This document shows, in pieces, positions 1-64,000 of a DNA stretch of 64,000 nt (positions are counted from its first letter, which is position 1; each line of letters begins with the position of its first letter). This stretch comes from Oscillospiraceae bacterium (GTDB lineage: Bacteria > Bacillota > Clostridia > Oscillospirales > CAG-382). Made by a program: the position numbers and the translations under genes. The stretch covers positions 3,324-67,323 of the forward strand of contig SVQU01000008.1 in NCBI GenBank assembly GCA_015065165.1, given 5' to 3'. The notes below the pieces were generated by a model. The model was not told the DNA's origin and searched no databases. It saw nothing but the letters and a program-made list of their open reading frames with translations.

Positions 1-343
1 TTTTTGCCAATTTTTCGTCGCTTATACTTTTAAAGGAGGAAAGCATACTTTCGAAATCCAAGTCTTCGGCGTTTTTCCGAGAAAACTTCGGAACGTCTAA
101 ATTCGGTTTATCGCCGATTAAAGAAAGTGCCAATTTTCCCTCCGCAGAGGAAATTACCGTTGCGGTAACGGCATCGCCTTTTTTAATAAAGGAACGTATA
201 TCCGAAATAAAATCCAAAGAAAGCTTGGAAATATGAATCATCCCGTTAGTGCCGTCCTCCAAACGGACAAACGCGCCGTAATCGGTAACACCGCACACCA
301 CGCCCGAAACCGATTCCCCAACAGAATATGCCAATATATCCAA
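1..343 (-). CDS. S1 RNA-binding domain protein (YabR-like); its 3' end runs off the window start
   Basis: Absent from the ORF track because no stop lies in the window. My reverse-strand translation reads LDILAYSVGESVSGVVCGVTDYGAFVRLEDGTNGMIHISKLSLDFISDIRSFIKKGDAVTATVISS, a typical S1 fold. TTG candidates lie at 343 and 334 after AAGGGG. It follows divIC, as yabR does in B. subtilis. Confidence 0.7.
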   Translation of the reverse strand, partial: MDILAYSVGESVSGVVCGVTDYGAFVRLEDGTNGMIHISKLSLDFISDIRSFIKKGDAVTATVISSAEGKLALSLIGDKPNLDVPKFSRKNAEDLDFESMLSSFKSISDEKLAK

Positions 344-355
344 CCCCTTAATAAC

Positions 356-643
356 TCAGTCTGCGATACCGTTCACGAAAATAATTTCGTGAGGCTTACG
401 AAATCCGAGCTGTTCGCGGGCGACGCGTTCGATATAACTGTCGTTAATAGGTTCGGCAATACGAAGCTCGAGCTCGTCAACGTCGTCCTGCAATTCGGCA
501 ACCTGCGCCACCTTTTCATCACGAAGCTTGCGAAGCTCGTTCATCTCTACCTGAAGATTAATAACCGAAACAAAAAGAAATATGAAAATTAAAGTGAACG
601 CAATTCTCACCACAAAATTAGCTCGTATAGGTTTCTTGTTCAT
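356..643 (-). CDS. divIC: Septum formation initiator, FtsB/DivIC family
   Basis: 95 aa with an N-terminal TM helix (VVRIAFTLIFIFLFVSVI) followed by a coiled coil (LQVEMNELRKLRDEKVAQVAELQDDVDELE) and IERVAREQLGF. Lies in yabQ-divIC-S1 synteny. Confidence 0.8.
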   Translation of the reverse strand: MNKKPIRANFVVRIAFTLIFIFLFVSVINLQVEMNELRKLRDEKVAQVAELQDDVDELELRIAEPINDSYIERVAREQLGFRKPHEIIFVNGIAD

Positions 644-1115
644 TTTTTATTCCTTTCTGTTTATAATTCCTGTTTTTTAACATTCCAAAGCCGTGCTTGG
701 ATTTTTTAACAACCCTACGGCAATAAATTTTTGTTTTTAAATATCGGCTTGCATTTAGGAGCATCCGCTTTAGACACGTCCTTACCGCCAAGGCAACGCC
801 GTTGATAAAATCGATAACCTTTCCCACCAGTGTTACGAAAAGCAGACCAACCGTTTTTCGCCAAAGGAAAAAGCCCAAAACCGCAAATACGAAGGCATAC
901 ACCCTGACCTTGCCAAAGGACAGATTGAAAAACAAAACCAGCATAACCGCGGTACAAACAAGGCAAAAGGCGAAATCCGCAAGAAAAAGCACAAGACCGT
1001 TTACCTTACGTCTTAAACGCAAAACGCGGAAAACATCATACACGGCGCAAAGAAACAATCCCGCAACAAACGCCCACAAGGCAAGAGAGGTTTGGACAAA
1101 AGTGCTATCCCCCAC
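618..1115 (-). CDS. yabQ: Spore cortex biosynthesis protein YabQ-like membrane protein
   Basis: 165 aa multi-TM protein (LALWAFVAGLFLCAVYDVFRVLR...). It sits between yabP and divIC and overlaps divIC by 26 nt. Confidence 0.65.
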   Translation of the reverse strand: MGDSTFVQTSLALWAFVAGLFLCAVYDVFRVLRLRRKVNGLVLFLADFAFCLVCTAVMLVLFFNLSFGKVRVYAFVFAVLGFFLWRKTVGLLFVTLVGKVIDFINGVALAVRTCLKRMLLNASRYLKTKIYCRRVVKKSKHGFGMLKNRNYKQKGIKNEQETYTS

Positions 1116-1118
1116 GGC

Positions 1119-1382
1119 TTATTTATTGCCGAAAAGCGAAAAACGCTTTTTAGGGGCGCGGTTATCAAAATATACCATAGCGGTGATAAGACCGCTAACC
1201 GATATATCGCCGCAATCCAGCGAAAGATTTTTCACCGAAAGATTCTCGCCGCTGATATTCAAAACGCAATCCCCCACGGAAAGACTGACCAAGCTTTCAT
1301 CAAAGCTTAAAACGTCATCCACCGCGGTGATATTCAAAATTGTTCTCGATTCAAGTGAAAGGGAATGTTTTTTGGAATTCAT
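1119..1382 (-). CDS. yabP: Sporulation protein YabP
   Basis: 87 aa. The LSLESRTILNITAVDDVLSFDESLVSLSVGDCVLNISGENLSVKNLSL pattern is typical of the YabP/YqfC family. Its position upstream of yabQ fits. Confidence 0.8.
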   Translation of the reverse strand: MNSKKHSLSLESRTILNITAVDDVLSFDESLVSLSVGDCVLNISGENLSVKNLSLDCGDISVSGLITAMVYFDNRAPKKRFSLFGNK

Positions 1383-1437
1383 ATTTAACCCTCCGTTTAT
1401 TAATCAATATGACGGAGGATTTATATTTATTCCGTTT

Positions 1438-1680
1438 TCATTCCAAAACCTCGTACATTTCGCTTGCTTCTGCTTTTTTGGTGGTTTCGTTTATGGCAAC
1501 CACGCGAAATTTGGTAACGCGAGAGCCGTAATGAACCTCGATAATATCGCCGATTTTAACGTCATAGGAGGGCTTAACGGCTTTTCCGTTAACCGAAACC
1601 AAATTTTCACCGCACGCCTCGTTGGCAACGGTACGTCTTTTAATAATACGGGATACTTTAAGATATTTATCTAATCTCAT
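1438..1680 (-). CDS. S4-domain RNA-binding protein (YabO/Hsp15-like)
   Basis: 80 aa with an MRLDKYLKVSRIIKRRTVANEA S4 motif. Confidence 0.85.
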   Translation of the reverse strand: MRLDKYLKVSRIIKRRTVANEACGENLVSVNGKAVKPSYDVKIGDIIEVHYGSRVTKFRVVAINETTKKAEASEMYEVLE

Positions 1681-1735
1681 ATACTCTAAAGGTCAGACAA
1701 GGCGGGGAAAACCCCGCCTTTATCGTAAAAATCAA

Positions 1736-2014
1736 TTATTTGTTAACTGCGTCTTTAAGGTCTTTACCTGCAACGAATGCGGGAGCCTTGGAAGCGGGGA
1801 TGGTGATGGTTTCCTTGGTCTTGGGGTTGCGGCCAACTCTTTCAGCTCTTTCCTTTACCTTGAAGGAACCGAAGCCAGCGATCTGAACCTTGCCGCCGGT
1901 AGCGAGTTCGGTTTCGATTGCTTTGAATACAGCGTTAACAGCTGCTTCAGCTTCTTTCTTGGTTTTGAGGTTTGCATTAGCTGCAACAAATTCGATAAGA
2001 GTAGACTTGTTCAT
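1736..2014 (-). CDS. hup: DNA-binding protein HU
   Basis: 92 aa with [11 protein letters not shown]...[44 protein letters not shown], the canonical HU signature. Confidence 0.95.
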
Positions 2015-2052
2015 AATTATAATCCTTTCAAAAATTAATATTTAATGATGAC

Positions 2053-2081
2053 ATTATAACATCATTTTACGTCATTGGCAA
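2053..2081 (-). promoter_or_regulatory. Sigma-A-type promoter for hup (TTGCCA-17-TATAAT on the minus strand)
   Basis: Reverse strand reads TTGCCAatgacgtaaaatgatgtTATAAT, about 40 nt upstream of the hup ATG. The -10 box lies inside a 7-bp palindrome, AATGATG...CATCATT. Confidence 0.55.
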
Positions 2082-2133
2082 GGGTTTTTTGCATTTTTTA
2101 CCTTTTTTTGCGATTTTTTGGGGATTTTGACTA

Positions 2134-2940
2134 TTATTTTTCCTTTGCTATAAGCCAAAAATGCTCTTTTTCATCACGGGGAGTATCCGAAACGCTTCTG
2201 CCCGAAGCCTTACAAAGCTCTTCTACCCTTTCGAAACGCGCCAAAAACTTCTCGTTTGCATTGAAAAGTGCCTGCTCGGAATCCACCCCCGCAAGCCTTG
2301 CCGCATTTACCACCGCAAGGAACAAATCGCCGAATTCTTCCTCAATTTCCGCCTTATTGCCCTTTGCAATAGCCTCGTTTACCTCTTTGACCTCCTCGGC
2401 AACCTTTAGCATTGCTTCGGGAGCATCATCAAAATCGAACCCCACCTTACGCGCTTTTTTGCCGATTTTTTCGGCGCGCATAAGCGACGGGAGTGATTGG
2501 GTTATAGAGCGCAAAACCTCGGTATCACTTTGTTGTTTTTTGGTTTCTTTTTTTATGGCATCCCAATTGGCAAGGACGTTTTCGCTATCCTTAACCTTAA
2601 CGTCGCCAAACACGTGAGGATGGCGAACGATAAGCTTTTGGCAAACGTCATTACAAACGTCCGAAACCGAGAAATGTCCGTTATCCTTGGCAATATTGGA
2701 ATGGAAAACCACCTGCAAAAGCACGTCCCCCAATTCCTCGCGGAGAATTTCGGGGTCGTTTTTATCGATACCCTCGATAAGCTCGTAGGTTTCCTCAAGC
2801 AAATCACGGCGGATGGTTTGGTGGGTTTGCTCTCTGTCCCAAGGGCATCCCTCGGGAGAGCGAAGTATTGTCATTATTTTAACAAGGTCCTCGAAATCGT
2901 ATTCCTTTTTCGAAAGTAATTCTTCTTTTAATTTAATCAT
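2134..2940 (-). CDS. mazG: Nucleoside triphosphate pyrophosphohydrolase MazG (tandem MazG domains)
   Basis: 268 aa with EGCPWDREQTHQTIRRDLLEETYELIEGI and a second repeat, EEFGDLFLAVVNAARLAGVD. Confidence 0.9.
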   Translation of the reverse strand: MIKLKEELLSKKEYDFEDLVKIMTILRSPEGCPWDREQTHQTIRRDLLEETYELIEGIDKNDPEILREELGDVLLQVVFHSNIAKDNGHFSVSDVCNDVCQKLIVRHPHVFGDVKVKDSENVLANWDAIKKETKKQQSDTEVLRSITQSLPSLMRAEKIGKKARKVGFDFDDAPEAMLKVAEEVKEVNEAIAKGNKAEIEEEFGDLFLAVVNAARLAGVDSEQALFNANEKFLARFERVEELCKASGRSVSDTPRDEKEHFWLIAKEK

Positions 2941-2941
2941 T

Positions 2942-4666
2942 TCAATCCTCTGTAACTTCCTCTGCGGGTTTTATCCAGCCAAGGCGCAAAAGTCTTGCGG
3001 CAAGCCAATTGCCAAAGGGCAACAATCTTACCTCGTCCTCCTTAATACCGCGGAACACAAGCAGTGCGGCGGCATAGGAAACCACCATAGCCACGCCCGT
3101 TACAAGCAATATAACAAAGGATGCCAAGCGAGAATCCCAAGAGGATGCAAAAAACGTCTGCCATGCGGAAACACAGCCCTTATACACGAAGTATGTAATT
3201 ATACCCGAAACTGCGCCGCCAAGCAAAGGTCTGCCGAACAGCCCCTGAATTTTCAATTTTACACCGCAATATTTACGGATAAACCACACGTCCAAAAGCA
3301 TTACCGCAAAATAGCAGATAAGCGAGCTGGCGGGCGCGCCGTAGATACCAATAGGACTTCTCAACAGCAAAACCTCGGAAACAACGAGAACAGCAATACC
3401 CACCAAAACGGCAATAAAGGGCAAATGCGCCTTGCCGTAAGCGTTAAGCAACGCGTTGCAGATAGACACGGCAGAAATAAAGAACACCGCAAAGGCAAGA
3501 ACAGCCAAGGAATTTGCCGCGGCATCTATAGGCAAAAGCTGGGTTCCGTTTGCCATATTAAGCGCTTCGGACCAGTTTTTAACACCGTAAATAAGCGAAA
3601 TGCAGGAACGGCCCGCAACAAACAGAAATATTCCGCAGGGAATGGCAATAATTGCCGAAATACGGATTGCCTGAGTGGTAAGATTACCCGCAGTGCGAAG
3701 CTTTTTAACGGCAAGCGCACCCGAAACGGCGGGCAAAATACTTATGCCTATGGGGAAAACCAAGGTAGAGGGGAACAAATCGTAAATGGGCACGGAAAGC
3801 CCCGTATATGCCGAAAACAGTGTTTGGGCAACCTCAACGCTCTCGCCCGAATCCACAAGGCAGTTTACTATTATAAGTGTATCAAGGAACTGTGAAAAAT
3901 AAAGAGTTGCCGCTGTAAAGGTAACGGGAAGCGCAACCACCATAATAAGCTTTAGAAGCTTTTTGTCCCTTTCCACGCCCTTATCGGTATCGTTAAGCAC
4001 GGTTTTTTTAGAAAACTTAAGATACAAAAGTGTAAACAACGTGCCCAAAACCGAGCCGACCGTAACACCGCTTATGGCGCAAGCCGCCTGAAGGGGTATA
4101 TCCGCCCCGTGGTTCTTTGCGTAAATAACCGCGCCCAACCCAACGGCAAACTTAAAAAATGCCTCGATAAACTGGGAAACAGCGGTGGGGTTCATATTGC
4201 GAAGCCCTTGGAAATGGCCTCTTATTGCCGAGCAAACGCAAATGAAAAACAACGAAGGAGCGATAACGCGCATTGCCAACGCGCTTTCGGTATGGTTTGT
4301 AAGACGGGCAATATCGGGGGCGAAAATTATAAGCGCCACCGTAAACAATAACCCCAATATACCGAAAATAATGGTTGCAAGCAGGGTTATACGCTTTGCC
4401 TCGTTACCCCTGCCCTTTTCGTTGCTAGCCGCAACAAGCTTGCTCACCGCAACGGGCAGACCGCTTGTGCTAAGCATAAACAGCATTGCATAGATAGAAT
4501 AGGCGGCGGTGAAAACACCGATACTGTCGCCCAAAATATTCGTAAGAGGTATCTTAAACACAACCCCTATAATTTTAACGGCAAAATTGGCGATTGTAAG
4601 AACAACCGCCTCACGGAGAAAGCTTTTTCCGTTTTTTGCCGCAGATTCTTTAATTTCGTTACTCAT
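2942..4666 (-). CDS. MOP-superfamily polysaccharide/lipid II flippase (SpoVB/MurJ-like)
   Basis: 574 aa polytopic membrane protein. The N-terminus, FLREAVVLTIANFAVKIIGVVFKIPLTNILGD, is typical of SpoVB/MurJ-type flippases. Confidence 0.8.
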   Translation of the reverse strand: MSNEIKESAAKNGKSFLREAVVLTIANFAVKIIGVVFKIPLTNILGDSIGVFTAAYSIYAMLFMLSTSGLPVAVSKLVAASNEKGRGNEAKRITLLATIIFGILGLLFTVALIIFAPDIARLTNHTESALAMRVIAPSLFFICVCSAIRGHFQGLRNMNPTAVSQFIEAFFKFAVGLGAVIYAKNHGADIPLQAACAISGVTVGSVLGTLFTLLYLKFSKKTVLNDTDKGVERDKKLLKLIMVVALPVTFTAATLYFSQFLDTLIIVNCLVDSGESVEVAQTLFSAYTGLSVPIYDLFPSTLVFPIGISILPAVSGALAVKKLRTAGNLTTQAIRISAIIAIPCGIFLFVAGRSCISLIYGVKNWSEALNMANGTQLLPIDAAANSLAVLAFAVFFISAVSICNALLNAYGKAHLPFIAVLVGIAVLVVSEVLLLRSPIGIYGAPASSLICYFAVMLLDVWFIRKYCGVKLKIQGLFGRPLLGGAVSGIITYFVYKGCVSAWQTFFASSWDSRLASFVILLVTGVAMVVSYAAALLVFRGIKEDEVRLLPFGNWLAARLLRLGWIKPAEEVTED

Positions 4667-4667
4667 T

Positions 4668-5519
4668 TTATATAAACTCGTACATAAGTGAATTTTCCGG
4701 GATATAATCGTCTGTCAATTGAGGTACAGGCTTTAACACTTCGATAAAACGGCGGGCGATTTTATAATTAGGACTGTCGGGCATAACCTTTCCCAATTGG
4801 AAAATCGCATCGTCGTTTAAAATACTTCTTTCGTAAGGGAAGAAGGTATTTATAGCAATATCCGCATATTTTTCGAAGGGCTCGATAGACTCCACCTCGT
4901 TCGCCTTGATATTTTTCCAAAGGGCGAACAAATCCTCCGCATCCGAATTGCGGTGTCTTGAATCTCTAACCAAGCGGCGCACAAAGCGGCAATCCACGTC
5001 GTCCCCCGCATCGGCAAAAAGATAAATGCCGAATACCTGCTTTTTATCGGGTTCGGTTTCGAAAAGCGAAAGGTTCAAAGCGTGCAACCCCTCGATAATA
5101 ACCACGTCCTTTTCGCCCAGAGTAATTGTGCGATAACCGTCGGTACGGAAAGCAGTTTTAAAATCGAACATAGGTATAGGAGTTTCCTTACCCGCAAGAA
5201 GGCTTGTCATAGATTTTTTAATCAAATCCACGCGAAGGCTGTTTATAGATTCGATATCTCTTGTGCCGTCGGGCAAATAAACGCTTTCGTCCATATTGCG
5301 ATAGTAATCGTCCAAGGAAACCATATGGCAATTTCTTCCGCCGTCGCGAATAAGCTGAGAAAGCTTGCGCGTTGTGGTAGTTTTACCCGCGCAAGACCCC
5401 CCCGCAATAAGAATTATTTTATAATCGCGGTTGTTACAAATTTTATCGGCAATCGATTGCAAAGCGGTTTCATAGCTTTCTTCGTCCTTGCGTATTTGTT
5501 CAATTATGCTTTGATTCAA
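4668..5519 (-). CDS. Uridine kinase-family P-loop nucleoside kinase-like protein
   Basis: 283 aa with Walker A IAGGSCAGKTTT, then SLDDYY and VIIEGLHALN, which suggest a uridine/cytidine-kinase-like fold. Confidence 0.65.
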   Translation of the reverse strand: MNQSIIEQIRKDEESYETALQSIADKICNNRDYKIILIAGGSCAGKTTTTRKLSQLIRDGGRNCHMVSLDDYYRNMDESVYLPDGTRDIESINSLRVDLIKKSMTSLLAGKETPIPMFDFKTAFRTDGYRTITLGEKDVVIIEGLHALNLSLFETEPDKKQVFGIYLFADAGDDVDCRFVRRLVRDSRHRNSDAEDLFALWKNIKANEVESIEPFEKYADIAINTFFPYERSILNDDAIFQLGKVMPDSPNYKIARRFIEVLKPVPQLTDDYIPENSLMYEFI

Positions 5520-7009
5520 TTAAAATCTTCCTTTCGAAACTGTTTAAAAAAGGCATCCGCCTCGTCAAATTTCAAGGGTTTATTATCATCAAGATATTCA
5601 AAGGGATATTTGGGGAAAGGATGTCTTAAAATCTCATCTCTTTCGGGGCTTACAAGCTTTGTTATTGCCCCCGCGCCGCAGGCGAACACGGTTGAATGCT
5701 CCTCCATCATAAGCACGTTATAAAGATTTTCCTTACCCGCCAAGGTATATCCCGTATTTTCAGCATTACCAACCGTATTTTTCTGTCTGTAAAGGTAATA
5801 GGGCATATAACCGCCCTGCTTTAAACGGTTGTTGGCATAGGAAACGCAGTTTCTGGCAAATTCGCCCTGAGGGTCATAAAAGCCGTCCCCCATAAAGCGC
5901 ATTGCCGCCGCGTTTTTTATTGAAAGTGTATGAACGGTTATATTGGAAAATCCAAGACCTATAACGTCCTCTAAGCTTTTGTTAAAGCTTTCCTCGGTAT
6001 CCCCCGGCAAGCCCGCTATAAGGTCGGAATTCAAAACGTCAAACCCAACCGAAAGTGCGGTTTCGGCAGCATCGAAGAATTGCTTTGCCGTATGCTTTCT
6101 GCCGATATTTTCAAGAACCTTATCGTTGGTTGTTTGGGGGTTTATGCTTATTCTGCCCACGCCGTTTTCTTTTACTGCCAAAAGCTTTTCTTTGGTAACG
6201 GTGTCGGGTCTGCCCGCCTCGAAGGTATATTCGGTTTGGGAATTTATATCCACGTTTTCGCTTATACAGCCAAGCAAGCGATTTATCTGGTGGGGCTCTA
6301 AAATCGAAGGTGTACCTCCGCCGATATAAATCGAGCGAACGTTCATACCCAACCTTTTAATAATATCTCCCGTTTCTTTTATATCCTGCATTAATTTTTC
6401 AAGATATTGGGGTATAAGCGAAAAAAGTCTTTGGTTGCTGTAAGAAACGAAAGAGCAATAATCGCAACGGGTTGGGCAAAAAGGGATTGAAACGTAAAAG
6501 CCGCAGTCATTGGGCTTTATATCCGCAAGCATTTTTTGCTGTAATGCCGCGGTTTCCACCGAAAGAAGGGATTTTTCCTGTGAAACCTCATAATCACGGT
6601 GAAAAAGATTTATAACCTCTTGGGAAGAATAGCCTCTATCCAAATAGAATTTGGCGCGCTTTACGGGGCGCAAGCCTATTATATAACCCCAGGGAAGCTC
6701 GAAGCCGAAAAGCCGTCTGCCTGCCTCTAAAAAGGCTTTACCCACAGCGTTCATAGCATAAAAATCGTCATCCATAGGAATAGCGGGGGTATAACCGCCC
6801 ACAAATTCCGCTTTGGCGCTTTTATCACCGCAACCCAAGGTTACTCTGGCTTCGAAAATATGCTTTTCGGTTTCCGCAAGATAAAATGATGCATAATTCT
6901 CACCCGTGTCCCCTGCGCGGAATTTTTCGCCGGGGAAATACAAAAGGCACATCATTTGAAAATAATAATCGTTTAAATAACCCGTGCGGTTATCAACAAC
7001 AAGCTTCAT
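5516..7009 (-). CDS. hemZ: Radical SAM coproporphyrinogen-dehydrogenase-like protein (HemZ/HemN family)
   Basis: 497 aa with a CxxxCxxC cluster motif (CPTRCDYCSF), GGGTPS, and a HemN-like C-terminal half. Confidence 0.75.
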   Translation of the reverse strand: MKLVVDNRTGYLNDYYFQMMCLLYFPGEKFRAGDTGENYASFYLAETEKHIFEARVTLGCGDKSAKAEFVGGYTPAIPMDDDFYAMNAVGKAFLEAGRRLFGFELPWGYIIGLRPVKRAKFYLDRGYSSQEVINLFHRDYEVSQEKSLLSVETAALQQKMLADIKPNDCGFYVSIPFCPTRCDYCSFVSYSNQRLFSLIPQYLEKLMQDIKETGDIIKRLGMNVRSIYIGGGTPSILEPHQINRLLGCISENVDINSQTEYTFEAGRPDTVTKEKLLAVKENGVGRISINPQTTNDKVLENIGRKHTAKQFFDAAETALSVGFDVLNSDLIAGLPGDTEESFNKSLEDVIGLGFSNITVHTLSIKNAAAMRFMGDGFYDPQGEFARNCVSYANNRLKQGGYMPYYLYRQKNTVGNAENTGYTLAGKENLYNVLMMEEHSTVFACGAGAITKLVSPERDEILRHPFPKYPFEYLDDNKPLKFDEADAFFKQFRKEDFN

Positions 7010-7455
7010 TTACGCAATTCCTTAGTGTCTATTATTACATTAATGGGTCCGTCGTTATGCACCGAAATGTCCATATGCGCGCCGAAAACGCCGGTTACCG
7101 TGGGCAAAACCTTGTTAATTTCCGCAGCAAGCATATCAAAGGCGCGTTTGCCCTCCTCGTATTTGGCGGCGTGAGTACAATCGGGGCGGAATCCCCTTGT
7201 TACCCTGCCCGCAAGAACGAAGTTGGAAATAAGCATAACACTGCCGCCAACGGCAGATGCGTTTAGAGAAAGCTTATCGTTTTCGTCCTTAAACACACGC
7301 AAGCCCGAAATCTTGTTTGCCATTTTGGCTATATCCTCATCGGTATCGTCATCGAAAACACCGATAAAAGCGATAAGACCTTTATCTATTTTAGAAACCG
7401 TTTCTCCGTCCACAACACAGCAAGCGCTGTGAACTCTTTGAACTACTGCTCTCAT
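7006..7455 (-). CDS. dtd: D-aminoacyl-tRNA deacylase
   Basis: 149 aa with MRAVVQRV...GLIAFIGV...SNFVLAG...GPINVIID. It overlaps both neighbours by 4 nt. Confidence 0.95.
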   Translation of the reverse strand: MRAVVQRVHSACCVVDGETVSKIDKGLIAFIGVFDDDTDEDIAKMANKISGLRVFKDENDKLSLNASAVGGSVMLISNFVLAGRVTRGFRPDCTHAAKYEEGKRAFDMLAAEINKVLPTVTGVFGAHMDISVHNDGPINVIIDTKELRK

Positions 7456-9656
7456 ATTGCTCCTCTGGAAACATCTCTCACACCCTTAATACGGTGCAAG
7501 CCGCTGATAATGTTACGCAAATGCTCAACACCGCTGCACTTAATACCAACGGTTATAACCATTTCGCCCTCGTTTTCGCGGGTTTGAATTGAGGTTACAG
7601 CCACCTTCATATCGTTTAATGCAAGAGTGATATCTGCGATTATATGAGGCGAATAGGTTGCAAAAATGCTAAGCACCGCCTCGAAGCTGCCGAAGTTACG
7701 AACGCCCAATTTTTCAGACCAGGATGCAACCACCCATCTGTCCTTATCCTCGGGGCGTGAAAGACCTGCCTGAGCGTTGGGGCAATCGTATTTATGAATA
7801 GACACACCGTAACCGCGGGTGATATAACCGATAATGTTATCACCGGGCAGAGGGTTACAGCATTTGGCAAACTTAACGGTGCATCCCTCTACGCTGTCAA
7901 CGATAACGCTTTCGGCATTATCGCGGGCACTGCGCTCGTATCTCGAGGGTTTTGTCTGTGTGGGTATGACAGGTTGAGCCACCTCGGTCTGGGGCGCAAC
8001 CACGCGCATAAATTCATCGCGAAGTTTTACCGCGATTTTAGAAATTGCAAGACCGCCGTAACCGATATTGTTATACAAATCCTCCACGTCGGGAAGCGAA
8101 AGACGGTTTGCCAAATTGCGCATAATTTCGGTCTTTTGCGCTTCGGTATAAGACCTGCCGTAGCGTTTAATTTCACGTTCCAGCTCAAGCTTACCGACCG
8201 CGATATTTTCTGCGCGGCGTTCCTTTTTGAAGAACTGCTTAATCTTATTTCGCGCCTCGCCCGAACGAACGATTTTAAGCCAATCGCGGGAGGGACCCTT
8301 TGAAGAAGCGCTGGTGAGAACCTCTACAATCTGTCCCGTTTCCAAAATGGTATTTATGGGCACGATATTACCGTTTACCTTTGCGCCCACCATTTTGTTA
8401 CCCACCGCCGAGTGAATTGCATAGGCAAAATCGATAGGTGTACTGTTATTGGGAAGGTTAATTACGTCGCCCTTGGGGGTAAATACGAAAATTTCGTCCT
8501 CGAACAGGTCTACCTTCAAGGGACGGAAGAATTCCTCGGGGTCATCGGCATCCTTTTCGGTTTCCAAAAGGGTGCGAATCCATTGAAGCTTACTGTCGAT
8601 ATTTTCTTTTGCCTGCTCGCCGGATTTATATTTCCAGTGGGCGGCAAGACCGTATTCCGCAATACGGTGCATATCCCAGGTTCTTATCTGCACCTCGAAG
8701 GGAATGCCCCTCGAGCCGATAACCGTTGTATGAAGGGAACGGTACATATTAGGCTTGGGGGTGGAGATATAATCCTTGAATCTGCCGGGCATAGAGTTGA
8801 ATTGCTCGTGGATTATACCCAAAGCGGTATAGCAATCAAGCTCGGTATCAACGATAATACGCAAAGCGTAGAAATCGTAGATTTCATCGAACTTTTTGCT
8901 TTGGTTATACATTTTTTTATAAATGCTGTAAATGGTCTTAACTCTGCCCGAAAGGGTATATTTTACGTTATAGGAATCCAGACTTTCGGCAACCTTTTGG
9001 GTTGCGAAATCAAGAAAATCCTTATTTTCGCCGTAGCGCTTCTGGATATCCTCCGAAACCTCGTTATATCCGATAGGGTCGAGATAAAACAAAGCAAGGG
9101 TTTCAAGCTCCTGCTTTATCTTCTGCATACCCAAGCGGTGAGCAAGGGGCGCGTAAACGTGCATTGTTTCCAATGCTATCGACCTTTGCTTTTCGGGAGA
9201 ACGAACGTCAAGGGTACGCATATTGTGAAGCCTGTCGCAAAGCTTGATAAATATAACGCGCAAATCCTTGCTCATTGCAAGGAACATTTTACGCAGATTT
9301 TCTATGCTTTCATCCTGCTTGGTTTCAAAGGGAATGTGAACGAGCTTTGTAACACCGTCAACAATTTCGGCAACGTCCGCGCCGAACTCCTTACGAAGTG
9401 TCTGCAAATCTACCTTTTCGGAGCAATCCTCAACGGTATCGTGCAAAAATGCGGCACAAATCGAATCGGTATCCAATTGGAGGTTTAAAACCTCCTCAGC
9501 AACCGAAAGGGGGTGGACGATATAATCCTCACCCGAAATGCGCTTTTGACCCTCGTGCAGACGGTCTGCATATTCGTATGCTTTGTATATTTTATCGTAA
9601 TCGTAAACGCCTGCCTCTTTAATTCGGGCAAACAGCAATTCTGCCTGTTTAAGCAT
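7452..9656 (-). CDS. relA: Bifunctional (p)ppGpp synthetase/hydrolase RelA/SpoT
   Basis: HD domain (AAFLHDTVED), synthetase domain (YRSLHTTV), then TGS and ACT C-terminal domains. I prefer the ATG at 9656 (AAGGAAAG 5 nt upstream) over the track's TTG at 9674. Confidence 0.95.
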   Translation of the reverse strand: MLKQAELLFARIKEAGVYDYDKIYKAYEYADRLHEGQKRISGEDYIVHPLSVAEEVLNLQLDTDSICAAFLHDTVEDCSEKVDLQTLRKEFGADVAEIVDGVTKLVHIPFETKQDESIENLRKMFLAMSKDLRVIFIKLCDRLHNMRTLDVRSPEKQRSIALETMHVYAPLAHRLGMQKIKQELETLALFYLDPIGYNEVSEDIQKRYGENKDFLDFATQKVAESLDSYNVKYTLSGRVKTIYSIYKKMYNQSKKFDEIYDFYALRIIVDTELDCYTALGIIHEQFNSMPGRFKDYISTPKPNMYRSLHTTVIGSRGIPFEVQIRTWDMHRIAEYGLAAHWKYKSGEQAKENIDSKLQWIRTLLETEKDADDPEEFFRPLKVDLFEDEIFVFTPKGDVINLPNNSTPIDFAYAIHSAVGNKMVGAKVNGNIVPINTILETGQIVEVLTSASSKGPSRDWLKIVRSGEARNKIKQFFKKERRAENIAVGKLELEREIKRYGRSYTEAQKTEIMRNLANRLSLPDVEDLYNNIGYGGLAISKIAVKLRDEFMRVVAPQTEVAQPVIPTQTKPSRYERSARDNAESVIVDSVEGCTVKFAKCCNPLPGDNIIGYITRGYGVSIHKYDCPNAQAGLSRPEDKDRWVVASWSEKLGVRNFGSFEAVLSIFATYSPHIIADITLALNDMKVAVTSIQTRENEGEMVITVGIKCSGVEHLRNIISGLHRIKGVRDVSRGAI

Positions 9657-9670
9657 AAAAACTTTCCTTA

Positions 9671-11761
9671 TCAAGCCTTTGCGGCACGTATTGTGCGTAA
9701 CAAAGGCGATTCATCAATATTAATTTTCCCCAAAGAGGGCAACATTTTCACAAAAACCGTGTTGCCGTCGGGGCGGTAGGATAATTGGATTAATTTTTGC
9801 TCGTTAAGAACCTCAAGAATGATTTTGAATTTACACAAGGTTACGTGTATATCAAATTCTTCATCAAGAGTTCTGACCGCAGATATCAGCGAAAGGGCAG
9901 AACCGCCACCCACTGCTTCTCTGCGTATATATCTGAACACCGAACGGAAATCTGCAAGGTCGGGGATATCCTTTTCGGCATTTTCATATTTTTTGCCATT
10001 GCACAGCATTTCAAAGCAATTGTTGCATTTTGTCATTTCCGAAGCCTCGCTTTCGGCATAGCGAACCGCCTTTACAAACAATTGAGGTGTTCTCATACCC
10101 ATATATTCGTTTAAATCAGCGGTGAATGCAACGTCGCAAATATCCCCCTCTTTAAACCCGAAGCTATCGTAAGCCATACCGAAGGACACAGCGTTCAACG
10201 AGCAATTGCGCCCGTTTTCGACACCGCAAACCCTAAACCTCACGTGTTTACCGAAAGAAAGGGGCACAATATCCTTTAGCTGTATGTTTTTCAGAACGAA
10301 AACAGGTTGAGGGTTAGACAGACCGAAGGGCTCTAACTTGAGCATTTCGTCGATAGCCTTTTCGGTTAAATCGCCAAACTTAACCTCGCATTCGATTTCC
10401 AAGGGACAAGCGGTTTCGCATTCACCCAAAATATTTTCGGAATATTCGTTAATTTTATTACGGAAGCTTTCAATTTGTCCTCTTTCGATAGAAAGACCTG
10501 CGGCAAGCTCGTGTCCGCCGTATTCGATAAGCAAATCTCCGCAAGCCGAAAGGGCATCCATAAGGGAAAAGCCCTTTATGCTTCTGCCCGAGCCCTTGGC
10601 GGTATCGCCATCAAGTGAGAAAAGTATGCAGGGGCGGGAATATCTTTCGGCGATTTTCGAGGCGACAACCCCGATAACACCCTGGTGCCAACCGTCGTAT
10701 GCAAGAACGATAAATTTATCGTTTGCGCCGGATTGGTTTATCATTTCCACAGCCTGCTCGTAAATCTTTTGCTCGGTTGCTTGGCGCAATTTATTAATTT
10801 CGCAAAGCTCCTCGGCAATTATATCCGCCTCGTTGACATCATTGGTCAACAAAAGCTCTACCGCGCGGGAGGCACAAGCAATTCTGCCCGCGGCGTTAAT
10901 TCTGGGTGCGAGGACGTAACCAACGGTGGCAGAGGTAATCTTCTTTGATTTTTTACCCGCCTTGATTATTCCCGCTTTATTCATAAGGGCAAGAAGCCCT
11001 ACGTTTTCGGTTTTTGCAAGCTTTTGCAAGCCTATACAGGTTATTCTGCGGTTTTCATCGATTATAGGCATAACGTCCGCAACCGTACCCACCGCGATAA
11101 TATCCGAATAAAGGTCTAAAATACGCTTTGTATCACCCTCCAAGGCGCACAAAAGCTTAAACACAACCCCAACACCCGCCAAATTACGGAAGGGGTAAAG
11201 GCTATCCTCTCTGTGAGGGTTCACAACCGCGCAAACGTCGGGAAGAGTTTCGCGGCAGGAATGGTGGTCGGTAATAACCATATCTATGCCCACACTTCGA
11301 GCATATTCCGCTTCGGCAACGGCTGTTACCCCCGTATCTACGGTGATAATAAGGTCAACCCTGCCCTTCATCTTTTCGATAACAGGCAGACTTAAGCCAT
11401 AGCCCTCGGAAATACGCTCGGGGATGAAATATTCACACTTCAACCCGCGGGAGCAAAGGTAAAGATAAAGCATAACCGTGCTGGTAACACCGTCTACGTC
11501 ATAGTCGCCGTAGATACAAACGGTTTGCTTTTCGGCAATGGCTTTTTCTATCCTTGCCACGGCTTTATCCATATCCTTAAGCAAAAACGGGTCGTGCAGA
11601 GGCATACCGTCGCGGTTGAAAAAGTTTTCTATATCCGCTTTTTCAATTAATCCCCTGTTTGCCAAAAGCTTTGCGGTTATGGGCATAACCCCGTTTTCCG
11701 CCATAATTTTATCGCATATTTGTTTGTCTGTTTCGCATATCTGCCATACTCGGTTATTCAT
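9671..11761 (-). CDS. recJ: Single-stranded-DNA-specific exonuclease RecJ
   Basis: 696 aa with DHH motifs (GDYDVDGVTS, ITVDTG, VITDHH) and DHHA1 (GGHELAAG). Confidence 0.95.
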   Translation of the reverse strand: MNNRVWQICETDKQICDKIMAENGVMPITAKLLANRGLIEKADIENFFNRDGMPLHDPFLLKDMDKAVARIEKAIAEKQTVCIYGDYDVDGVTSTVMLYLYLCSRGLKCEYFIPERISEGYGLSLPVIEKMKGRVDLIITVDTGVTAVAEAEYARSVGIDMVITDHHSCRETLPDVCAVVNPHREDSLYPFRNLAGVGVVFKLLCALEGDTKRILDLYSDIIAVGTVADVMPIIDENRRITCIGLQKLAKTENVGLLALMNKAGIIKAGKKSKKITSATVGYVLAPRINAAGRIACASRAVELLLTNDVNEADIIAEELCEINKLRQATEQKIYEQAVEMINQSGANDKFIVLAYDGWHQGVIGVVASKIAERYSRPCILFSLDGDTAKGSGRSIKGFSLMDALSACGDLLIEYGGHELAAGLSIERGQIESFRNKINEYSENILGECETACPLEIECEVKFGDLTEKAIDEMLKLEPFGLSNPQPVFVLKNIQLKDIVPLSFGKHVRFRVCGVENGRNCSLNAVSFGMAYDSFGFKEGDICDVAFTADLNEYMGMRTPQLFVKAVRYAESEASEMTKCNNCFEMLCNGKKYENAEKDIPDLADFRSVFRYIRREAVGGGSALSLISAVRTLDEEFDIHVTLCKFKIILEVLNEQKLIQLSYRPDGNTVFVKMLPSLGKINIDESPLLRTIRAAKA

Positions 11762-11786
11762 TACTTCACCTCCTTAAAATTAAAAT

Positions 11787-13175
11787 TTATAAATTCTCGT
11801 TATCCATAACCTCGTTGGGGTCGATGGTATCTATAACCCCGTTAGAGTCTGAGGATTCGTTAGGGTCTACGGGCGGAAGCGAGGGAGCAACCACCGAGAA
11901 TTTTACGTTATAATTCTTGCTTTGAACGTAAATGCCGGGATAATCGCCGCCAAAATCAATTTCTGCTTCGGCTGTATAGCTGCCGTCCTCTTCTACGGTA
12001 ACTCTATCGTAATTTAAAACAGCTGCCATAAGCTTGTGGTCAAAGTTTTCAAAAGCATCGCGAGGACCTATAAGGGTTACCGAAAGGTCGTTTTTAACCT
12101 CGAAGGTATATCCATCGGGAAGGTTCTTAACAAAAATATTTTCTTTACTGATTGTATAGCTTCTAACCGAAAGCTCGGGCATTTTAACCGTAACCGAAAT
12201 TTTCGAAACGCCGCTTTCGTTTGTAACGCCCGATGGTAAAGCCGCGCCGATAGAAAATTCGAACACTTGGGTTCCGTCAACCTCGGTTTCGTCAATTTCC
12301 AAAACCAATTCGTTGATAGCCGCCAATGCTTCGGGAGAGCCCGAAACCGTAACCGTTTGGGCAGAAACGGTGGTTGCGATATCTTTAATATCGTATACAC
12401 CGCCCACAAAGGCAACGCGCACAGGGATAACCTTTTGCTTTTTAACCGAAACCGAAACGTACGCCGTACTGTCCGAAATTGTTATATAAGGGTTATCAAT
12501 AACCTTGCCGTCTTTATCGCGAAGCTCGATTTTGCCGTAACCCGAAATGCTTTCCGAAATTTCATAACCGTCAAGATTAAAGTTAACGTAGGCGCCTGCC
12601 ACCTTATCGAGGACAGATTTCGCCCCCGAAACGGTAACCGACAAGGGGTTCGACACTGCGCTGACAAAGGTAACGCCCTCGGCCATAACATAGTTATCCC
12701 CTGTATCAACCTGAACCGACAGCAAATCGTTTCTTTGGGTGAATTCATCCACGAAAACCACAACGGTAGATGAGGATTGAGAAACAACCTCGATACCGTT
12801 GGGAGAAATAACAGTTATGGGCAAATCCTGATCCCCTGCCTTTGTTGCCTTGGAAACGTCCACAACCGCCTTGAAATCCTCGGAGGTAAGCTCGTTAAGC
12901 TCCGAGCGTTTGCCTTTAGCCACAATTGTGATAGAGGAAAAGCTTTGTTTTTCAGCAAGGGTATAGCCTTTATCCAAGGACAATGCATCCTCACCGCGGA
13001 TTTCAACCTCCACACCCGAAAACGTGCGGTCGAAAAGTGTGCTGTCATATCCTATGGCATAAATCCACAGAAGCATAGCACCCAAAAGAGAACAAACGAA
13101 AGCCGCCGCCTTTGCAGAACGGGACATACCCGCCTGACGTTTGCCGTCTTCGTGATTGTTTTTAGGCGTTATCAT
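11787..13175 (-). CDS. cdaR: YbbR-domain protein (CdaR-type regulator of diadenylate cyclase)
   Basis: 462 aa with an N-terminal TM helix followed by repeated beta-rich YbbR-like modules. It overlaps the cdaA stop by 14 nt. Confidence 0.75.
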   Translation of the reverse strand: MITPKNNHEDGKRQAGMSRSAKAAAFVCSLLGAMLLWIYAIGYDSTLFDRTFSGVEVEIRGEDALSLDKGYTLAEKQSFSSITIVAKGKRSELNELTSEDFKAVVDVSKATKAGDQDLPITVISPNGIEVVSQSSSTVVVFVDEFTQRNDLLSVQVDTGDNYVMAEGVTFVSAVSNPLSVTVSGAKSVLDKVAGAYVNFNLDGYEISESISGYGKIELRDKDGKVIDNPYITISDSTAYVSVSVKKQKVIPVRVAFVGGVYDIKDIATTVSAQTVTVSGSPEALAAINELVLEIDETEVDGTQVFEFSIGAALPSGVTNESGVSKISVTVKMPELSVRSYTISKENIFVKNLPDGYTFEVKNDLSVTLIGPRDAFENFDHKLMAAVLNYDRVTVEEDGSYTAEAEIDFGGDYPGIYVQSKNYNVKFSVVAPSLPPVDPNESSDSNGVIDTIDPNEVMDNENL

Positions 13176-14037
13176 TGTTGTCCTCCTCGTTGTTTTTTCC
13201 TTTGAAAAATCTGGTTCTTTGACGTTTTTCTTCTTGTATCAAATAGGAGCAAAGATATTGTTCAAGCTTTTTGCGGTTGAAATTACGCTTAAGCTCGCCA
13301 TCCTGAGCAACCGAAATAATACCGTTTTCTTCGGAAACCACCAAAACCAAAGCATCGCTGTTTTCACTCATACCAACCGCGGCGCGGTGGCGTGTACCAA
13401 GCTGTTTACCTATTTCGCTGTTTTCGGAAAGGGGGAGAAAACAGCCTGCCGCGTGAACACGGCCCTTACGGATTATAACAGCACCGTCGTGCATAGGCGA
13501 ATTGGGGAAAAATATGTTGCCCACAAGGAAGGAAGATGCCAAGGCATCTATCGTTGTGCCCGTACGTATAACGTCGCCCAAGCGGGTTGTGCGTTCGAAA
13601 ACGATAAGCGCGCCGGTTTTGTTTTTTGATAAATCCTCGGCGGCATTACAAATTTCGCTTATAGATTTACGAAGGTTAGAGTTTACGTCGGTATCGATTT
13701 TACCCTTTAGGTTCTTAAGGTTCAGAGATTCGATACCCACCTTTTCAAGAGCACTGCGAAGCTCGGGCTGGAACACTATAACGATAGCCACAATACCAAC
13801 CGAGAAAATTGTTTTTAATATAAAGTTAAGCGCACGCATATCAAGCAAAATGCTTAATCCCAGCAACGCAAGCAGGAACACTATACCCACAAGCAATTTA
13901 CCTGCGCGGCGTCCCCAAACAAATTTGAACATCCAATAGAATAAGAACGCGACGAGAAGAATATCTATAACGTCTACGATTCTTATTTCCGCAAGCTGAT
14001 TGCCCACATATTCCAAATAATCGAGAATTGCGCTCAT
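13162..14037 (-). CDS. cdaA: Diadenylate cyclase CdaA (DacA)
   Basis: Three N-terminal TM helices plus DisA_N motifs: HDGAVIIRKG and LGTRHRAAVGMSE. Confidence 0.9.
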   Translation of the reverse strand: MSAILDYLEYVGNQLAEIRIVDVIDILLVAFLFYWMFKFVWGRRAGKLLVGIVFLLALLGLSILLDMRALNFILKTIFSVGIVAIVIVFQPELRSALEKVGIESLNLKNLKGKIDTDVNSNLRKSISEICNAAEDLSKNKTGALIVFERTTRLGDVIRTGTTIDALASSFLVGNIFFPNSPMHDGAVIIRKGRVHAAGCFLPLSENSEIGKQLGTRHRAAVGMSENSDALVLVVSEENGIISVAQDGELKRNFNRKKLEQYLCSYLIQEEKRQRTRFFKGKNNEEDNNDNA

Positions 14038-14084
14038 AACTTTATCCCCTATCCTAAAGTTCTTTTAATTTACTGAAAGCACTT

Positions 14085-14687
14085 TTATGCTTTAAAAAAA
14101 TCCAAATTTTCGGCAAGCTTTTCGATAGCTCTGCCGCGGTGGCTTATGCTGTTTTTTTCTTCGGAGGTTAATTGGGCAAAGGTTTTGCCAAAATCGGGAC
14201 AGAAGAACACGGGGTCGTAACCGAAACCGCCCTCTCCCTTTAATTCCTTTAAAATCTCCCCTGCACTTTCGCCCCTTACAAACAGCTTTTCACCATCGGG
14301 ACGGACAGCACATATACAGCAAACGAATTTTGCCGTGCGGGGAACCTCACCTAATTTGTCAAGCTCATTTAACAGCTTTTCGATATTATCCGAATCACTG
14401 CTGTTTTCACCTGCGTAACGAGCCGAATAAACACCCGGCGCGCCGTTTAAGGCATCTACAACCAAGCCGCTGTCATCGGCAACGGCAATTTCGCCTGTAT
14501 AATCGCAAATAGCCTTTGCCTTTATATATGCGTTACCCTCGAAGCTGTCGGCATCCTCGATAATATCACCGCAAAAGCCGATTTCCTTAAGTGTAACTAT
14601 TTCTATATCGATGCCCTTTTGGTTGAAACAGCCTTTAAATTCCGAAACTTTATGGGCATTGTTGGTTGCCAAAACAATTTTAATCAT
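14085..14687 (-). CDS. rdgB: Non-canonical purine NTP pyrophosphatase (RdgB/HAM1)
   Basis: 200 aa with [22 protein letters not shown] and SHRGRA. Confidence 0.9.
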
Positions 14688-15597
14688 TGGAATCCTCGAA
14701 AAACGCGCTTATAAATTCGGAAGGCTCGAAGGGACGAAGGTCATCAATACCCTCACCCACGCCGATGAATTTAACGGGTATGCCCAATTCGCGCTTGATT
14801 GCAAGAATGATACCGCCCTTTGCGGTGCCGTCAAGCTTGGTAAGAACAAGGCCGGTAATATTCGCCGCCTTGCCGAATTCCTTTGCCTGAATCAACGCGT
14901 TTTGACCTGTGGATGCATCCAACACAAGCAAGGTTTCGCGGGTGGCGTTGGGCGCTTCTCTGTCGATAACGCGGTTTATCTTTGCAAGCTCATCTATAAG
15001 ATTCTTTTTGTTATGCAGTCTGCCCGCCGTGTCAACGATAAGGGTATCGCAATTAGACTTCTTTGCCGCCGCAACCGCATCGAAAACAACTGCGGCAGGG
15101 TCTGCGCCCTCGTTTTGGCGGATTATGGGCACGTTATTTCTTTCTGCCCAAATACAAAGCTGTTCTGCCGCCGCGGCACGGAAGGTGTCCGCCGCCGCAA
15201 GCATAACCTTTTTGTTTTGCTCGGTGAGATAATGGGTTATTTTGCCGATAGAGGTGGTTTTGCCCACGCCGTTAACGCCGATAACGAGAATTACCGAAAG
15301 GTCATCGCCAAGGTTAAGGCTTCCGCCCTCTCCCACAGCCTCTACAAGAATGGCTTTAAATTCTTCTCTTGCCTCGCTCGTTTCTTTAATTTTCTTTTCC
15401 TTTAAACGCTGGCGCAATTGGTCAACCAGATAATCCGAGGTTTCAACGCCCACGTCTGCCATAATAAGCAAATCGCAAAGCTCTTCGTAAAAATCCTCAT
15501 CCACCTTATCGTAGGATGCGAACAAATCGTTTACCGGTTTTAAAAGCGCATCCTTTGTCTTTTTTAAACCCTGCTTAAGTTTATCAAAAAATCCCAT
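14680..15597 (-). CDS. ftsY: Signal recognition particle receptor FtsY
   Basis: 305 aa with SRP GTPase motifs [18 protein letters not shown] and [10 protein letters not shown]. Confidence 0.95.
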
Positions 15598-15621
15598 TTA
15601 TATATACTCCGTTTTGCGGAA

Positions 15622-18600
15622 CTATTCCGCATATTCTTTGATGATATCATCAAGCTTAGCCATATTAAGCTTCATATATTCCGAAATACCTCTCTGGCGC
15701 ATGGTGATACCATAGATAGTGTCGGCTCTTTCCATCGTACCGCGGCGGTGGGTGATAAGGATATACTGTGTCTTATCACTGTTACGGCGCACGTAGGATG
15801 CAAGCTTAACTATGTTAACGTCGTCCAATGCCGATTCGATTTCGTCGAACACACAGAAGGGTGAAGGATTTACCTTTTGCAACGCCAAATAAAGGGAAAT
15901 TGCCGCAAAGGATTGTTCACCGCCCGAAAGAAGCGAAATACTGCGAACGCTCTTTCCCGGAACCTTAAGAACGATATCAATACCGCATTCCAAGGGAAGT
16001 AACGGGTCGGTAAGCTCACATCTTGCGCTGCCGCCGCCGAAAAGCTCGGTAAATACCGCGTTAAACTCGGTATTAATCTTTTCGAAGCATTCAAGGAAGG
16101 TTTCCTTCATACCCGATGCAAGCTTTGCGATGGTTCTGTCAAGACTTGCGCGGGTTTTGTTAAGGTCGTCGGTTTGGGCGGTAAGGAAATCAAAGCGTTC
16201 CTTGGTAACTCTGTAATCCTCAACCGCGTTTACGTTGATAACGCCCATAGCGCGGATTTTGGATTTAAGCGAAGCCAAGCGAGAGGGCGCTTTATCCATT
16301 TTTTCCTTGGGCAGACGGAAGCTTTCCGCATCCGAATAGGTAAGCTCGTATTCATCCCAAAGCTTGCCCGTTACGCTGTCAAATTCGTTATTTACGCTTG
16401 TGGATTTCATTTCTGCCTCGGTTACACGGCGGAAGGCATCTTCCTTTTCGCCTGCAACCGTTTTTTGTTTATTACGCATTTCCACAAGTTCTTTTTCTTT
16501 TGCGTCTCTGCCTGCCATAAGCTCGGCAAGCTTTTTATCACAATTCGCGATAATTTTATCACATTCAGCGCAAACAAGGTTAAGCTTTTCGGTTTCTGCC
16601 ATACGCTCGTCGATAATTGCCTTTGCCTTTTCAAGGGAGGTATTACCGAGAGTTATACGGGCATCAAGCTCGATTTCTCTGCGCTTTGCCAATTCAAGAC
16701 GTTCGCCTGCAACAGCAAGCTCGTTTTTAGCGGTGAACAGCGCCATTCTCGCATCGTTAACCAAAGCGAATGCCTTTTCTTCCTCGGATTTAAGGCTGTC
16801 TGCCTTAAGGCGAAGCTCATCGCGGGAGGTTGTAGCCTTAAGAATCGCATCGGCAAGATTTTCGGATTCGGACTTAATCGTTGCCAATTCGCTTTCCAAT
16901 TTAGAAAGAAGCTCTCTGCCCGAGGAAAGAGAATCGATTCTTTCCTGTTCCTCGTTTATACGAACCGTTAAGGATTCCTTGGTGGCGGTATGTCCCGCCT
17001 TTTCGTTATTGCAACGGGAAAGGGTTATACGTAAATTTTCAAGTTTCTCATCGGCTTCGCTGCAATCGGAATTAAGCTTTTCACAGCGTTCTTCCAGAGA
17101 TGCGATTTTCTTTTCACGCTCTTTAATCTGTTCGCCCAGACGCTCGATATCCATAGCGCGGGTGAACACGCCAACCTTAACAGCGGAAGAACCGCCGGTA
17201 TAGCTACCGCCCGCATTGATAATCTGACCGTCAAGTGTAACGATTTTTATACGGAAACCGCTTTTTCTTGCGATTGCCGAGGCAGAATCGATATTATCGG
17301 CGATAACCGTTCTGCCCAAAAGGTCATCTACAACCCCTTGGAACTTCTTATCGAACTTGGCAAGCTCGCTTGCTATACCGATATAACCATCCATATCCTT
17401 AATCGCCGAAACGTCGGCAAGTCTGCCCGTAACGCTTTCGATGGGAAGGAAGGTTGCTCTACCCAGTTTATTTTCTTTAAGATAACGTATGCACGCCTTT
17501 GCATCCGATTCCTTTTCCACAACGATAAACTGAACCGATGCGGCAAGGGCGGTCTCCAAAGCGATAACATATTCGCTTTCGGAAGAAATTATATTAGATA
17601 CGGTGCCGTGAAGCTGAATATCCGCACCGTTATTTTTGATTTTACCCGAGGTGCAATCGTTTATAACACGCTTTACGCTTTCGGAATAGCCCTCCAAAAG
17701 ATTTTCAAGGCGGGTTAACTGCTCGCGCTTTTGCTCCTCGCCGGACATAGCGATTTTTTCTTCGGTGATTTCCTCGTTGGTTTTACGAAGGGCTTGCAAA
17801 AGGCTTGCTCTTTCGTAATCCAAGGAAACAATATTATTTTCGGTGTCGTTTATAAGCTTTGCAACCTCAAGAAGCTTTGCTTCTACCTCTGCCATTTCGG
17901 TTTGCAAAAGGCTCATACGGTCCTTAGCATCGTTAAGTCTGCCCGAGTTTTCATCGGCGGTACGTTTTTCCGCATCCAACGATGCGTTACAAGCCGCCGC
18001 CCTTGCGTTAAGGGCGCTTTGCTCTGCCAAAAGCAATTCCAAAGCCGCCTGATTGCCCAAGCTTTGCTTGTCGGTTTCGTTATATGCGTTTCTTGCGCTT
18101 TCATATGCCTTTTCGGCTTCGCTTGTATTAGTTTCTGCAAGAGCAAGCTTTTCCTGAAATTCTGCCTTTGCCTTTTCGCAATTTTTGGTTTGCTCGATAG
18201 CAATTTCCTTTTCGGAAACGGATGCGGAAATAGAGCCCTTAGATTCCGCCACAGATTCCTCGGCGTGGGCAATATCGTTGGCGCAAACCGCCTTTCTGCC
18301 CTCTGCCTCGCCTTTTTTGGTAACCGCATCGGTTTTTTCGTGCTCACATTCGCTCATCACGCGGGAAAATTCATAGCTTTCGTTAAGAATTCTGTCGGTG
18401 GCGGCATCACATTCCGAAACAGCCTTTTCCGCCGCCGCAAACGCGGTTTTTGCCGAATTAAACTCTTCCTCACATTCAACACGGCGGGCGCGGAGATAAT
18501 CCAATCTGTCAAGCCAAAGGGTGATTTCTATACCCTTCTTCTCCTCGCTTAATACAAGATATTGCTTTGCGTTTTCAGCCTCTTTTTCCAAGGGACCGAT

Positions 18601-19272
18601 GCGGGAAGAAATTTCAGAAAGAATATCGTTAACGCGAACCAAATTGTTCTCGGTATCTCTAAGCTTACGCTCTGCCTCTAACTTTTTATAACGGATTTTG
18701 GAGATACCCGCCGCCTCCTCGAAAATACTGCGGCGTTCATCGTCCTTTTGAGAAAGAACCTCGGCGATTTTACCCTGACCGATAACCGAATAGCCCTCTC
18801 TGCCGATACCCGTATCGTAAAACAGCTCGTAAATATCCTTAAGACGAACCTGTTTTTTGTTTATGTAATATTCACTTTCACCGCTGCGGTAGAGCTTACG
18901 GGTAACAGTAACCTCCACGTTATCGGAAAGACGGTAACCTGCATTTTGGTTATTATCCTCGCTGTTTTCCTCTACTTCTATAGTGATAGCGTTGGCGCGG
19001 TTATATTCCTCCTCGGTGTCGATTATAAGCGAAACCGATGCGGAATTTGCGGCACTTCGGCTGGCTGTACCGTTAAAGATAACGTCCTCCATCTTACTGC
19101 CGCGCAGAGATTTTGCGCTCATTTCGCCCAAAACCCAACGGATAGCATCCGAAATGTTGGATTTACCGCTGCCGTTAGGGCCGATAATGGCGGTAACGCC
19201 GCTGTCAAAGCTTATTCTTGTTTTATCGGGGAAGGATTTAAACCCCTGCATTTCTATGGCTTTAAGGCGCAT
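15622..19272 (-). CDS. smc: Chromosome segregation protein SMC
   Basis: 1216 aa with Walker A GPNGSGKSN, long coiled coils, a hinge, the C-terminal LSGGEQS signature and Walker B FCVFDEIESALD. Confidence 0.97.
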   Translation of the reverse strand: MRLKAIEMQGFKSFPDKTRISFDSGVTAIIGPNGSGKSNISDAIRWVLGEMSAKSLRGSKMEDVIFNGTASRSAANSASVSLIIDTEEEYNRANAITIEVEENSEDNNQNAGYRLSDNVEVTVTRKLYRSGESEYYINKKQVRLKDIYELFYDTGIGREGYSVIGQGKIAEVLSQKDDERRSIFEEAAGISKIRYKKLEAERKLRDTENNLVRVNDILSEISSRIGPLEKEAENAKQYLVLSEEKKGIEITLWLDRLDYLRARRVECEEEFNSAKTAFAAAEKAVSECDAATDRILNESYEFSRVMSECEHEKTDAVTKKGEAEGRKAVCANDIAHAEESVAESKGSISASVSEKEIAIEQTKNCEKAKAEFQEKLALAETNTSEAEKAYESARNAYNETDKQSLGNQAALELLLAEQSALNARAAACNASLDAEKRTADENSGRLNDAKDRMSLLQTEMAEVEAKLLEVAKLINDTENNIVSLDYERASLLQALRKTNEEITEEKIAMSGEEQKREQLTRLENLLEGYSESVKRVINDCTSGKIKNNGADIQLHGTVSNIISSESEYVIALETALAASVQFIVVEKESDAKACIRYLKENKLGRATFLPIESVTGRLADVSAIKDMDGYIGIASELAKFDKKFQGVVDDLLGRTVIADNIDSASAIARKSGFRIKIVTLDGQIINAGGSYTGGSSAVKVGVFTRAMDIERLGEQIKEREKKIASLEERCEKLNSDCSEADEKLENLRITLSRCNNEKAGHTATKESLTVRINEEQERIDSLSSGRELLSKLESELATIKSESENLADAILKATTSRDELRLKADSLKSEEEKAFALVNDARMALFTAKNELAVAGERLELAKRREIELDARITLGNTSLEKAKAIIDERMAETEKLNLVCAECDKIIANCDKKLAELMAGRDAKEKELVEMRNKQKTVAGEKEDAFRRVTEAEMKSTSVNNEFDSVTGKLWDEYELTYSDAESFRLPKEKMDKAPSRLASLKSKIRAMGVINVNAVEDYRVTKERFDFLTAQTDDLNKTRASLDRTIAKLASGMKETFLECFEKINTEFNAVFTELFGGGSARCELTDPLLPLECGIDIVLKVPGKSVRSISLLSGGEQSFAAISLYLALQKVNPSPFCVFDEIESALDDVNIVKLASYVRRNSDKTQYILITHRRGTMERADTIYGITMRQRGISEYMKLNMAKLDDIIKEYAE

Positions 19273-19275
19273 ATT

Positions 19276-20283
19276 TTAAAAACTCCTTACTTCGATTAAC
19301 GGCTGAAATTCGGGCAACACACAGGGGATAATTTCGATATCCGTTGCCCTCGTTAAAGCCTTTAATCGGTTTATAGCCGCGGAATTGTATCCGCGTAATT
19401 TTGATATATCTTCTTTTCTGATTTTCACTGTTAAAATCTTATCCCGACAATTACCTGCCATTTCGGCGATAATATCGGTATAAACATAACTTTTTACAAG
19501 CTCACCCATAGAGGGATGGTTTGCGCCCATAGGCGCCTTTGCTAAATTTTCGGATGCGTGAAGCCCTATGCGAAGCACCTTCACCCCTGCATCCAAAAAT
19601 ATTTTATAGCATTTGGCGGTACGGTTAACCGCGTCCTCCAAATCCAAGGGGGTATATTCCCCTTTTTGTGCCATATCGTAAAGCTTTGTGCCCTCAAACA
19701 CCACCGTGGGATAAATACGCGCCTCTTTTGCGCCCATCGCCACAATATCCTTAGCGGTTTGAATTTCGCTTTCAAGGGTGGATTTTGGCAACCCTATCAT
19801 CATCTGTCCGCCGAAAACAAAGCCTTTTTCAACAACTAATTTCGCCGCGGTAAATGATTGGTCCGCCGTATGTCCTCTTTCGCAAGCCTCAAGCACTAAA
19901 TTATCCGTGCTTTGTATACCAAGCTCGATATTTTTTACGTTATATTTTGCCAACAGATTGAGAATTTCATCGTTGATACAATCGGGACGGGTGGAAATTC
20001 GTATATCCGTAGCAGTGCCCTTTTTGATATATTCATTAGCGGTTTCCAGCAAAGACACCATACGGTCCTTTTCTATCGCCGTAAAGCTTCCGCCGAAAAA
20101 GCCGATTTGGCTTTCCTTAAAATCCCCTGTCGCAGAATCAAGCATATCTCTCAATTCCGAAATTTCGGTTTTTGAATCCTTTTCTGCGCAGTGCCCCGTT
20201 ATTTTCACCTGCGAGCAAAAAACACAACAATGGGGGCAACCCGCGTGGGGCACGAAGAAGGGCAAATTACGGTGCTGTTTCAT
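19276..20283 (-). CDS. Radical SAM protein (ELP3/HemN-like family, unassigned function)
   Basis: Cluster motif HAGCPHCCVFCSQ near the N-terminus. The ATG at 20283 is preferred to the track's TTG at 20295. It overlaps the rnc stop. Confidence 0.75.
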   Translation of the reverse strand: MKQHRNLPFFVPHAGCPHCCVFCSQVKITGHCAEKDSKTEISELRDMLDSATGDFKESQIGFFGGSFTAIEKDRMVSLLETANEYIKKGTATDIRISTRPDCINDEILNLLAKYNVKNIELGIQSTDNLVLEACERGHTADQSFTAAKLVVEKGFVFGGQMMIGLPKSTLESEIQTAKDIVAMGAKEARIYPTVVFEGTKLYDMAQKGEYTPLDLEDAVNRTAKCYKIFLDAGVKVLRIGLHASENLAKAPMGANHPSMGELVKSYVYTDIIAEMAGNCRDKILTVKIRKEDISKLRGYNSAAINRLKALTRATDIEIIPCVLPEFQPLIEVRSF

Positions 20284-20992
20284 CCAATTCACCAAGCAAT
20301 ATCAGCGCTTCTCTCGCCGCCGCCTGTTCTGCCTCGCGCTTACTTCTTCCCTTGCCCTTGCCAAGCAGGTTAGAATTCAAATAAACCTCATATTCAAAGG
20401 TTCTGTCGTGGGGAGGACCTTCCTCGCCAACCCAGTTATAGGTAAGTACCTCCTCGGGAGTTTGCTGAACGATTCTCTGCAAGCGGGATTTATAATCCTC
20501 ACTGCCTGTTTTTATAACCGTTTCAAGCATTTCGGTTATAAAGGGCAAAACGAACTTTTTTGCTTCCTCCATACCGCCGTCTAAATATATAGCGGCAATA
20601 ACCGCCTCGAAAGCGTCCGAAAGGGTGCTTTTTCTGTGGCGTCCGCCTGTGGAAACAGCCTCGCCCTTTCCAAACAGCATATAATCTCCAAGGTCCAATT
20701 CGTTAGCAAACGCCGCTAATGCATCTTCGCATACCACAGCCGCGCGGTTACGGGTTAAAATGCCCTCGTCAACGTTGGGAAAATGGTGAAAAAGATATTC
20801 CGCCGTTATAAGCGACAAAACCGAATCGCCCAAAAATTCGCTTCTTTCGTTGCTTTCGTTAAAACCCCTTTTGCGGTTTTCGTTACAAAAGGAGGAATGT
20901 GTCAGCGCAAGCTGAAGATAGGTTTTGTTTTTAAAGGTGTATTTTATTTTATTTTCTAATTCCGAAAAGTTTTTTTCTTCGTACATTTCCAA
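20267..20992 (-). CDS. rnc: Ribonuclease III
   Basis: 241 aa with the RNase III signature ERSEFLGDSVL and a C-terminal dsRBD (GKGKGRSKREAEQAAA). Confidence 0.95.
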   Translation of the reverse strand: MEMYEEKNFSELENKIKYTFKNKTYLQLALTHSSFCNENRKRGFNESNERSEFLGDSVLSLITAEYLFHHFPNVDEGILTRNRAAVVCEDALAAFANELDLGDYMLFGKGEAVSTGGRHRKSTLSDAFEAVIAAIYLDGGMEEAKKFVLPFITEMLETVIKTGSEDYKSRLQRIVQQTPEEVLTYNWVGEEGPPHDRTFEYEVYLNSNLLGKGKGRSKREAEQAAAREALILLGELDETAP

Positions 20993-20993
20993 A

Positions 20994-22010
20994 TTATTCC
21001 TCGATATTTACGGAAGAATTCTTGTTAGCCATACTTGCGGTAATTTTTTCGATAGTACCGCCCTTGCAATATTTAAGCACCTGCTTTATTGCCGAACGGA
21101 ATGAATAAGCATCACTGCTTCCGTGAGCCTTAACCACAGGCTTCGCCAGACCCAAAAAGGGCGCTCCGCCGTATTCCGAAGGGTCAACCTGTTCTTTCAA
21201 GGCTTTGGTTTGCTTTAAGGTAAGCGCACCGCCCAGCATAGCCAAGGGACCTGCGTGGAAAATACCCTTGATGCAGTGGCCCATAAACTTTGCCATACCC
21301 TCGATAATTTTAAGAGCGATATTGCCTGTGAATCCGTCGCACACCAAAACGTCGCAAGCATCAAAGGGCAGTGATTTGCCCTCGCAGTTGCCCACGAAGT
21401 TTATTGTTTCGTCAGCGGACAAAAGCTTATAGGTTTCTTGATAAAGGGCAATGCCCTTGTGAGGCTCTGTGCCGTTATTTAACAACCCTACACGGGGGTT
21501 TTCTATGCCAAGCACAACCTGTGCATAGATAGAACCCATCCTTGCATAAAGCTGAAGAATTTCGGGGGTTGCATCTAAATTTGCACCGCAGTCAAGCAAA
21601 ATAAAGGGTTTTTCAACGGGAATTATCGAACCCAACGCCGCACGACGCACGCCTTTTATTCTGCGGATTATAAGCGAGCTTGCGGTGAACAGCGCGCCCG
21701 TATTGCCTGCGCTGACAACGGCATCCGCCCTGCCCTCTTTACAAAGGGTTACGGCAGTTACCAAGGAAGAATCCTTTTTCTCTTTCATAACCACCGAGGG
21801 GTCGTCTGTCATTTCAACAACGCTGTTTGCTAATTCCAACGTTACGTTTTTGGGCAACTGAGGTAATTGAGAAGCCGCATCCTCTGTACAAACCAAAATA
21901 AGCTCTAAACCCTCGCCCGCAAATTCCTTGGCGGCGTTAACCGCACCTTGAGCAAGCTCGGAAGGAGGATTGTCGCCCCCCATTATATCAACCGCAACGG
22001 TTATTTTCAT
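20994..22010 (-). CDS. plsX: Phosphate acyltransferase PlsX
   Basis: 338 aa with MKITVAVDIMGGDNPP and AVVSAGNTGA. Confidence 0.95.
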   Translation of the reverse strand: MKITVAVDIMGGDNPPSELAQGAVNAAKEFAGEGLELILVCTEDAASQLPQLPKNVTLELANSVVEMTDDPSVVMKEKKDSSLVTAVTLCKEGRADAVVSAGNTGALFTASSLIIRRIKGVRRAALGSIIPVEKPFILLDCGANLDATPEILQLYARMGSIYAQVVLGIENPRVGLLNNGTEPHKGIALYQETYKLLSADETINFVGNCEGKSLPFDACDVLVCDGFTGNIALKIIEGMAKFMGHCIKGIFHAGPLAMLGGALTLKQTKALKEQVDPSEYGGAPFLGLAKPVVKAHGSSDAYSFRSAIKQVLKYCKGGTIEKITASMANKNSSVNIEE

Positions 22011-22027
22011 AGTTATCTCCTTGAGAT

Positions 22028-24271
22028 TTATTTACCCTCGATCCAACCGCAATTGTTTTTGCAGTAATAGAATTCGCGGTTTTTCTTTTTAAGCACCGGC
22101 TCGCCGCAATCGGGACAACGGCGTTCGGTGGGAATATCCCAAGAGGAAAAGCTGCAGTTGGGATAATCCTCGCAAGCGTAATAGGTCTTGCGGCTCTTGG
22201 TTTGCTTTATCATAACCCTTTTTCCGCAATCGGGACAAGCAATACCGCTGTCGCGACGGTAAGGGATGGCAGTTTTACATTCGGGATAGTTACGGCAGGC
22301 GAAGAAGTAACCGTGAGGGCCCTTGCGAAGCAGCATATCGTTACCGCAATTGGGACATTTTTCGTCGGCAAGCACCTCGGCGGTTTTCTTATCTGCCGTT
22401 TCCTCGGTTTTTTCCTCGGGCTGTTCATCAAGACGCTTGGTGTTCTTACAACGGGGATAATTGGGACAAGCTGCGAATTTGCCGTATCTGCCGGATTTTT
22501 CCACCATTATTGCACCGCATTTTTCGCAAACCATACCGGTTTCAACCTTGGGGATTTCAACCCTTTCGCTGCCGAGAGTTATTTCGGCATCTTCGAGCTG
22601 AGATTGGAAGGGACCGTAAAAATCCTTAAGAACGGTGATATAATCCGCGGTGCCTTCTTCGATTCTATCCAAATCCTCTTCCATTTCGGCGGTGAAATTA
22701 TAATCGACTATATGAGAAAAGGCTTTTTTCATTGTATCGGTGGTAACCACGCCCAATTCGGTAGGCATTAAGAATTTACCCTCGCGGCGGATATATCCGC
22801 GGGAAATTATGGTGGTTATGGTAGCGGTAAAGGTAGAAGGTCTGCCGATACCCTTATCCTCCAACACCTTAACAAGAGAACCTTCGGTAAATCTTGCAGG
22901 GGGCTGGGTGAACTTCTGCTCGGGCGCGATATCCTTAACGGTAACTCTTTCGCCCTCGGAAAGCTCGGGAAGCATTGCGCCGCTTTCTTCATCGGCATTA
23001 TCGTCGGCAATATCGCCGTAAACTGCAGCAAATCCGCGGAATTTAACGGTATGTCCGTTAGCGCGGAAAACACATCCGCCGGATTCGATATCTGCACTTA
23101 CAGTATCTAAAAGCTCGGCAGACATCTGAGAAGCAATAAATCTTTCCCAAATGAGCTTGTAGAGCTTATATTGGTCGTTGCTTATTTTACCCTTGAGCAT
23201 ATCGGGGGTGATGGCAGGGTCGGTAGGACGGATTGCCTCGTGGGCATCCTGAGCATTCTTTTTAAGCTTGTAGTTGTTGGGAGTTTTGGGGTAATATTCC
23301 TCGCCGTAGTTAGAAATGATAACCGCCTTTGCCGCCTCGCGCGCTTCGTCGGAAATACGCAAAGAGTCGGTACGCATATAGGTTATAAGACCGTGGGCGC
23401 TTTTATCTCCGATATTAACACCCTCGTACAATTCCTGAGCGATAAGCATTGTCTTTTGGGATTGGAAGGAAAGCTTACGGTTTGCGTCCTGCTGAAGAGT
23501 AGAAGTGATAAAGGGAGGCGCGGGACGGCGCTGTTTTAAAGCGCGCTTAACCGCAGATACTCGGAAATTGTCCTTATCGATTGCCGAAAGAACGGCATCA
23601 ACCTCCTCGCGGCAGGAAATGTCGGTTTTCTTGCCGTCTCTGCCAAAGAACTTCGCCTTAAATTCCTCGCCCTTTTCGTTGGCAAACAGGGCGGGAATAA
23701 CCCAATATTCCTCGGGCTTGAATTCGCTTATTTCCTGTTCTCTTTCAACTACGATTCTCGTTGCTACAGATTGAACTCTGCCCGCCGAAAGACCGTTTTT
23801 AATATGCTTCCAAAGAAAAGGAGAAATTTTATAACCCACAAGTCTATCCAAAATACGCCTTGTCTGTTGGCTGTTTACAAGGTTCATATCGATATCTCTG
23901 GGGTGCTTTATAGCCTCTTTAACCGTGTTCTTTGTGATTTCGTTAAAGGTGATACGCTTGGTTTTGGAAGGGTCCAAATTTAAAACCTTTGCCAAATGCC
24001 AGCTTATCGCCTCGCCCTCGCGGTCAGGGTCGGCTGCGAGGAAAACGCGGTCGGCAGATTTTGCCTCCTTGCGTAATTCGTTTATAAGCTCGCCTTTACC
24101 GCGGATGTTGATATATTGGGGTTCGAAATCGTTTTCTATATCAATTCCCAACTTGCTTTTAGGCAAATCACGTACGTGGCCCTTGGAGGATTTAACCTTA
24201 TATCCCTTACCGAGAAAGCCTTTAATCGTATTCGCCTTATGGGGTGATTCCACAATTACCAATGTGTTCAT
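22028..24271 (-). CDS. topA: DNA topoisomerase I
   Basis: 747 aa with Toprim (LVIVESPHKA), the active-site region GLITYMRTDS, and four C-terminal Cys4 zinc ribbons. Confidence 0.97.
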   Translation of the reverse strand: MNTLVIVESPHKANTIKGFLGKGYKVKSSKGHVRDLPKSKLGIDIENDFEPQYINIRGKGELINELRKEAKSADRVFLAADPDREGEAISWHLAKVLNLDPSKTKRITFNEITKNTVKEAIKHPRDIDMNLVNSQQTRRILDRLVGYKISPFLWKHIKNGLSAGRVQSVATRIVVEREQEISEFKPEEYWVIPALFANEKGEEFKAKFFGRDGKKTDISCREEVDAVLSAIDKDNFRVSAVKRALKQRRPAPPFITSTLQQDANRKLSFQSQKTMLIAQELYEGVNIGDKSAHGLITYMRTDSLRISDEAREAAKAVIISNYGEEYYPKTPNNYKLKKNAQDAHEAIRPTDPAITPDMLKGKISNDQYKLYKLIWERFIASQMSAELLDTVSADIESGGCVFRANGHTVKFRGFAAVYGDIADDNADEESGAMLPELSEGERVTVKDIAPEQKFTQPPARFTEGSLVKVLEDKGIGRPSTFTATITTIISRGYIRREGKFLMPTELGVVTTDTMKKAFSHIVDYNFTAEMEEDLDRIEEGTADYITVLKDFYGPFQSQLEDAEITLGSERVEIPKVETGMVCEKCGAIMVEKSGRYGKFAACPNYPRCKNTKRLDEQPEEKTEETADKKTAEVLADEKCPNCGNDMLLRKGPHGYFFACRNYPECKTAIPYRRDSGIACPDCGKRVMIKQTKSRKTYYACEDYPNCSFSSWDIPTERRCPDCGEPVLKKKNREFYYCKNNCGWIEGK

Positions 24272-24287
24272 TAAAACTGAATGCTCC

Positions 24288-25559
24288 TTAGAATTTTCTT
24301 GCTGTATATCTTCCGCCCACCGAAACCGTAACAGAACCGTCTATTTCCATAAAGGTCAGTTCTGTCATAACCTCCGAAACGGCAAGCCCCGTTTTGGTAA
24401 CGATTTCATCGGCTGTCATAGGTTTATCGTCATTTAAAACCGAAAGTATGGTTTCGGCAACGTCCCCCGATAAACGGATTTCGTCAACCGCGTTTTTAAG
24501 ATTTTTGATTTTCACCTTGGGTTCTTCCAAAATTTCAACTCTTGGTGAGGCTTCGGCGATTGTCGGTTTTTCTATACCTTCGTTTTTCGTGCTTTTGCTG
24601 TTTTTAATTTCTTTATCAATTTTCGTCTTTGCGTTTCCGTACGCCCTGAGCTTTGCCGTTGCAGACGGAACGTAAACACGGGACATTTCTGGATATCGGG
24701 TTAACAACGGTGCCAAAACGTCTTGCGGGTCGGTGGCAACGGGCGTGCCCGTTTTTATCAATTGGTTTGTACCCGCATTCTCGGCGCCGATACTTCCGGG
24801 AACGGCAAAAATAAGCTTTCCTTGCTCTACCCCGTGGCGCACCGTAATTAACGCACCGCTGTTTTCTCCTGCCTCGGAAACCAAAATAACGTCGCTCAAT
24901 CCGCTTATTATACGGTTTCGGTTTGGGAAATCCGCCCTTGTACGGGGACAGCCGGGGTACATCTCGCTTAAAACCAAGCCGCGCTCATATAAGGTTTCAA
25001 AGGCTTTAAGGTTTTCTTTGGGATAAATATCACCGATAGGGTTGCCCAGCACGGCGACGGTATATCCGCCCGCCTTAATTGCGCCGCGGTGGGCGGCGGT
25101 ATCTATACCTTTGGCAAGGCCGCTTACTATACATACTCCGCTTTGGGCGAGATTATAAGCAAAATGCTCGGTAATCGATTTGCCGTAATCGGTCATATTC
25201 CGCGAGCCCACAATTCCCACACAAGGGGTATCGTTAAGATTGCGAAGCTCACCGATGTAATAAAGCACTGCGGGAGGCGTTTTTATACTTCGCAGGGATT
25301 TGGGATAAAGCTCGCCGTAATAGCCAACCATACCAACACCCATTTGCTCACAGCGCTTTAAAATTTCAAAGGCTTGTGCCGTATCTTTATTTTCAAGGCG
25401 TTTTATATATTTTTCCTTCTCCTTGCCGAGAAAGGAAAAATCATCACAGTTGTATATATCAGTTATATTGCCGAATTTGGAAAATATTTCACCTGCCAAG
25501 CGGTTGCAAACCCCTAAAGCAAGTTGAAACCAAAGATAAAGTATGTTTTCTTTCATCAT
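24288..25559 (-). CDS. dprA: DNA-processing protein DprA (Smf)
   Basis: Motifs GIVGSRNMTDYG and SGLAKGIDTAAHRGA. The ATG at 25559 overlaps the upstream stop (ATGATGA). The track's longer start is unlikely. Confidence 0.9.
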   Translation of the reverse strand: MMKENILYLWFQLALGVCNRLAGEIFSKFGNITDIYNCDDFSFLGKEKEKYIKRLENKDTAQAFEILKRCEQMGVGMVGYYGELYPKSLRSIKTPPAVLYYIGELRNLNDTPCVGIVGSRNMTDYGKSITEHFAYNLAQSGVCIVSGLAKGIDTAAHRGAIKAGGYTVAVLGNPIGDIYPKENLKAFETLYERGLVLSEMYPGCPRTRADFPNRNRIISGLSDVILVSEAGENSGALITVRHGVEQGKLIFAVPGSIGAENAGTNQLIKTGTPVATDPQDVLAPLLTRYPEMSRVYVPSATAKLRAYGNAKTKIDKEIKNSKSTKNEGIEKPTIAEASPRVEILEEPKVKIKNLKNAVDEIRLSGDVAETILSVLNDDKPMTADEIVTKTGLAVSEVMTELTFMEIDGSVTVSVGGRYTARKF

Positions 25560-26344
25560 CTGCCCCGCGCAACTTCCCACATAATTATCGCCGAGGCGTT
25601 GGCGGCATTAAGGCTTTCGGTTTTACCTGTCATAGGTATTATCGCCGTGAAATCGCATTTTGATATCACTTCCTGCGTTAATCCCCTGCCCTCGTTGCCT
25701 ATAACAAAGCAATCGTCGGGGCGGATTTCAAATTTACCCAAGGTTTCGGCTTTGTCCGTAAGGGCGGTGGCTATAACCCTTTTACCTGCCTTACGCAACA
25801 AATCCACAGCCGTTTCGGTACTTTCGGCGATATAAACATCGCTTGTAAAAACGGCACCCATTGTCGCCCTGACGGTTTTGGGAGAATAGATATCTGCACA
25901 GTTACCGCAAAGAATAACGTTACATCCCAAGGCGGCGGCAGTACGTATAACCGTACCTACGTTGCCCGTATCCTGCAAATCCGAAAGAAGAATACTGTTG
26001 CCCGAAATTAATTTTGCCTGCTTTTCATCAAAGCTACAAACGTTATCTAAATATTCCGAAACCGAAAAAAGACCTTGGGGCGCTTTTTCCTCGGTAATCT
26101 TCTCGTAAACCGAAGAAGTAACCTCGAAAACCTCGCCGCCCGCGGAATTTATAAGGCTTGAATATTTTTGGGCGACGTCCTCGCGGACGAAAAGCTGTTT
26201 AAGCTTTTTCCCCGAACGGACGAATTCTTCCAAAAGATGAACCCCCTCGAAGCAGAAAAGCCCGAGTGTTTCCCTTTCTTTGCGGTTACGCAAAGCAACC
26301 ACCGATTTAATTATGGGATTGTTACGTGATTCTATACGCTTCAT
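25556..26344 (-). CDS. TrmH/SpoU-family RNA 2'-O-methyltransferase
   Basis: SpoU motifs NVGTVIRTAAALG, VIGNEGRGL and ESLNAANASAI. Start moved to the internal ATG at 26344 (MKRIESRNNPIIK). The 33-aa hydrophobic track extension looks spurious. Confidence 0.85.
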   Translation of the reverse strand: MKRIESRNNPIIKSVVALRNRKERETLGLFCFEGVHLLEEFVRSGKKLKQLFVREDVAQKYSSLINSAGGEVFEVTSSVYEKITEEKAPQGLFSVSEYLDNVCSFDEKQAKLISGNSILLSDLQDTGNVGTVIRTAAALGCNVILCGNCADIYSPKTVRATMGAVFTSDVYIAESTETAVDLLRKAGKRVIATALTDKAETLGKFEIRPDDCFVIGNEGRGLTQEVISKCDFTAIIPMTGKTESLNAANASAIIMWEVARGR

Positions 26345-26488
26345 CGTTAAACCAAAATCTATCTTCAAAGTAAATACAGTAAAAACAAAAAAGTCCGTAC
26401 TATATAATAATATAATAATAGTACGGATTTTTTCTGTTGTCAATATTATTCTTGAATATTTAATTAAAGTTTTACACTAATTTTCGGG

Positions 26489-27343
26489 TTAATCAAAGCA
26501 ACGTTTACCCACAAGGATTCTGTCTATACCGCCGTAATCCTTGATAACCGCCACCTGAAAACCGCTGTCCTGCATAATTTTCGAAACGTCATCGCATTGA
26601 TTTATGCCTATTTCGTAAATTAAAATGCCGTCTTTTTTTAGAATATGAGGCACCAACGCGGTAACCGTGCGGTAATAACGAAGTCCGTCCTCGCCGCCGT
26701 CCAAAGCGGTGTCGGGCTCGAAGCCAACCTGAGGCGAGAGGGTTTGTATATCGTCGGTGGGGATGTAAGGAGGATTGCATATTACCAAATCCAAGGGACG
26801 CTCGATTATACGGGAAAGCTCGATATAATCGTCCTCATCCAAAGCATCAAAGCGTTTTACCGAAACGTTTTTTTGCCCCGAAAGATTCATTTCGGTATAG
26901 GGCAGAGCTTTAAGAGAAAGCTCTAAAGCATAACCGCTGACAGTAGGCATTTCGGCAGAAATTGCTTTGGAAATACAACCGCTTCCGCTGCAGATATCTG
27001 CGAAAATATCGCCATCCTTAAGCAATCCCAAAGCCGCCTTTACGCCGATTTCGGTATCGCTTCTGGGGATAAACACCCCGTTGCCGACCTTAATTTCATA
27101 TCCGTAAAAATTGCATTTACCCAACACGTATTGCAAGGGCTTGCCCAAGGAAAGCTCGAAAACCGCACCGCTAACAAAAGCGTCGATTTCTTTGGGAGTT
27201 TCGTCATCCAAATGGGCAAGAAGATGTCCTCTTTCCACCCCGAGTGCCTCGCAAAGCAGCATATCCGCGATAACGTCGCCCTCCTCGGGAGAGATGGACA
27301 AAAGCATTTCTTTAAGTTTATTTCTGTAATCCTTAAGCTTCAA
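26489..27343 (-). CDS. prmC: Release-factor glutamine N5-methyltransferase PrmC (HemK)
   Basis: SAM-binding DICSGSGCI and catalytic NPPY (VICNPPYIP). Start placed at TTG 27343 (alternative ATG 27307), because the track's start at 27484 overlaps the upstream gene by about 150 nt. Confidence 0.85.
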   Translation of the reverse strand: MKLKDYRNKLKEMLLSISPEEGDVIADMLLCEALGVERGHLLAHLDDETPKEIDAFVSGAVFELSLGKPLQYVLGKCNFYGYEIKVGNGVFIPRSDTEIGVKAALGLLKDGDIFADICSGSGCISKAISAEMPTVSGYALELSLKALPYTEMNLSGQKNVSVKRFDALDEDDYIELSRIIERPLDLVICNPPYIPTDDIQTLSPQVGFEPDTALDGGEDGLRYYRTVTALVPHILKKDGILIYEIGINQCDDVSKIMQDSGFQVAVIKDYGGIDRILVGKRCFD

Positions 27344-28433
27344 AACTGTCCTCCGCAGGGGTAGTGGTTTCGGCAGATTCCTCGGAATTTTCGGTGTTTG
27401 CGGTTTCCTCCGCGCCGTCGTTTTCTGCCTTTTCGTCAGCCTCAAGCGCCGCAAGGCATTCCTCGTAAAAGCCTTCGAATTCATCGGGAAGAGCGCATTT
27501 AAGCGCGGTTATGCCAACCTCGATAATTTCGTCATCGGGTTCGCGGGTGGTAAGATTTTGCATCCACAAGCCGGGCTTGGAAAGGATTTGCACTGCCTTG
27601 CTGTCGTGCTTACCTGCATAACGGATAAATTCGTAACCCACACCAACGGTAAGAGGAAGCAAAGCAAGCTTTAAAACGGTACGAAGCCAAACAGCTTCAA
27701 CCGCCCAAAGGAACGCGATACCAACGAAAATAGAAAGCAAAATCATAGCAAACATAAAGGAAGTTCCGCAACGGGGATGGAAACGGGATTGCGCCTTAAC
27801 GTTTTCAACGGTAAGCTCCAAGCCCTTTTCATAACAGAAAATACTTTTATGCTCCGCGCCGTGGTACATATAAACGCGCTTCATATCGGGGATAAAAGCG
27901 GTTAACCAAATGTAGGCGATGAAAATTACAACCTTTAATACACCCTCCAGCGCACTTCTTAACACACCTGCGCCGAATCCAACGGCATATCTGCCGAAAA
28001 ACAAATTTGTAACAGCAGTGGGAAGCCATATAAACAACACCAATGCCAAAAGCACGCCCAAAACCATAGAAATTGCAGAAATAATGCCCACAAGCCATTT
28101 TCCGCAATGTTCCTCTAACCATTTATCGAATTTCGAGGAGGTTTCCGCCTCGTAATCGATGCCCAGCATTTCAGTGCCCTGAGTTAAAGTTGCAAAGGAT
28201 TGAATCAGAGATTCCACAAAATTAACCACACCGCGGATTAAGGGCCACTTTAAAAACTTGAATTTATCCGAAACGGATGTATTTACCTTTCTCGAAACGG
28301 CAATCTTATGATTGTCCATACGTCTGACAGCAATAGCGGAATGCTTTTTGCTTCGCATCATAACGCCTTCGATGATCGCTTGACCGCCCACACTGCCCAA
28401 ACGGCAGCTTTGGGTTTGTTCTTTATTGCTCAT
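27333..28433 (-). CDS. DUF1385-family membrane protein (YqhQ-like)
   Basis: 366 aa with GGQAIIEGVMMRS and YHGAEHK plus TM helices. This family is commonly found next to prmC in Firmicutes. Confidence 0.8.
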   Translation of the reverse strand: MSNKEQTQSCRLGSVGGQAIIEGVMMRSKKHSAIAVRRMDNHKIAVSRKVNTSVSDKFKFLKWPLIRGVVNFVESLIQSFATLTQGTEMLGIDYEAETSSKFDKWLEEHCGKWLVGIISAISMVLGVLLALVLFIWLPTAVTNLFFGRYAVGFGAGVLRSALEGVLKVVIFIAYIWLTAFIPDMKRVYMYHGAEHKSIFCYEKGLELTVENVKAQSRFHPRCGTSFMFAMILLSIFVGIAFLWAVEAVWLRTVLKLALLPLTVGVGYEFIRYAGKHDSKAVQILSKPGLWMQNLTTREPDDEIIEVGITALKCALPDEFEGFYEECLAALEADEKAENDGAEETANTENSEESAETTTPAEDSFEA

Positions 28434-28549
28434 ATTTGCGCTCCTTTAAAAAATGTTGATTTTCTTCTAAAGATGTATTATACTATATTCGATTTAAAAA
28501 TAAAACCCTATTTTAAAATTTTTTACATTTGTTTTGGAAATTATCGGTT

Positions 28550-28879
28550 ATGGAAAGCAAAACCTTTACAAAAAACGACAGCGGATTTATCTGCGGGAAC
28601 TGCAAAAGAGAGGTTCCGCCTTTGGGATACAGCTCTCGAAATCATTGTCCCTTTTGTCTTTATTCCCGTCATCTTGATATAAACCCCGGGGACAGAGCCT
28701 CGGATTGCGGCGGTCTTATGCGCCCCGCGGCGGTTACTTCACACCCCAAAAAGGGGTTCGTAATCACACACAAATGTACTGTTTGCGGCGCGGAAAGAAA
28801 CAACAAGATGCAATCCGACGACGACACCTCGCTTTTGATAAAGCTCACCAACCCCTATTTTGCGGAGGAATATAAATGA
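28550..28879 (+). CDS. RNHCP-domain zinc-ribbon protein
   Basis: Contains the literal SSRNHCPFCL motif plus CGNC and CTVCG cysteine pairs. Start taken at ATG 28550 (MESKTF). Confidence 0.7.
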   Translation: MESKTFTKNDSGFICGNCKREVPPLGYSSRNHCPFCLYSRHLDINPGDRASDCGGLMRPAAVTSHPKKGFVITHKCTVCGAERNNKMQSDDDTSLLIKLTNPYFAEEYK

Positions 28880-29928
28880 CCTTTTTGAAAACGAAATTTA
28901 TCAAAGACAAGGCACATTATATAAACGCTCTTAAGACAATTTCGGTGGTTCTTCTGGCATTTATCGCCGCGGTTTTCTTTAGGCGGTCGGCGGGTGTTTT
29001 GGCAACCTTCCCCATCGCTTTTGCTCTTTGCGCCGTAAGCGCGTTTATAAACGTAAACCCAAAAATTAAACTTGCGGTTTTCGGCGTTACTGTTTTCGCT
29101 TTGAACACTGTTGAGAACACAGACACAAGGGTTTCATTAACCTTTACCGCATTATGTCTACTTGGCTGTTTGCTCTTTCAATTATCCGCAAGGGTTATAA
29201 GCAAGCGCAGGGCGGTCGGCGTTTGCGTTATGGCGGTATGCTTTGCTTTATGCATCGCTTTGAGCTTTGTTTTTGTGGGAAATCCTCTTTCGGCAATCAA
29301 GGCGAACCGTGTTTTAAACGGTTATATCGAAAGCAATTATCCAACCGCCGAAAACAGCGAATCCACCGAATATATTTTCACAAAAACCTATTATAATTAC
29401 AACACAAAAGCCTTTGAAAAGCAAGGCTACGGAAGCGACAGCCCCACCGAAATCGGCACTGTTTCGGCAAACGGCGAAACAGTAAACGACAGCCTGAAAT
29501 CTATCGTTCAAAAGAACCTTGCACAGCCGTATGTTCTTGAAATTACAGAGGTTTTGCGCAAACGTTTTCCCGACGACACGTTCTCGGTAAGCTTTGATGA
29601 AATATATAGGGAAAACGGAAAACAGGTTATCTCAGCAGAAAGAAACGGTCTTTACGGCAGAATTGTTTTCGAGATAAATCTGGGCGGTGTTCAGACCGCA
29701 AACAAAATGGCAGAAAAGGTTAAGCAATATACCGAGGTTCTGGATAACGCTAATATAAACTACGGCAAAATTATTTATAAAAGCGGTATCAGCCCTTGGG
29801 TGAAACGTTCTGCAACCGTTGACAAAAACCGCCCTATGGGACAATGCGTTTTCACCGTTTATCACGTCCCGATTTCCACCTCGAACCGGTTTAACCGTTT
29901 TGCAAAATGGGATTTTCAATTTAAATAA
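28876..29928 (+). CDS. Hypothetical membrane protein (about 4 TM helices plus a C-terminal soluble domain)
   Basis: 350 aa. The start overlaps the RNHCP stop (ATGA). It has hydrophobic N-terminal helices, and a terminator follows it. Confidence 0.55.
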   Translation: MTFLKTKFIKDKAHYINALKTISVVLLAFIAAVFFRRSAGVLATFPIAFALCAVSAFINVNPKIKLAVFGVTVFALNTVENTDTRVSLTFTALCLLGCLLFQLSARVISKRRAVGVCVMAVCFALCIALSFVFVGNPLSAIKANRVLNGYIESNYPTAENSESTEYIFTKTYYNYNTKAFEKQGYGSDSPTEIGTVSANGETVNDSLKSIVQKNLAQPYVLEITEVLRKRFPDDTFSVSFDEIYRENGKQVISAERNGLYGRIVFEINLGGVQTANKMAEKVKQYTEVLDNANINYGKIIYKSGISPWVKRSATVDKNRPMGQCVFTVYHVPISTSNRFNRFAKWDFQFK

Positions 29929-29936
29929 TTATGTAA

Positions 29937-29985
29937 ACCTCACCCCGCTAAGCATATGTGGCTTCGGCGGGGTTTGTTTTTTATT
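29937..29985 (+). terminator. Intrinsic terminator after the membrane-protein gene
   Basis: CCCCGCTAAGC...GCTTCGGCGGGG stem followed by TTTGTTTTTTATTTT. Confidence 0.7.
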
Positions 29986-30089
29986 TTATCCCAACTTTTA
30001 CACTTTTGAATAAACCGCTTCTCTTTGGCAAAAATAACATTGTAGACCGAAAAGACATATTATGGAATTAAAAAGAGGAGTGTAAACAA

Positions 30090-30485
30090 ATGAAATCGCA
30101 AAACGGCGAAGAAAGCATCCGCCGAGGGGACATATATTATGCCGATCTCAGCCCTGTTGTAGGCTCGGAGCAAGGCGGAATAAGGCCTGTATTAATTGTG
30201 CAGAACGATATGGGAAACAGATATAGCCCAACGGTTATTGCCGCCGCCATAACCAGTAAAACCGGCAAAACGAAATTGCCCACTCACATCGAGGTTTCTC
30301 CCACCGAAAGTATGGTGGGGATTAACGATTGCGGGCTTGCCAAAAACTCGGTAATTCTTCTTGAGCAGATTAGAACCCTTGATAAGCGCAGGTTAAAGGA
30401 GCGTATGGGCAAGCTCGACGACAAAACTATGCAACAGGTAGACAGCGCTATCGGCATAAGCTTTGGAATATACCCCCGAACCTAA
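30090..30485 (+). CDS. mazF: Type II toxin, mRNA interferase MazF/EndoA (PemK family)
   Basis: 131 aa with [46 protein letters not shown]...LPTHIEV...[17 protein letters not shown]. This closely follows the EndoA/NdoA pattern as I recall it. Confidence 0.9.
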
Positions 30486-30506
30486 ACCCGTTTATAACGA
30501 TATACA

Positions 30507-30545
30507 AAAAACTGCGTTTCTAACGAAGCGCAGTTTTGTTTTTAT
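30507..30545. terminator. Bidirectional intrinsic terminator (mazF on the plus strand, 30582..32708 on the minus strand)
   Basis: ACTGCG-loop-CGCAGT stem flanked by an A-run and a T-run. Confidence 0.7.
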
Positions 30546-30581
30546 ATCATTTTTAAGGCACATAAACCTGTTTTTGGTCTA

Positions 30582-32708
30582 TTATTCGGTTTTTTTGGGT
30601 TTAACTATAACAGCCGCCGCTACGCCCACCATAGCAAGGGCAAGACCGATTAATACAACCAAAAGCCACGGAGGTATCTCGGAATCCACACCCAGGGGCA
30701 AAGGCTCGGCAGAAACAACGGGACGGCGGTTTTCCTCGGGCTCTTGCGGTTTGGTAACCGAAACCGAAATCATTATCGGCTCGGTACGGTTAAATCCGTC
30801 GTTAACGCAAACCGTAAAGCTGTCGGTACCCTCGAAACCGTTGTCGACGCTGTAAATCAACTTGTTTTTACTTGCCGCCGCAACAACGTTTCCGTGCTCG
30901 GGGCGGATGGGAAACTCAATGGTTATATTTTCGGCATAGGAATCGATATCCTTAATTTCGAAATCAAAATTAATTTGGGTATCACCGAAAATAATTTCCG
31001 CCTCGGTTTCCACCTCGACAGTGGGAGGCATATTTATATAGTTGTTATTTATATGGTTGTAGGTAAGGTCATAAAGACGTCTTAGATAATTTCCCTTTGG
31101 GGTGCTTTTATCGGCATAGCAAAATTCATAAAGAGTGCCCGGAGCCATATCCTGCTCGTAAATATTCAAAGCCGCGGAATAGCCGTATTTTCTGCCGTAG
31201 AACATATAGCTTTCGTAGTTGTGTCCCGCTGTCAGATAATCCTCGTCGCCTTGGAGATAATCCAGAAGCGCCCCCGTTTCGATTTCGGCGCTCATTCGGT
31301 TATTATAAATACTGCGGCTGTATTCGGGAAGCATTTCGGGGAGAAAGCCCTTGGGGGAAAGCTCGCCCTTCATAACCGCAACCGAAAATCCGAAATCTCT
31401 CCATTGGTGGAAGCCTGCGGAAAGATAACCAAAGGAGCAAAGGGTTTTATAGCCTTTGCCATTGATATATCGGTTTGCTTGAATTAAAAGCTGCGCTTCG
31501 TGGTCGGAATAGTAAAAATCCACCTCATCCTCCGGCCAATAGAAACCGCAAAGCTCAAGATTTTTATAATCGTTAATTCTGAATTGGGTTATACATTCAT
31601 TCACATACCATTTTATTATCGCCAATCTATCATCCAAGGTGGCGCAATAATCAACGATACCGTCGCCGTTTACATCGCCAAAGGGGGTGTCGGACAGAAC
31701 GGGATAGGGCACCGAAAGCAAAACACCGAATTTTTCGTTGCTGTCAAGGGTGGCATTTACCTTGCCCACAACCTTGTTAAGAGCGCTTAAATCCTGACCT
31801 GCGGTAAAGGTGTGCTCCAAATAAAGCTGAAAATCGCTCATTACGGCGGGGGCATCGTCGGTTTTGTAAAGTCTTCCGCCCGAAGGGTAAACCCCGTTGC
31901 AGGGCAACAAAATTGCGCTGTCGAACATTCTGCCCGAAATTTCGCCGTTTTTGTTTATATACGCCACATAGGGCAATAATTCCGCCTCGGTAAGAACGCC
32001 GACCGACGGGTCCTTTGCCCAATAACCGTTATACAGCTTGACGATATCGCTATATTTATTAATATCACCCGTATATCCGCCCGAGGTATTGGAAACGGTA
32101 ACCCTCGGTTTTCTTTCGTTGCCCGAAAGTTCTTTTTTACCCTTAACACGAATTTCGTCGCAATAGGCAAAGCCCTCGCAGGAATATTCCACACGCACGT
32201 ATCGGGCGGCGTAATTGCTGTCCAAGGGGATTTTCACGCTTCGTCTTGCGCTTTTACCGTCTGTTGAAGAAGTATATTCTCGGTTATATTCCTTAACCGT
32301 TTCGTAATTTTCGCCATCGGCGGAAAGGTGTATTTTAATATAACGAGGCGCAAAAATATCGTTTGCGGGGTCTTCTAAAAAGCCTGCTTCTATACCCGAA
32401 ACCGCGCTGATTTTCTCCAAATCAAAGGTGATTATACGGCTTTTGCCGCTATAAGCGCGAAACCAAAGGTCCGAAATTTTTGTAGGTTGGGCGGTTTTAG
32501 AATCGGTCAGCGCGCCCGTATCGCGGTTAAACTCAAAGCCTTCCACAATTAAATCGCCGTAGGTTTTGGAGATAGGTTCTCCCGTTTCAACAGTATATTC
32601 AAGCCCCAACGCAAGGTTAATATCTTCACCCTCGGCAAAAGCGCAAAGCGGAAGAACACCGCAGAAAAATGCGGCGGCAAGGATAAATGCGATAATTTTT
32701 TTGCCCAT
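30582..32708 (-). CDS. Secreted, C-terminally membrane-anchored protein with an N-terminal discoidin (F5/8 type C)-like domain, a large DUF4855-like (putative glycan-active) core and an Ig/cadherin-like domain
   Basis: Signal peptide MGKKIIAFILAAAFFCGVLPLCAFA. Discoidin-like pattern: ITFDLEKISAVSGIEAGF...PRYIKIHLSADGENYETV...ARYVRVEY...CDEIRVKG. C-terminal TM helix plus KPKKTE. ATG 32708 follows GGAGG. The DUF name is from memory. Confidence 0.55.
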   Translation of the reverse strand: MGKKIIAFILAAAFFCGVLPLCAFAEGEDINLALGLEYTVETGEPISKTYGDLIVEGFEFNRDTGALTDSKTAQPTKISDLWFRAYSGKSRIITFDLEKISAVSGIEAGFLEDPANDIFAPRYIKIHLSADGENYETVKEYNREYTSSTDGKSARRSVKIPLDSNYAARYVRVEYSCEGFAYCDEIRVKGKKELSGNERKPRVTVSNTSGGYTGDINKYSDIVKLYNGYWAKDPSVGVLTEAELLPYVAYINKNGEISGRMFDSAILLPCNGVYPSGGRLYKTDDAPAVMSDFQLYLEHTFTAGQDLSALNKVVGKVNATLDSNEKFGVLLSVPYPVLSDTPFGDVNGDGIVDYCATLDDRLAIIKWYVNECITQFRINDYKNLELCGFYWPEDEVDFYYSDHEAQLLIQANRYINGKGYKTLCSFGYLSAGFHQWRDFGFSVAVMKGELSPKGFLPEMLPEYSRSIYNNRMSAEIETGALLDYLQGDEDYLTAGHNYESYMFYGRKYGYSAALNIYEQDMAPGTLYEFCYADKSTPKGNYLRRLYDLTYNHINNNYINMPPTVEVETEAEIIFGDTQINFDFEIKDIDSYAENITIEFPIRPEHGNVVAAASKNKLIYSVDNGFEGTDSFTVCVNDGFNRTEPIMISVSVTKPQEPEENRRPVVSAEPLPLGVDSEIPPWLLVVLIGLALAMVGVAAAVIVKPKKTE

Positions 32709-32837
32709 TATGTTCCTCCGTTTCATATGCTTGCAGAATTTTTTGGAATTCTGTAGGTTGTTCTTATTTTTTATTATATTTTATACTTTATCAAAAATCA
32801 AGGGGTGTTAATATAATTATTATAGGGAGTGATAACT

Positions 32838-33803
32838 ATGAAAGCAAATATATACAGAAATTTTACGCTCGACAACTCTCTTGCGGCAATTTCGGCAACC
32901 CCTTTGGAAAGCCACACCCTTGCCACCGACGGCAGAAACTGTATTATACACCAAATCGACACTTGTGGCAGAAGCATCGGATGTCAAGCAACGTTGAGAC
33001 CTTTAAGGCGGTTAAGAAGCTATGGCTTTGGCTGTAGATTTACGGCTTTGGGCTGTTGCAACGACAAAACCTTGTATTTTTTGGACGAGAATTTGACCGA
33101 AACAGGCGCAGTGAGGTTGGATACAAGAAGCCTGCTGAATTGCAGAAGCTTTGGCGGATATTATAACTCGGGTAATTGCGGTTGTAACAACGGTTGCGGT
33201 AACGGTTGCAGCAACGGGGGCGGTTCGAGCTGCGGTTGTAACAATGGTTGTGGTTGTAACAATGGTTGCAGTTGTAACAATGATTGCGGTTGTAACAATG
33301 ATTGCGGTTGTAACAATGATTGCGGTTGTAACAATGGTTGCGGCGTATGTAACGGCGGAGGCAGTTGTAACAATAATTGCAGTATGTTATGCACGTGGGA
33401 TTGCGGATTGGCAAGCGAGCCTTTTTCGGAGCTTACGGATGCATCTCTGACCCAAATCGGAAACGAAACCTATATCGTAGGGGTATTTCCCAAGGGCGCT
33501 TATCTTTTCGACACAAACGGAACGCTTATAGAACAGCTTTGCAAAACCGACGGCAATGAAATTTTAACCGATTTTATTTATCTTCAAAGCGGGATTTTTG
33601 CCTTGTCTACCCTTTGCGGTAATCTGCGTACCGTTTCGGTTTATGACAACGGAAACGCCCAAAGCGGTATTTTGGACAGAAGCCACACCTTGAGAATGCT
33701 TATTGACGTTAACGGCGAAATATACGGACTTTTCGGGCAAAATTATATATACAATCGGATTGTAAAAATATATTCGGGCATATTAACGCTTCCCAAGGGT
33801 TGA
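32838..33803 (+). CDS. Hypothetical protein with an internal Cys/Asn/Gly-rich CGCNN[GD] repeat tract
   Basis: ATG 32838 lies 8 nt after GGGAG. No signal peptide. There are 22 Cys in a 79-residue stretch (33171..33407), flanked by beta-rich N- and C-terminal parts. Confidence 0.7.
   Translation: MKANIYRNFTLDNSLAAISATPLESHTLATDGRNCIIHQIDTCGRSIGCQATLRPLRRLRSYGFGCRFTALGCCNDKTLYFLDENLTETGAVRLDTRSLLNCRSFGGYYNSGNCGCNNGCGNGCSNGGGSSCGCNNGCGCNNGCSCNNDCGCNNDCGCNNDCGCNNGCGVCNGGGSCNNNCSMLCTWDCGLASEPFSELTDASLTQIGNETYIVGVFPKGAYLFDTNGTLIEQLCKTDGNEILTDFIYLQSGIFALSTLCGNLRTVSVYDNGNAQSGILDRSHTLRMLIDVNGEIYGLFGQNYIYNRIVKIYSGILTLPKG
33231..33338 (+). repeat. Six in-frame tandem 18-bp repeats (TGCGGTTGTAACAATGRT), each encoding CGCNN[GD]
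   Basis: Units start at 33231, 33249, 33267, 33285, 33303 and 33321. Units 4 and 5 are identical, and the others differ by 1-2 nt. Degenerate copies flank the array (33171-33230 and 33339-33407). Confidence 0.95.
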
Positions 33804-33823
33804 AAATTGTATATCAAGCAATA

Positions 33824-33853
33824 AAATACCCATTGAAAGGCGGTGGGTATTTT
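33824..33853 (+). terminator. Intrinsic terminator after the Cys-repeat gene
   Basis: AAATACCCA-loop-TGGGTATTT stem followed by a T-rich stretch. Confidence 0.6.
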
Positions 33854-33994
33854 GATTTGTCAAGCCGTTTTTATGACAACGGCATAAATTTTTTAAAAAA
33901 GAATATAAATGTTTTCAAGAGAGAGCGAAATTCGAGAAACATTCACGGTCGGTCCGACGTATACACTCGACTCTCTCGGAGAGGATGAAAACAA

Positions 33995-34507
33995 ATGAAA
34001 AAATCACTTGCCCTTTTAATGGTGTTAATACTTTTGTTTGCGGTTGCCTGCGCGAGCACTGCGCCGCACCGAAAAAGCATTTCTCTGCCCCTACGCTTTA
34101 CCGCGAATTTAAAGGGAACAAGCTCTGAATTTAACGTAATCATTACCGAAGACGAATGTATTATCGGATTTGACGAGAACCACCCCTTGTACGGTACCGA
34201 GCTTAGGTTTGATTCCTCGGGCGGAAGGGCGACTGTGGGAGATTTTTCAAGAGAGGTGGATTTGGACATTTTCCCTGCTCAAAAGGCGCTTTTGGAGGCA
34301 TTCCGAGGCATTTCATCGGGGAATGTAACCAAAACCGAAGAAGGCAACCAAACGCGGTATACTATTGACAAAATGACGATAATGGTATACTATGATGAAG
34401 ATAATAAAAACATAATCGGCATTGAAACGGAGGAAAACGGCAGGCGGTTTGCATTTGACATCGCCAAGCTTGAAGCCTATGAGATACAGAGCGACAGCGC
34501 AGGTTAA
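33995..34507 (+). CDS. Hypothetical lipoprotein
   Basis: MKKSLALLMVLILLFAVAC signal and lipobox-like cysteine. 170 aa. Its 3' end overlaps the alr start. Confidence 0.65.
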   Translation: MKKSLALLMVLILLFAVACASTAPHRKSISLPLRFTANLKGTSSEFNVIITEDECIIGFDENHPLYGTELRFDSSGGRATVGDFSREVDLDIFPAQKALLEAFRGISSGNVTKTEEGNQTRYTIDKMTIMVYYDEDNKNIIGIETEENGRRFAFDIAKLEAYEIQSDSAG

Positions 34508-35573
34508 TTTAGACACCATAAAGCGCAATTACAATTACATAAAATCGCTCACCAAGGGCAGAGTTATGGCGGTTGTAAAGGCAGATGCCTACGGCCACGG
34601 CGCAGAACGGGTTGCAAAGGAGCTTTCCCAATTGGGTTGTACGGATTTTGCCGTTGCCTGCCTTAGCGAGGCTGAGCACCTAAGAGAATGTGGAGTTAAG
34701 GGCAATATTCTTATTCTCGCACCCACCGACGAATCGATGGTTTCGATTATTACAAAGGGTGATTTTATTCAGGCAACAGACAGCTTTGAATATTCAAAAA
34801 CCCTTGCGGAGCACGGAAAAATAAAGGTGCATATCAAGGTTGATACGGGTATGTCCCGAATTGGGATATATTGCCATTCCTTGGATGATGTTTCAAACGC
34901 CGCCGACGAAATAGAGAAGATTTCCAAGCTGGAAAACATATCCATAGACGGAATTTTCACCCATTTTGCAGACAGCGACAGCAACGACAGAAGCTTTACC
35001 GAAAAGCAATTTTCGGTGTTCAAGGCGCTTCTTGAGGAATTGGCAAGGCGCAACATCAACGCGGGAACTAAGCATTGCTGTAACAGCGCGGCAACGCTTA
35101 ATTATCCCGAAATGCATTTGGATATGGTGCGCGCGGGGATTATTCTTTACGGTCTTGCGCCGTCGGAATATTGCGAAAACGAAAACATTATTCCCGCTAT
35201 GAAGTTTTCGGCAAGGGTTTGCGCCGTGCACAAGCTTAACAAGGGCGATTGCGTTAGCTACGGATGCACCTACACAGCCGAAAGAGATACCAAGGTTGCG
35301 GTTATTTCCATTGGTTATGCCGACGGATTCTCGCGGGTTTATTCGGGCAAGGAATTAATTAAAATCAACGGCAAAAAATTTGCCACCGTGGGCAAAATTT
35401 GTATGGATATGTGTATGGTTGATTTGGGCGCAGATTTCCCCTGTAAGGTTGGGGACGAAGCGATTATTTTCGAAAATGCCGAAGAAATACAGCTTTTGGC
35501 AGACGCCATGGGCACTATAAATTACGAAATATTATGCTCGCTTAAGCACCGCGTTTTATTGGAATATATTTAA
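34479..35573 (+). CDS. alr: Alanine racemase
   Basis: Has the PLP-lysine motif AVVKADAYGHG, then VDTGMSRIG and YADGFSR. Start placed at ATG 34479 (MRYRATAQVNLDTIKRN), not the track's 34422. Confidence 0.93.
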   Translation: MRYRATAQVNLDTIKRNYNYIKSLTKGRVMAVVKADAYGHGAERVAKELSQLGCTDFAVACLSEAEHLRECGVKGNILILAPTDESMVSIITKGDFIQATDSFEYSKTLAEHGKIKVHIKVDTGMSRIGIYCHSLDDVSNAADEIEKISKLENISIDGIFTHFADSDSNDRSFTEKQFSVFKALLEELARRNINAGTKHCCNSAATLNYPEMHLDMVRAGIILYGLAPSEYCENENIIPAMKFSARVCAVHKLNKGDCVSYGCTYTAERDTKVAVISIGYADGFSRVYSGKELIKINGKKFATVGKICMDMCMVDLGADFPCKVGDEAIIFENAEEIQLLADAMGTINYEILCSLKHRVLLEYI

Positions 35574-35595
35574 TACATTTGATAAATACAAAACA

Positions 35596-35630
35596 AAATC
35601 CTTGGTTCGCCGAAGCGAACCAAGGATTTT
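35596..35630. terminator. Bidirectional intrinsic terminator between alr and the dockerin-protein gene
   Basis: 16-bp perfect stem AAAATCCTTGGTTCGC / GCGAACCAAGGATTTT with a CGAA loop. Confidence 0.85.
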
Positions 35631-35646
35631 TATTATTGATTTTCGT

Positions 35647-36201
35647 TTATACCCAGCCGTCGGACCAGCCGTCGCCCACAGGAGGATTAGAGGATTCGTA
35701 AGGGTCGCATTTATAGGCCTTGTTAATGTCGTAAGTGCCGAAGTAAGCGCGTTTAACCTTGATATAGTTCATAGCGCGGATATCATCGCCCTCCATAACC
35801 TCTGCCGCACGCATCGCGGTAGCCGTTAGATTGTACTGACCTAAAACCGCGCGCTTTACTGCAAGGTAATCCATAGAGCCCAAGTTTCCGTCGCCGTCAA
35901 CATCTCCCATAACAACCAAGTTATAGAACAGGTTGTTATTAAGGCGAATTTTAAAGCCTGTACCGATATTAACGTCGGCATCTGCGGCAACCTCTTGTTG
36001 ATTTTTGTTGTAAATTTTCACGTCGTAAGATGAAAAAATATCGCGAAGAACGGTTTGAGGTGTATTAAGACCTATGCCGCAAAGTCTGCCCGATTCTACA
36101 ACGGGTTTGAAATCGACAACCTTTGCCGATGCGGTAGCGGAAAACGCCGAAGAAATTAAAACAACGGCAAGAACCAAAGCCAGAACCTTTGAGAATTTCA
36201 T
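35647..36201 (-). CDS. Small secreted dockerin-domain protein
   Basis: Signal peptide ending in ATASA. It has two calcium-binding dockerin repeats, GDVDGDGNLGSMDYLAVKRAVLG and EGDDIRAMNYIKVKRAYFG. Confidence 0.8.
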   Translation of the reverse strand: MKFSKVLALVLAVVLISSAFSATASAKVVDFKPVVESGRLCGIGLNTPQTVLRDIFSSYDVKIYNKNQQEVAADADVNIGTGFKIRLNNNLFYNLVVMGDVDGDGNLGSMDYLAVKRAVLGQYNLTATAMRAAEVMEGDDIRAMNYIKVKRAYFGTYDINKAYKCDPYESSNPPVGDGWSDGWV

Positions 36202-36205
36202 AAAC

Positions 36206-37030
36206 TTATACCTCCGTTATACTGTCGGGCGATTGCAACGCTTTATTGCCCGCTTCTATTATACCCATAACCGCAACGGTTTCGTCGTGTTGGGCAAAAA
36301 TTTCACCGTCTTTAAAAAACTGACACAAGGATTTGATGAAATTGGGGAAATAATTGTTCATTTGCGGAACCTCCAAGGCGGTTCCGTCTTTATATTTAAC
36401 CGTCATCTGAAAATCGTCGAAGCCGTGCTCCATAGTGGCTTTTCTGCCCCCCGCAAAGTTCATTTCGATGCCCTCGCGGTTATCACCCAGCGCCTTTACT
36501 GTTTCAACGTCGCTTCCCATAAGCGTTACAATAGGCTCAATTTGATGGATGGAATAGGTGTCGAAATGTCCGGGACCGCGGGAGATGATTTCAACGATAC
36601 CCTCTTTACAAACCGTCTTAAGCTCATCCGAAAAACGCAAAGCCGAGGAGGACCAAAATGGAGTTTTGTTGTCCTCGCCGTTTTTAACAATTTCCTTTGC
36701 AATCGCCTTTGTGGGTGCAAAGGTTTTATCAACGTAAACAGGCTTTCCGCTTGCCAAGGGCTCGCGGCAAAGGTCAAGATGTCTTTCGGGATTATCGGGG
36801 GACAAAACGATTATACAATCGCTCTTTTCCACAACCTCGGCAATAGTTTTACAACGCTGAACACCAAACTTTTCGCACCATTGGTCGGTGGTCAAGCCGT
36901 TCGGTTTGTCGATTTCACCATAGGCATAGGCAACCATAAATTCCGAACCACATTCGTCGGCGATAAATTTGGGATAGTTATTAGCATGCCATTCGTCAAG
37001 AAAATAATCAATAAATCCGATTTTTTTCAT
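36206..37030 (-). CDS. Gfo/Idh/MocA-like oxidoreductase-fold protein (no canonical GxGxxG)
   Basis: 274 aa beginning MKKIGFIDYFLDEWHANNYP, with a DNPERHLDL...GKPVYVDKTFA pattern. The family assignment is from memory. Confidence 0.5.
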   Translation of the reverse strand: MKKIGFIDYFLDEWHANNYPKFIADECGSEFMVAYAYGEIDKPNGLTTDQWCEKFGVQRCKTIAEVVEKSDCIIVLSPDNPERHLDLCREPLASGKPVYVDKTFAPTKAIAKEIVKNGEDNKTPFWSSSALRFSDELKTVCKEGIVEIISRGPGHFDTYSIHQIEPIVTLMGSDVETVKALGDNREGIEMNFAGGRKATMEHGFDDFQMTVKYKDGTALEVPQMNNYFPNFIKSLCQFFKDGEIFAQHDETVAVMGIIEAGNKALQSPDSITEV

Positions 37031-37045
37031 TTTACAACTCCTGAA

Positions 37046-37531
37046 TTAAAGGAATATATCAAAAACAGCAACCGCGCCGGTGGCGGCAAGAAGAACGATA
37101 ATGCCTGCAATAAGCACACCCAGCGCAATAGGCAAAAAGCTCTTTTTCAAATTCAAGCCCAAGGTGATGGCAACCAAAGCGCCCGTCCAAGCGCCTGTAC
37201 CGGGGAGAGGAATAGCAACAAAGGCAAGCAATGCGGCAAAAATAGTTTTGCTTTTTATCTTTGCAACCTTGGTTTCGCCCATTTCAATGATTTTTCTAAA
37301 GGGCCAGCCGATTTTATCAAAGCCTGCAAGCCAATGCAGAATCTTGCCACCGAAAAGAATTAAAAACGGAACCGGCAAAATATTGCCCAACACGGAAACA
37401 AGATAACAAAGCCAAGCCTCGCTTTGCATTATGGATGTAACGCCTAACTTTAATATACCGTAAGGAATACCGAACCTAAGCTCGAAAACAGGAACCATAC
37501 TCCAGAGGAAGGTGTAAATGTAGTATAACAT
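37046..37531 (-). CDS. Small membrane protein, putative small multidrug export family (COG2426-like)
   Basis: 161 aa with about 4 TM helices, VPVFELRFGIPYG and AIPLPGTGAWTGAL motifs. Confidence 0.6.
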   Translation of the reverse strand: MLYYIYTFLWSMVPVFELRFGIPYGILKLGVTSIMQSEAWLCYLVSVLGNILPVPFLILFGGKILHWLAGFDKIGWPFRKIIEMGETKVAKIKSKTIFAALLAFVAIPLPGTGAWTGALVAITLGLNLKKSFLPIALGVLIAGIIVLLAATGAVAVFDIFL

Positions 37532-37543
37532 AGAATTTTTCCT

Positions 37544-38791
37544 TTAAATCGTTTGATTTCCGAAATAAACGCGCTTTAGGGTGATATAGTCCATAGAATC
37601 TATAACGCCGTTGAAGTTAACGTCGGCAACCCTGATATCTCTTATTATGTACTTGCCGAAATATGCGCGCTTGATAACGAAATAGTCCAAAGCGTCGATA
37701 ACGCCGTTGTTGTTAACGTCGCCCACCAAAGCGGGAGCAGGCGCAGGTGTAAGGGGTTCATCACCGCCAACAAAGGGAGGCGCGCAATCTAACGCATCGG
37801 TAATTTCAAAGCCTGCATTGGTAAGTGTAATCGCGCTGTCAAAATTACCCGTTGCTTCGATATTTACGTTGTAAATCGTAACCCTTTTGCCAACCTTTGC
37901 TTCGTCGGCAAATTTATCATAGTCCGCTTCGTTATCACAAGAAACACCGATGATATAGGATTCGGCAGGGATAACAACAGCGGATTTATCGCTTTCGACG
38001 GAAACGTCAAGGTCAACGTAAGAAATAATACCGTTCAAATCGGCAACAAGAATGGCAAAACCACTCATTTTATCTTGATTCTCGGTAGGGGTGCAAAATT
38101 TATTTACAAATTCGCCCACCGTGATATCTTCTTTTGCATAATAAACAAGGTTACTTATATCGTCGAGATAACCCGCAGTTGTCAGTCTGATTACATCATC
38201 GGGAAAGCTTTCGGGCATCGCAGGCTGTACCGAATATTTTATAACAACGCTTTCAAGCTCTATTTCAGCCATTGTTTCCAAGCCGGTGTTATAGGCAATA
38301 ACGTTATCGAAGCTGAATACAAGGTCGGTCAGCTTTGCATCTTTGTTAACCATAAAGGGAATGGTGATAACCAATTCATCATCGTTTACAACCGTTGCTT
38401 CGCCCATAATATCCGAAAAAGCAAGGCTGTAAAAGCCTTCGTTGGAATCCAAAACACCAAAGCCCTCCCAATCGCCGGGGTTGGCTGTCATAAGGCTTCC
38501 GAAATCACCTGCATCGCCATCCGAATCCTCGGAAGCGGTAACAAGAGGTGAAAGCATCTCTTTGTCGTAATAAAGCTCGAATTCCAAAGCGGAAATGCCG
38601 TCGCCCTCGCCGAAATTAACGTCGCGCAGAGCGAGAACAAGATTGATTTCACTGTTAGAGTTATAATAATCAGAGGTGTTTTCGGTGCATACCGAAAAGG
38701 TCTTTGTATCATCCGTAACGGTAGCGGTTGCCACAACGAACAGGGGTGCAACCACAAGCAACGCCAGGAGGATTGCCAAAAGCTTTTTCAT
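37544..38791 (-). CDS. Secreted cohesin-like plus dockerin protein (adaptor/scaffoldin-like)
   Basis: Signal peptide. The N-terminal module has a cohesin-like pattern (ISALEFELYYDKEML...FYSLAFSD...ELVITIPFMVNKDAKLTDLVFSF). The C-terminal dockerin reads GDVNNNGVIDALDYFVIKRAYFG...ADVNFNGVIDSMDYITLKRVYFG. Confidence 0.7.
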   Translation of the reverse strand: MKKLLAILLALLVVAPLFVVATATVTDDTKTFSVCTENTSDYYNSNSEINLVLALRDVNFGEGDGISALEFELYYDKEMLSPLVTASEDSDGDAGDFGSLMTANPGDWEGFGVLDSNEGFYSLAFSDIMGEATVVNDDELVITIPFMVNKDAKLTDLVFSFDNVIAYNTGLETMAEIELESVVIKYSVQPAMPESFPDDVIRLTTAGYLDDISNLVYYAKEDITVGEFVNKFCTPTENQDKMSGFAILVADLNGIISYVDLDVSVESDKSAVVIPAESYIIGVSCDNEADYDKFADEAKVGKRVTIYNVNIEATGNFDSAITLTNAGFEITDALDCAPPFVGGDEPLTPAPAPALVGDVNNNGVIDALDYFVIKRAYFGKYIIRDIRVADVNFNGVIDSMDYITLKRVYFGNQTI

Positions 38792-38964
38792 ATTGAAAAC
38801 CTTTCGAAGTGAATTTGCATACAGTTATGCTTATACTAATTTTAACAAAACAAAGAGAAAAGGTCAATAGTCCGCGGTAAATTTCATATATTTTATTGTA
38901 ATTTCCAAAAATATGTAGTATAATGATAATGAGTAAATATTGACTTTTTTGAAGGAGCGCATAT

Positions 38965-39828
38965 ATGAGTTTTTCCCTTTACGAAAACGCACCCCTTGCC
39001 CCCTATTGCTCGATGAAGGTGGGCGGAAACGCAAAATATCTCGTTTTGCCGAAAAACGAAGCCGAGCTTTTAGAGGCTATGGGCAGTTTTTGTGCAAAAG
39101 GTGAAAAATATATTGTTGTGGGCAATTGCTCTAATTTGATATTCCCCGACGAGGGATATGACGGCGCAGTTATAATTACCACGTCTATGCGCGGAATTTC
39201 TATAAATGACGGAATTATCACCGCATATTGCGGAGAAACCCTCTCTACCTTGGCAAGGTTCGCCTGCGAAAATTCCTTAAGCGGTTTGGAGTTTTGCTAC
39301 GGTATCCCCGGCACTGTGGGCGGCGGTATTTATATGAACGCGGGGGCATACGGCGGTGAACTTTCAGACAGATTTATAAAAGGCACTTTTCTTAACGAAA
39401 GGCTCGAGAAAGTAACCCTTTCTGCCCAAGAGCTTGATTTCGGTTATCGCAAAAGCAGGCTTGAAAAGGAAGGCTTAATACTTATTTCGGCAGATTTTTC
39501 GGGCATTAGCGGAGATAAAGCGGAAATACGCGCCAAAATGGATGAGCTTATGGCAACCCGAAAAGCGAAGCAACCTTTGGAATTTCCCAGCTGCGGCAGT
39601 GCCTTTAAACGCCCCGAAGGGCATTTTGCGGGGGCGCTTATCGAGCAATGCGGCTTAAAGGGCTTTTCGGTGGGCGGAGCGCAGGTTTCGGAAAAGCACG
39701 CGGGATTTATTATAAACCGCAATAATGCAACCGCAACCGATGTGCTTGACCTTATGGAAAAGGTTAAGGAAATAGTATTGGATAAAACGGGCATAACCTT
39801 AGAGCCCGAGATAAGAGTGATAAGATAA
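38965..39828 (+). CDS. murB: UDP-N-acetylenolpyruvoylglucosamine reductase
   Basis: 287 aa with an FAD-binding N-terminus (VGGNAKYLV, VVGNCSNL), YGIPGTVGGGIYMNAGAYG and PSCGSAFKRP. Confidence 0.95.
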   Translation: MSFSLYENAPLAPYCSMKVGGNAKYLVLPKNEAELLEAMGSFCAKGEKYIVVGNCSNLIFPDEGYDGAVIITTSMRGISINDGIITAYCGETLSTLARFACENSLSGLEFCYGIPGTVGGGIYMNAGAYGGELSDRFIKGTFLNERLEKVTLSAQELDFGYRKSRLEKEGLILISADFSGISGDKAEIRAKMDELMATRKAKQPLEFPSCGSAFKRPEGHFAGALIEQCGLKGFSVGGAQVSEKHAGFIINRNNATATDVLDLMEKVKEIVLDKTGITLEPEIRVIR

Positions 39829-40508
39829 TGTCGTTTTCATCGGATATAAAGAATCAGATTTCAGAGGCAGAGCCTAAAAAAAGTTGCTGTAAAGAAAGCA
39901 TTGAGCGCGGAATTCGTTTGGAGGATTTCGAGGGAAAATGCGACAAGGATTTGGGTATGTATTTACGGGGCGTATTTTTGAAATACGGCGGAATAACCGC
40001 CCCCGGAAGAAATTTTATGCTTTCATTTTTACTGCCCGACGAGGCATCGGCAACAAAGCTTACGGAAATTTTAGAGGCGGCGGATTTACCTCCAAAGCGT
40101 TCAACCCGCCGAAACAAGCCCTTGCTTTATTATAAAGCCACCGAAAGCATCGAGGACCTGCTTTCCTACATCGGCGCAACAAAGGCTGCGCTTGATATAT
40201 TCAGCAAAAAGGTTTTAAGCGACGTGCGTAACAATATGAACCGATTGTGCAACGCAGAAACCGCCAACCAAGACCGTATTGCAAGGGCGGCGGCAGAGCA
40301 ACGAGAAGCAATAAAAATTATTGAAAAATACGGGGCATTGCAGAATCTCCCGTTTGAGCTGAGAGAATGTGCACAGTTACGTCTGGAAAACCCCGAAATG
40401 AGCCTTACCGAAATGCGAAATTTACTAACTAGTCCGGTTAGTAAATCGGGGCTTAATCACAGATTTAAAAAATTAATCGAAATTGCGGAAAGCTATAAGG
40501 AGCTATAA
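39828..40508 (+). CDS. whiA: WhiA-family DNA-binding protein, short form (226 aa)
   Basis: N-terminus MSFSSDIKNQISE...KKSCCKES. It has the central NRLCNAETANQDRIA motif and a C-terminal HTH, SLTEMRNLL...VSKSGLNHRFKKL. It lacks roughly 90 aa relative to about 315-aa WhiA proteins. Confidence 0.8.
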   Translation: MSFSSDIKNQISEAEPKKSCCKESIERGIRLEDFEGKCDKDLGMYLRGVFLKYGGITAPGRNFMLSFLLPDEASATKLTEILEAADLPPKRSTRRNKPLLYYKATESIEDLLSYIGATKAALDIFSKKVLSDVRNNMNRLCNAETANQDRIARAAAEQREAIKIIEKYGALQNLPFELRECAQLRLENPEMSLTEMRNLLTSPVSKSGLNHRFKKLIEIAESYKEL

Positions 40509-40540
40509 ACCGAGGAACTAAAAAAGAAAGGGGTATCGAT

Positions 40541-43500
40541 TTGGGCTTTGTTCATCTTCATCTTCACACCGAATACAGCCTGCTTGACGGCGAATGCCGT
40601 ATAAGCGAAATACCCCAAGCGGTTTTAAACGCGGGGCAACAGGCATGCGCCATCACCGACCACGGCGTTATGTACGGCGCGGTGGAATTCTTCAGAGCCT
40701 GCCAAAGCAAGGGCGTTAAGCCTATTATCGGCTGTGAGGTTTACGTTGCACCCAGAAGCATGGAGCAAAAGGACAGGCTTTTGGATTCGGACTATTCCCA
40801 CTTGGTTTTGCTGGCGAAGAATTCTATAGGCTACCGCAACCTTGTAAATATTGTTTCAAAGGCATTCACTGTGGGCTTTTACCAAAAACCCCGAACAGAT
40901 ATAGAAACGCTCACCAAATATTCCGAGGGGTTAATTGCCCTTTCGGGATGTATTTCGGGTTCTATCCCCAAGGCGATATTATCGGGAGATATGTCCCTTG
41001 CAAGAGAAAGAATTATTATATTTAACAACATCTTCGGCAAGGATAATTTCTATCTTGAGCTTCAGCGCCACGGCATTGAAGGGCAGGAGGAGGTTAACCG
41101 CGCCCTTATGCGCTTCTCCCGCGAGCTGTCCGTACCCGTGGTGGCTACCAACGACGTTCACTATACCACAAGGGCGGATGCGGAAATTCAAAAGCTTCTT
41201 ACGGCGATTTCCACGGGAAGCACCTTAGAGGACAGTAATTTCTCTATGGAGGGCAGCGAGCATTATATAAAATCCGAAGCCGAAATGAGAAATCTGTTTT
41301 TCGATATCCCCGAGGCAGTGGACAACACCGTTAAAATTGCGGATATGTGCGAATTTCAATTCGATTTCGAGAATATGCACTTGCCCGCTTACCGTCCTCC
41401 CCTGCCCTACAATTCCGAAAATTATTTGAAAAAGCTTTGCGGCGAGGGGTTGCAAAGGCTTTCGGATTTAGGCTTACTTTGCACCGACCTTGAAGAATAC
41501 AAAACCCGTTTGGATTATGAATTATCCATAATTCACAAAATGGGCTTTGACGATTATATGCTTATCACCTGGGATTTCGTTAACTATGCCAAAAAAAGGC
41601 AAATCCCCGTGGGCCCCGGCAGAGGCAGTGCGGTGGGAAGTCTTTGCACCTACGTTTTGGGCATAACTCAGGTTGACCCTATTAAATACGGCTTGCTTTT
41701 CGAAAGGTTTTTAAACCCCGAAAGAGTTAGTATGCCCGATATAGACATAGACTTTTGCGATGAACGCAGAGGCGAGGTTATAGATTACGTTACCGAAAAA
41801 TACGGCAAAGCCCACGTGGCGCAGATAATTACCTTTGGTACGCTTGCCTGCCGTCAGGCGGTGAGAGATGCGGGCAGAGCCTTGGGTATGAGCTATTCCG
41901 CTGTGGATGAAATTGCCAAGCTTTTGCCCAAATACAAGGGTGTTACCCTTGAATCGGCTTTAAAAGAAAACCCCGAATTCAAAAAGAGATACGACAGCGA
42001 CCCCTCCGCCAAAAAATTGATAGACAGCGCGATGAAGCTGGAGGGACGTCCCAGAAACTCCTCTACCCACGCCACGGGTGTGGTTATCACCGACGAGCCT
42101 ATCACCGATTATTTGCCCTTGGCGGTTAACGACGATACCACCGTAACCCAATTTACAATGAACACAGTTGCCGATTTGGGTTTGTTGAAAATAGATTTTC
42201 TTGGCTTGCGCTTTCTTTCTATCATTCAAGGAGCAGAAAAGCGCATTAAAGAGCACACCCCCGATTTTTCGGTGGAAAGATTGCCCTTTGACGATGAAAA
42301 AACCTTTGATTTACTTTCTGAGGGACGCGCCGTTGGCTTGTTCCAATTGGAAAGCGAGGGTATGCGAAGCCTCCTTACCAAGCTTAAGCCCAGGAATTTA
42401 GAGGATATAATTTCGGTCATTTCCCTTTACCGTCCCGGTCCCGCCCTTTCTATCGACGCATTTTTGAAAAACCGAATAAGACCCGAAACCATACAGTATG
42501 ACGACCCGCGTCTTAAGGATATTCTTGATACCACCTGCGGTGTTATGCTTTATCAAGAGCAGGTTATGCAGGTTTGCAGAAGTCTTGCGGGTTATTCCTA
42601 CGGGCGGGCGGATTTGGTTCGCCGCGCCATGGCGAAGAAAAAGCCCGAGGTTATGGAAAAGGAAAAGGATATTTTTATCTCGGGTGCTACCGAAAACGGC
42701 ATTGCCAAAGAAACCGCAGAAAAAATATTCGACCAAATGAGCGAATTTGCAAAATATGCATTTAACAAAAGCCACGCCGCCGCCTATGCGGTGGTTGCAT
42801 ACCGCACGGCTTATCTTAAATGCCATTATCCCAAGGAATATATGTGCTCGCTTTTAAACACGGTTATGAGCTATAACGAAAAGGTGGGCGAATATATTTC
42901 CGATTGTGCAAAAATGAACATCAAGCTTCTCCCACCCGATGTTAACCACAGCTTCGGCAGCTTTGCGGTGGAGGGAAACAACCTGCGTTTCGGTCTTGCG
43001 GCAATTAAAAACGTTGGCTTGCTGTTCGCCGAAAGAGTTATAAACGAAAGAACCCGCAAAAGGTTTTCAAGCATAGAGGATTTTCTTACCCGTTGCGGTG
43101 GTTTTGGCAGCGTTAAGGCGTTCGAATCGCTTATTTTGACAGGTGCGATGGATTGCTTTGGTCTAAGTCGAAGCCGTATGATGGCGGGCATTTCCGCCGC
43201 TTTGGAAACGGTTTCGTCAAACCGAAACCGCAATTCCGAGGGACAAATGAGTCTTTTCGGCGGAGACAGCGGAATGGGAGATGCTATTTTTGAATTTCCC
43301 GAATCCAATCTTCCCGAATTTGCCAAAAACGAAATGCTGTCATCCGAAAAGTCGATGACAGGGCTTTATTTTACAGGTCATCCCCTTGACGGATATGAGG
43401 ATATCGCGAAACAAATCGGCGCTATCGATACCGAAAAAATCAAGGAAAATCTCGAAAACGGAAGCTTAAACAAAAATTCTTTAATAAAATTTATCGGGTT

Positions 43501-44017
43501 GTTAACAAAAAAACGCTCAAAAACTACAAAAAAGAATGATATAATGGCTTTTGTTACCGCCGAGGATGAAAACGGCGAGGCAGAATTGGTTATATTCCCC
43601 TCTCTTTATGCCCAAAAGGGCGAAAGCATTAACGAAAACAGAGTTTACGTTTTCACGGGAAACCCCGAAATTAAAGAGGCATACGGCGAAGAAGGGGCGG
43701 ACAGCCTTACGATTTTGGTGAAATCGGTTTGCACCCCCGAGGAGGCTTTAAAGGAATTCTCGGCGAAAAGTAAGCCTATTGAACCCAAAGCCGAAGCCGA
43801 ACAATCGCTTTATATCAAGGTTACCGATGAAAACGAGTTCCGCTTGGATGATGCAATTGAATTTGCAGCACAAACCAAGGGCAACGCAAGAATTTTGGTA
43901 TATTTCGAAAAAGAAAAAAAGCTTAGACAAGCCAAGGGAAAAACAACGAAGATTTCCGAAAGGCTTATAAGCCAGCTTAAAGAAATTATGGGCAAGGAAA
44001 ACATTGCCGTTAAATAG
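40541..44017 (+). CDS. dnaE: DNA polymerase III alpha subunit DnaE
   Basis: 1158 aa with a TTG start, PHP domain (FVHLHLHTEYSLLDG), polymerase core (MPDIDIDF) and an OB-fold C-terminus. Confidence 0.97.
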   Translation: MGFVHLHLHTEYSLLDGECRISEIPQAVLNAGQQACAITDHGVMYGAVEFFRACQSKGVKPIIGCEVYVAPRSMEQKDRLLDSDYSHLVLLAKNSIGYRNLVNIVSKAFTVGFYQKPRTDIETLTKYSEGLIALSGCISGSIPKAILSGDMSLARERIIIFNNIFGKDNFYLELQRHGIEGQEEVNRALMRFSRELSVPVVATNDVHYTTRADAEIQKLLTAISTGSTLEDSNFSMEGSEHYIKSEAEMRNLFFDIPEAVDNTVKIADMCEFQFDFENMHLPAYRPPLPYNSENYLKKLCGEGLQRLSDLGLLCTDLEEYKTRLDYELSIIHKMGFDDYMLITWDFVNYAKKRQIPVGPGRGSAVGSLCTYVLGITQVDPIKYGLLFERFLNPERVSMPDIDIDFCDERRGEVIDYVTEKYGKAHVAQIITFGTLACRQAVRDAGRALGMSYSAVDEIAKLLPKYKGVTLESALKENPEFKKRYDSDPSAKKLIDSAMKLEGRPRNSSTHATGVVITDEPITDYLPLAVNDDTTVTQFTMNTVADLGLLKIDFLGLRFLSIIQGAEKRIKEHTPDFSVERLPFDDEKTFDLLSEGRAVGLFQLESEGMRSLLTKLKPRNLEDIISVISLYRPGPALSIDAFLKNRIRPETIQYDDPRLKDILDTTCGVMLYQEQVMQVCRSLAGYSYGRADLVRRAMAKKKPEVMEKEKDIFISGATENGIAKETAEKIFDQMSEFAKYAFNKSHAAAYAVVAYRTAYLKCHYPKEYMCSLLNTVMSYNEKVGEYISDCAKMNIKLLPPDVNHSFGSFAVEGNNLRFGLAAIKNVGLLFAERVINERTRKRFSSIEDFLTRCGGFGSVKAFESLILTGAMDCFGLSRSRMMAGISAALETVSSNRNRNSEGQMSLFGGDSGMGDAIFEFPESNLPEFAKNEMLSSEKSMTGLYFTGHPLDGYEDIAKQIGAIDTEKIKENLENGSLNKNSLIKFIGLLTKKRSKTTKKNDIMAFVTAEDENGEAELVIFPSLYAQKGESINENRVYVFTGNPEIKEAYGEEGADSLTILVKSVCTPEEALKEFSAKSKPIEPKAEAEQSLYIKVTDENEFRLDDAIEFAAQTKGNARILVYFEKEKKLRQAKGKTTKISERLISQLKEIMGKENIAVK

Positions 44018-44050
44018 ACATTGGCAAAAACCGAAAGGAGAATGCTGAAG

Positions 44051-46723
44051 ATGCAGGAAAACAATAATATACCCTCTGAAAACACTATGGATTTCCCCAC
44101 GGTAAATCAAGAGGAAAACAAAGGCGCCACAAAACAATTCGACGTTGTGGAGCCCGAAGAAACCGAGCTTGAAACCAAGCCGAAGAAAAAGAAAACCAAA
44201 ACCGCCAGAGCCGCAAAATTCGCCGCCTCGGGCGTGTTGTTCACGGTGAGAAAGATTTTAACCTATACCCTCAACGTGGTTTTGACTTTGCTTTTGGTGG
44301 GCATTATCACAGGCTGTACCGTTGGGCTTGCTTTTATCGTTTATATTAAAAACTACGTAGACCCTCATTACGACGGTTTGAGCAACCTAAAGTTCGACTC
44401 TGCCCAATCTACCACCATTTATTACAAAGACGACAAAGGCAAAGAGGTTATGTTAGAGGGGGACACTTTAAAATCCTCTGAAAACCGTCTTTGGGCGGAA
44501 TATGAGGATATTCCCCAGATGCTTATCGACGCCTATATCGCCGTGGAGGACCAGCGTTTTCTTTCCCACAACGGTGTTGATACAACAAGAACCGCATCGG
44601 CGATTTATAACTTCTTTATCCCCACAAGCTCTAACTACGGCGGCGGCTCGACAATTACCCAACAGCTTATTAAAAACGTTTCGGGTGATAACCAAACCAC
44701 TATTCAGCGAAAGGTTCAGGAAATTTTCCGCGCCTTCGACGTTGAAAGCAAATATACAAAATCCGAAATTCTGGAAATGTATCTGAACACCATTTACCTT
44801 TCCCACAATTCCTATGGCATACGTGTTGCCGCGCAAACCTATTTCGGCAAGGAGTTAGACGAGCTTACTCTTACCGAATGCGCCGCAATTGCATCTATCG
44901 GTAAATGGCCCATAAACTATGACCCTATCGTTAACCCACAGAACAATCTTGAAAGACGAAACCTTGTTTTAAAGCTTATGCTTGAGCAAGAAAAGATTAC
45001 CCAAGAGCAATTTAACGAAGCATACGATATCCCTCTTAAGCTGGCTGACGGTACGGAAGAAGAATATTCCGAAACCATCCACTCCTATTATATCGATGCG
45101 GTTATGGATGACGTTATTGCCGACCTTATGGAAAAATACGGTTATGACAAAACCACCGCATCCTATATGCTTTATTCCGGCGGCTTGGAGATTATCACCT
45201 GTATGGACCCTGTCATTCAGGAATGTGCCGAAAAGGTTTATACCGACAAAAACTATTGGCCCGAAAACAAGGGTATGCAAGCCCAATCGGCAATTTGCAT
45301 AATGGACCCCGCCAGCGGTGATATACTCGCCTTGGTGGGCGGCTTGGGCGAAAAGAAGGAAAGCCGCGGATTCAACCGCGCAACCCACGCCTACCGTCAA
45401 TGCGGTTCGTCCATAAAGCCTGTTTCGGTTTACGCTTTGGCGATAGAATCGGGTCTTTACAACGGCGGCGATTCGGTTGATGACGTCCCTCAGGGATATA
45501 ACCCCACCACGGGCGACCATTGGCCCTCCAACGCGGGCAGAAGCTATCGCGGCAGGGTTTCGCTGGACTATGCAATTCAGGCATCCCTTAACACCGTTGC
45601 GGTTTCTACCTGTAACACCCTGGGTGTTGACAGAGTTTTCGAAAACTTCAGGTCCTACGGATATACCACCCTTGTAGAATCCAAAACCCTAGATAACGGC
45701 ATGGTTGTTTCGGATAAGGGCGCATCCCCCTTGGCGTTGGGCGGTCTTACCTATGGCGTTACCGTCCGCGAGCATACCCAAGCCTATGCAACCCTTGCAA
45801 ACAGCGGTATCACCTCCAAGGCGAGAACCTATTCGTTAGTACGCGACAGCCGCGGAGTTGTTATCCTTGACAACCGCGAACAGCACGAGGTTAAATACAG
45901 CGAAAGCACCGCGGCGATAATGACCAACCTTTTAACCCACGTTGTCAGCGGCCCCAACGGTACTGCGAGAAATTACGTTAAAATCGACGATAATTTCGGC
46001 GTTCAGGTTGCGGCAAAAACGGGTACAACCAACGACAACCGCGACGTTTATTTCTGCGGTTATACCCCCGATTTGCTGGCAAGCGTTTGGTATGGCTATG
46101 ACAACAACAAAACCGTTTCCCACGGGAACGCGGCGACGGTATTGTGGGAATCTGTATTTAACGAAATCTATACCTATTACCGCGAAAACGGCATTGAGTT
46201 TAAACAAAACTTCTCTTATCCCGCCTCGGTGGTAACCGACGTGGAATATTGCACCGTTTCGGGCAAAATCCCCACGGAAGCCTGCAGAAAAGACCTTTAC
46301 CATATGCAGGGCGGTTCAAGCTGTATCGCAACGGGGGCATTTAACGTAAACAACGTCCCCACCGAATATTGCGACAGCCACGTTATGGTAAAATGGGATA
46401 AGCAAACAGGCGGTGTTTGTGTTGACGGCTGTGCCTGCCCCGATGGAAATATTATAAACGTAGGCTTGCGCCGAATGAGCTTTGAAGACCGTTATTTAGA
46501 CGGCAGAGCCTATATCGGCGACGCGCAATACGTTTATATGGACGTTCCCGCGGGTTACAAATACCCCACCGACCCCGACGTGCCCTTCTATCGCAATATG
46601 CTTAATGACGATACAAAATACGTGTTTGGTATTTCCACCAGCACAAGACCTGCCAACCGCGTTTGTACCGAGCATTATAATTTAATCCCCGAAACCCCCG
46701 AAACCTCGGAAATTACCCAATAA
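44051..46723 (+). CDS. Class A penicillin-binding protein (PBP1A-type transglycosylase/transpeptidase)
   Basis: TM anchor, GT51 motif EDQRFLSHNGVD, and transpeptidase motifs SSIKP, SLN and KTGTT. ATG 44051 lies 10 nt after GGAG (track start is 44021). Confidence 0.93.
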   Translation: MQENNNIPSENTMDFPTVNQEENKGATKQFDVVEPEETELETKPKKKKTKTARAAKFAASGVLFTVRKILTYTLNVVLTLLLVGIITGCTVGLAFIVYIKNYVDPHYDGLSNLKFDSAQSTTIYYKDDKGKEVMLEGDTLKSSENRLWAEYEDIPQMLIDAYIAVEDQRFLSHNGVDTTRTASAIYNFFIPTSSNYGGGSTITQQLIKNVSGDNQTTIQRKVQEIFRAFDVESKYTKSEILEMYLNTIYLSHNSYGIRVAAQTYFGKELDELTLTECAAIASIGKWPINYDPIVNPQNNLERRNLVLKLMLEQEKITQEQFNEAYDIPLKLADGTEEEYSETIHSYYIDAVMDDVIADLMEKYGYDKTTASYMLYSGGLEIITCMDPVIQECAEKVYTDKNYWPENKGMQAQSAICIMDPASGDILALVGGLGEKKESRGFNRATHAYRQCGSSIKPVSVYALAIESGLYNGGDSVDDVPQGYNPTTGDHWPSNAGRSYRGRVSLDYAIQASLNTVAVSTCNTLGVDRVFENFRSYGYTTLVESKTLDNGMVVSDKGASPLALGGLTYGVTVREHTQAYATLANSGITSKARTYSLVRDSRGVVILDNREQHEVKYSESTAAIMTNLLTHVVSGPNGTARNYVKIDDNFGVQVAAKTGTTNDNRDVYFCGYTPDLLASVWYGYDNNKTVSHGNAATVLWESVFNEIYTYYRENGIEFKQNFSYPASVVTDVEYCTVSGKIPTEACRKDLYHMQGGSSCIATGAFNVNNVPTEYCDSHVMVKWDKQTGGVCVDGCACPDGNIINVGLRRMSFEDRYLDGRAYIGDAQYVYMDVPAGYKYPTDPDVPFYRNMLNDDTKYVFGISTSTRPANRVCTEHYNLIPETPETSEITQ

Positions 46724-46740
46724 CCCTTGAAAAACCAAGA

Positions 46741-46780
46741 AAATACCCAAGTTGTTAATAACGATAACTTGGGTATTTTT
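46741..46780 (+). terminator. Intrinsic terminator after the PBP gene (left edge of the AT-rich island)
   Basis: 13-bp perfect stem AAATACCCAAGTT / AACTTGGGTATTT running into a T-run. Confidence 0.85.
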
Positions 46781-46815
46781 GGTTGTGAAAAAAATTTTTT
46801 AAAAAATTTTTCAAC

Positions 46816-46856
46816 TTTTTTATAGAGGTTTTGCCGTTTTTCGACATTTATATATA
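46816..46856 (+). promoter_or_regulatory. Promoter-like 41-nt motif, copy 1, upstream of the sigma-factor gene
   Basis: TTTTTTATAGAGGTTTTGCCGTTTTTCGACATTTATATATA, about 48 nt before the GTG start. It matches copy 2 at 35 of 41 positions by hand alignment, including an uninterrupted 20-nt block. Confidence 0.5.
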
Positions 46857-46903
46857 GATGCAGTATTTATATATAGAAAATACTTTAAAGGAGGTAACGT
46901 GCT

Positions 46904-47410
46904 GTGAATAACGACGTGGACAAAGTGTCTTTAACCAAAGAAGACGCGTTGTTTATTGCAAAATTGATAGAAGAAAACAAAACGCATATAAAAAACGTTG
47001 TTTATAGCACGTTGGGAACCACCTATCACTATCTTGCCAACGATACCATAAGCGAGCTTTATTTACTTTTGTGCGAAAAGGTGGAAATTTTAAAAACCCA
47101 TTCCGCCCCGGACGCTTGGATATTGGTTGCGGCAAAACGCACTGCCCTGGGGATGATGGCGAAGCACCGAAAGGATTTGTTAACCGTCCCGTTGGTAGAA
47201 GCCGTTAACAAAGGCAACGATTCTGACGTTTGCGATACGGCATTGTACGAAGTTTGGCTGGAAAACAACGTCCCCGCAAGGCTTATTGCCAGACTAACCA
47301 AGCGGGAACAGGAAGTTTATCACAAAATTTATATCGAGGGCAAAAAGGCAACGGAGGTTGCAAAAGAACTGAATGTTTCGGCAAGCACCGTACATAATAT
47401 ATGCATTTAG
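46904..47410 (+). CDS. Sigma-70-family (ECF-like) RNA polymerase sigma factor, C-terminus cut off inside region 4.2
   Basis: GTG start 9 nt after AAAGGAGG. Region 2-like DAWILVAAKRTAL. The region 4 HTH, LTKREQEVYHKIYIEGKKATEVAKELNVSASTVHNI, is followed by only CI-stop. The sense reading is lost after 47401. Confidence 0.75.
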   Translation: MNNDVDKVSLTKEDALFIAKLIEENKTHIKNVVYSTLGTTYHYLANDTISELYLLLCEKVEILKTHSAPDAWILVAAKRTALGMMAKHRKDLLTVPLVEAVNKGNDSDVCDTALYEVWLENNVPARLIARLTKREQEVYHKIYIEGKKATEVAKELNVSASTVHNICI

Positions 47411-47842
47411 CGTTACTTTGCTTATGAAATCATATTCAGCAAATAAAGCCTTTACTTCTTCGGGAGTATAGAAGTTTGCGGTTGTTATGGTGTAATCATA
47501 TTTATTGGGTTCGTATTTCAATAATTCGGGATATACAACTTGTGCACAGTTAATATTCAAAATTTCTACGCCGAGGAAGTCTGCCAATTCGCCATCCTTA
47601 TATTCGGAAATATCTAACTCTTTATTCGAAACGAATAATATTTGGTTTGGAATGCATCTGTTTTCATCAAGATAATATAAAGGAGTACGCCAACCGTCTT
47701 TTAGATAGTACTCGATAGCGTAACCATATTCTTTTGCGATTTCTTCGTTAGGTGTTAAAGATTTCAACGTTGCGGCATTAGTTGTGATACAGCAAGCCGT
47801 AAGCATAATAAGCGCGCATAATAAAGCAATCATTTTTTTCAT
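47294..47842 (-). CDS. Secreted or lipoprotein-like protein. The native part is 47402..47842. The last 35 codons are antisense read-through of the sigma gene
   Basis: Signal peptide MKKMIALLCALIMLTAC (possible lipobox LTAC). Plausible sequence runs up to ...AEYDFISKVTLNA. Beyond that comes a Cys/Phe-rich nonsense-like tail that overlaps the sigma ORF by 117 nt. Confidence 0.6.
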   Translation of the reverse strand: MKKMIALLCALIMLTACCITTNAATLKSLTPNEEIAKEYGYAIEYYLKDGWRTPLYYLDENRCIPNQILFVSNKELDISEYKDGELADFLGVEILNINCAQVVYPELLKYEPNKYDYTITTANFYTPEEVKALFAEYDFISKVTLNAYIMYGACRNIQFFCNLRCLFALDINFVINFLFPLG

Positions 47843-47948
47843 AGTTAAATTCCTTTCTTAGATATATTCTCTAATATAAATATATGTCTAAATATTTTGT
47901 TTGATGAATTTTAAAAATAGTATTTATATGTTATTTTGTATATGTTTT

Positions 47949-48408
47949 TTAGATGGGAGGGAAATAGCAGGTTGAGTAATAGAAGCCCAAAATCATATCC
48001 ACGTCGGTGGTGTCAACAACGTTATCTTTGTTAACGTCAGCGGCATAAAGCTGGTCTGCGGTAGCGGTCATTGTTCCGTTTGCAATACGTTGTGCAAACA
48101 TTTTGTCCATAGATGTTATTTCACCGTCGCCGGTTACGTCGCCCTTGCTGTATGCTACTCTCTCTTCAGCATATAACGCATGCATCAACGTCCAAAACTT
48201 GGTCTACGTTGGCAATAATCTGGTTGATAACCATGTTGTTTGCATCTAAAATGTATTCTTCGCCTGGAGCAATAACCATTGTGCGGTAATCGGGGTTTGC
48301 CGCGAGGATTCTGGCGGTTTGGCTTGCAGGCTCTGCCGAGATTGAGTTAACACCAAAGGTGCAAACCAATAAACCTAAAACGAGGATTAATGAAAGCAAT
48401 TTTTTCAT
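47949..48408 (-). pseudogene. Frameshifted gene for a small secreted dockerin protein (ORFs 48166..48408 plus 47949..48188)
   Basis: The upstream ORF has a signal peptide (MKKLLSLILVLGLLVCTFGVNSISA). The downstream ORF, in another frame, encodes a full dockerin (GDVTGDGEITSMD...ADVNKDNVVDTTDVDMILG). The ORFs overlap by 23 nt, and the frame switch must lie between about 48170 and 48205. Confidence 0.65.
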
Positions 48409-48561
48409 AATTTGATTTCCTTTCTTTTTTGTTTCTTTGTTTTTGTTGTTTTTCGGACGTTTTTTATTTTGCCCCTCGTCCGTTTGTGGGCAATATATAA
48501 TTAATGTCGGTTTCTATATTACCCCTCCTAACTTGTTTTTGCTGGGGTTTCTTGCCCCTTC

Positions 48562-48602
48562 ACTATATAAATGTTAAAAAGTGGCAAAACCTCTATAAAA
48601 AA
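48562..48602 (-). promoter_or_regulatory. Promoter-like 41-nt motif, copy 2, upstream of the frameshifted dockerin gene
   Basis: Reverse strand reads TTTTTTATAGAGGTTTTGCCACTTTTTAACATTTATATAGT. It lies directly after the terminator of the preceding minus-strand operon and about 155 nt before the ATG at 48408. Confidence 0.5.
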
Positions 48603-48644
48603 CTTATAAAAAATTTTAAATTTTTTTATAACAGAACTAATAGA

Positions 48645-48684
48645 AATAAAAAACACCGCCAAGGGGTTTAAATCCTTGGCGGTG
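48645..48684 (-). terminator. Intrinsic terminator after the 133-aa secreted-protein gene
   Basis: 11-bp stem CACCGCCAAGG / CCTTGGCGGTG followed, on the minus strand, by TTTTTTATTT. Confidence 0.8.
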
Positions 48685-48777
48685 TATATGGGGATTATAT
48701 TCCATATATAAAATAAGGTTAAAAACAATTAAATTCACCCTTGGGTAAAGGTGGGGGATATGTATTACTTCTATGCT

Positions 48778-49179
48778 TTAATCGCAGCAGAAAATATCTT
48801 CCGAATAAAGCCAAGTTTCTTCATGAAAATCACAATCTTCGCAAGTTTTAATTTCATAAACATCATCTACGCATCTTGGCGCACTGGAATAAACTTTATG
48901 TGTAGTAACGCGTGCTGTGTCATATAAATAATCGTGTCCGAAAAGTATACAGCCCAAGCCATAGGTTTGTGCAGAATCATCCTTGCCGAAAACCAAGTTC
49001 TCGGCAATTCTCTGTTGCTGTTCTGCCGAAAGGTTGTTGCCCTCGAAGGTAACGGTGTAATGTGCATCTTTGGTTTCGAAGTTATATGTGTTACCGCTTG
49101 CGTTTTCTGCCGATGCAACAACACAAATGGTGGTCATTAGAATTAAAGTGCAAATTAAAATACTTAAAGCTTTTTTCAT
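48778..49179 (-). CDS. Small secreted Cys-containing hypothetical protein
   Basis: 133 aa with a signal peptide ending VVASA and a C-terminal cysteine cluster (CEDCDFHEE...FCCD). Its ATG overlaps the upstream stop (ATGA). Confidence 0.6.
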   Translation of the reverse strand: MKKALSILICTLILMTTICVVASAENASGNTYNFETKDAHYTVTFEGNNLSAEQQQRIAENLVFGKDDSAQTYGLGCILFGHDYLYDTARVTTHKVYSSAPRCVDDVYEIKTCEDCDFHEETWLYSEDIFCCD

Positions 49180-50039
49180 TTTTCAATCTCCTTTAAATTA
49201 TCAATAATTAAAATTAAATCCTCATAATTTCCAGCCTGTATAGAATAATAATCCCCATTATAATAACTAACTGCACAATAGAGGGCATTGTTCCTTTGGT
49301 AAACGTGATATTTTACTTCATTTATTACATAGAATTCATCTTGGTCTTCCCATTGATATTGATTGGGAGCGTTTCTCTCTATACCTATGCTTATATTTTT
49401 GTCGTTGGTAATCATATAGATATGATCGTTTCCTCGTGAACTTTTATCTAACATTATTTTGTCGATTTTAACATTTTCGGGGAATTTTGTAGGGTATAGA
49501 ATATCCCAGTTTTTTTCTTCTATTATTTCTTCTAAGGAAGAATAATATTTAGCTTCACCGCTGTGATAGAAGGTAAAACCCTCGATATCCTTTTTTGCAC
49601 CGTCTTCTTCCAAAGATATTTTATAAAGCTCTTCTAAAATATTCACCCCAAAGGCACTTGCAACGCCCACTGTTGCGGTGGTTAGAATTATAACCACAGC
49701 GGCAATAACGGCAATACGCTTTAACAAAACACGCGCCCTTGGAGCCCTGCGGACTGCCGATTTATTATCGGTTATAACAACGTGTTCTTTTTCTGCCTTT
49801 TTAACAATCGCCATAAATTCTTCGTCCGACATAGGGGCGGGGGCGATTTTATCCAACAAATCCGAGCATTGGTGAATCAAATCCAAATCCCCTTCGTCAA
49901 AACAAAGCATATCGATTTCATAATTCATCAGCTTTTGCAAGGCGGAGGTATTAAGCTCTTGGATATTCAATTCTTTTGCTTTGATCATCGCCTTGATTTC
50001 TTTTGCGGTTAGATTATCAAGCATATTTTTATCTATCAA
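49176..50039 (-). CDS. Single-pass membrane protein, putative anti-sigma factor (DUF4367-like ectodomain)
   Basis: 287 aa with a cytoplasmic N-terminal region of about 105 aa, a TM helix IAVIAAVVIILTTATVGVASAF, and a C-terminal extracytoplasmic domain. TTG start 7 nt after GGAGG. On the minus strand it lies 48 nt downstream of the detached sigma 3' end. Family name is from memory. Confidence 0.5.
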   Translation of the reverse strand: MIDKNMLDNLTAKEIKAMIKAKELNIQELNTSALQKLMNYEIDMLCFDEGDLDLIHQCSDLLDKIAPAPMSDEEFMAIVKKAEKEHVVITDNKSAVRRAPRARVLLKRIAVIAAVVIILTTATVGVASAFGVNILEELYKISLEEDGAKKDIEGFTFYHSGEAKYYSSLEEIIEEKNWDILYPTKFPENVKIDKIMLDKSSRGNDHIYMITNDKNISIGIERNAPNQYQWEDQDEFYVINEVKYHVYQRNNALYCAVSYYNGDYYSIQAGNYEDLILIIDNLKEIEK

Positions 50040-50087
50040 GTTATTACCTCCTTACTTAATAAATGTTAATTAACGTTGAAATAAAGC

Positions 50088-50141
50088 CTAAAAATTTCTG
50101 TTCTTTACGTCGTCTGTTATTTTGTCCCTTAGGTTCTTGTG
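50088..50141 (-). pseudogene. Detached 3' end of the sigma-factor gene (17 codons plus stop)
   Basis: Reverse strand reads CAC AAG AAC CTA AGG GAC AAA ATA ACA GAC GAC GTA AAG AAC AGA AAT TTT TAG, which is HKNLRDKITDDVKNRNF-stop. Joined to ...STVHNI it completes a canonical region 4.2 helix. Confidence 0.65.
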
Positions 50142-50369
50142 TATTTTGAACCCGCATTGGAAGTAGAAGAAGTTCCCTGCGACGTTAACTTTGACAACAA
50201 CTTCGACACAATGGACTATATCACCGTTAAGCGCGCTTACTTCGGCACCTATAACGAAGCTGATATGTATTGCAACAAGGGCGACCTTAACAACAACCTC
50301 GAAATCGATGCTGTTGACAGCGCACTTATGAAGCGTGCTTACTTCGACACCTTCAACGTTGAACAGTAA
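50142..50369 (+). pseudogene. Detached dockerin module (3' part of the gene whose 5' part is 47402..47842 on the minus strand)
   Basis: YFEPALEVEEVPCDVNFDNNFDTMDYITVKRAYFG...GDLNNNLEIDAVDSALMKRAYFD is a complete two-repeat dockerin. It has no signal peptide, no Shine-Dalgarno sequence and no ATG. The track start at 50139 is a GTG with no RBS. Confidence 0.65.
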
Positions 50370-50467
50370 TTAAAAAACAACGTTTGTTTAAATTAAACCT
50401 TCAAAAATCAAAATACTAAAACAGACTTTTCATTTTCAGTCTTTTCAATTTTTAGTGCATCCCAAAC

Positions 50468-50499
50468 AAAAGACCGAGGGGTTAAACCCTCGGTCTTTT
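50468..50499. terminator. Bidirectional intrinsic terminator (right edge of the island)
   Basis: 13-bp perfect stem AAAAGACCGAGGG / CCCTCGGTCTTTT with a GTTAAA loop. Confidence 0.85.
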
Positions 50500-50505
50500 G
50501 TTTGC

Positions 50506-50895
50506 TTATTTAGACGGATAAAAATATAGTCTTGTGCCCGATATTTCAAAATCGGGGTTATATATATCCTTAACGTTAATGGCAAAATAATCCTTTTCGA
50601 AAATAGCAACGCCCGAAATATAGGTTTCGGTTTCGTCAACGTTGGTTATCGAAACCTTATCGTCCGCGCCGAACACCACCGAAACGGGAATTTCATTTTG
50701 GTTTTTATCAACAAAAACCCCGTTGGTAATCTTACCGTCGGAAGACACCGAAAAGCTTATTTCCACCTCTTTGCAACTCCATTTGCTGTTTGGGCGGTCA
50801 AGGGGGCGTTTGACCTCTCCGCAACCCGCAACCATAAAGCAAAACGCAACAACAAGCAACAAAGAAATTAGTTTAATTTTCATTTTCATTTTCAT
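50506..50895 (-). CDS. Hypothetical lipoprotein
   Basis: 129 aa with signal peptide and lipobox LLLVVAFCFMVAGC. Confidence 0.65.
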   Translation of the reverse strand: MKMKMKIKLISLLLVVAFCFMVAGCGEVKRPLDRPNSKWSCKEVEISFSVSSDGKITNGVFVDKNQNEIPVSVVFGADDKVSITNVDETETYISGVAIFEKDYFAINVKDIYNPDFEISGTRLYFYPSK

Positions 50896-50913
50896 AAACA
50901 GTACTCAACCAAT

Positions 50914-51315
50914 TTACAGCTCCTTGAAAAATTCGACAATCTCGCCGTCGGGACCATAAACAAAGGCAATTCGCATTGTTAAAGGGGCGGTTGGGTTTTC
51001 GGGGCTTACTGTTACGGGCGCGGTTTTGGGCTGTGCGCCCGATTTTACCGCTATGTCAAAGGCGTTATCCACATCATCAACACGCAAAGCGATATGATAA
51101 AACCGTTTATCAACGGTTTCGCTTTTTTCACCGTCGGCGAAAATTTCAAGGCAGTTACCGTCGCCGAAATCCAGCATAACGGCACGGCCGTTACCCTCGC
51201 CCCAAGCCACCTTTTCGGTCAATCCAAGGGATTTATAAAAAGAAACGGTTTTATCAAAATTTGTACTTTTAAGAGCGATATGATGAACGCCCATACCTTT
51301 TATAATATTGTTCAT
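50914..51315 (-). CDS. VOC-family (glyoxalase/bleomycin-resistance fold) protein
   Basis: 133 aa with GVHHIALKSTNFDKTVSFYKSLGL and HIALRVDDVD, which suggest paired beta-alpha-beta-beta-beta modules. Confidence 0.8.
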   Translation of the reverse strand: MNNIIKGMGVHHIALKSTNFDKTVSFYKSLGLTEKVAWGEGNGRAVMLDFGDGNCLEIFADGEKSETVDKRFYHIALRVDDVDNAFDIAVKSGAQPKTAPVTVSPENPTAPLTMRIAFVYGPDGEIVEFFKEL

Positions 51316-51318
51316 TAA

Positions 51319-53250
51319 TTATCTCCTTTTGCCTTTTGTTTTGGATTTATCGAAACCGTTTTTTGATTTTGCAGGCTTTTTAAACCCGTTGGGGGACGCC
51401 GAGGATTTATTATTTTTGGGTTTATTGCCCAAAGGTTTATTCCCGCGGGGGGCATCCTTACGGTTATTGGCGGGGGCGGGGCGCACAAGGCAATCCTTAT
51501 CAAAGCCGATAAGGTCCTCCCTACCCGCCTTTACAAGTGCTTTACGCACTATGTTGCCGTTGGCGGGGCGTGCAAACTGAAGCAAGGCGCGTTGCATCTG
51601 TTTTTCCTCGTAATCGCGGGCGATATAAACCTCTTTGCCCGTGGCGGGGTCGATACCCGTATAGAACATACAGGTAGAAGCCGTGCCGGGGGTGGGATAA
51701 AAATCCTGAACCTGCTCGGGGTTCAAGCCGTTCTTTTTAAGATAGCAGGCAAGCTCTATGGCGTGGTTAATAGTGCTTCCCGGGTGGGAAGAAATAAGAT
51801 AAGGAACAATATATTGCTCTTTGCCAACCTCTTTGGTTAGTTGGGCGAACTTCGCCTTGAATTTATCGTATTCCTCAATCTTGGGTTTGCACATAAGGTC
51901 CAAAACGTCGTTACAGCAATGCTCGGGAGCGACCTTTAGATGTCCGCTTATATGGTCGGAAACCAACTTGCGGAAGAATTTCGGGTTTTTATCGCCGAGG
52001 ATATAATCATAGCGCAAGCCCGAACGGATGAAAACCTTTTTCACCTTGGGTACAGCCTCGACAGCCTTTAAAAGCTCGATATATTCGCTGTGGTCCACCT
52101 TCATATTCTTACAAAGGGTTGGAGAAAGGCAGTTTTTGCCCTTGCAAACCCCAAACTTTTTGGCTTTTTCACAGCCGTTGGTTCTAAAATTCGCGCTGGG
52201 ACCGCCCACGTCGTGGATATAGCCTTTAAAATCGGGCATCTCGGCAATCTGCTTTGCCTCTGCCACGCAGGATTCTATAGAGCGAGAGGTAACCGTTCTG
52301 CCCTGATGAAAAGCGATTGAACAAAAACTGCAACCGCCAAAGCAACCGCGGTTATGGGTGATTGAAAACCGAACCTCCTCGATAGCGGGGACACCGCCCT
52401 GCGCTTCGTAAGAGGGGTGGTAGGTGCGCATATAGGGCAAGGAATAAACCGCATCTAACTCTTTTCGCGTTAAGGGGGGCATAGGCGGATTTTGAACCAT
52501 AACCTTATCGCCATAGGTTTCTAAAATCGCTTTGCCGTAGATATGGTCTTGGTTGTCAGATTGTATCTTAAACGCCTTGGCGAACGCCCTTTTATCGGTT
52601 TTTATTTCGTCATAATCACCGCAGGAAACAAAATCGAAATGGGGCTTGAAATCGCGGTTTTCCATAAAACAGGTACCGCAAACGTCCCGAATTTTACGAA
52701 CGGGCACGCCCTTATCAAGCAAAAAGGCGATACGGCGCAAAATATTTTCCCCCATACCGTAGGTTAGCATATCCGCGCGGGAATCTACAAGAATACTTCT
52801 TCTCACCGAATCGGTCCAATAATCGTAATGGGCGAAACGGCGGGTCGATGCCTCCAAGCCGCCGATTATCACAGGTACGTCGCCATAGGCTTCGCGAATT
52901 CGGTTGCAATAAACGATAACAGCTCTGTCGGGGCGGTTACCCATTTTTCCGCCGGGGGAATAATAATCGTCGTTACGGCGCTTTTTCGAAACGGTGTAAT
53001 GCGCCACCATAGAATCGATATTGCCCGAATTCACCAAAAAAGCCAAACGGGGCTTGCCAAACCGCATAAAATCGGTTTTGCTTTTATAATCAGGCTGAGG
53101 TATAATCGCCACGGAATAACCCTCTGCCTCCAACACGCGGGAAATTATCGCCGTACCAAAGGAGGGGTGGTCTACGTAGGCATCACCCGTTACAATTACA
53201 AAATCGGGCTTATAATCTATTTCGTTTGCATATATAGGTAAAAAAGGCAT
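51319..53250 (-). CDS. ygiQ: YgiQ-family radical SAM protein (UPF0313)
   Basis: 643 aa. The N-terminus MPFLPIYANE...FVIVTGDAYVDHPSFG is typical of YgiQ. Cluster motif CFGGCSFCS and a Lys/Arg-rich C-terminal tail. Confidence 0.85.
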   Translation of the reverse strand: MPFLPIYANEIDYKPDFVIVTGDAYVDHPSFGTAIISRVLEAEGYSVAIIPQPDYKSKTDFMRFGKPRLAFLVNSGNIDSMVAHYTVSKKRRNDDYYSPGGKMGNRPDRAVIVYCNRIREAYGDVPVIIGGLEASTRRFAHYDYWTDSVRRSILVDSRADMLTYGMGENILRRIAFLLDKGVPVRKIRDVCGTCFMENRDFKPHFDFVSCGDYDEIKTDKRAFAKAFKIQSDNQDHIYGKAILETYGDKVMVQNPPMPPLTRKELDAVYSLPYMRTYHPSYEAQGGVPAIEEVRFSITHNRGCFGGCSFCSIAFHQGRTVTSRSIESCVAEAKQIAEMPDFKGYIHDVGGPSANFRTNGCEKAKKFGVCKGKNCLSPTLCKNMKVDHSEYIELLKAVEAVPKVKKVFIRSGLRYDYILGDKNPKFFRKLVSDHISGHLKVAPEHCCNDVLDLMCKPKIEEYDKFKAKFAQLTKEVGKEQYIVPYLISSHPGSTINHAIELACYLKKNGLNPEQVQDFYPTPGTASTCMFYTGIDPATGKEVYIARDYEEKQMQRALLQFARPANGNIVRKALVKAGREDLIGFDKDCLVRPAPANNRKDAPRGNKPLGNKPKNNKSSASPNGFKKPAKSKNGFDKSKTKGKRR

Positions 53251-53385
53251 GGCGAATTCTCCTTAACGCAGATTGGATTTTTGCGGTATTTTTTCCCGCA
53301 TCGATTTTTATTCTAACACCAACGAAGAAAAAAGTAAAGATAAAGAAATTTTTTCTTGACAAATTGATTGTTTTATGATAAGGTA

Positions 53386-53408
53386 TTAATAGAAATTTTT
53401 ACTATTAA
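53386..53408 (+). promoter_or_regulatory. Candidate Fur/PerR-family operator (inverted repeat TTAATAG-N9-CTATTAA)
   Basis: Perfect 7-bp inverted repeat between a TTGACA -35-like box (53357..53362) and the perR RBS and start. Confidence 0.35.
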
Positions 53409-53416
53409 GGATTTTT

Positions 53417-53815
53417 ATGATTAAGGAACGCAACACAAAGCAAAAAATGTTAATATTAGAGACTGTGCGTTCCGTATGCACACATCCCACCGCCGAGCAG
53501 GTTTATGAAATGATTTCGGGCGAGATGCCGGGGTTAAGCCTGGGCACGGTTTACCGCAATCTTAACCGTATGGCAGAGCTTGGGCAGTTACGCCGTATTT
53601 CGGTTACCAATTCCCCCGACAGGTTCGATGGCAATATGTCCCCTCACCACCACATTTGCTGTGTGGAATGCGGCGAGTTTGGCGACAGGTTCGACCTTAA
53701 ATACGACGAAGCCTTGGACACTATGGCGGAAAAGAAAAGCGGGTATAAAATTATTAAGCACGAAACCGTTTTTTACGGGTTGTGTAAAAATTGCAAAACA
53801 AATTTAAAAAATTAA
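53417..53815 (+). CDS. perR: Fur-family transcriptional regulator (PerR-like)
   Basis: 132 aa with a winged-helix N-terminus (TKQKMLILETVRS...HPTAEQVY), HHHICCVECG and CKNC zinc sites. It lies immediately upstream of rubrerythrin. Confidence 0.8.
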   Translation: MIKERNTKQKMLILETVRSVCTHPTAEQVYEMISGEMPGLSLGTVYRNLNRMAELGQLRRISVTNSPDRFDGNMSPHHHICCVECGEFGDRFDLKYDEALDTMAEKKSGYKIIKHETVFYGLCKNCKTNLKN

Positions 53816-53842
53816 ATTTCAATATAAAAAAGGAGACCTATT

Positions 53843-54382
53843 ATGGAACTTAAAGGCAGCAAGACAGAACAGAATCTTATGACAGCGTTTGCAGGTGAAT
53901 CTCAGGCTCGTAACAAATACACCTATTACGCAAGCGAAGCAAAGAAGGCAGGCTATACCCTTATTGCCGACATCTTTGAAGAAACCGCAGGCAACGAAAA
54001 GGAACACGCAAAAATCTGGTTCAAGCTTCTTCACGATGGCAAGGTGCCCGATACTGCAACCAACCTTCTCGATGCAGCAGCAGGCGAAAACTATGAATGG
54101 ACCGAAATGTACGCTGAATTTGCAAAAACCGCAAAGGAAGAAGGCTTCGACCATATCGCATATCTCTTTGAAGCAGTAGGCAAGATTGAAAAGGAACACG
54201 AAGAAAGATATCGCGCTGTTCTTGAAAAGCTCAACACAGACACCATCTTCGTTTCTGAAGAAGTTCAGGTTTGGATCTGCACCAACTGCGGTCATATCCA
54301 CGTTGGCAAGAAGGCTCCCGAAATGTGCCCCGTTTGTCAGCATCCCAAGGCTTACTTCCAGAAGAAAGTTAACGCTTATTAA
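53843..54382 (+). CDS. rbr: Rubrerythrin
   Basis: 179 aa with the diiron four-helix motif [31 protein letters not shown], and a C-terminal rubredoxin-like CTNCGHIH...CPVCQHP. Confidence 0.95.
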
Positions 54383-54395
54383 TTTTAAATTCCCT

Positions 54396-54428
54396 AATCG
54401 GCAAGGAGAAATCTTTGCCGATTTTTTA
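54396..54428 (+). terminator. Intrinsic terminator after rbr
   Basis: AATCGGCAA-loop-TTGCCGATT stem followed by TTTTT. Confidence 0.8.
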
Positions 54429-54485
54429 TTGTAAAAACAAAAAAAGATTTGCTCCAAGGCAAACCCACAGAAAATATAAATAAAA

Positions 54486-54530
54486 AATAACCCTTGGTTG
54501 TTAATCTATTTGTTACAACCAAGGGTTATT
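54486..54530. terminator. Second hairpin terminator, serving the minus-strand small ORF
   Basis: 16-bp perfect stem AATAACCCTTGGTTGT / ACAACCAAGGGTTATT. A T-rich run follows on the minus strand. Confidence 0.7.
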
Positions 54531-54541
54531 TATGTGAATTC

Positions 54542-54796
54542 TTAATATCTAACATCTTTTAACCTCTCTTTCTTAGTTTTGTGCATTACCTCGAACTGCG
54601 TTTTACCTTTCTTTACCGAATTTATAGCTTGGACCCGTAAGTGGGACAGACTTGAGTAATTTTGGTTACAGTCATCGAAGCTTTGCTTACTTTGCGAACC
54701 TTGCCGCTTAGAAAAGGAAACCAATTGTTTTTGCTTCTCTCGTTTTCGCAATTCTCTTTTGCCGAATGCTCGCCCATTCAGCTGTTGAATCATCAC
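54542..54796 (-). CDS. Hypothetical small basic protein (84 aa, Lys/Arg/Gln/Ser-rich)
   Basis: The ORF is followed by a strong hairpin terminator. The RBS is weak (AGGATGG) and I recognise no family. Confidence 0.3.
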   Translation of the reverse strand: MMIQQLNGRAFGKRELRKREKQKQLVSFSKRQGSQSKQSFDDCNQNYSSLSHLRVQAINSVKKGKTQFEVMHKTKKERLKDVRY

Positions 54797-55092
54797 CCAT
54801 CCTGCTTTTTGTTACCTTTGTTTTTGCCCCATTTTAGTTTTTCGGGGCTAGGTTACTTTTTCATTGGACTCACCCTTTCTGTGTCTATATATTAACACAC
54901 ATATACCCCTATTGCAATATGCGATATATACAAACTTATTTATATTTTTTTGTGCACAGGGTAGAAACGTGCCTTTAAATACATAAAAACAGAGAATTTT
55001 GTTGACTTACCGGAGGGTATATGATATACTGTTAACGTTGGGGCGCAATATGTCTCGACTTTTTTATTGGTTTATGACTTTGCAGGTGGAAA

Positions 55093-55755
55093 ATGACTAA
55101 ATTTCTTAATTTTATAAAGAACAACAAGTGTCGTCTTTTGCTGATATATTGGCCCATACATTTTTCGTGGTACGAAATTTTGCGAGTGGCTTATGCCGAA
55201 TCATCGGTTCTGATAATCCACAGCCCGTTGGACGACAAGATTCCCTTTTGCGAATGGTTTATCATACCCTACGTGTTTTGGTATTTATATATCGCCTTGG
55301 TGCTTTTCTATTCGTTTCGCAAGGGCGAAAAGGAATTTATACGGGCGGATTTGCTTGTATCGGGATGTATGCTTCTTCCTATGATTTTTTGTACCCTTGT
55401 TCCCAACGGTATTGATGTTGCCATGCGCCCCGACTTTGCAACCCTAGGCAGAGATAATTTTGCTATTGAACTTGTGAAGTTTATCTACAATGCCGATTCG
55501 CCCCCAAGAAACGTTATGCCCTCTATGCACGTTTCGGTTTCTTGGGCGTTGATGTTCGCCGTGTTGAAAAGCGAGGGATTAAAGAACAAGCGCGTTTTAA
55601 AAATCGGCGCGGTGGTGATGAGCATCCTTATTTCCCTTTCTACCGTTTTCATCAAGCAACATTCGATTTTAGACGTTTTTGCAGGTATCGGAACCGCCGT
55701 TTTGGTGCTTGTTTTGGTTAATTTATTCGAAAAACGTTTTTACAAAAATACTTAA
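55093..55755 (+). CDS. PAP2-superfamily phosphatase/transferase membrane protein
   Basis: 220 aa with about 6 TM helices and PAP2 motifs PSMHVS and KQHSILDVFAG. Upstream lies TTGACT-17-TATACT. Confidence 0.75.
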   Translation: MTKFLNFIKNNKCRLLLIYWPIHFSWYEILRVAYAESSVLIIHSPLDDKIPFCEWFIIPYVFWYLYIALVLFYSFRKGEKEFIRADLLVSGCMLLPMIFCTLVPNGIDVAMRPDFATLGRDNFAIELVKFIYNADSPPRNVMPSMHVSVSWALMFAVLKSEGLKNKRVLKIGAVVMSILISLSTVFIKQHSILDVFAGIGTAVLVLVLVNLFEKRFYKNT

Positions 55756-55815
55756 TACACACAAAAAATGCTTCCCGAAATTGGGAAGCATTTTTTATTG
55801 GTTTATTGCCGAATA

Positions 55816-57432
55816 TTACCGAATAACATAGGTTGCGAAATAAACACGCTTAAGAAGTGCATAGTCTACCGAGTCTATCTCATCGTTTTTATTAACGTCG
55901 CCGATTGTATTATCCGACAGCGCATAAGCACCGAAATAGGCACGTTTAAGAAGCATATAGTCGGTAGAATCAATTTCTTCATTACCGTTAATATCGCCGA
56001 TAAACAATACAGAGTTGATAGTTATTTTTGCGGTTGCAGAATAGGTGGTACCCTTGGTTTTATGGGTTGCGGTAACCGTTACCCAATAGGTACCCGCATC
56101 TACAGGGGCAGAAGAAAGCTTTGCGCCCACACTGCCGCCGTTGTCATTATACCAAACAGAGGTGAAATTATAATCACTCACGTTGCCGTTTTCAAGGGTG
56201 TAAACAACGTCCGCATTAGATTCGCCAACGGTGAGAGCGATTCCGTTATAATCTCTGTCGGTGGTGGCAAGAACAACGTTGGGAGTCGCAGGAACGTAAT
56301 CGGCAGAGGAAAGAGTTAAAATACTTTCGCTGTCGGTGCCCCAAAGCATTTTTGTTCCGTCGTCATAAATATAAGTAAGAGTTGTGGAAAGATAAGCCTT
56401 ATAACCTGCCGAAACCGAACCCGTAAGACCGTTGAGGAAAAGACCGCCGTCCTCACCCACAGAGCCGCTGTCGCTGTTGGTGGTATCCACCATATAGTTT
56501 TTACCGTCATCCATTGTAACGATATTCCACATATGGCCGCCGCCGTTGGTTGTGCCCACAACCGAATAGCAAACGATGTCCTCACTTTGGAAATCCGACA
56601 TATCGCAAAGATATTGGAAGCCCTTGGAATATCCCTCGCAAACAACCTTGGTGGAAGCATCGCCGTCGAAAATATGAATTAACTGCCAAGGGTCGCCATA
56701 GTCAGGATTTGCTTCCTCCAAAACCTCGAAGTTATAATCGGTAAGAGCGCAGATTTCATCGCGATAGGCAACCAATTTGTCATAATCGCCGTAGGAGGCG
56801 TATTTATTAACGATAGCCTTTGCGTTGGCAACCGATTTTGAAACCGTTTGTCCTACAGAAACCACGGGGGCGTCGGGGTTATAGTTTGTGGCTTGATAAC
56901 CCGTGCTTACGCTCATAACCGCAACGATTTTGGTAATTCTGTTACCAAGCGTACCTGCGCCAAAGCCATAGCCTTGGGTTTTATCAAACCAATAAAGGTC
57001 ATAGGGACAGTCGTTTAACAATGCCTCGAAAATTGCTTGGTGGTCAAATTGAGCAAAGAAGTTATTTACAGGGTCAGAGGTAAAAGAGGTTTTTACTCCT
57101 GTCCAGTTTGCCAATTCGGTAGAAGAAGCGTTAAACGTTGCAGAGGTTTGCTCCCCGCTTGCAACCTTTTCGATATTGGATTTCATCCAATCGTAGAAAT
57201 ATTGGTCAACCGAAGAAAGACGCTCTCTTGCAGAAACACCCCAGAAAGAAAACTCTCGCTCGGGGAAAAATGCATTTTCAACGTAACCCGCGAAAAGCTC
57301 GGAATTGTCGGGGAACTCAACATCGGGAACGTATCGGTTCATAACCAATTCCTCGGTTTCGGCAAAGGCGCCGAAGGGAACAGACATAACAAGAACAACT
57401 GTACAGATAAGCAAGGATAAAACGCGTTTCAT
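55816..57432 (-). CDS. Secreted transglutaminase-like (papain-fold Cys-His-Asp) protein with an Ig-like domain and a C-terminal dockerin
   Basis: Signal peptide. Core motifs are VVCEGYSKGFQYLC (Cys), GGGHMWNIV (His) and YMVDTTNSD (Asp). The dockerin reads GDINGNEEIDSTDYMLLKRAYFG...GDVNKNDEIDSVDYALLKRVYFA. Confidence 0.7.
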   Translation of the reverse strand: MKRVLSLLICTVVLVMSVPFGAFAETEELVMNRYVPDVEFPDNSELFAGYVENAFFPEREFSFWGVSARERLSSVDQYFYDWMKSNIEKVASGEQTSATFNASSTELANWTGVKTSFTSDPVNNFFAQFDHQAIFEALLNDCPYDLYWFDKTQGYGFGAGTLGNRITKIVAVMSVSTGYQATNYNPDAPVVSVGQTVSKSVANAKAIVNKYASYGDYDKLVAYRDEICALTDYNFEVLEEANPDYGDPWQLIHIFDGDASTKVVCEGYSKGFQYLCDMSDFQSEDIVCYSVVGTTNGGGHMWNIVTMDDGKNYMVDTTNSDSGSVGEDGGLFLNGLTGSVSAGYKAYLSTTLTYIYDDGTKMLWGTDSESILTLSSADYVPATPNVVLATTDRDYNGIALTVGESNADVVYTLENGNVSDYNFTSVWYNDNGGSVGAKLSSAPVDAGTYWVTVTATHKTKGTTYSATAKITINSVLFIGDINGNEEIDSTDYMLLKRAYFGAYALSDNTIGDVNKNDEIDSVDYALLKRVYFATYVIR

Positions 57433-57460
57433 AACAATTCTCCTTTGGTTTTGTTTTATA

Positions 57461-58909
57461 TTATCTCGTTTTCTTCCACGTGGAGGGAGAAAGCGCGATT
57501 ATCAATGGGAAAATCTCAAGTCTGCCGAGAAGCATCGCACCCGAAAATACAAGCTTCGAAAGGTCGGAATATGCCGCAAAGCTACCCGTTGCCCCTACTC
57601 TGCCAAAGCCGGGACCGATGTTATTAAAGGTGGCAATCACCGCGCTGAAATTGGTTTCAAAGCCGAAAGGCTCGCGGCAAACTATTAAAAACACGGTTAC
57701 AAGACAAAACAGATATATAGCTATATAGGTTGCAACGCTGTTAAGGGTTTGGTCGTCCAAGGGTTTATCCTCGAACTTAACCGAGCTTACGGAGCGAGGG
57801 TGTATAAGACGTTTTATTTCACGGGCAATAAGCTTAAAAAGTATAACTATGCGTGAAATCTTTATACCGCCCGCAGTAGAACCCGAACAGGCGCCGATAC
57901 ACATCAAAACGATTAATATCCCCTTTGACAACCCCGGCCACAAATCGAAATCCGCCGTAGAAAATCCTGTGGTGGTCATAATAGACGACACTTGGAAAAG
58001 GGAATGTCTTAAAGAATCCGCCGCGTTTTCGTAAATAGAATAAATATTATTTGCTATCACCGCAACCGAAGCCGCCGCAATACCCAGATATGCCCAAAGC
58101 TCGGTGCTTTTAAAAAGAGTTCTCAATTTTCCTATTATAAGCAGATAATAAATATTAAAATTAACGCCAAACAAAAGCATAAACACTGCTATAACAATTT
58201 GGCAATAGCTGCTATAACCGCCGATACTGTCCGCCTTTATTCCGAAACCGCCCGTACCCGCCGTGCCGAAGCCGTGAAGTATGCTGTCGAAAACCGGCAT
58301 ACCGACTGCTATAAGAAGTATAATTTCGGCTACCGTCATAACTATATAAATAAGATATAAAATTTTTGCCGTATCCTTTGCGCGGGGAACAAGCTTACCA
58401 ACAACGTGCCCCGGCATTTCTGCGCGCATAATGTGTATGGAACGGTCGGTTATGTTAGAGGCTATCGCCATAACGAACACCAAAACCCCCATACCGCCGA
58501 TCCAATGGGTAAAGCTGCGCCAAAACAGCATACTTTTACTTAATGCTTCCACGTTGGTCAGTATTGATGCCCCCGTGGTGGTAAAGCCGCTTACTGTTTC
58601 GAAAAAAGCATCTATATACGAGGGAATTTCGCCGCTTATCCAAAAGGGCAGAGCGCCGAAAGCCGAAGTGCCCAGCCACGCAAGAGCAACAATGGCAAAG
58701 CCCTCTTTGGCATATATTACGTTGTTTGAGGTTTTGCAAAGACGAGTTATAATCGCGCCCAAGCCGATTGCCCCAAGTGAGGTCCCTAAAAAGGAAACAA
58801 AGGGGATGCTCTCGCCGTATATAAGGGCAACGAACATAGGCAAAAGCAAAAGCGCGCCGACTGTTTGACCAATCCTGCCAAACAGATAAAAAACAAATTT
58901 ACGGTTCAT
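57461..58909 (-). CDS. trkH: TrkH/KtrB-family potassium uptake membrane protein
   Basis: 482 aa polytopic protein with repeated selectivity-filter-like segments (TTGAS, GTGGFG, TTTGFS, NNIGPG). Confidence 0.9.
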   Translation of the reverse strand: MNRKFVFYLFGRIGQTVGALLLLPMFVALIYGESIPFVSFLGTSLGAIGLGAIITRLCKTSNNVIYAKEGFAIVALAWLGTSAFGALPFWISGEIPSYIDAFFETVSGFTTTGASILTNVEALSKSMLFWRSFTHWIGGMGVLVFVMAIASNITDRSIHIMRAEMPGHVVGKLVPRAKDTAKILYLIYIVMTVAEIILLIAVGMPVFDSILHGFGTAGTGGFGIKADSIGGYSSYCQIVIAVFMLLFGVNFNIYYLLIIGKLRTLFKSTELWAYLGIAAASVAVIANNIYSIYENAADSLRHSLFQVSSIMTTTGFSTADFDLWPGLSKGILIVLMCIGACSGSTAGGIKISRIVILFKLIAREIKRLIHPRSVSSVKFEDKPLDDQTLNSVATYIAIYLFCLVTVFLIVCREPFGFETNFSAVIATFNNIGPGFGRVGATGSFAAYSDLSKLVFSGAMLLGRLEIFPLIIALSPSTWKKTR

Positions 58910-58955
58910 AAAATTTATGCCTTTAAATTAATAAATTCTCGCTGTAATTTTTAAA

Positions 58956-60314
58956 TCACACCAAAATATCCGATAAATCAAGGAATTTCTGACCCGAAAC
59001 GATAACCACAACCCTATCGCCGGGCATTATAACGTCGTTACCGGAGGGGATGTTTGCCTTTCTTCCGCGGATGATACCCGCAATAAGGGTGTTGGGCTTT
59101 AACGAAAGGTCGCGCAAAGGAATATTCGCGCCCTTGAAATCTGCGTTAACGTTAAATTCCAACGCCTCTACACTGCCGTCCATAAGCTTATAAAGGGTTT
59201 CGATATTGCTGCCCACCGAATTTTCCAAGGCTCTGGCATATCTTGCCAAAACGTTGGAAACTATCTTTTTGGGCGAAACTATGGAATCCAATCCCAATTT
59301 TTGTGCCATATCCCCAAGCTCGTTGCGGTTGACCTTGGCAACAACCTTTGGAACGTTTTGGGTTTGAGCAAACTTGGAAATAAGGATATTAAGCTCATCC
59401 ATACCCGTTAACGCAATAAAAGCATCCATAGAATCAATGCCCTCTTCGAGCAAAAGCTCCTGCTCGGCGCCGTCTCCGCAAATAATTACCGCTTCGGGTA
59501 ATTGCTCGGAAAACTCACGGCAACGCTCTATATCCTTGTCGATTATCTTAACGGTATTACCGCCCGCAATAAGACGCTTTGCAAGATAATACGAAATACG
59601 GCTTGCACCCAAAAGCATAACGTTTCGTGCGGATTTCTTCGCCAAGCCCAGCATTTTAAGAAGCTTGGGAATTTCATTGGGAGGTGCGGTAAAGCCAATT
59701 TTATCCCCTGCCTGCAAAACGAAATTACCGTCGGGGATATAAACCTTTGCATCACGCTGAACTGCACAAATAAGGAAATTCGCCTTGTATTGCTTACGAA
59801 GCTCGATAAGGCTTATGCCGTTAAGAGGACTGTCCTCTTTAAGAACAAGCCCAACCATTTCGATATTACCGCGGGAAAAGGTTTCGATACTTGCCGCCGC
59901 GGGAATTTTCAAAATATCATACAGCTCCTTCGCCGCCATCCATTCGGGGTTAATAGAAACCGTAAGACCTAAATGCTGACGGAGGAAGCCAAGGCTTTTA
60001 TCATTATATTCGGGGTTGCGTATACGGGCAATTGTATGCTTTGCGCCCATACGCGCCGCCAAAAAGCAGGAAAGCATATTAAACTCGTCCGAGCCTGTAA
60101 CAGCAACGAAAAGTTCCGCCTTGTCTGCCCCTGCCTCGGCAAGGGTTTCACAGTCGGTACCGCTACCGCAAACACACATTACGTCGTATATATTACTTAT
60201 TTCTTCAATAACCTTCGGGGCGGCGTCAATTGCCACAACGTCGTTACCCTCGCCCACAAGGCTTGAAAGTATGGAGATGCCGATTTTTCCGCATCCCACA
60301 ACTATAATTCTCAT
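58956..60314 (-). CDS. trkA: Trk system potassium uptake protein TrkA (tandem RCK domains)
   Basis: MRIIVVGCGKIG and a second Rossmann motif, VMLLGASRISYY. Start moved to ATG 60314 (track start is 60365). Confidence 0.9.
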   Translation of the reverse strand: MRIIVVGCGKIGISILSSLVGEGNDVVAIDAAPKVIEEISNIYDVMCVCGSGTDCETLAEAGADKAELFVAVTGSDEFNMLSCFLAARMGAKHTIARIRNPEYNDKSLGFLRQHLGLTVSINPEWMAAKELYDILKIPAAASIETFSRGNIEMVGLVLKEDSPLNGISLIELRKQYKANFLICAVQRDAKVYIPDGNFVLQAGDKIGFTAPPNEIPKLLKMLGLAKKSARNVMLLGASRISYYLAKRLIAGGNTVKIIDKDIERCREFSEQLPEAVIICGDGAEQELLLEEGIDSMDAFIALTGMDELNILISKFAQTQNVPKVVAKVNRNELGDMAQKLGLDSIVSPKKIVSNVLARYARALENSVGSNIETLYKLMDGSVEALEFNVNADFKGANIPLRDLSLKPNTLIAGIIRGRKANIPSGNDVIMPGDRVVVIVSGQKFLDLSDILV

Positions 60315-60409
60315 TAAAACACTTCCTTGATAATAAGGTTTATCGGGTATTATATCACAATTCATTCACAATTTCAAGAGATTTGACCTTGGTTTTGGTT
60401 AAGAAAATA

Positions 60410-60437
60410 TTGACATATTGCCAAAGCGGTGTATAAT
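60410..60437 (+). promoter_or_regulatory. Near-consensus sigma-A promoter (TTGACA-16-TATAAT) driving the FMN riboswitch and ribU
   Basis: TTGACA at 60410..60415 and TATAAT at 60432..60437, immediately upstream of the riboswitch. Confidence 0.65.
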
Positions 60438-60451
60438 ATAGTTAAAATGAT

Positions 60452-60600
60452 AAAGTTTCGGGGCGGGGCGAAATTCCCCACCGGCGGTAAAGTCCGCGAG
60501 CCTAGGGTTAAACCTACGGCACGAACCGGTGTAATTCCGGTACCGATCGTTAAAGTCGAGATGGGAGAAACAAATACACGCGTGATTTCACGCGCTTTTT
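60452..60600 (+). promoter_or_regulatory. FMN riboswitch (RFN element) with expression-platform terminator
   Basis: Conserved RFN core TTCGGGGCGGGGCGAAATTCCCCACCGGCGGTAAAGTCCGCGAGCC...GGTGTAATTCCGGTACCGATCGTTAAAGTCGAGATGGGAGAA. It is followed by a CGCGTG-ATTT-CACGCG hairpin plus CTTTTT (60579..60600). A riboflavin transporter gene lies downstream. Confidence 0.9.
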
Positions 60601-60636
60601 CCTCTTTCCCCCGATTTGTTCGGAGGTTTTTTATTT

Positions 60637-61230
60637 ATGAAAAAGAACAAGGTTGCCTATATGGCAAAAATCGGCGTATTGTCTGCATTGGCGGCGATAA
60701 TTATGCTTCTCGAATTCCCTTTGCCCTTCGCGCCCCCCTTTTACAAGCTTGATTTAAGCGAATCGGTGGTGCTTATGGCAGGCTTCGCAATGGGGCCTAT
60801 GGCGGCGGTGTTAACCGAATTTTTCAAAATTCTGCTTAACCTGATATTTAACGGCACGGCAACCGCATTCGTGGGTGAAATTTCCAACTTTTTCATTGGA
60901 GTTTCCTTTGTTTTGCCCGCCGCGTTGATTTATAAAAAGCACAAAACCTTTGGTTTTGCTTTGTTAGGTATGGTTACGGGGGCGGTTTCTTTGGTTGTCT
61001 TCGGTTCGCTTATGAATTATTACGTAATGATTCCCGCTTATGCGAAATTTATGGTTCCTATGGAGACTATCGTTAATATGGGCAACGCGGTAAATCCCAA
61101 AATCGACAGCCTTTGGACCTTGGTTTTGTTTGCTACCATTCCCTTTAATTTGCTTAAGGGCGTTATTTGCTCGATACTCGCCACCTTGGTTTATAAACGA
61201 GTTTCGCCGATTTTGCATAAAGAATTCTAA
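60637..61230 (+). CDS. ribU: ECF-transporter S component for riboflavin (RibU/FmnP)
   Basis: About 197 aa with 6 TM helices (IGVLSALAAIIMLLEFPLPFAPPFYKLDLSE). It lies directly behind the FMN riboswitch. ATG 60637 is preferred to the track's 60616. Confidence 0.85.
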   Translation: MKKNKVAYMAKIGVLSALAAIIMLLEFPLPFAPPFYKLDLSESVVLMAGFAMGPMAAVLTEFFKILLNLIFNGTATAFVGEISNFFIGVSFVLPAALIYKKHKTFGFALLGMVTGAVSLVVFGSLMNYYVMIPAYAKFMVPMETIVNMGNAVNPKIDSLWTLVLFATIPFNLLKGVICSILATLVYKRVSPILHKEF

Positions 61231-61329
61231 AAAACTATTGAAAAAAAGCATTTTAAATGTTATTCTTGAAATAAGCCGAAATGATTTGATTTTTCTTCGG
61301 CTGTAAAATAATCCCGAGAGGTAAAAATT

Positions 61330-62295
61330 ATGTTAAAGCCTATTAACGGTACTTGGTTTGAATTTCACCACCACAATATCAAAGAGGGTAAATATTGGAA
61401 CCCTATCGTTCGTGAATTTTCGGATGAACAGTGGGAAGCGAAGGTTGACGAAATCGCATCCCTCGGTATGAAATACATCGTTCTTTTAACCAGCGCGATT
61501 ATTTATCACGATTGGAGCGAGGCATATTTCGAAACCGACGTTCTTCCCAGAGCAAGAATGGCGGCAAAGGACCCTATGGATGCACTCTTGCGCGCGGCAG
61601 AACGCAACGATATGAAGGTATTTATGTCCTGCGGTTTCTATGGCACTTGGGTTGAAACCGAAAACAATATGGTTTCCCCCGAGGTTCAGGCGAGAGCATT
61701 CCGCGCTATGGAACAGCTTTATACAAAATACGGTCATTACACATCCTTCTACGGATGGTATTTGCCCGACGAAACCGCTATTGCCCCCTATTTCGATGAA
61801 AACTTTATAAAATACGTTAACGCATATTCCGCTTTCGGTAAATCCCTTAACAAGGACCTTAAGGTGCTTATCGCGCCCTACGGCACAAATATGCTTAAGG
61901 CTGACGATAAATACGTTGAACAGCTTAAGGAATTGGATTGCGACATTATCGCATATCAGGACGAAATCGGCGTTCGCAAATCCAAGCCCGAGGATACCGA
62001 GGCATATTATGCCGCACTTCGCAAGGCGCACGACAAAGCAGGCAGAAGCGCACTTTGGGCAGATATGGAAGTGTTCGAATTTGAGGGCGACGTTTACAGA
62101 AGCGCGCTTTATGCCGCAGATATGGAAAGAATCGACCGTCAGATAAAGAGTATTTCCCCCTACGTTGATGAAATTCTTATTTATCAGTACACAGGTATGT
62201 TCAACAAGCCCGGCACCATCGCTTATTGCGGACATCCCGATTCTATTAAGCTTTATAACGATTATAAGGCTTGGCTTGAAAAGAATATTAAATAA
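61330..62295 (+). CDS. DUF4434-like protein (putative glycoside-hydrolase-fold TIM barrel)
   Basis: 321 aa with NGTWFEFHHHN...KYWN...WEAKVDEIASLGMKYIVL. The family name is from memory. Confidence 0.55.
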   Translation: MLKPINGTWFEFHHHNIKEGKYWNPIVREFSDEQWEAKVDEIASLGMKYIVLLTSAIIYHDWSEAYFETDVLPRARMAAKDPMDALLRAAERNDMKVFMSCGFYGTWVETENNMVSPEVQARAFRAMEQLYTKYGHYTSFYGWYLPDETAIAPYFDENFIKYVNAYSAFGKSLNKDLKVLIAPYGTNMLKADDKYVEQLKELDCDIIAYQDEIGVRKSKPEDTEAYYAALRKAHDKAGRSALWADMEVFEFEGDVYRSALYAADMERIDRQIKSISPYVDEILIYQYTGMFNKPGTIAYCGHPDSIKLYNDYKAWLEKNIK

Positions 62296-63857
62296 TGATA
62301 CGCATTAACTTTTCGCGTTTACCAAGGGAGGACAACACCTCCCTTTTGGTATTTTTAAAAAAGCTTGTGGGAAATGAGGATTTCGATTTTGAAATCCGCA
62401 AAAAATCCTTGGATGCCCGCCGAGGTAAGGCAAAATTCGTTTATACCGTAGATTTATTTTTAAAAAAGGGCAACGAAGAAAAATTGGCGAAAAGAATCGG
62501 CGGAACGGTTTTACCCCCTGAAACCGAATATACTTTTCCCAAAACCGACAAAACACCCGAAAAACGCCCTGTTGTTGCGGGTTTCGGCCCTGCGGGCATT
62601 TTTGCCGCTTTGATGCTTGCCCGTTCGGGATTTAAGCCTATTGTTTTGGAACGAGGCAAAATCGGCGAAGAACGCAAAAAGGATGTGGACGCATTTTTCG
62701 GCGGCGGCGAATTTAACGAAAACTCCAACATTCAGTTTGGCGAAGGGGGCGCAGGCGCTTTTTCCGACGGGAAGCTTAACACCTTGGTTAAGGACAAGGC
62801 TTTTAGAGGACAGTTTATTCTTAAAGAGCTTGTTAAGGCGGGCGCGCCCGAGGAAACCCTTTATATGGCAAAGCCCCACGTGGGCACAGACCTTTTAAGG
62901 GGCGTTGTAGCAAACCTACGCAAGGAAATTATTTCTCTTGGGGGCGAAATTCGTTTTGAAACCAAATTAGAGGATATAATTACCAACCAAGGGAAATTAG
63001 AGACTATCATAGCCAACGGCGAAAGAATAGACACCGACACACTTTTTCTCGCCACGGGGCAATCGGCAAGAAACGTTGCCGAAATGCTTTACAAAAAGGG
63101 CGCAGAGATTGAAAGAAAGCCTTTTTCGGTTGGGTTTAGAATCGAACATTCCCAAGGGATGATAGACATTTCCCAATACGGCGAAAGCGACGATTTGCGT
63201 TTTCTTCCCCCTGCGGAATATAAATTATTTACCCATTGTAAAAACGGCAGAACCGTTTATAGCTTTTGTATGTGCCCGGGCGGAGAGGTTGTTAACGCTT
63301 CGGCAGAGGAAGGACAGTTGGTAACCAACGGAATGAGCTATCACGCCCGCGACGGCAGAAACGCAAACGCCGCAATACTTTGCGAGGTTTTGCCCGAGGA
63401 TTTGGCAGACGGCATTTTTGCGGGGTTTGATTTCCGCGAGGATTTGGAAAAGCGCGCCTTTGATTTGGGCGGTAAGGATTTCACCGCACCCGCTATGTTT
63501 GTGGGTGAATATTTGGGAACAAAGTTCCCTATTTCCGAAAGAATTGCGCCCACCTACCCAAGAGGTGTGAATTATTGTGATATTTCGGTTTTATTTAACC
63601 GTGAAATAAACGATTCCTTCCGCGAAGCATTAAAGGATTTCGGCAAAAAAATAAAAGGCTTTGACAGCGCAAATGCCGTTATCACCGCGGTGGAAAGCCG
63701 AACAAGCTCGCCAATTCGCATTAAACGCGGGGAAAACCGCCAAAGCAATATCGCGGGTATATACCCTCTCGGCGAGGGCGCAGGCTATGCAGGCGGAATC
63801 ATCTCTGCCGCCATCGACGGCTTGAAAAGCGCCGAGGAATATATACTTTCTTTGTGA
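62295..63857 (+). CDS. FAD-dependent protein (COG2509-type uncharacterised dehydrogenase)
   Basis: 520 aa with the dinucleotide-binding motif VVAGFGPAGIFAALMLARSG and the C-terminal GEGAGYAGGI. Its start overlaps the upstream stop. Confidence 0.75.
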   Translation: MIRINFSRLPREDNTSLLVFLKKLVGNEDFDFEIRKKSLDARRGKAKFVYTVDLFLKKGNEEKLAKRIGGTVLPPETEYTFPKTDKTPEKRPVVAGFGPAGIFAALMLARSGFKPIVLERGKIGEERKKDVDAFFGGGEFNENSNIQFGEGGAGAFSDGKLNTLVKDKAFRGQFILKELVKAGAPEETLYMAKPHVGTDLLRGVVANLRKEIISLGGEIRFETKLEDIITNQGKLETIIANGERIDTDTLFLATGQSARNVAEMLYKKGAEIERKPFSVGFRIEHSQGMIDISQYGESDDLRFLPPAEYKLFTHCKNGRTVYSFCMCPGGEVVNASAEEGQLVTNGMSYHARDGRNANAAILCEVLPEDLADGIFAGFDFREDLEKRAFDLGGKDFTAPAMFVGEYLGTKFPISERIAPTYPRGVNYCDISVLFNREINDSFREALKDFGKKIKGFDSANAVITAVESRTSSPIRIKRGENRQSNIAGIYPLGEGAGYAGGIISAAIDGLKSAEEYILSL

Positions 63858-63889
63858 TTGAACCAAATAAAACAAAAAGCAGAACCTTT

Positions 63890-63925
63890 TGCGAGACTTC
63901 TGATAAGGAAGTCTCGCAGTTTTAT
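63890..63925 (+). terminator. Intrinsic terminator after the FAD-protein gene
   Basis: 11-bp stem TGCGAGACTTC / GAAGTCTCGCA with a TGATAAG loop, followed by GTTTTATT. Confidence 0.8.
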
Positions 63926-64000
63926 TCGCCTTAGGCGAGTGATATTGCTACGCAGTGATATTATGCTTCGCATAGTTATATTGCCTACGGCAGTTTAAGG
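63923..64000. repeat. Array of short triloop hairpins separated by GTGATATT-like spacers, truncated by the window end
   Basis: TCGCC-TTA-GGCGA GTGATAT TGC-TAC-GCA GTGATAT TATGC-TTC-GCATA GTTATAT TGCC-TAC-GGCA GTTTAAGG. Confidence 0.6.

Follow-up and report, generated by a model that had tools for sequence, protein, structure and literature searches.

Why should a bacterial protein of 321 residues carry in its middle a tract of 79 residues that is built largely of cysteine, asparagine and glycine, and what might such a tract do? The gene lies in a stretch of 64,000 nucleotides of contig SVQU01000008.1 from an Oscillospiraceae bacterium (the window), and a sequence-only reading of that stretch had compared the tract both with metallothioneins and with the cysteine-rich proteins of spore coats and exosporia.

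The tract and its reading frame

The gene, its start signal and the tract with its component repeats are as follows.
32838..33803, + strand: coding sequence of 321 aa plus stop, encoding a predicted cytoplasmic five-bladed beta-propeller with a Cys-rich loop
32825..32831, + strand: ribosome-binding site GGGAGTG, read from the sequence; GGGAGTG or GGAG also precedes the start in related loci
33171..33407, + strand: Cys/Asn/Gly/Asp tract, 79 residues with 22 Cys
33179..33224, + strand: older degenerate array of CNNG/CGNG/CSNG units (Tandem Repeats Finder period 12, 3.2 copies, 77% matches, and period 24)
33231..33343, + strand: young 18-bp array encoding CGCNN[G/D] (Tandem Repeats Finder, 6.3 copies, 93% matches, score 191)

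The open reading frame first proposed for this locus is real, as 54 homologues are found at E <= 1e-31 and the flanks of the tract are conserved in the same frame. Its ATG at 32838 stands six nucleotides after the GGGAGTG, and homologues share the start position. Within it, 33171..33407 translates exactly to the 79-residue string quoted originally, with the cysteines encoded by 12 TGC and 10 TGT codons. Overlapping open reading frames at 33040..33414 (-), 33151..33450 (+) and 33161..33394 (-) were rejected as stop-free by-products of the repeat, since the CGCNN frame alone joins the two conserved halves of the predicted propeller.

Cysteine makes up ~28% of the tract, in CxC and Cx3C patterns whose spacer residues are Gly, Asn, Ser and Asp; in a 68-residue core, which consists of C, N, G, S and D plus one Val, the spacing between cysteines is 2 (seven times) or 4 (nine times). 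The tract is the extreme of cysteine density in the window (22 of 79 residues; the 169 frames that run for 100 codons or more without a stop have a median of 3), and the second-highest density belongs to an antisense frame of its own repeat. The consensus that Tandem Repeats Finder gives for the 18-bp array is TGCGGTTGTAACAATGAT. Among the six in-register units, the identity of units 4 and 5 noticed earlier was confirmed and units 1 and 6 are also identical, the others differing by 1–2 nt. A RiPP precursor or radical-SAM substrate was considered and rejected: the radical-SAM genes of the window belong to housekeeping types and are far away, and the tract is embedded in a folded protein.

A loop on a predicted five-bladed propeller

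An AlphaFold2 (AF2) model divides the protein into three parts.
32838..33143, + strand: residues 1–102, N-terminal closure strand and blades 1 and 2 (strands E7-9 to E88-93, pLDDT 84–97)
33144..33413, + strand: residues 103–192, predicted disordered loop between blades 2 and 3 (AF2 pLDDT below 50)
33414..33800, + strand: residues 193–321, blades 3–5 (strands E201-207 to E305-312, pLDDT 95–97)

The sequence-only reading had described beta-rich N- and C-terminal parts, and beta-rich they are; in the AF2 model they form not two domains but the halves of one five-bladed propeller. The flanks are modelled with pLDDT above 90, and a family member with a short loop (P0016) yields a model with pLDDT 92.2 and pTM 0.89. 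Both models contain 20 strands, which make up five four-stranded blades in ~230 residues. The models confidently predict a five-bladed propeller in which the tract forms a disordered connection from blade 2 to blade 3. The lack of a signal peptide, also noted earlier, holds, the N-terminal strand being part of the predicted fold. Conserved positions include C35, R54/R57/R60 and the C73–C74 pair in residues 1–102, while the family alignment shows invariant D201, C235 and E241 plus a GLFGxxYIYN motif in residues 193–321. From propeller topology alone, we infer that the blade-2/3 loop emerges on the same face as C35, C73/C74 and C235.

The best TM-scores of the compact model (0.57–0.62) are to the five-bladed glutaminyl cyclases 2iwa (TMq/TMt 0.62/0.59) and 3nol (0.58/0.59) and to NHL propellers (Brat, TRIM2/3). 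These proteins share its fold class at 9–13% identity, and one blade weakly matches a TRIM2/3 NHL profile (E ~6e-6) with no significant stretch. Pfam NHL matched neither the window protein at E <= 10 nor any of 73 family members at E <= 0.1; Glu_cyclase_2 matched none of the 73 members, and 2iwa and 3nol were absent from a PDB profile search at E <= 1. NHL domains are moreover six-bladed, whereas the window protein is five-bladed in the models, and neither glutaminyl cyclases nor NHL propellers carry a Cys-rich insertion between blades.

An undescribed family of gut Clostridia

Homologues number ~80, none of them named, and each comes from an uncultured gut member of the Clostridia (among 1.84 billion cluster representatives, 82 score E <= 1e-3). 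The earlier impression that no described family fits is borne out by Pfam and NCBIfam, which gave no match for the protein, the isolated tracts or any of 73 members; at E <= 10 Pfam still returned no family for the whole protein or for three isolated tracts. NCBIfam rows for TafF and UasX at E = 0.6–3 were dismissed as composition noise. The family is undescribed and is confined to uncultured gut Clostridia/Eubacteriales.

The tract itself has no sequence match in the PDB. Searched alone against 5.8 billion proteins it returned nothing at E <= 1e-3, and the known relatives P0001 and P0002 were missed too; this search is no evidence of uniqueness, because composition correction removes such matches, known relatives included. 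A degenerate DNA pattern for MLCTWDCG gave three unrelated chance matches in metagenome contigs and no extra strains.

Repeated in-frame expansion of the loop

Across 55 aligned members the blade-2/3 loop ranges from 14 to 142 residues. In three sister species it is built from differing repeat units (18 bp in one, 12/60 bp in another and 12/78 bp in the third), and these species have expanded the loop independently, from different units. Two strains of a sister species provide the closest comparison: their proteins (P0002, 311 aa, and P0130, 329 aa) are ~98% identical in the flanks and differ by an 18-residue in-frame block in the tract. Together with the differing arrays of the sister species, this pair bears out the earlier proposal that the tract grew by slippage and would vary in length in frame. 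Not every linker is repetitive: the intermediate ones in P0003 and P0004 lack repeats and abound in Cys, His, Asp and Glu. In the P0004 cluster, each of the 12 full-length members has 282 aa.

Coding repeats that vary in copy number between close strains recall the repeats of bacterial surface and contingency genes. In contrast to those loci, units of 12 and 18 bp allow no on/off switching here; the product is a cytoplasmic protein, and its repeat is rich in Cys rather than in Ser/Thr/Pro or collagen-like. Phase variation is ruled out, the unit lengths being multiples of three and the observed variants being in frame.

Such variability raises the question of whether a long tract is useful or simply tolerated. 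A short ancestral cysteine loop could have been the functional element, for example as a small site for metal or redox chemistry, and its expansion a near-neutral result of slippage in a permissive surface loop, the long tract being constrained only in its frame, its solubility and its lack of toxicity. We consider this account unlikely, although it carries appreciable weight. It fits the finding that most linkers in the family are 14–27 residues long, the predicted disorder of the tract, the differences in length between near-identical strains and sister species, and the youth of the window's 18-bp units (93% identity), which by themselves bear no trace of selection. This last property is expected, since slippage of a seed that contains cysteine copies the cysteine automatically. 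Against near-neutral expansion stand the recurrence of the exact window protein on 17 contigs and the retention in three species of long tracts of the same restricted composition despite ~15–20% DNA divergence; a third objection comes from codon positions in an older array.

Selection on cysteine and coupling to the propeller

In the older, diverged 19-unit array of a related locus (L023), the Gly and Cys codons show 0/76 changes at positions 1 and 2 against 14/38 at position 3 (Fisher P = 3e-8), and the third positions of the Cys codons are C or T only. Such asymmetry is the mark of selection at the protein level, which argues against mere tolerance, and shows that purifying selection holds the Gly–Cys core in every unit of this array.

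Cysteine is also a property of the loop throughout the family. It is always present in the blade-2/3 loop of the core family, typically as CxCxCxC; 55 of 55 members have at least one linker cysteine and 50 of 55 at least two. Linkers contain 17% Cys (16% in the 46 short non-repetitive ones), compared with 3.9% elsewhere. Tails at the C-terminus such as NCFCHC or GNCC occur in 23 of 55 members. Such tails are found in 1 of 7 members with long linkers and 22 of 48 others, counts too small for a test of replacement.

Linker cysteine co-occurs with the equivalent of C235 (56/57 versus 6/16, P = 1.3e-7, uncorrected for phylogeny). This coupling could be read as redox or sulfur chemistry, with the loop and propeller cysteines forming a thiol/disulfide or persulfide/polysulfide relay, or ligating an Fe–S cluster, in a sulfide-rich anaerobic habitat. 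Conservation of C35, C73/C74 and C235 together with the loop cysteines, the anaerobic gut lifestyle of the host, and an adjacent CC pair and CxC motifs that suit redox chemistry are all consistent with a carrier of this kind. We nevertheless judge it improbable: the protein has no canonical CxxC redox motif and no Fe–S binding spacing, no thioredoxin, sulfurtransferase or Fe–S assembly genes lie nearby, and a relay has no need of dozens of repeated cysteines.

Genomic context and the spore envelope

Signals around the gene bear on when it is expressed and on the proposed spore-surface role.
32773..32801, - strand: divergent sigma-70-type promoter TTGATT-N17-TATAAT, from a consensus scan
32788..32817, + strand: candidate sigma-70-type promoter TTATCA-N18-TATAAT, a consensus match only (10/12), ending 20 nt before the ATG
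33823..33853, + strand: first terminator-like element after the stop codon, a hairpin with a 13-bp stem followed by a U-rich stretch
33864..33893, + strand: second terminator-like hairpin with a T-run, from a terminator scan and also in the MFE structure

A -35/-10 pair comparable to the forward candidate lies 19–29 nt 5' of the start in 10 of 19 related loci, in addition to the window. The divergent promoter motif occurs in 17 of 20 intergenic regions examined, the window counted, and would explain the conserved AAATCAAG...TTATTATA motif. An upstream leader RNA or riboswitch, suggested by the conservation of AAAAATCAAG and TTATTATA, was rejected, as these elements read as the minus-strand TTGATT-N17-TATAAT promoter; Rfam has no match there. 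Downstream, the RNA of 33800..33900 folds with -26.6 kcal/mol (z = -3.74), and none of 200 shuffles was equally stable.

Conserved neighbours of the gene are a DUF4855 protein, a lipoprotein, an alanine racemase, NnrD and MazF. An operon with the alanine racemase is not established, the gene being followed in the window by both terminator-like hairpins and a 191-nt spacer. Gene order with the racemase is conserved, yet this may reflect clade-level synteny alone.

The spore-surface idea would make the protein a structural cross-linker of a spore or other envelope layer, its tract forming intermolecular disulfides in the manner of CotY/ExsY or CsxA/CdeC. What it shares with CotY/CotZ/ExsY and CsxA/CsxC/CdeC is Firmicute origin, high cysteine content and the lack of a signal peptide. 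In favour of cross-linking, the cysteine content is very high, the host is a member of the Clostridia, alanine racemase adjoins the gene, and Cys-rich self-assembling proteins of the spore envelope recur with unrelated folds, a case of convergence (bioRxiv 10.64898/2026.09.03.749163). We regard this role as quite improbable on several grounds. CsxA, CsxC and CdeC are DUF3794/SPOCS proteins (bioRxiv 10.64898/2026.09.03.749163), and the known Cys-rich spore envelope proteins have either this fold or that of CotZ, with cysteines in folded lattice contacts; Pfam matches neither type to the window protein or to any of 73 family members, and the window protein is predicted to be a propeller with its cysteines in a disordered Asn/Gly-rich repeat. 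The promoter candidates are sigma-70-like. Regular expressions for sporulation sigma factors, a matter of consensus matching only, found no recurrent sigma-E, -K, -F or -G pattern in 20 upstream regions (sigma-E/F/G absent, sigma-K in 1/20, which is chance level). The sporulation genes attributed to the organism find no firm counterpart in the window, whose sole sporulation match, a SpoVB/MurJ-like flippase, scores 205 bits where the cutoff is 372. The neighbourhood is one of housekeeping genes kept in synteny at clade level, and the missing signal peptide, shared with known spore proteins as it is, also speaks against an envelope location. The link to coat and exosporium that had been drawn is left without support.

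A metallothionein-like reading

The best reading of the tract, which we hold tentatively and short of calling it probable, is that it is a thiolate-rich, metallothionein-like metal-binding appendage. Plant-type metallothioneins typically have CxC motifs spaced by Gly/Asn. Like these (family 15) and other metallothioneins, the tract is ~28% Cys in CxC and Cx3C, has almost no aromatic or hydrophobic residues and is predicted to be unstructured without metal. Metallothioneins are small stand-alone proteins (<~10 kDa), whereas the tract sits within a propeller protein of 321 aa as one of its loops, and it differs from them further in consisting of near-perfect tandem DNA repeats with variable copy number and in having no metallothionein Pfam match, even at E <= 10, for protein or tract.

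A second likeness is to the metallochaperones SlyD and HypB. The metal-binding tail of E. coli SlyD has GCGC-type motifs, and HypB has an N-terminal CxxCGC site. As in these proteins, a folded domain is joined to a disordered, compositionally biased, length-variable Cys-rich segment with GCGC-type motifs, and relatives of the window protein extend the likeness with C-terminal CFCHC/GNCC tails and His-rich intermediate linkers. The carriers differ, being an FKBP domain or a GTPase with a terminal segment in SlyD and HypB and a propeller with an internal segment here; no hydrogenase or urease maturation genes lie near the gene.

That the tract binds metal, and which metal it binds, we infer. A metal role is made plausible by selection on Cys and Gly, the family-wide enrichment of cysteine, the His/Asp/Glu-rich intermediate linkers and the coupling to propeller cysteines. 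Near the gene there is neither a metal-homeostasis gene nor a recognisable metal-responsive operator, and since most family members have no more than 1–5 cysteines in the loop, the core function does not call for a large capacity.

The origin of the appendage and its proposed function can be put together as follows. The protein is a predicted soluble cytoplasmic five-bladed propeller of a family with a Cys-bearing blade-2/3 loop. In the lineage of the window this loop grew, by replication slippage on 12- and 18-bp units that keep the frame, into a tract of 80–90 residues that is predicted to be disordered and consists almost wholly of Cys, Asn, Gly, Ser and Asp; selection maintains the Gly–Cys periodicity while copy number drifts between strains and species. 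On the favoured reading such a tract would serve as a flexible high-capacity thiolate ligand for soft metal ions (e.g. Zn, Cu(I), Ni or Cd), sequestering metal or handing it over to, or beside, the Cys-lined propeller face, and its capacity would scale with repeat number. A stronger claim is that of a new class of bacterial metal-buffering protein, a metallothionein anchored to a propeller, in which slippage of in-frame Cys-Gly-Cys-Asn repeats tunes the capacity; we put it forward as possible and rather doubtful.

Significance

To our knowledge there are few metallothionein-like proteins in bacteria, and the catalogue of them is poor because homology searches miss them. Whatever its function, the tract is a clear natural case of a coding tandem repeat in which amino-acid periodicity is demonstrably selected while length drifts. 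If the tract binds metal, it would represent a new build, a repeat-expandable thiolate loop on a folded scaffold with a capacity that varies between strains. Were the protein truly a propeller-anchored metallothionein, gut anaerobes could tune their thiolate capacity by strain, and the propeller face would be a site for docking or delivery. Metal binding would also assign a role to this protein, which is conserved across an abundant uncultured lineage of Clostridia from ruminant and other guts.

Cysteine-rich tract and propeller family

The open reading frame at 32838..33803 (+) encodes a protein of 321 aa and begins with an ATG six nt after a ribosome-binding site, GGGAGTG. Its residues 112-190 (33171..33407) match exactly the string given in the sequence-only reading and contain 22 Cys codons (12 TGC and 10 TGT), the highest Cys density in the window (22 of 79 residues, compared to a median of 3 across 169 frames). 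No other reading frame of the window has a comparable density, the runner-up being the antisense frame of this repeat tract itself. Tandem Repeats Finder identified two arrays in the tract:

33179..33224, + strand: older 12/24-bp array
33231..33343, + strand: 18-bp array, 6.3 copies, 93% matches, score 191

In register the 18-bp units encode CGCNNG, CGCNNG, CSCNND, CGCNND, CGCNND and CGCNNG, and units 4 and 5 are identical, as originally described. The sequence-only description of the tract is confirmed as accurate. Elsewhere in the window, a Fur/PerR-like regulator (53417..53815, +) is followed by a rubrerythrin-like gene (53843..54382, +); a separate Cys-rich frame of 212 aa on the opposite strand (53819..54457) was rejected as an antisense artefact.

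The sequence-only reading recognised the tract from no described bacterial family and proposed a homologue search. The protein matches no Pfam or NCBIfam model; a search of 5.8 billion proteins returned 54 homologues (E 1e-151 to 1e-31), none with a functional name (one is labelled just 'hypothetical protein') or a Pfam domain, and the claim stands. When 1.84 billion cluster representatives were searched exhaustively with a profile, just 82 proteins passed E <= 1e-3; at the weak end these are FG-GAP/Kelch propellers aligned over a single blade. Of 73 family members, 0 reach any Pfam model. All 22 genomic loci come from uncultured Clostridia/Eubacteriales MAGs, the hosts, where record titles give one, being sheep, goat, yak and water buffalo (gut). 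The exact protein sequence is encoded on 17 long contigs, a JGI metagenome among them. The gene is real, and the propeller family is undescribed.

Predicted fold

In an AlphaFold2 model built with the family alignment, residues 1-102 and 193-321 have pLDDT above 90 and residues 103-192 below 50; the model of P0016, a short-loop homologue of 239 aa, has pLDDT 92.2 and pTM 0.89. Both contain 20 beta-strands, forming five four-stranded blades, and strand counting makes it most likely that the N-terminal strand closes the last blade. The flanks, earlier taken for ordinary N- and C-terminal parts that might or might not form a propeller, are predicted to be two halves of one propeller rather than separate parts. 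Foldseek found generic propellers only (9–13% identity); two five-bladed glutaminyl cyclases, 2iwa (0.62/0.59) and 3nol (0.58/0.59), had the best TM-scores, together with NHL domains (Brat, 0.57). A PDB-sequence profile search gave a weak match of one blade to the TRIM2/3 NHL (E ~6e-6). Neither assignment was accepted: glutaminyl cyclases are alike in fold but not in sequence, and the protein is a propeller but has five blades and leaves the NHL model unmatched.

In the model the tract is the connection from strand D of blade 2 to strand A of blade 3. By the usual convention for propellers, D-A and B-C loops share one face, and all ten conserved polar residues (N13, D31, C35, R54, R57, C73, C74, D201, C235, E241) lie in or beside loops of these types, so that, from topology, the tract would emerge from the conserved face.

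Variation and selection in the loop

Counted between anchors L94 and D201 in 55 aligned proteins, the loop ranges from 14 to 142 residues, the longest being those of P0001 (142), the window protein (106) and P0002 (96). It contains at least one Cys in 55/55 members and at least two in 50/55. Cys accounts for 17% of the residues in linkers compared to 3.9% elsewhere, and its share is still 16% when the count is confined to the 46 short linkers without repeats (short forms are typically GCGCSCGC or CxxxCGCxCGC). Homologues P0003 and P0004 have intermediate linkers without repeats, in which Cys, His, Asp and Glu abound; in the P0004 cluster every one of the 12 full-length proteins has 282 aa. Distant relatives (below ~35% identity) have loops of 7–16 residues, often without Cys, and have lost the equivalent of C235; linker Cys and C235 co-occur in 56/57 versus 6/16 (P = 1.3e-7, phylogeny ignored). 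A C-terminal tail with 1–3 Cys (NCFCHC, NCFCDAV, SCFCTC, GNCC, NCFCSC) occurs in 23/55 homologues, e.g. P0017, P0021, P0031, P0036 and P0049; the window protein is without it, as are the homologues closest to it.

The window and the loci L023 (encoding P0001) and L024 (encoding P0002) belong to sister species that are ~80–87% identical in DNA and share their gene order.

Repeat structure of the tract in three sister species
Window: 18 bp x 6.3
L023 (P0001): 12 bp x 16.8, higher-order period 60 bp
L024 (P0002): 12/24/78-bp periods

Since the three tracts are built differently, the comparison shows repeated, independent slippage or unequal exchange. The predicted copy-number variation is seen in a sister lineage: P0002 (311 aa) and P0130 (329 aa), which share a 90% cluster and differ at five flank positions, are separated by an in-frame block of 18 residues in the tract, with the caveat that both come from short-read assemblies. 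A phase-variable locus is ruled out because every repeat unit is a multiple of three.

Long arrays could reflect tolerated expansion of a short loop that is itself functional, which we consider rather unlikely. The 19-unit array of L023 has diverged, and its Gly and Cys codons have changed at positions 1 and 2 in 0/76 cases and at position 3 in 14/38 (Fisher P = 3e-8), with A, T and G as third positions of Gly and only C and T for Cys. Homogenising slippage would act equally on every codon position, so this asymmetry indicates that the Gly-Cys periodicity is under purifying selection. The 18-bp array of the window is young, and its units are too alike to show a signal of this kind themselves.

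Gene neighbourhood and regulation

The following gene order is conserved in 18–21 of 22 loci:

YfjL_N protein > PemK/MazF > DUF4855 protein < (SGNH hydrolase <) Cys-propeller > (NnrD-type Carb_kinase >) 170-aa lipoprotein > alanine racemase >

Further features of the window are:

30090..30485, + strand: PemK/MazF-type toxin gene, preceded by a 350-aa membrane YfjL_N protein (pair present in 18 related loci)
32773..32801, - strand: TTGATT-N17-TATAAT, the conserved AAATCAAG/TTATTATA motif (17/20 loci)
33995..34507, + strand: predicted 170-aa lipoprotein gene before alanine racemase (18/22 loci)
35647..36201, 37544..38791 and 55816..57432, - strand: cohesin- and dockerin-bearing proteins
60450..60576, + strand: FMN riboswitch, full length, 104.9 bits, upstream of ORF 60616..61230
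63917..63986, + strand: Gut-1 sRNA match, 58.1 bits, at the end of the window

No MazE-type antitoxin ORF is recognisable in the 160 nt upstream of the toxin gene, and the lipoprotein has no Pfam or NCBIfam match. An NnrD-type gene precedes the lipoprotein gene in L023 (6736..7542), L010, L013, L014, L016, L018 and L022; the window has a 191-nt spacer with two hairpins at that place. With these terminator-like hairpins 3' of the stop codon (z = -3.7), the Cys-propeller gene is probably monocistronic here. The cohesin and dockerin proteins suggest a cellulosome-like surface system in this organism. The minus-strand promoter-like element is kept even where no divergent gene lies upstream, as in L012 and L020, and may thus drive something other than the adjoining gene.

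The spore link raised in the sequence-only reading, which suggested looking for a sporulation-sigma promoter, is unsupported. None of the conserved neighbours across the 22 loci is a metal-homeostasis, sporulation or redox gene, and the remaining window genes are housekeeping (smc, ftsY, cdaA, recJ, relA, topA, dprA, plsX, murB, whiA, dnaE, class A PBP, trkAH). The sole sporulation-like match, a MurJ/Polysacc_synt flippase (2942..4666, -) adjoining a MazG/YabN-like gene, scores 205 bits against an equivalog cutoff of 372 for SpoVB and looks more like a YabM-type paralogue than a gene for sporulation. Sigma-E, F and G patterns occur in 0/20 upstream regions and sigma-K in 1/20; a candidate sigma-70-like TTATCA-N18-TATAAT precedes the gene. 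CsxA/CdeC (DUF3794/SPOCS) and CotY-type spore proteins were rejected, with no Pfam match for the window protein or the 73 members. That the protein is part of a spore or other envelope layer, cross-linked by disulfides, is considered unlikely, and a redox, sulfur or Fe-S role only slightly less so.

Putative function

The best-supported reading, held tentatively, is a putative thiolate-rich metal-binding appendage on a conserved, Cys-lined propeller face, where Cys thiolates would serve as metal ligands as in metallothioneins. It is favoured by the loop Cys enrichment in all core members, the His/Asp/Glu-rich intermediate linkers, the additional Cys in C-terminal tails, the coupling of linker Cys with C235, the selected Gly-Cys periodicity and a location in the cytoplasm of an anaerobe, which keeps thiols reduced. 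Against it stand the absence of supportive gene context, the few loop cysteines of most members and the lack of any metallothionein sequence match for the protein or the isolated tracts. The tract shares the Cys pattern of metallothioneins, but the protein differs from them in sequence and size and is a member of no such family; the analogy remains the best hypothesis for a putative function. Metallochaperones such as SlyD carry disordered Cys/His/Gly tails, to which a propeller with a disordered Cys loop may be analogous in architecture.

The propeller family is thus undescribed, and its Cys loop is unusual in being both under selection and expandable through repeats. Two known kinds of element, a propeller scaffold and a Cys-rich, putatively metal-binding segment, would be combined in it.

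Follow-up and report, generated by a model that had tools for sequence, protein, structure and literature searches.

The locus lies within a 64-kb window, i.e., the whole stretch of Oscillospiraceae DNA that was analyzed. Here, a small island harbors a predicted ECF-type sigma gene, a putative anti-sigma gene, a gene for a 133-aa secreted protein and two dockerin genes (A and B), together with promoter-like repeats and terminators. The sigma gene and dockerin gene B are each found in two parts, which are located on opposite strands at the two ends of a 2740-bp segment. The features are listed below in window coordinates.

46791..46854, plus strand: first copy of the promoter-like repeat, in front of the sigma gene; inverted pair with copy 2
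46904..47401, plus strand: predicted ECF-type sigma gene, 5' part, codons 1-166 of 183 (ORF list, translation)
47399..47401, no strand: junction core, left copy, ATA, complementary to TAT at 50142-50144
47402..50141, no strand: inverted segment, 2740 bp (in-silico re-inversion, blastn against L002)
47402..47842, minus strand: dockerin gene B, 5' part, codons 1-147, signal peptide and N-terminal domain (translation, alignments)
47949..48408, minus strand: dockerin gene A, two overlapping ORFs of 80 aa (signal peptide) and 79 aa (dockerin)
48564..48627, minus strand: second copy of the promoter-like repeat, in front of dockerin genes A and B; inverted pair with copy 1
48653..48685, minus strand: intrinsic terminator hairpin and T-run after the 133-aa gene (-22.4 kcal/mol, z = -6.3)
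48778..49179, minus strand: third gene in the sigma operon, encoding a secreted protein of 133 aa (ORF list; conserved in relatives)
49176..50039, minus strand: 287-aa anti-sigma-like protein with one membrane span (ORF list; homologue 3' of sigma in relatives)
50088..50141, minus strand: sigma gene, orphaned 3' end, codons 167-183 and stop (translation, tblastn)
50142..50369, plus strand: dockerin gene B, orphaned 3' part, codons 148-222 and stop, linker and two-repeat dockerin
50463..50504, plus strand: island-closing terminator, palindromic, 18-pair stem (-32.2 kcal/mol, z = -7.7)

Two divided genes

The plus-strand ORF 46904..47410 reads ...SASTVHNI to position 47401 and then ends with C-I-stop. 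Its missing end, HKNLRDKITDDVKNRNF-stop, is encoded by the reverse complement of 50141..50088; tblastn located sigma residues 166-183 at 50144..50091 with 100% identity. Dockerin gene B is interrupted at the same two positions. The minus-strand ORF 47842..47294 reads ...FISKVTLNA to 47402 and continues as sigma antisense, i.e., the 5' part is now joined to 35 antisense-sigma codons to form a 182-aa chimeric ORF (47294..47842). Translation of the plus strand from position 50142 onward gives YFEPALEVEEVPCDVNFDNN..., which is a dockerin (Pfam PF00404).

Flipping 47402..50141 back in silico (breakpoints 47401/47402 and 50141/50142) yields a 183-aa sigma factor and a 222-aa dockerin protein, both in frame, and the restored junctions read ...CATAATATACACAAGAACC... 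and ...CTAAATGCATATTTTGAACC.... A first-pass annotation of the sequence had proposed that one inversion splits both genes and that re-inversion repairs both. The in-silico test, the homologues and a syntenic relative agree with this proposal, and its coordinates and frames are correct to the base. The same annotation gave a shared junction core of ATA/TAT, or AATA at most; the 3-nt core stands, but the 4-nt form does not. The microhomology amounts to 3 nt (ATA/TAT) at the outer and 0 nt at the inner positions, and for random position pairs the probability of at least 3 nt of outer microhomology is 0.038.

Alignment of the two restored proteins to homologues, a check that the first-pass annotation had recommended, gave full-length matches across the join in both cases. 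The 13 aligned sigma homologues (182-196 aa) run through the join, across which NIHKNLRDKI...KNF is conserved, and five homologues of the gene B product (216-234 aa) cover 95-100% of the restored protein and display the same layout.

From its sequence and the structure model of P0002, the restored sigma factor is predicted to be an ECF-type (group 4) member of the sigma-70 family. It passes the two-domain sigma2-sigma4 superfamily model; the TIGR02937 score is 49.6 bits for the restored and 41.5 bits for the truncated protein, at a cut-off of 42.9, and Sigma70_r4_2 and Sigma70_r4 (Pfam) both exceed their cut-offs. The best Foldseek matches of the P0002 model are the ECF sigma factors SigL, SigK, sigmaE, SigH, AlgU and SigW, at weak E-values of 1e-3 to 1e-2. 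In the AlphaFold model of P0002 the final helix comprises residues 160-179, and the cut falls after residue 166. With the truncation the sigma factor lacks its last 17 residues and thereby 13 of the 20 that form the region-4 recognition helix. The truncated protein would presumably no longer bind the -35 element, and both its own promoter and that of genes A and B would thereby be silent.

The restored 222-aa protein is in all likelihood a type I dockerin protein with a two-repeat C-terminal module (Dockerin_1 at residues 161-212, 23.6 bits against a cut-off of 22.9), and it has a signal-peptide-like N-terminus. Its 5' part aligns with P0026, P0028 and a 216-aa protein of the relative L002, and the restored linker is as long as that in the paralogue P0026. 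Through the inversion gene B loses its dockerin. In gene A the second ORF matches Dockerin_1 (E = 2e-9), and the overlapping ORFs suggest that the frame shifts between positions 48166 and about 48205; in L001, L005 and L006 the gene is called with the same split, and a homologue that would validate the frameshift was looked for and not found. This apparent frameshift would be a second lesion, consistent with a decaying module.

The two promoter-like repeats form a 64-nt inverted pair (81% complementary) with the core ATAGAGGTTTTGCC, 7 nt, CGACATTTATATA, which is exact at 46822 (plus strand) and 48583 (minus strand). In L002 the motif is conserved in front of the sigma gene and of the dockerin genes alike, and L007 has a related form. 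The promoter motif and the two terminators noted at first pass are present, the former as a repeat and the latter as well-folding hairpins, and the terminator that closes the island could act in both directions. This shared promoter-like motif is the basis for suggesting that the dockerin genes may be regulated by the sigma factor.

The ancestral operon and its relatives

GCA_045535835.1 (L002; 88% nucleotide identity) retains the uninverted arrangement, in which sigma and anti-sigma are followed by the 133-aa protein and a dockerin gene. In a blastn comparison of the window with this genome, the alignment halts at 47401 and resumes in inverted orientation at 50147. The restored island gives two collinear alignments to the same genome, and not a single base is lost at the left join, where the alignment is ungapped with 0 mismatches over the stretch reaching from 10 nt ahead of the join to 28 nt beyond it. 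All eight related loci (L002 and seven more) are co-linear, and each contains a full-length sigma gene. Comparison with related genomes had been advised at first pass, where it was also claimed that re-inversion makes the island co-linear; the homologues and L002 bear out this claim.

In 8 of the 8 related loci the next gene after sigma, in the same orientation, codes for a homologue of the 287-aa protein. In the restored arrangement the sigma stop codon is followed, after 48 nt, by GGAGG and the TTG start of this gene, exactly as first annotated. The 287-aa membrane protein is hence a putative cognate anti-sigma factor, probably co-transcribed with the sigma gene, and it gives no Pfam or NCBIfam family match. 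The 133-aa gene is kept 3' of the anti-sigma gene in L002, L011 and L014. The inversion cuts both genes off from the sigma promoter, and an evident new promoter for the anti-sigma gene is not found in the region (14 sigma-70-like matches, compared with a shuffled expectation of 14.6).

On the plus strand, the ancestral island would have comprised an autoregulated promoter, sigma (183 aa), anti-sigma (287 aa), the 133-aa gene and a terminator, followed by the second promoter copy, dockerin gene A, dockerin gene B (222 aa) and a terminator. The whole module would now be a recent pseudo-operon. Its loss may be tolerated because apparently the same organism carries an intact paralogous cassette, in which sequence of up to 87 nt is identical to the dockerin region.

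Origin of the inverted arrangement

The exact chimeric ORF is found on 23 contigs, which stem from both JGI and ENA/NCBI assemblies; none is shorter than 20 kb and 22 measure 50-200 kb. The orientation is inverted in all of these contigs, none is broken at the junctions and the proteins are identical throughout. The junctions in contigs from one JGI and one ENA assembly are identical to those of the window, and three compared contigs are 100% identical to it over 7.8-9.5 kb. Flanking core genes are present on 22-23 of the contigs, which indicates that every contig of the strain carries the inversion. The 23 contigs look like one clone, perhaps from one study, i.e., the term “fixed” refers to the clone rather than to the species. 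No restored allele is found among ~15 billion proteins; in this collection there is no 183-aa allele above 81% identity and no 222-aa allele above 68%.

These data make it very probable that a single reciprocal, base-conservative, illegitimate inversion of 2740 bp, dependent on neither homology nor a specific site, occurred in an ancestor of the clone. One break would have fallen between sigma codons 166 and 167 and the other in the gene B linker between codons 147 and 148, and the segment between them would have been rejoined in reverse at the 3-nt ATA/TAT overlap. Gyrase- or topoisomerase-mediated illegitimate recombination is a known route of inversion, and the breaks could here have been made by topoisomerase subunit exchange, replication template switching or a similar process. 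A loss-free reciprocal exchange is the outcome expected from a recombinase or a topoisomerase. Both orphaned fragments are still intact pieces of ORFs, which fits a recent event but would also fit a maintained switch. The event is best read as an ordinary, lineage-specific, gene-killing structural mutation in gut or rumen Clostridia.

An inversion that is real but was selected, with the habitat favoring either loss of the sigma module or freeing of the anti-sigma and 133-aa genes from sigma control, appears unlikely. Consistent with selection, the inversion is found on every contig of the clone, one event disables regulator, target and autoregulation together, and the intact paralogous cassette remains; shedding of a costly cellulosome accessory would be an example of a possible advantage. 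However, with a single clone nothing separates selection from drift or hitch-hiking, and the anti-sigma gene is without an evident new promoter.

It is quite unlikely that the inversion is programmed and reversible (phase variation or development), i.e., that a recombinase encoded elsewhere flips 47402..50141 to turn the module on and off, the assemblies representing the OFF state. The joins are indeed exact and in frame with no base lost, and the orphaned fragments are undecayed. Intragenic invertons occur in gut bacteria, where the invertases are often unlinked (PMC10028968), and the recombinase screen spans the 64-kb window only. On the other hand, the junctions share only the 3 nt, with no inverted repeat, dyad or above-random half-site similarity. 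The longest exact inverted repeat within +/-25 nt of the segment ends is 5 nt (random mean 5.5), in-register complementarity of the junctions is 12/50 (random mean 12.6), and pairwise matches between half-sites, as large-serine-recombinase att sites (imperfect dyads about a short core) would show them, are 3-7/20, their sum of 29 comparing with 30.3 +/- 5 for random sequence. No recombinase or transposase families were found among the called genes and long ORFs of the window. Both searches thus returned what was reported at first pass, namely no long inverted repeats and no recombinase in the window. An inverton, with no end repeats and no invertase in the 64-kb window, has no support here, and a pair of large-serine-recombinase att sites was rejected, half-site similarity being at random level. 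Furthermore, a switch would have to be reconciled with the single orientation in 23/23 assembled contigs, with the absence of the restored allele from the protein collection and with the eight co-linear related loci, which give no hint of an invertible element; the ON state would be just the ordinary ancestral operon. A still smaller chance is given to a switch of the specific form where an unlinked recombinase, in no need of recognizable inverted repeats, acts at a 2-3-nt core to split and rejoin the sigma gene, toggling the module either reversibly or on a developmental trigger, and where the public assemblies capture a majority OFF state.

A misjoin in assembly of a genome that is in truth co-linear is very unlikely, its probability being close to nil: although the source is metagenomic, the paralogous cassette shares exact sequence with the dockerin region and a 64-nt imperfect repeat is found inside the island, the junctions lie outside any repeat, the same junctions are seen both in contigs from JGI and in the k141 contigs from ENA (MEGAHIT-style names), the lengths of the contigs are different (103,500, 99,894, 100,756 and 104,264 nt), all 23 contigs agree, and a de Bruijn assembler would presumably need spanning reads to make two reciprocal junctions.

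A one-off illegitimate inversion would offer a natural example of a single structural mutation that knocks out a regulator, its target and its autoregulation together. The deposited MAG entries for a 168-aa “sigma”, a 182-aa “hypothetical protein” and a 76-aa “dockerin” are fragments or chimeras, and these entries need to be marked as pseudogenes. The locus also delineates a small family of ECF sigma/anti-sigma/dockerin cassettes that occur in Oscillospiraceae of the rumen and gut and whose common promoter motif marks a candidate cellulosome-regulating circuit. Only if a switch were real would the locus bear on repeat-independent programmed inversions.

Comparison with known systems

In Salmonella chemostats, where spontaneous inversions were detected genome-wide, the experimentally verified ones shared 12 bp or more at their junctions (PMC3411829), which places the present 3-bp event among a rarer kind. 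As in spontaneous chromosomal inversions by illegitimate or short-homology recombination, the exchange is reciprocal between unrelated positions, would involve no dedicated recombinase or site, disrupts the genes at its ends and would be practically irreversible. It differs in the extent of junction homology (3 nt rather than at least 12 nt), in having both ends within genes of one regulatory module, and in being fixed in a natural clone.

The invertons known so far depend on inverted repeats, which in the thiC example are 11 nt in length (PMC10028968). The present segment resembles invertons (Hin, Fim and the Bacteroides invertases; PMC10028968) in its length of a few kb, in ends that lie inside coding sequences and in its two alternative sets of ORFs. 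In invertons, however, the inverted repeats are recognized by an invertase and both orientations coexist, whereas here there are no repeats and all contigs display one orientation.

In Bacillus subtilis the sigK gene is interrupted by skin, a 48-kb foreign insertion with its own recombinase (SpoIVCA), which is excised in the mother cell. In both cases a sigma gene is split by DNA rearrangement into halves that can be rejoined in frame. In contrast to skin, the intervening DNA is here the sigma gene's own downstream operon, in reverse, and the sigma factor appears to be of the ECF type rather than a sporulation sigma factor. The segment holds the anti-sigma, 133-aa and dockerin genes, with no recombinase and no att-like sites. 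A skin-like element was rejected since the segment is a native operon, collinear with L002 after re-inversion, in line with the earlier remark that the sigK/skin analogy was unsupported.

In Clostridium thermocellum, cellulosome genes are controlled by SigI/RsgI sigma/anti-sigma pairs. Membership in this group was rejected, as no SigI or RsgI family is found among the Pfam and NCBIfam matches, and, unlike SigI, the present sigma factor matches the ECF model TIGR02937. Nevertheless, the undamaged module would resemble the SigI/RsgI systems in two respects: an alternative sigma factor would be co-transcribed with a membrane-bound anti-sigma factor, and one promoter motif precedes both the sigma gene and the genes for dockerin proteins.

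The inverted segment and the two genes it divides

The sigma-factor gene (46904..47410, plus strand) encodes KELNVSASTVHNI up to position 47401 and ends at a stop two codons further on; the missing end of the translated protein, i.e., HKNLRDKITDDVKNRNF followed by a stop, is found in the reverse complement of 50141..50088. On the same strand, 48 nt past the end of the latter reading frame, lies the TTG start, with a GGAGG, of a gene encoding a 287-aa membrane protein (50039..49176). The minus-strand reading frame 47842..47294 specifies a protein with a signal peptide as far as ...KVTLNA at 47402 and thereafter antisense sigma-gene sequence. A linker and a dockerin of two repeats, with no start of their own, are encoded on the plus strand from 50142 onward. 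Re-inversion in silico of 47402..50141 restores, each in frame, a 183-aa sigma factor and a 222-aa protein (gene B) made up of a signal peptide, a domain and a dockerin. The restored junction sequences are GCACCGTACATAATATA joined to CACAAGAACCTAAGG and GTAACGCTAAATGCA joined to TATTTTGAACCCGC. The first-pass annotation described the core common to both ends as ATA/TAT, extending to AATA at most; the ATA/TAT core was recovered, but its measured length is 3 nt, not 4 nt.

Homologues of full length span both joins, a check that the first reading of the locus had proposed. A search with the restored sigma factor returned 22 proteins, all of 182-196 aa except the truncated 168-aa form of the window and one 163-aa partial match, and the nearly invariant motif NIHKNLRDKI..D.K.KNF spans the join in 13/13 aligned sigma homologues. 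Five homologues (216-234 aa) cover 95-100% of the restored dockerin protein, the linker length of which equals that in a paralogous dockerin protein, P0026.

The closest sigma factor (P0002, 81% identity) is encoded on NCBI contig JAZSMK010000016.1 (GCA_045535835.1; locus L002), where PBP1, sigma (183 aa), anti-sigma (287 aa), a 133-aa protein and a dockerin protein (216 aa) follow each other on one strand, and beyond them, on the opposite strand, are genes for a 127-aa product and a radical-SAM protein; the window has the same flanks. Alignment of the window to L002 (blastn) has 88% identity and ends at exactly 47401; it picks up in inverted orientation at 50147 and returns to direct orientation at 50172, while the re-inverted island aligns in two collinear pieces. 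The left join shows zero gaps, and zero mismatches from -10 nt to +28 nt, i.e., no base was lost or gained. A full-length sigma gene with the anti-sigma gene directly next to it on the same strand is also found at seven more loci (L007 and L011-L016), from MAGs labelled as uncultured Ruminococcus, Eubacteriales or Clostridia. The suggested comparison with related genomes therefore indicates that the co-linear state is ancestral and the inversion peculiar to the lineage of the window. The claim that one inversion splits both genes, and that one flip repairs both, agrees with the in-frame reconstruction, the homologues and the L002 synteny.

Present state of the module

Features of the island outside the divided genes
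46791-46854, plus strand: promoter-like sequence, 64 nt, copy 1, upstream of the sigma gene
47949-48408, minus strand: dockerin gene A, two overlapping reading frames; the signal peptide is in the 80-aa frame, and the 79-aa frame has a dockerin (E = 2e-9) but no signal peptide
48564-48627, minus strand: promoter-like sequence, 64 nt, copy 2, upstream of gene A
48653-48685, minus strand: strong terminator hairpin, closing one of two transcription units
50463-50504, plus strand: strong terminator hairpin, closing the other transcription unit

The inversion truncates the sigma gene, separates the anti-sigma and 133-aa genes from their promoter and leaves gene B with 35 antisense-derived codons in place of the dockerin. 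Against the ECF superfamily model TIGR02937 (cut-off 42.9 bits), the restored sigma factor scores 49.6 bits and the truncated form 41.5. P0002 as modelled by AlphaFold (mean pLDDT 75) has its best structural matches, at weak E-values, among ECF sigma factors, and its final helix comprises residues 160-179; the break after residue 166 therefore costs the sigma factor 13 of that helix's 20 residues.

Gene A appears to be frameshifted, and a shift of 1 nt somewhere within 40 nt, 48166 to about 48205, would explain its split, which is called identically in other assemblies. The fused gene A protein, used as a query, gave zero matches, a negative that says little because the exact 80-aa frame is present in the collection (P0032), and tblastn of gene A on related loci returned generic dockerin only. 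Gene A and its spacer are missing from L002, which has a single dockerin gene; the RBS/start region of the latter (4913-4952) aligns to the starts of both gene A (48388-48408) and gene B (47843-47860). Gene A reflects either a local duplication or insertion in the lineage of the window or a deletion in L002. With the sigma factor truncated, the anti-sigma and 133-aa genes deprived of their promoter, one dockerin replaced and gene A apparently frameshifted, the entire module is most likely a recent pseudo-operon.

The two promoter-like copies have the core ATAGAGGTTTTGCC, 7 nt, CGACATTTATATA (also written TTTTTTATAGAGGTTTTGCC, 7 nt, CGACATTTATATA), and the motif is kept in L002 (88% nucleotide identity) at both places (about 2640-2700 and about 4730-4800). 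This ECF family may recognise the motif, and the sigma factor is putatively autoregulated and may also drive the dockerin genes. Core matches in the window number 3 vs 0.74 expected by shuffling, two of them being the true sites; the other, ACAGAGGTTTTGCG at 29545-29558 (plus strand, 2 mismatches, inside the reading frame 28876..29928), is probably due to chance. Direct repeats sought in L011, L013, L014 and L016 shed no light on promoter duplication in these more distant relatives.

An intact paralogous cassette (sigma 184 aa, anti-sigma 291 aa and the 234-aa dockerin protein P0026; L007/L008, 6329-8705), which appears to occupy another locus of the same organism, may provide redundancy for the broken module. 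A related form of the promoter-like motif, ATAGAC...CGACATAT, is found there. Identity to the window copy is 58% for the anti-sigma factor, 63% for the dockerin protein and only 33% for the sigma factor, whereas the dockerin module is ~94% identical in protein and clusters at >=90% with the 76-aa fragment of the window, a hint that the cassettes have exchanged sequence by module shuffling or gene conversion. An anti-sigma protein search in metagenome_contigs found no relative. The G+C content of the island (46500-51000) is 31-44% per 500 nt, compared with 44-53% nearby, and that of the inverted segment is 35.9% vs 44.6% for the whole window. From the other cellulosome-type genes of the window, the organism is evidently a cellulosome producer.

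Other cellulosome-type genes in the window
35647-36201, minus strand: 184-aa reading frame with a dockerin-like C-terminus (tblastn)
37544-38791, minus strand: 415-aa cohesin and dockerin protein
55816-57432, minus strand: 538-aa dockerin protein

Origin of the inversion

Known invertons, intragenic ones included, need inverted repeats (PMC10028968), whereas the junctions in the window have only the 3-nt ATA/TAT in common, an overlap that 3.8% of randomly paired positions show. Around the junctions, 12/50 positions are complementary in register (random mean 12.6) and no inverted word exceeds 5 nt (5.5 random). The four half-sites display neither a dyad nor mutual similarity (29 matches vs 30.3 +/- 5), which rules out the kind of site that tyrosine, small-serine or large-serine recombinases would be expected to use. 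The only long inverted pair (64 nt, 81%) was rejected as a recombination substrate; it is the promoter duplicate and lies far from either junction. The window is core chromosome (yabP/yabQ, divIC, relA, recJ, smc, ftsY, topA, dprA, murB, whiA, dnaE and a class A PBP), and no recombinase or transposase domains were found within its 64 kb, where Pfam scans covered the genes at 30582-32726 and 32829-33803. Among ~15 billion sequences there was no restored-state protein of this strain, the nearest full-length matches being 81% (sigma) and 68% (dockerin protein) identical. With junctions at the random level, no such domain in the window and no restored-state protein among those sequences, it is very unlikely that the segment is a reversible switch.

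The exact chimeric 182-aa reading frame is present on 23 contigs (17 JGI and 6 ENA/NCBI), 22 of which are 50-200 kb long, and the junctions lie in no repeat, such that a misassembly is still less credible and can be set aside. Neighbouring core genes occur on 22-23 contigs, i.e., every contig of this strain has the inversion and none breaks there. Three loci, drawn from one JGI contig and one ENA contig, match the window at 100% identity over 7.8-9.5 kb, and all three contain both junction 40-mers. Because the contigs are identical they represent a single clone; the assembly is reproducible, which does not amount to independent evolutionary origins. Misassembly via the paralogous cassette was ruled out, as the dockerin similarity begins 24 nt past the junction on its right side, with at most 87 nt exact, and synteny with L002 holds on both sides. 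A 24-mer flank common to both orientations had 0 matches in metagenome_contigs and 0 in genome_contigs, i.e., the strain is absent from these collections. Reconstruction, synteny and reproducible junctions together bear out the core interpretation of the first-pass annotation.

The inversion is very probably a one-off illegitimate event fixed in one clone. The exchange was reciprocal and conservative at the 3-nt overlap, which fits either topoisomerase-type illegitimate recombination or template switching. The feature is real but ordinary, and its main uses are annotation clean-up and as a pointer to a small family of ECF sigma/anti-sigma/dockerin cassettes. Spontaneous inversions verified in Salmonella have junction homology of at least 12 bp (PMC3411829), in contrast to 3 nt here, which places the event in the rarer, nearly homology-free kind, an already known category of which this is a fresh instance.
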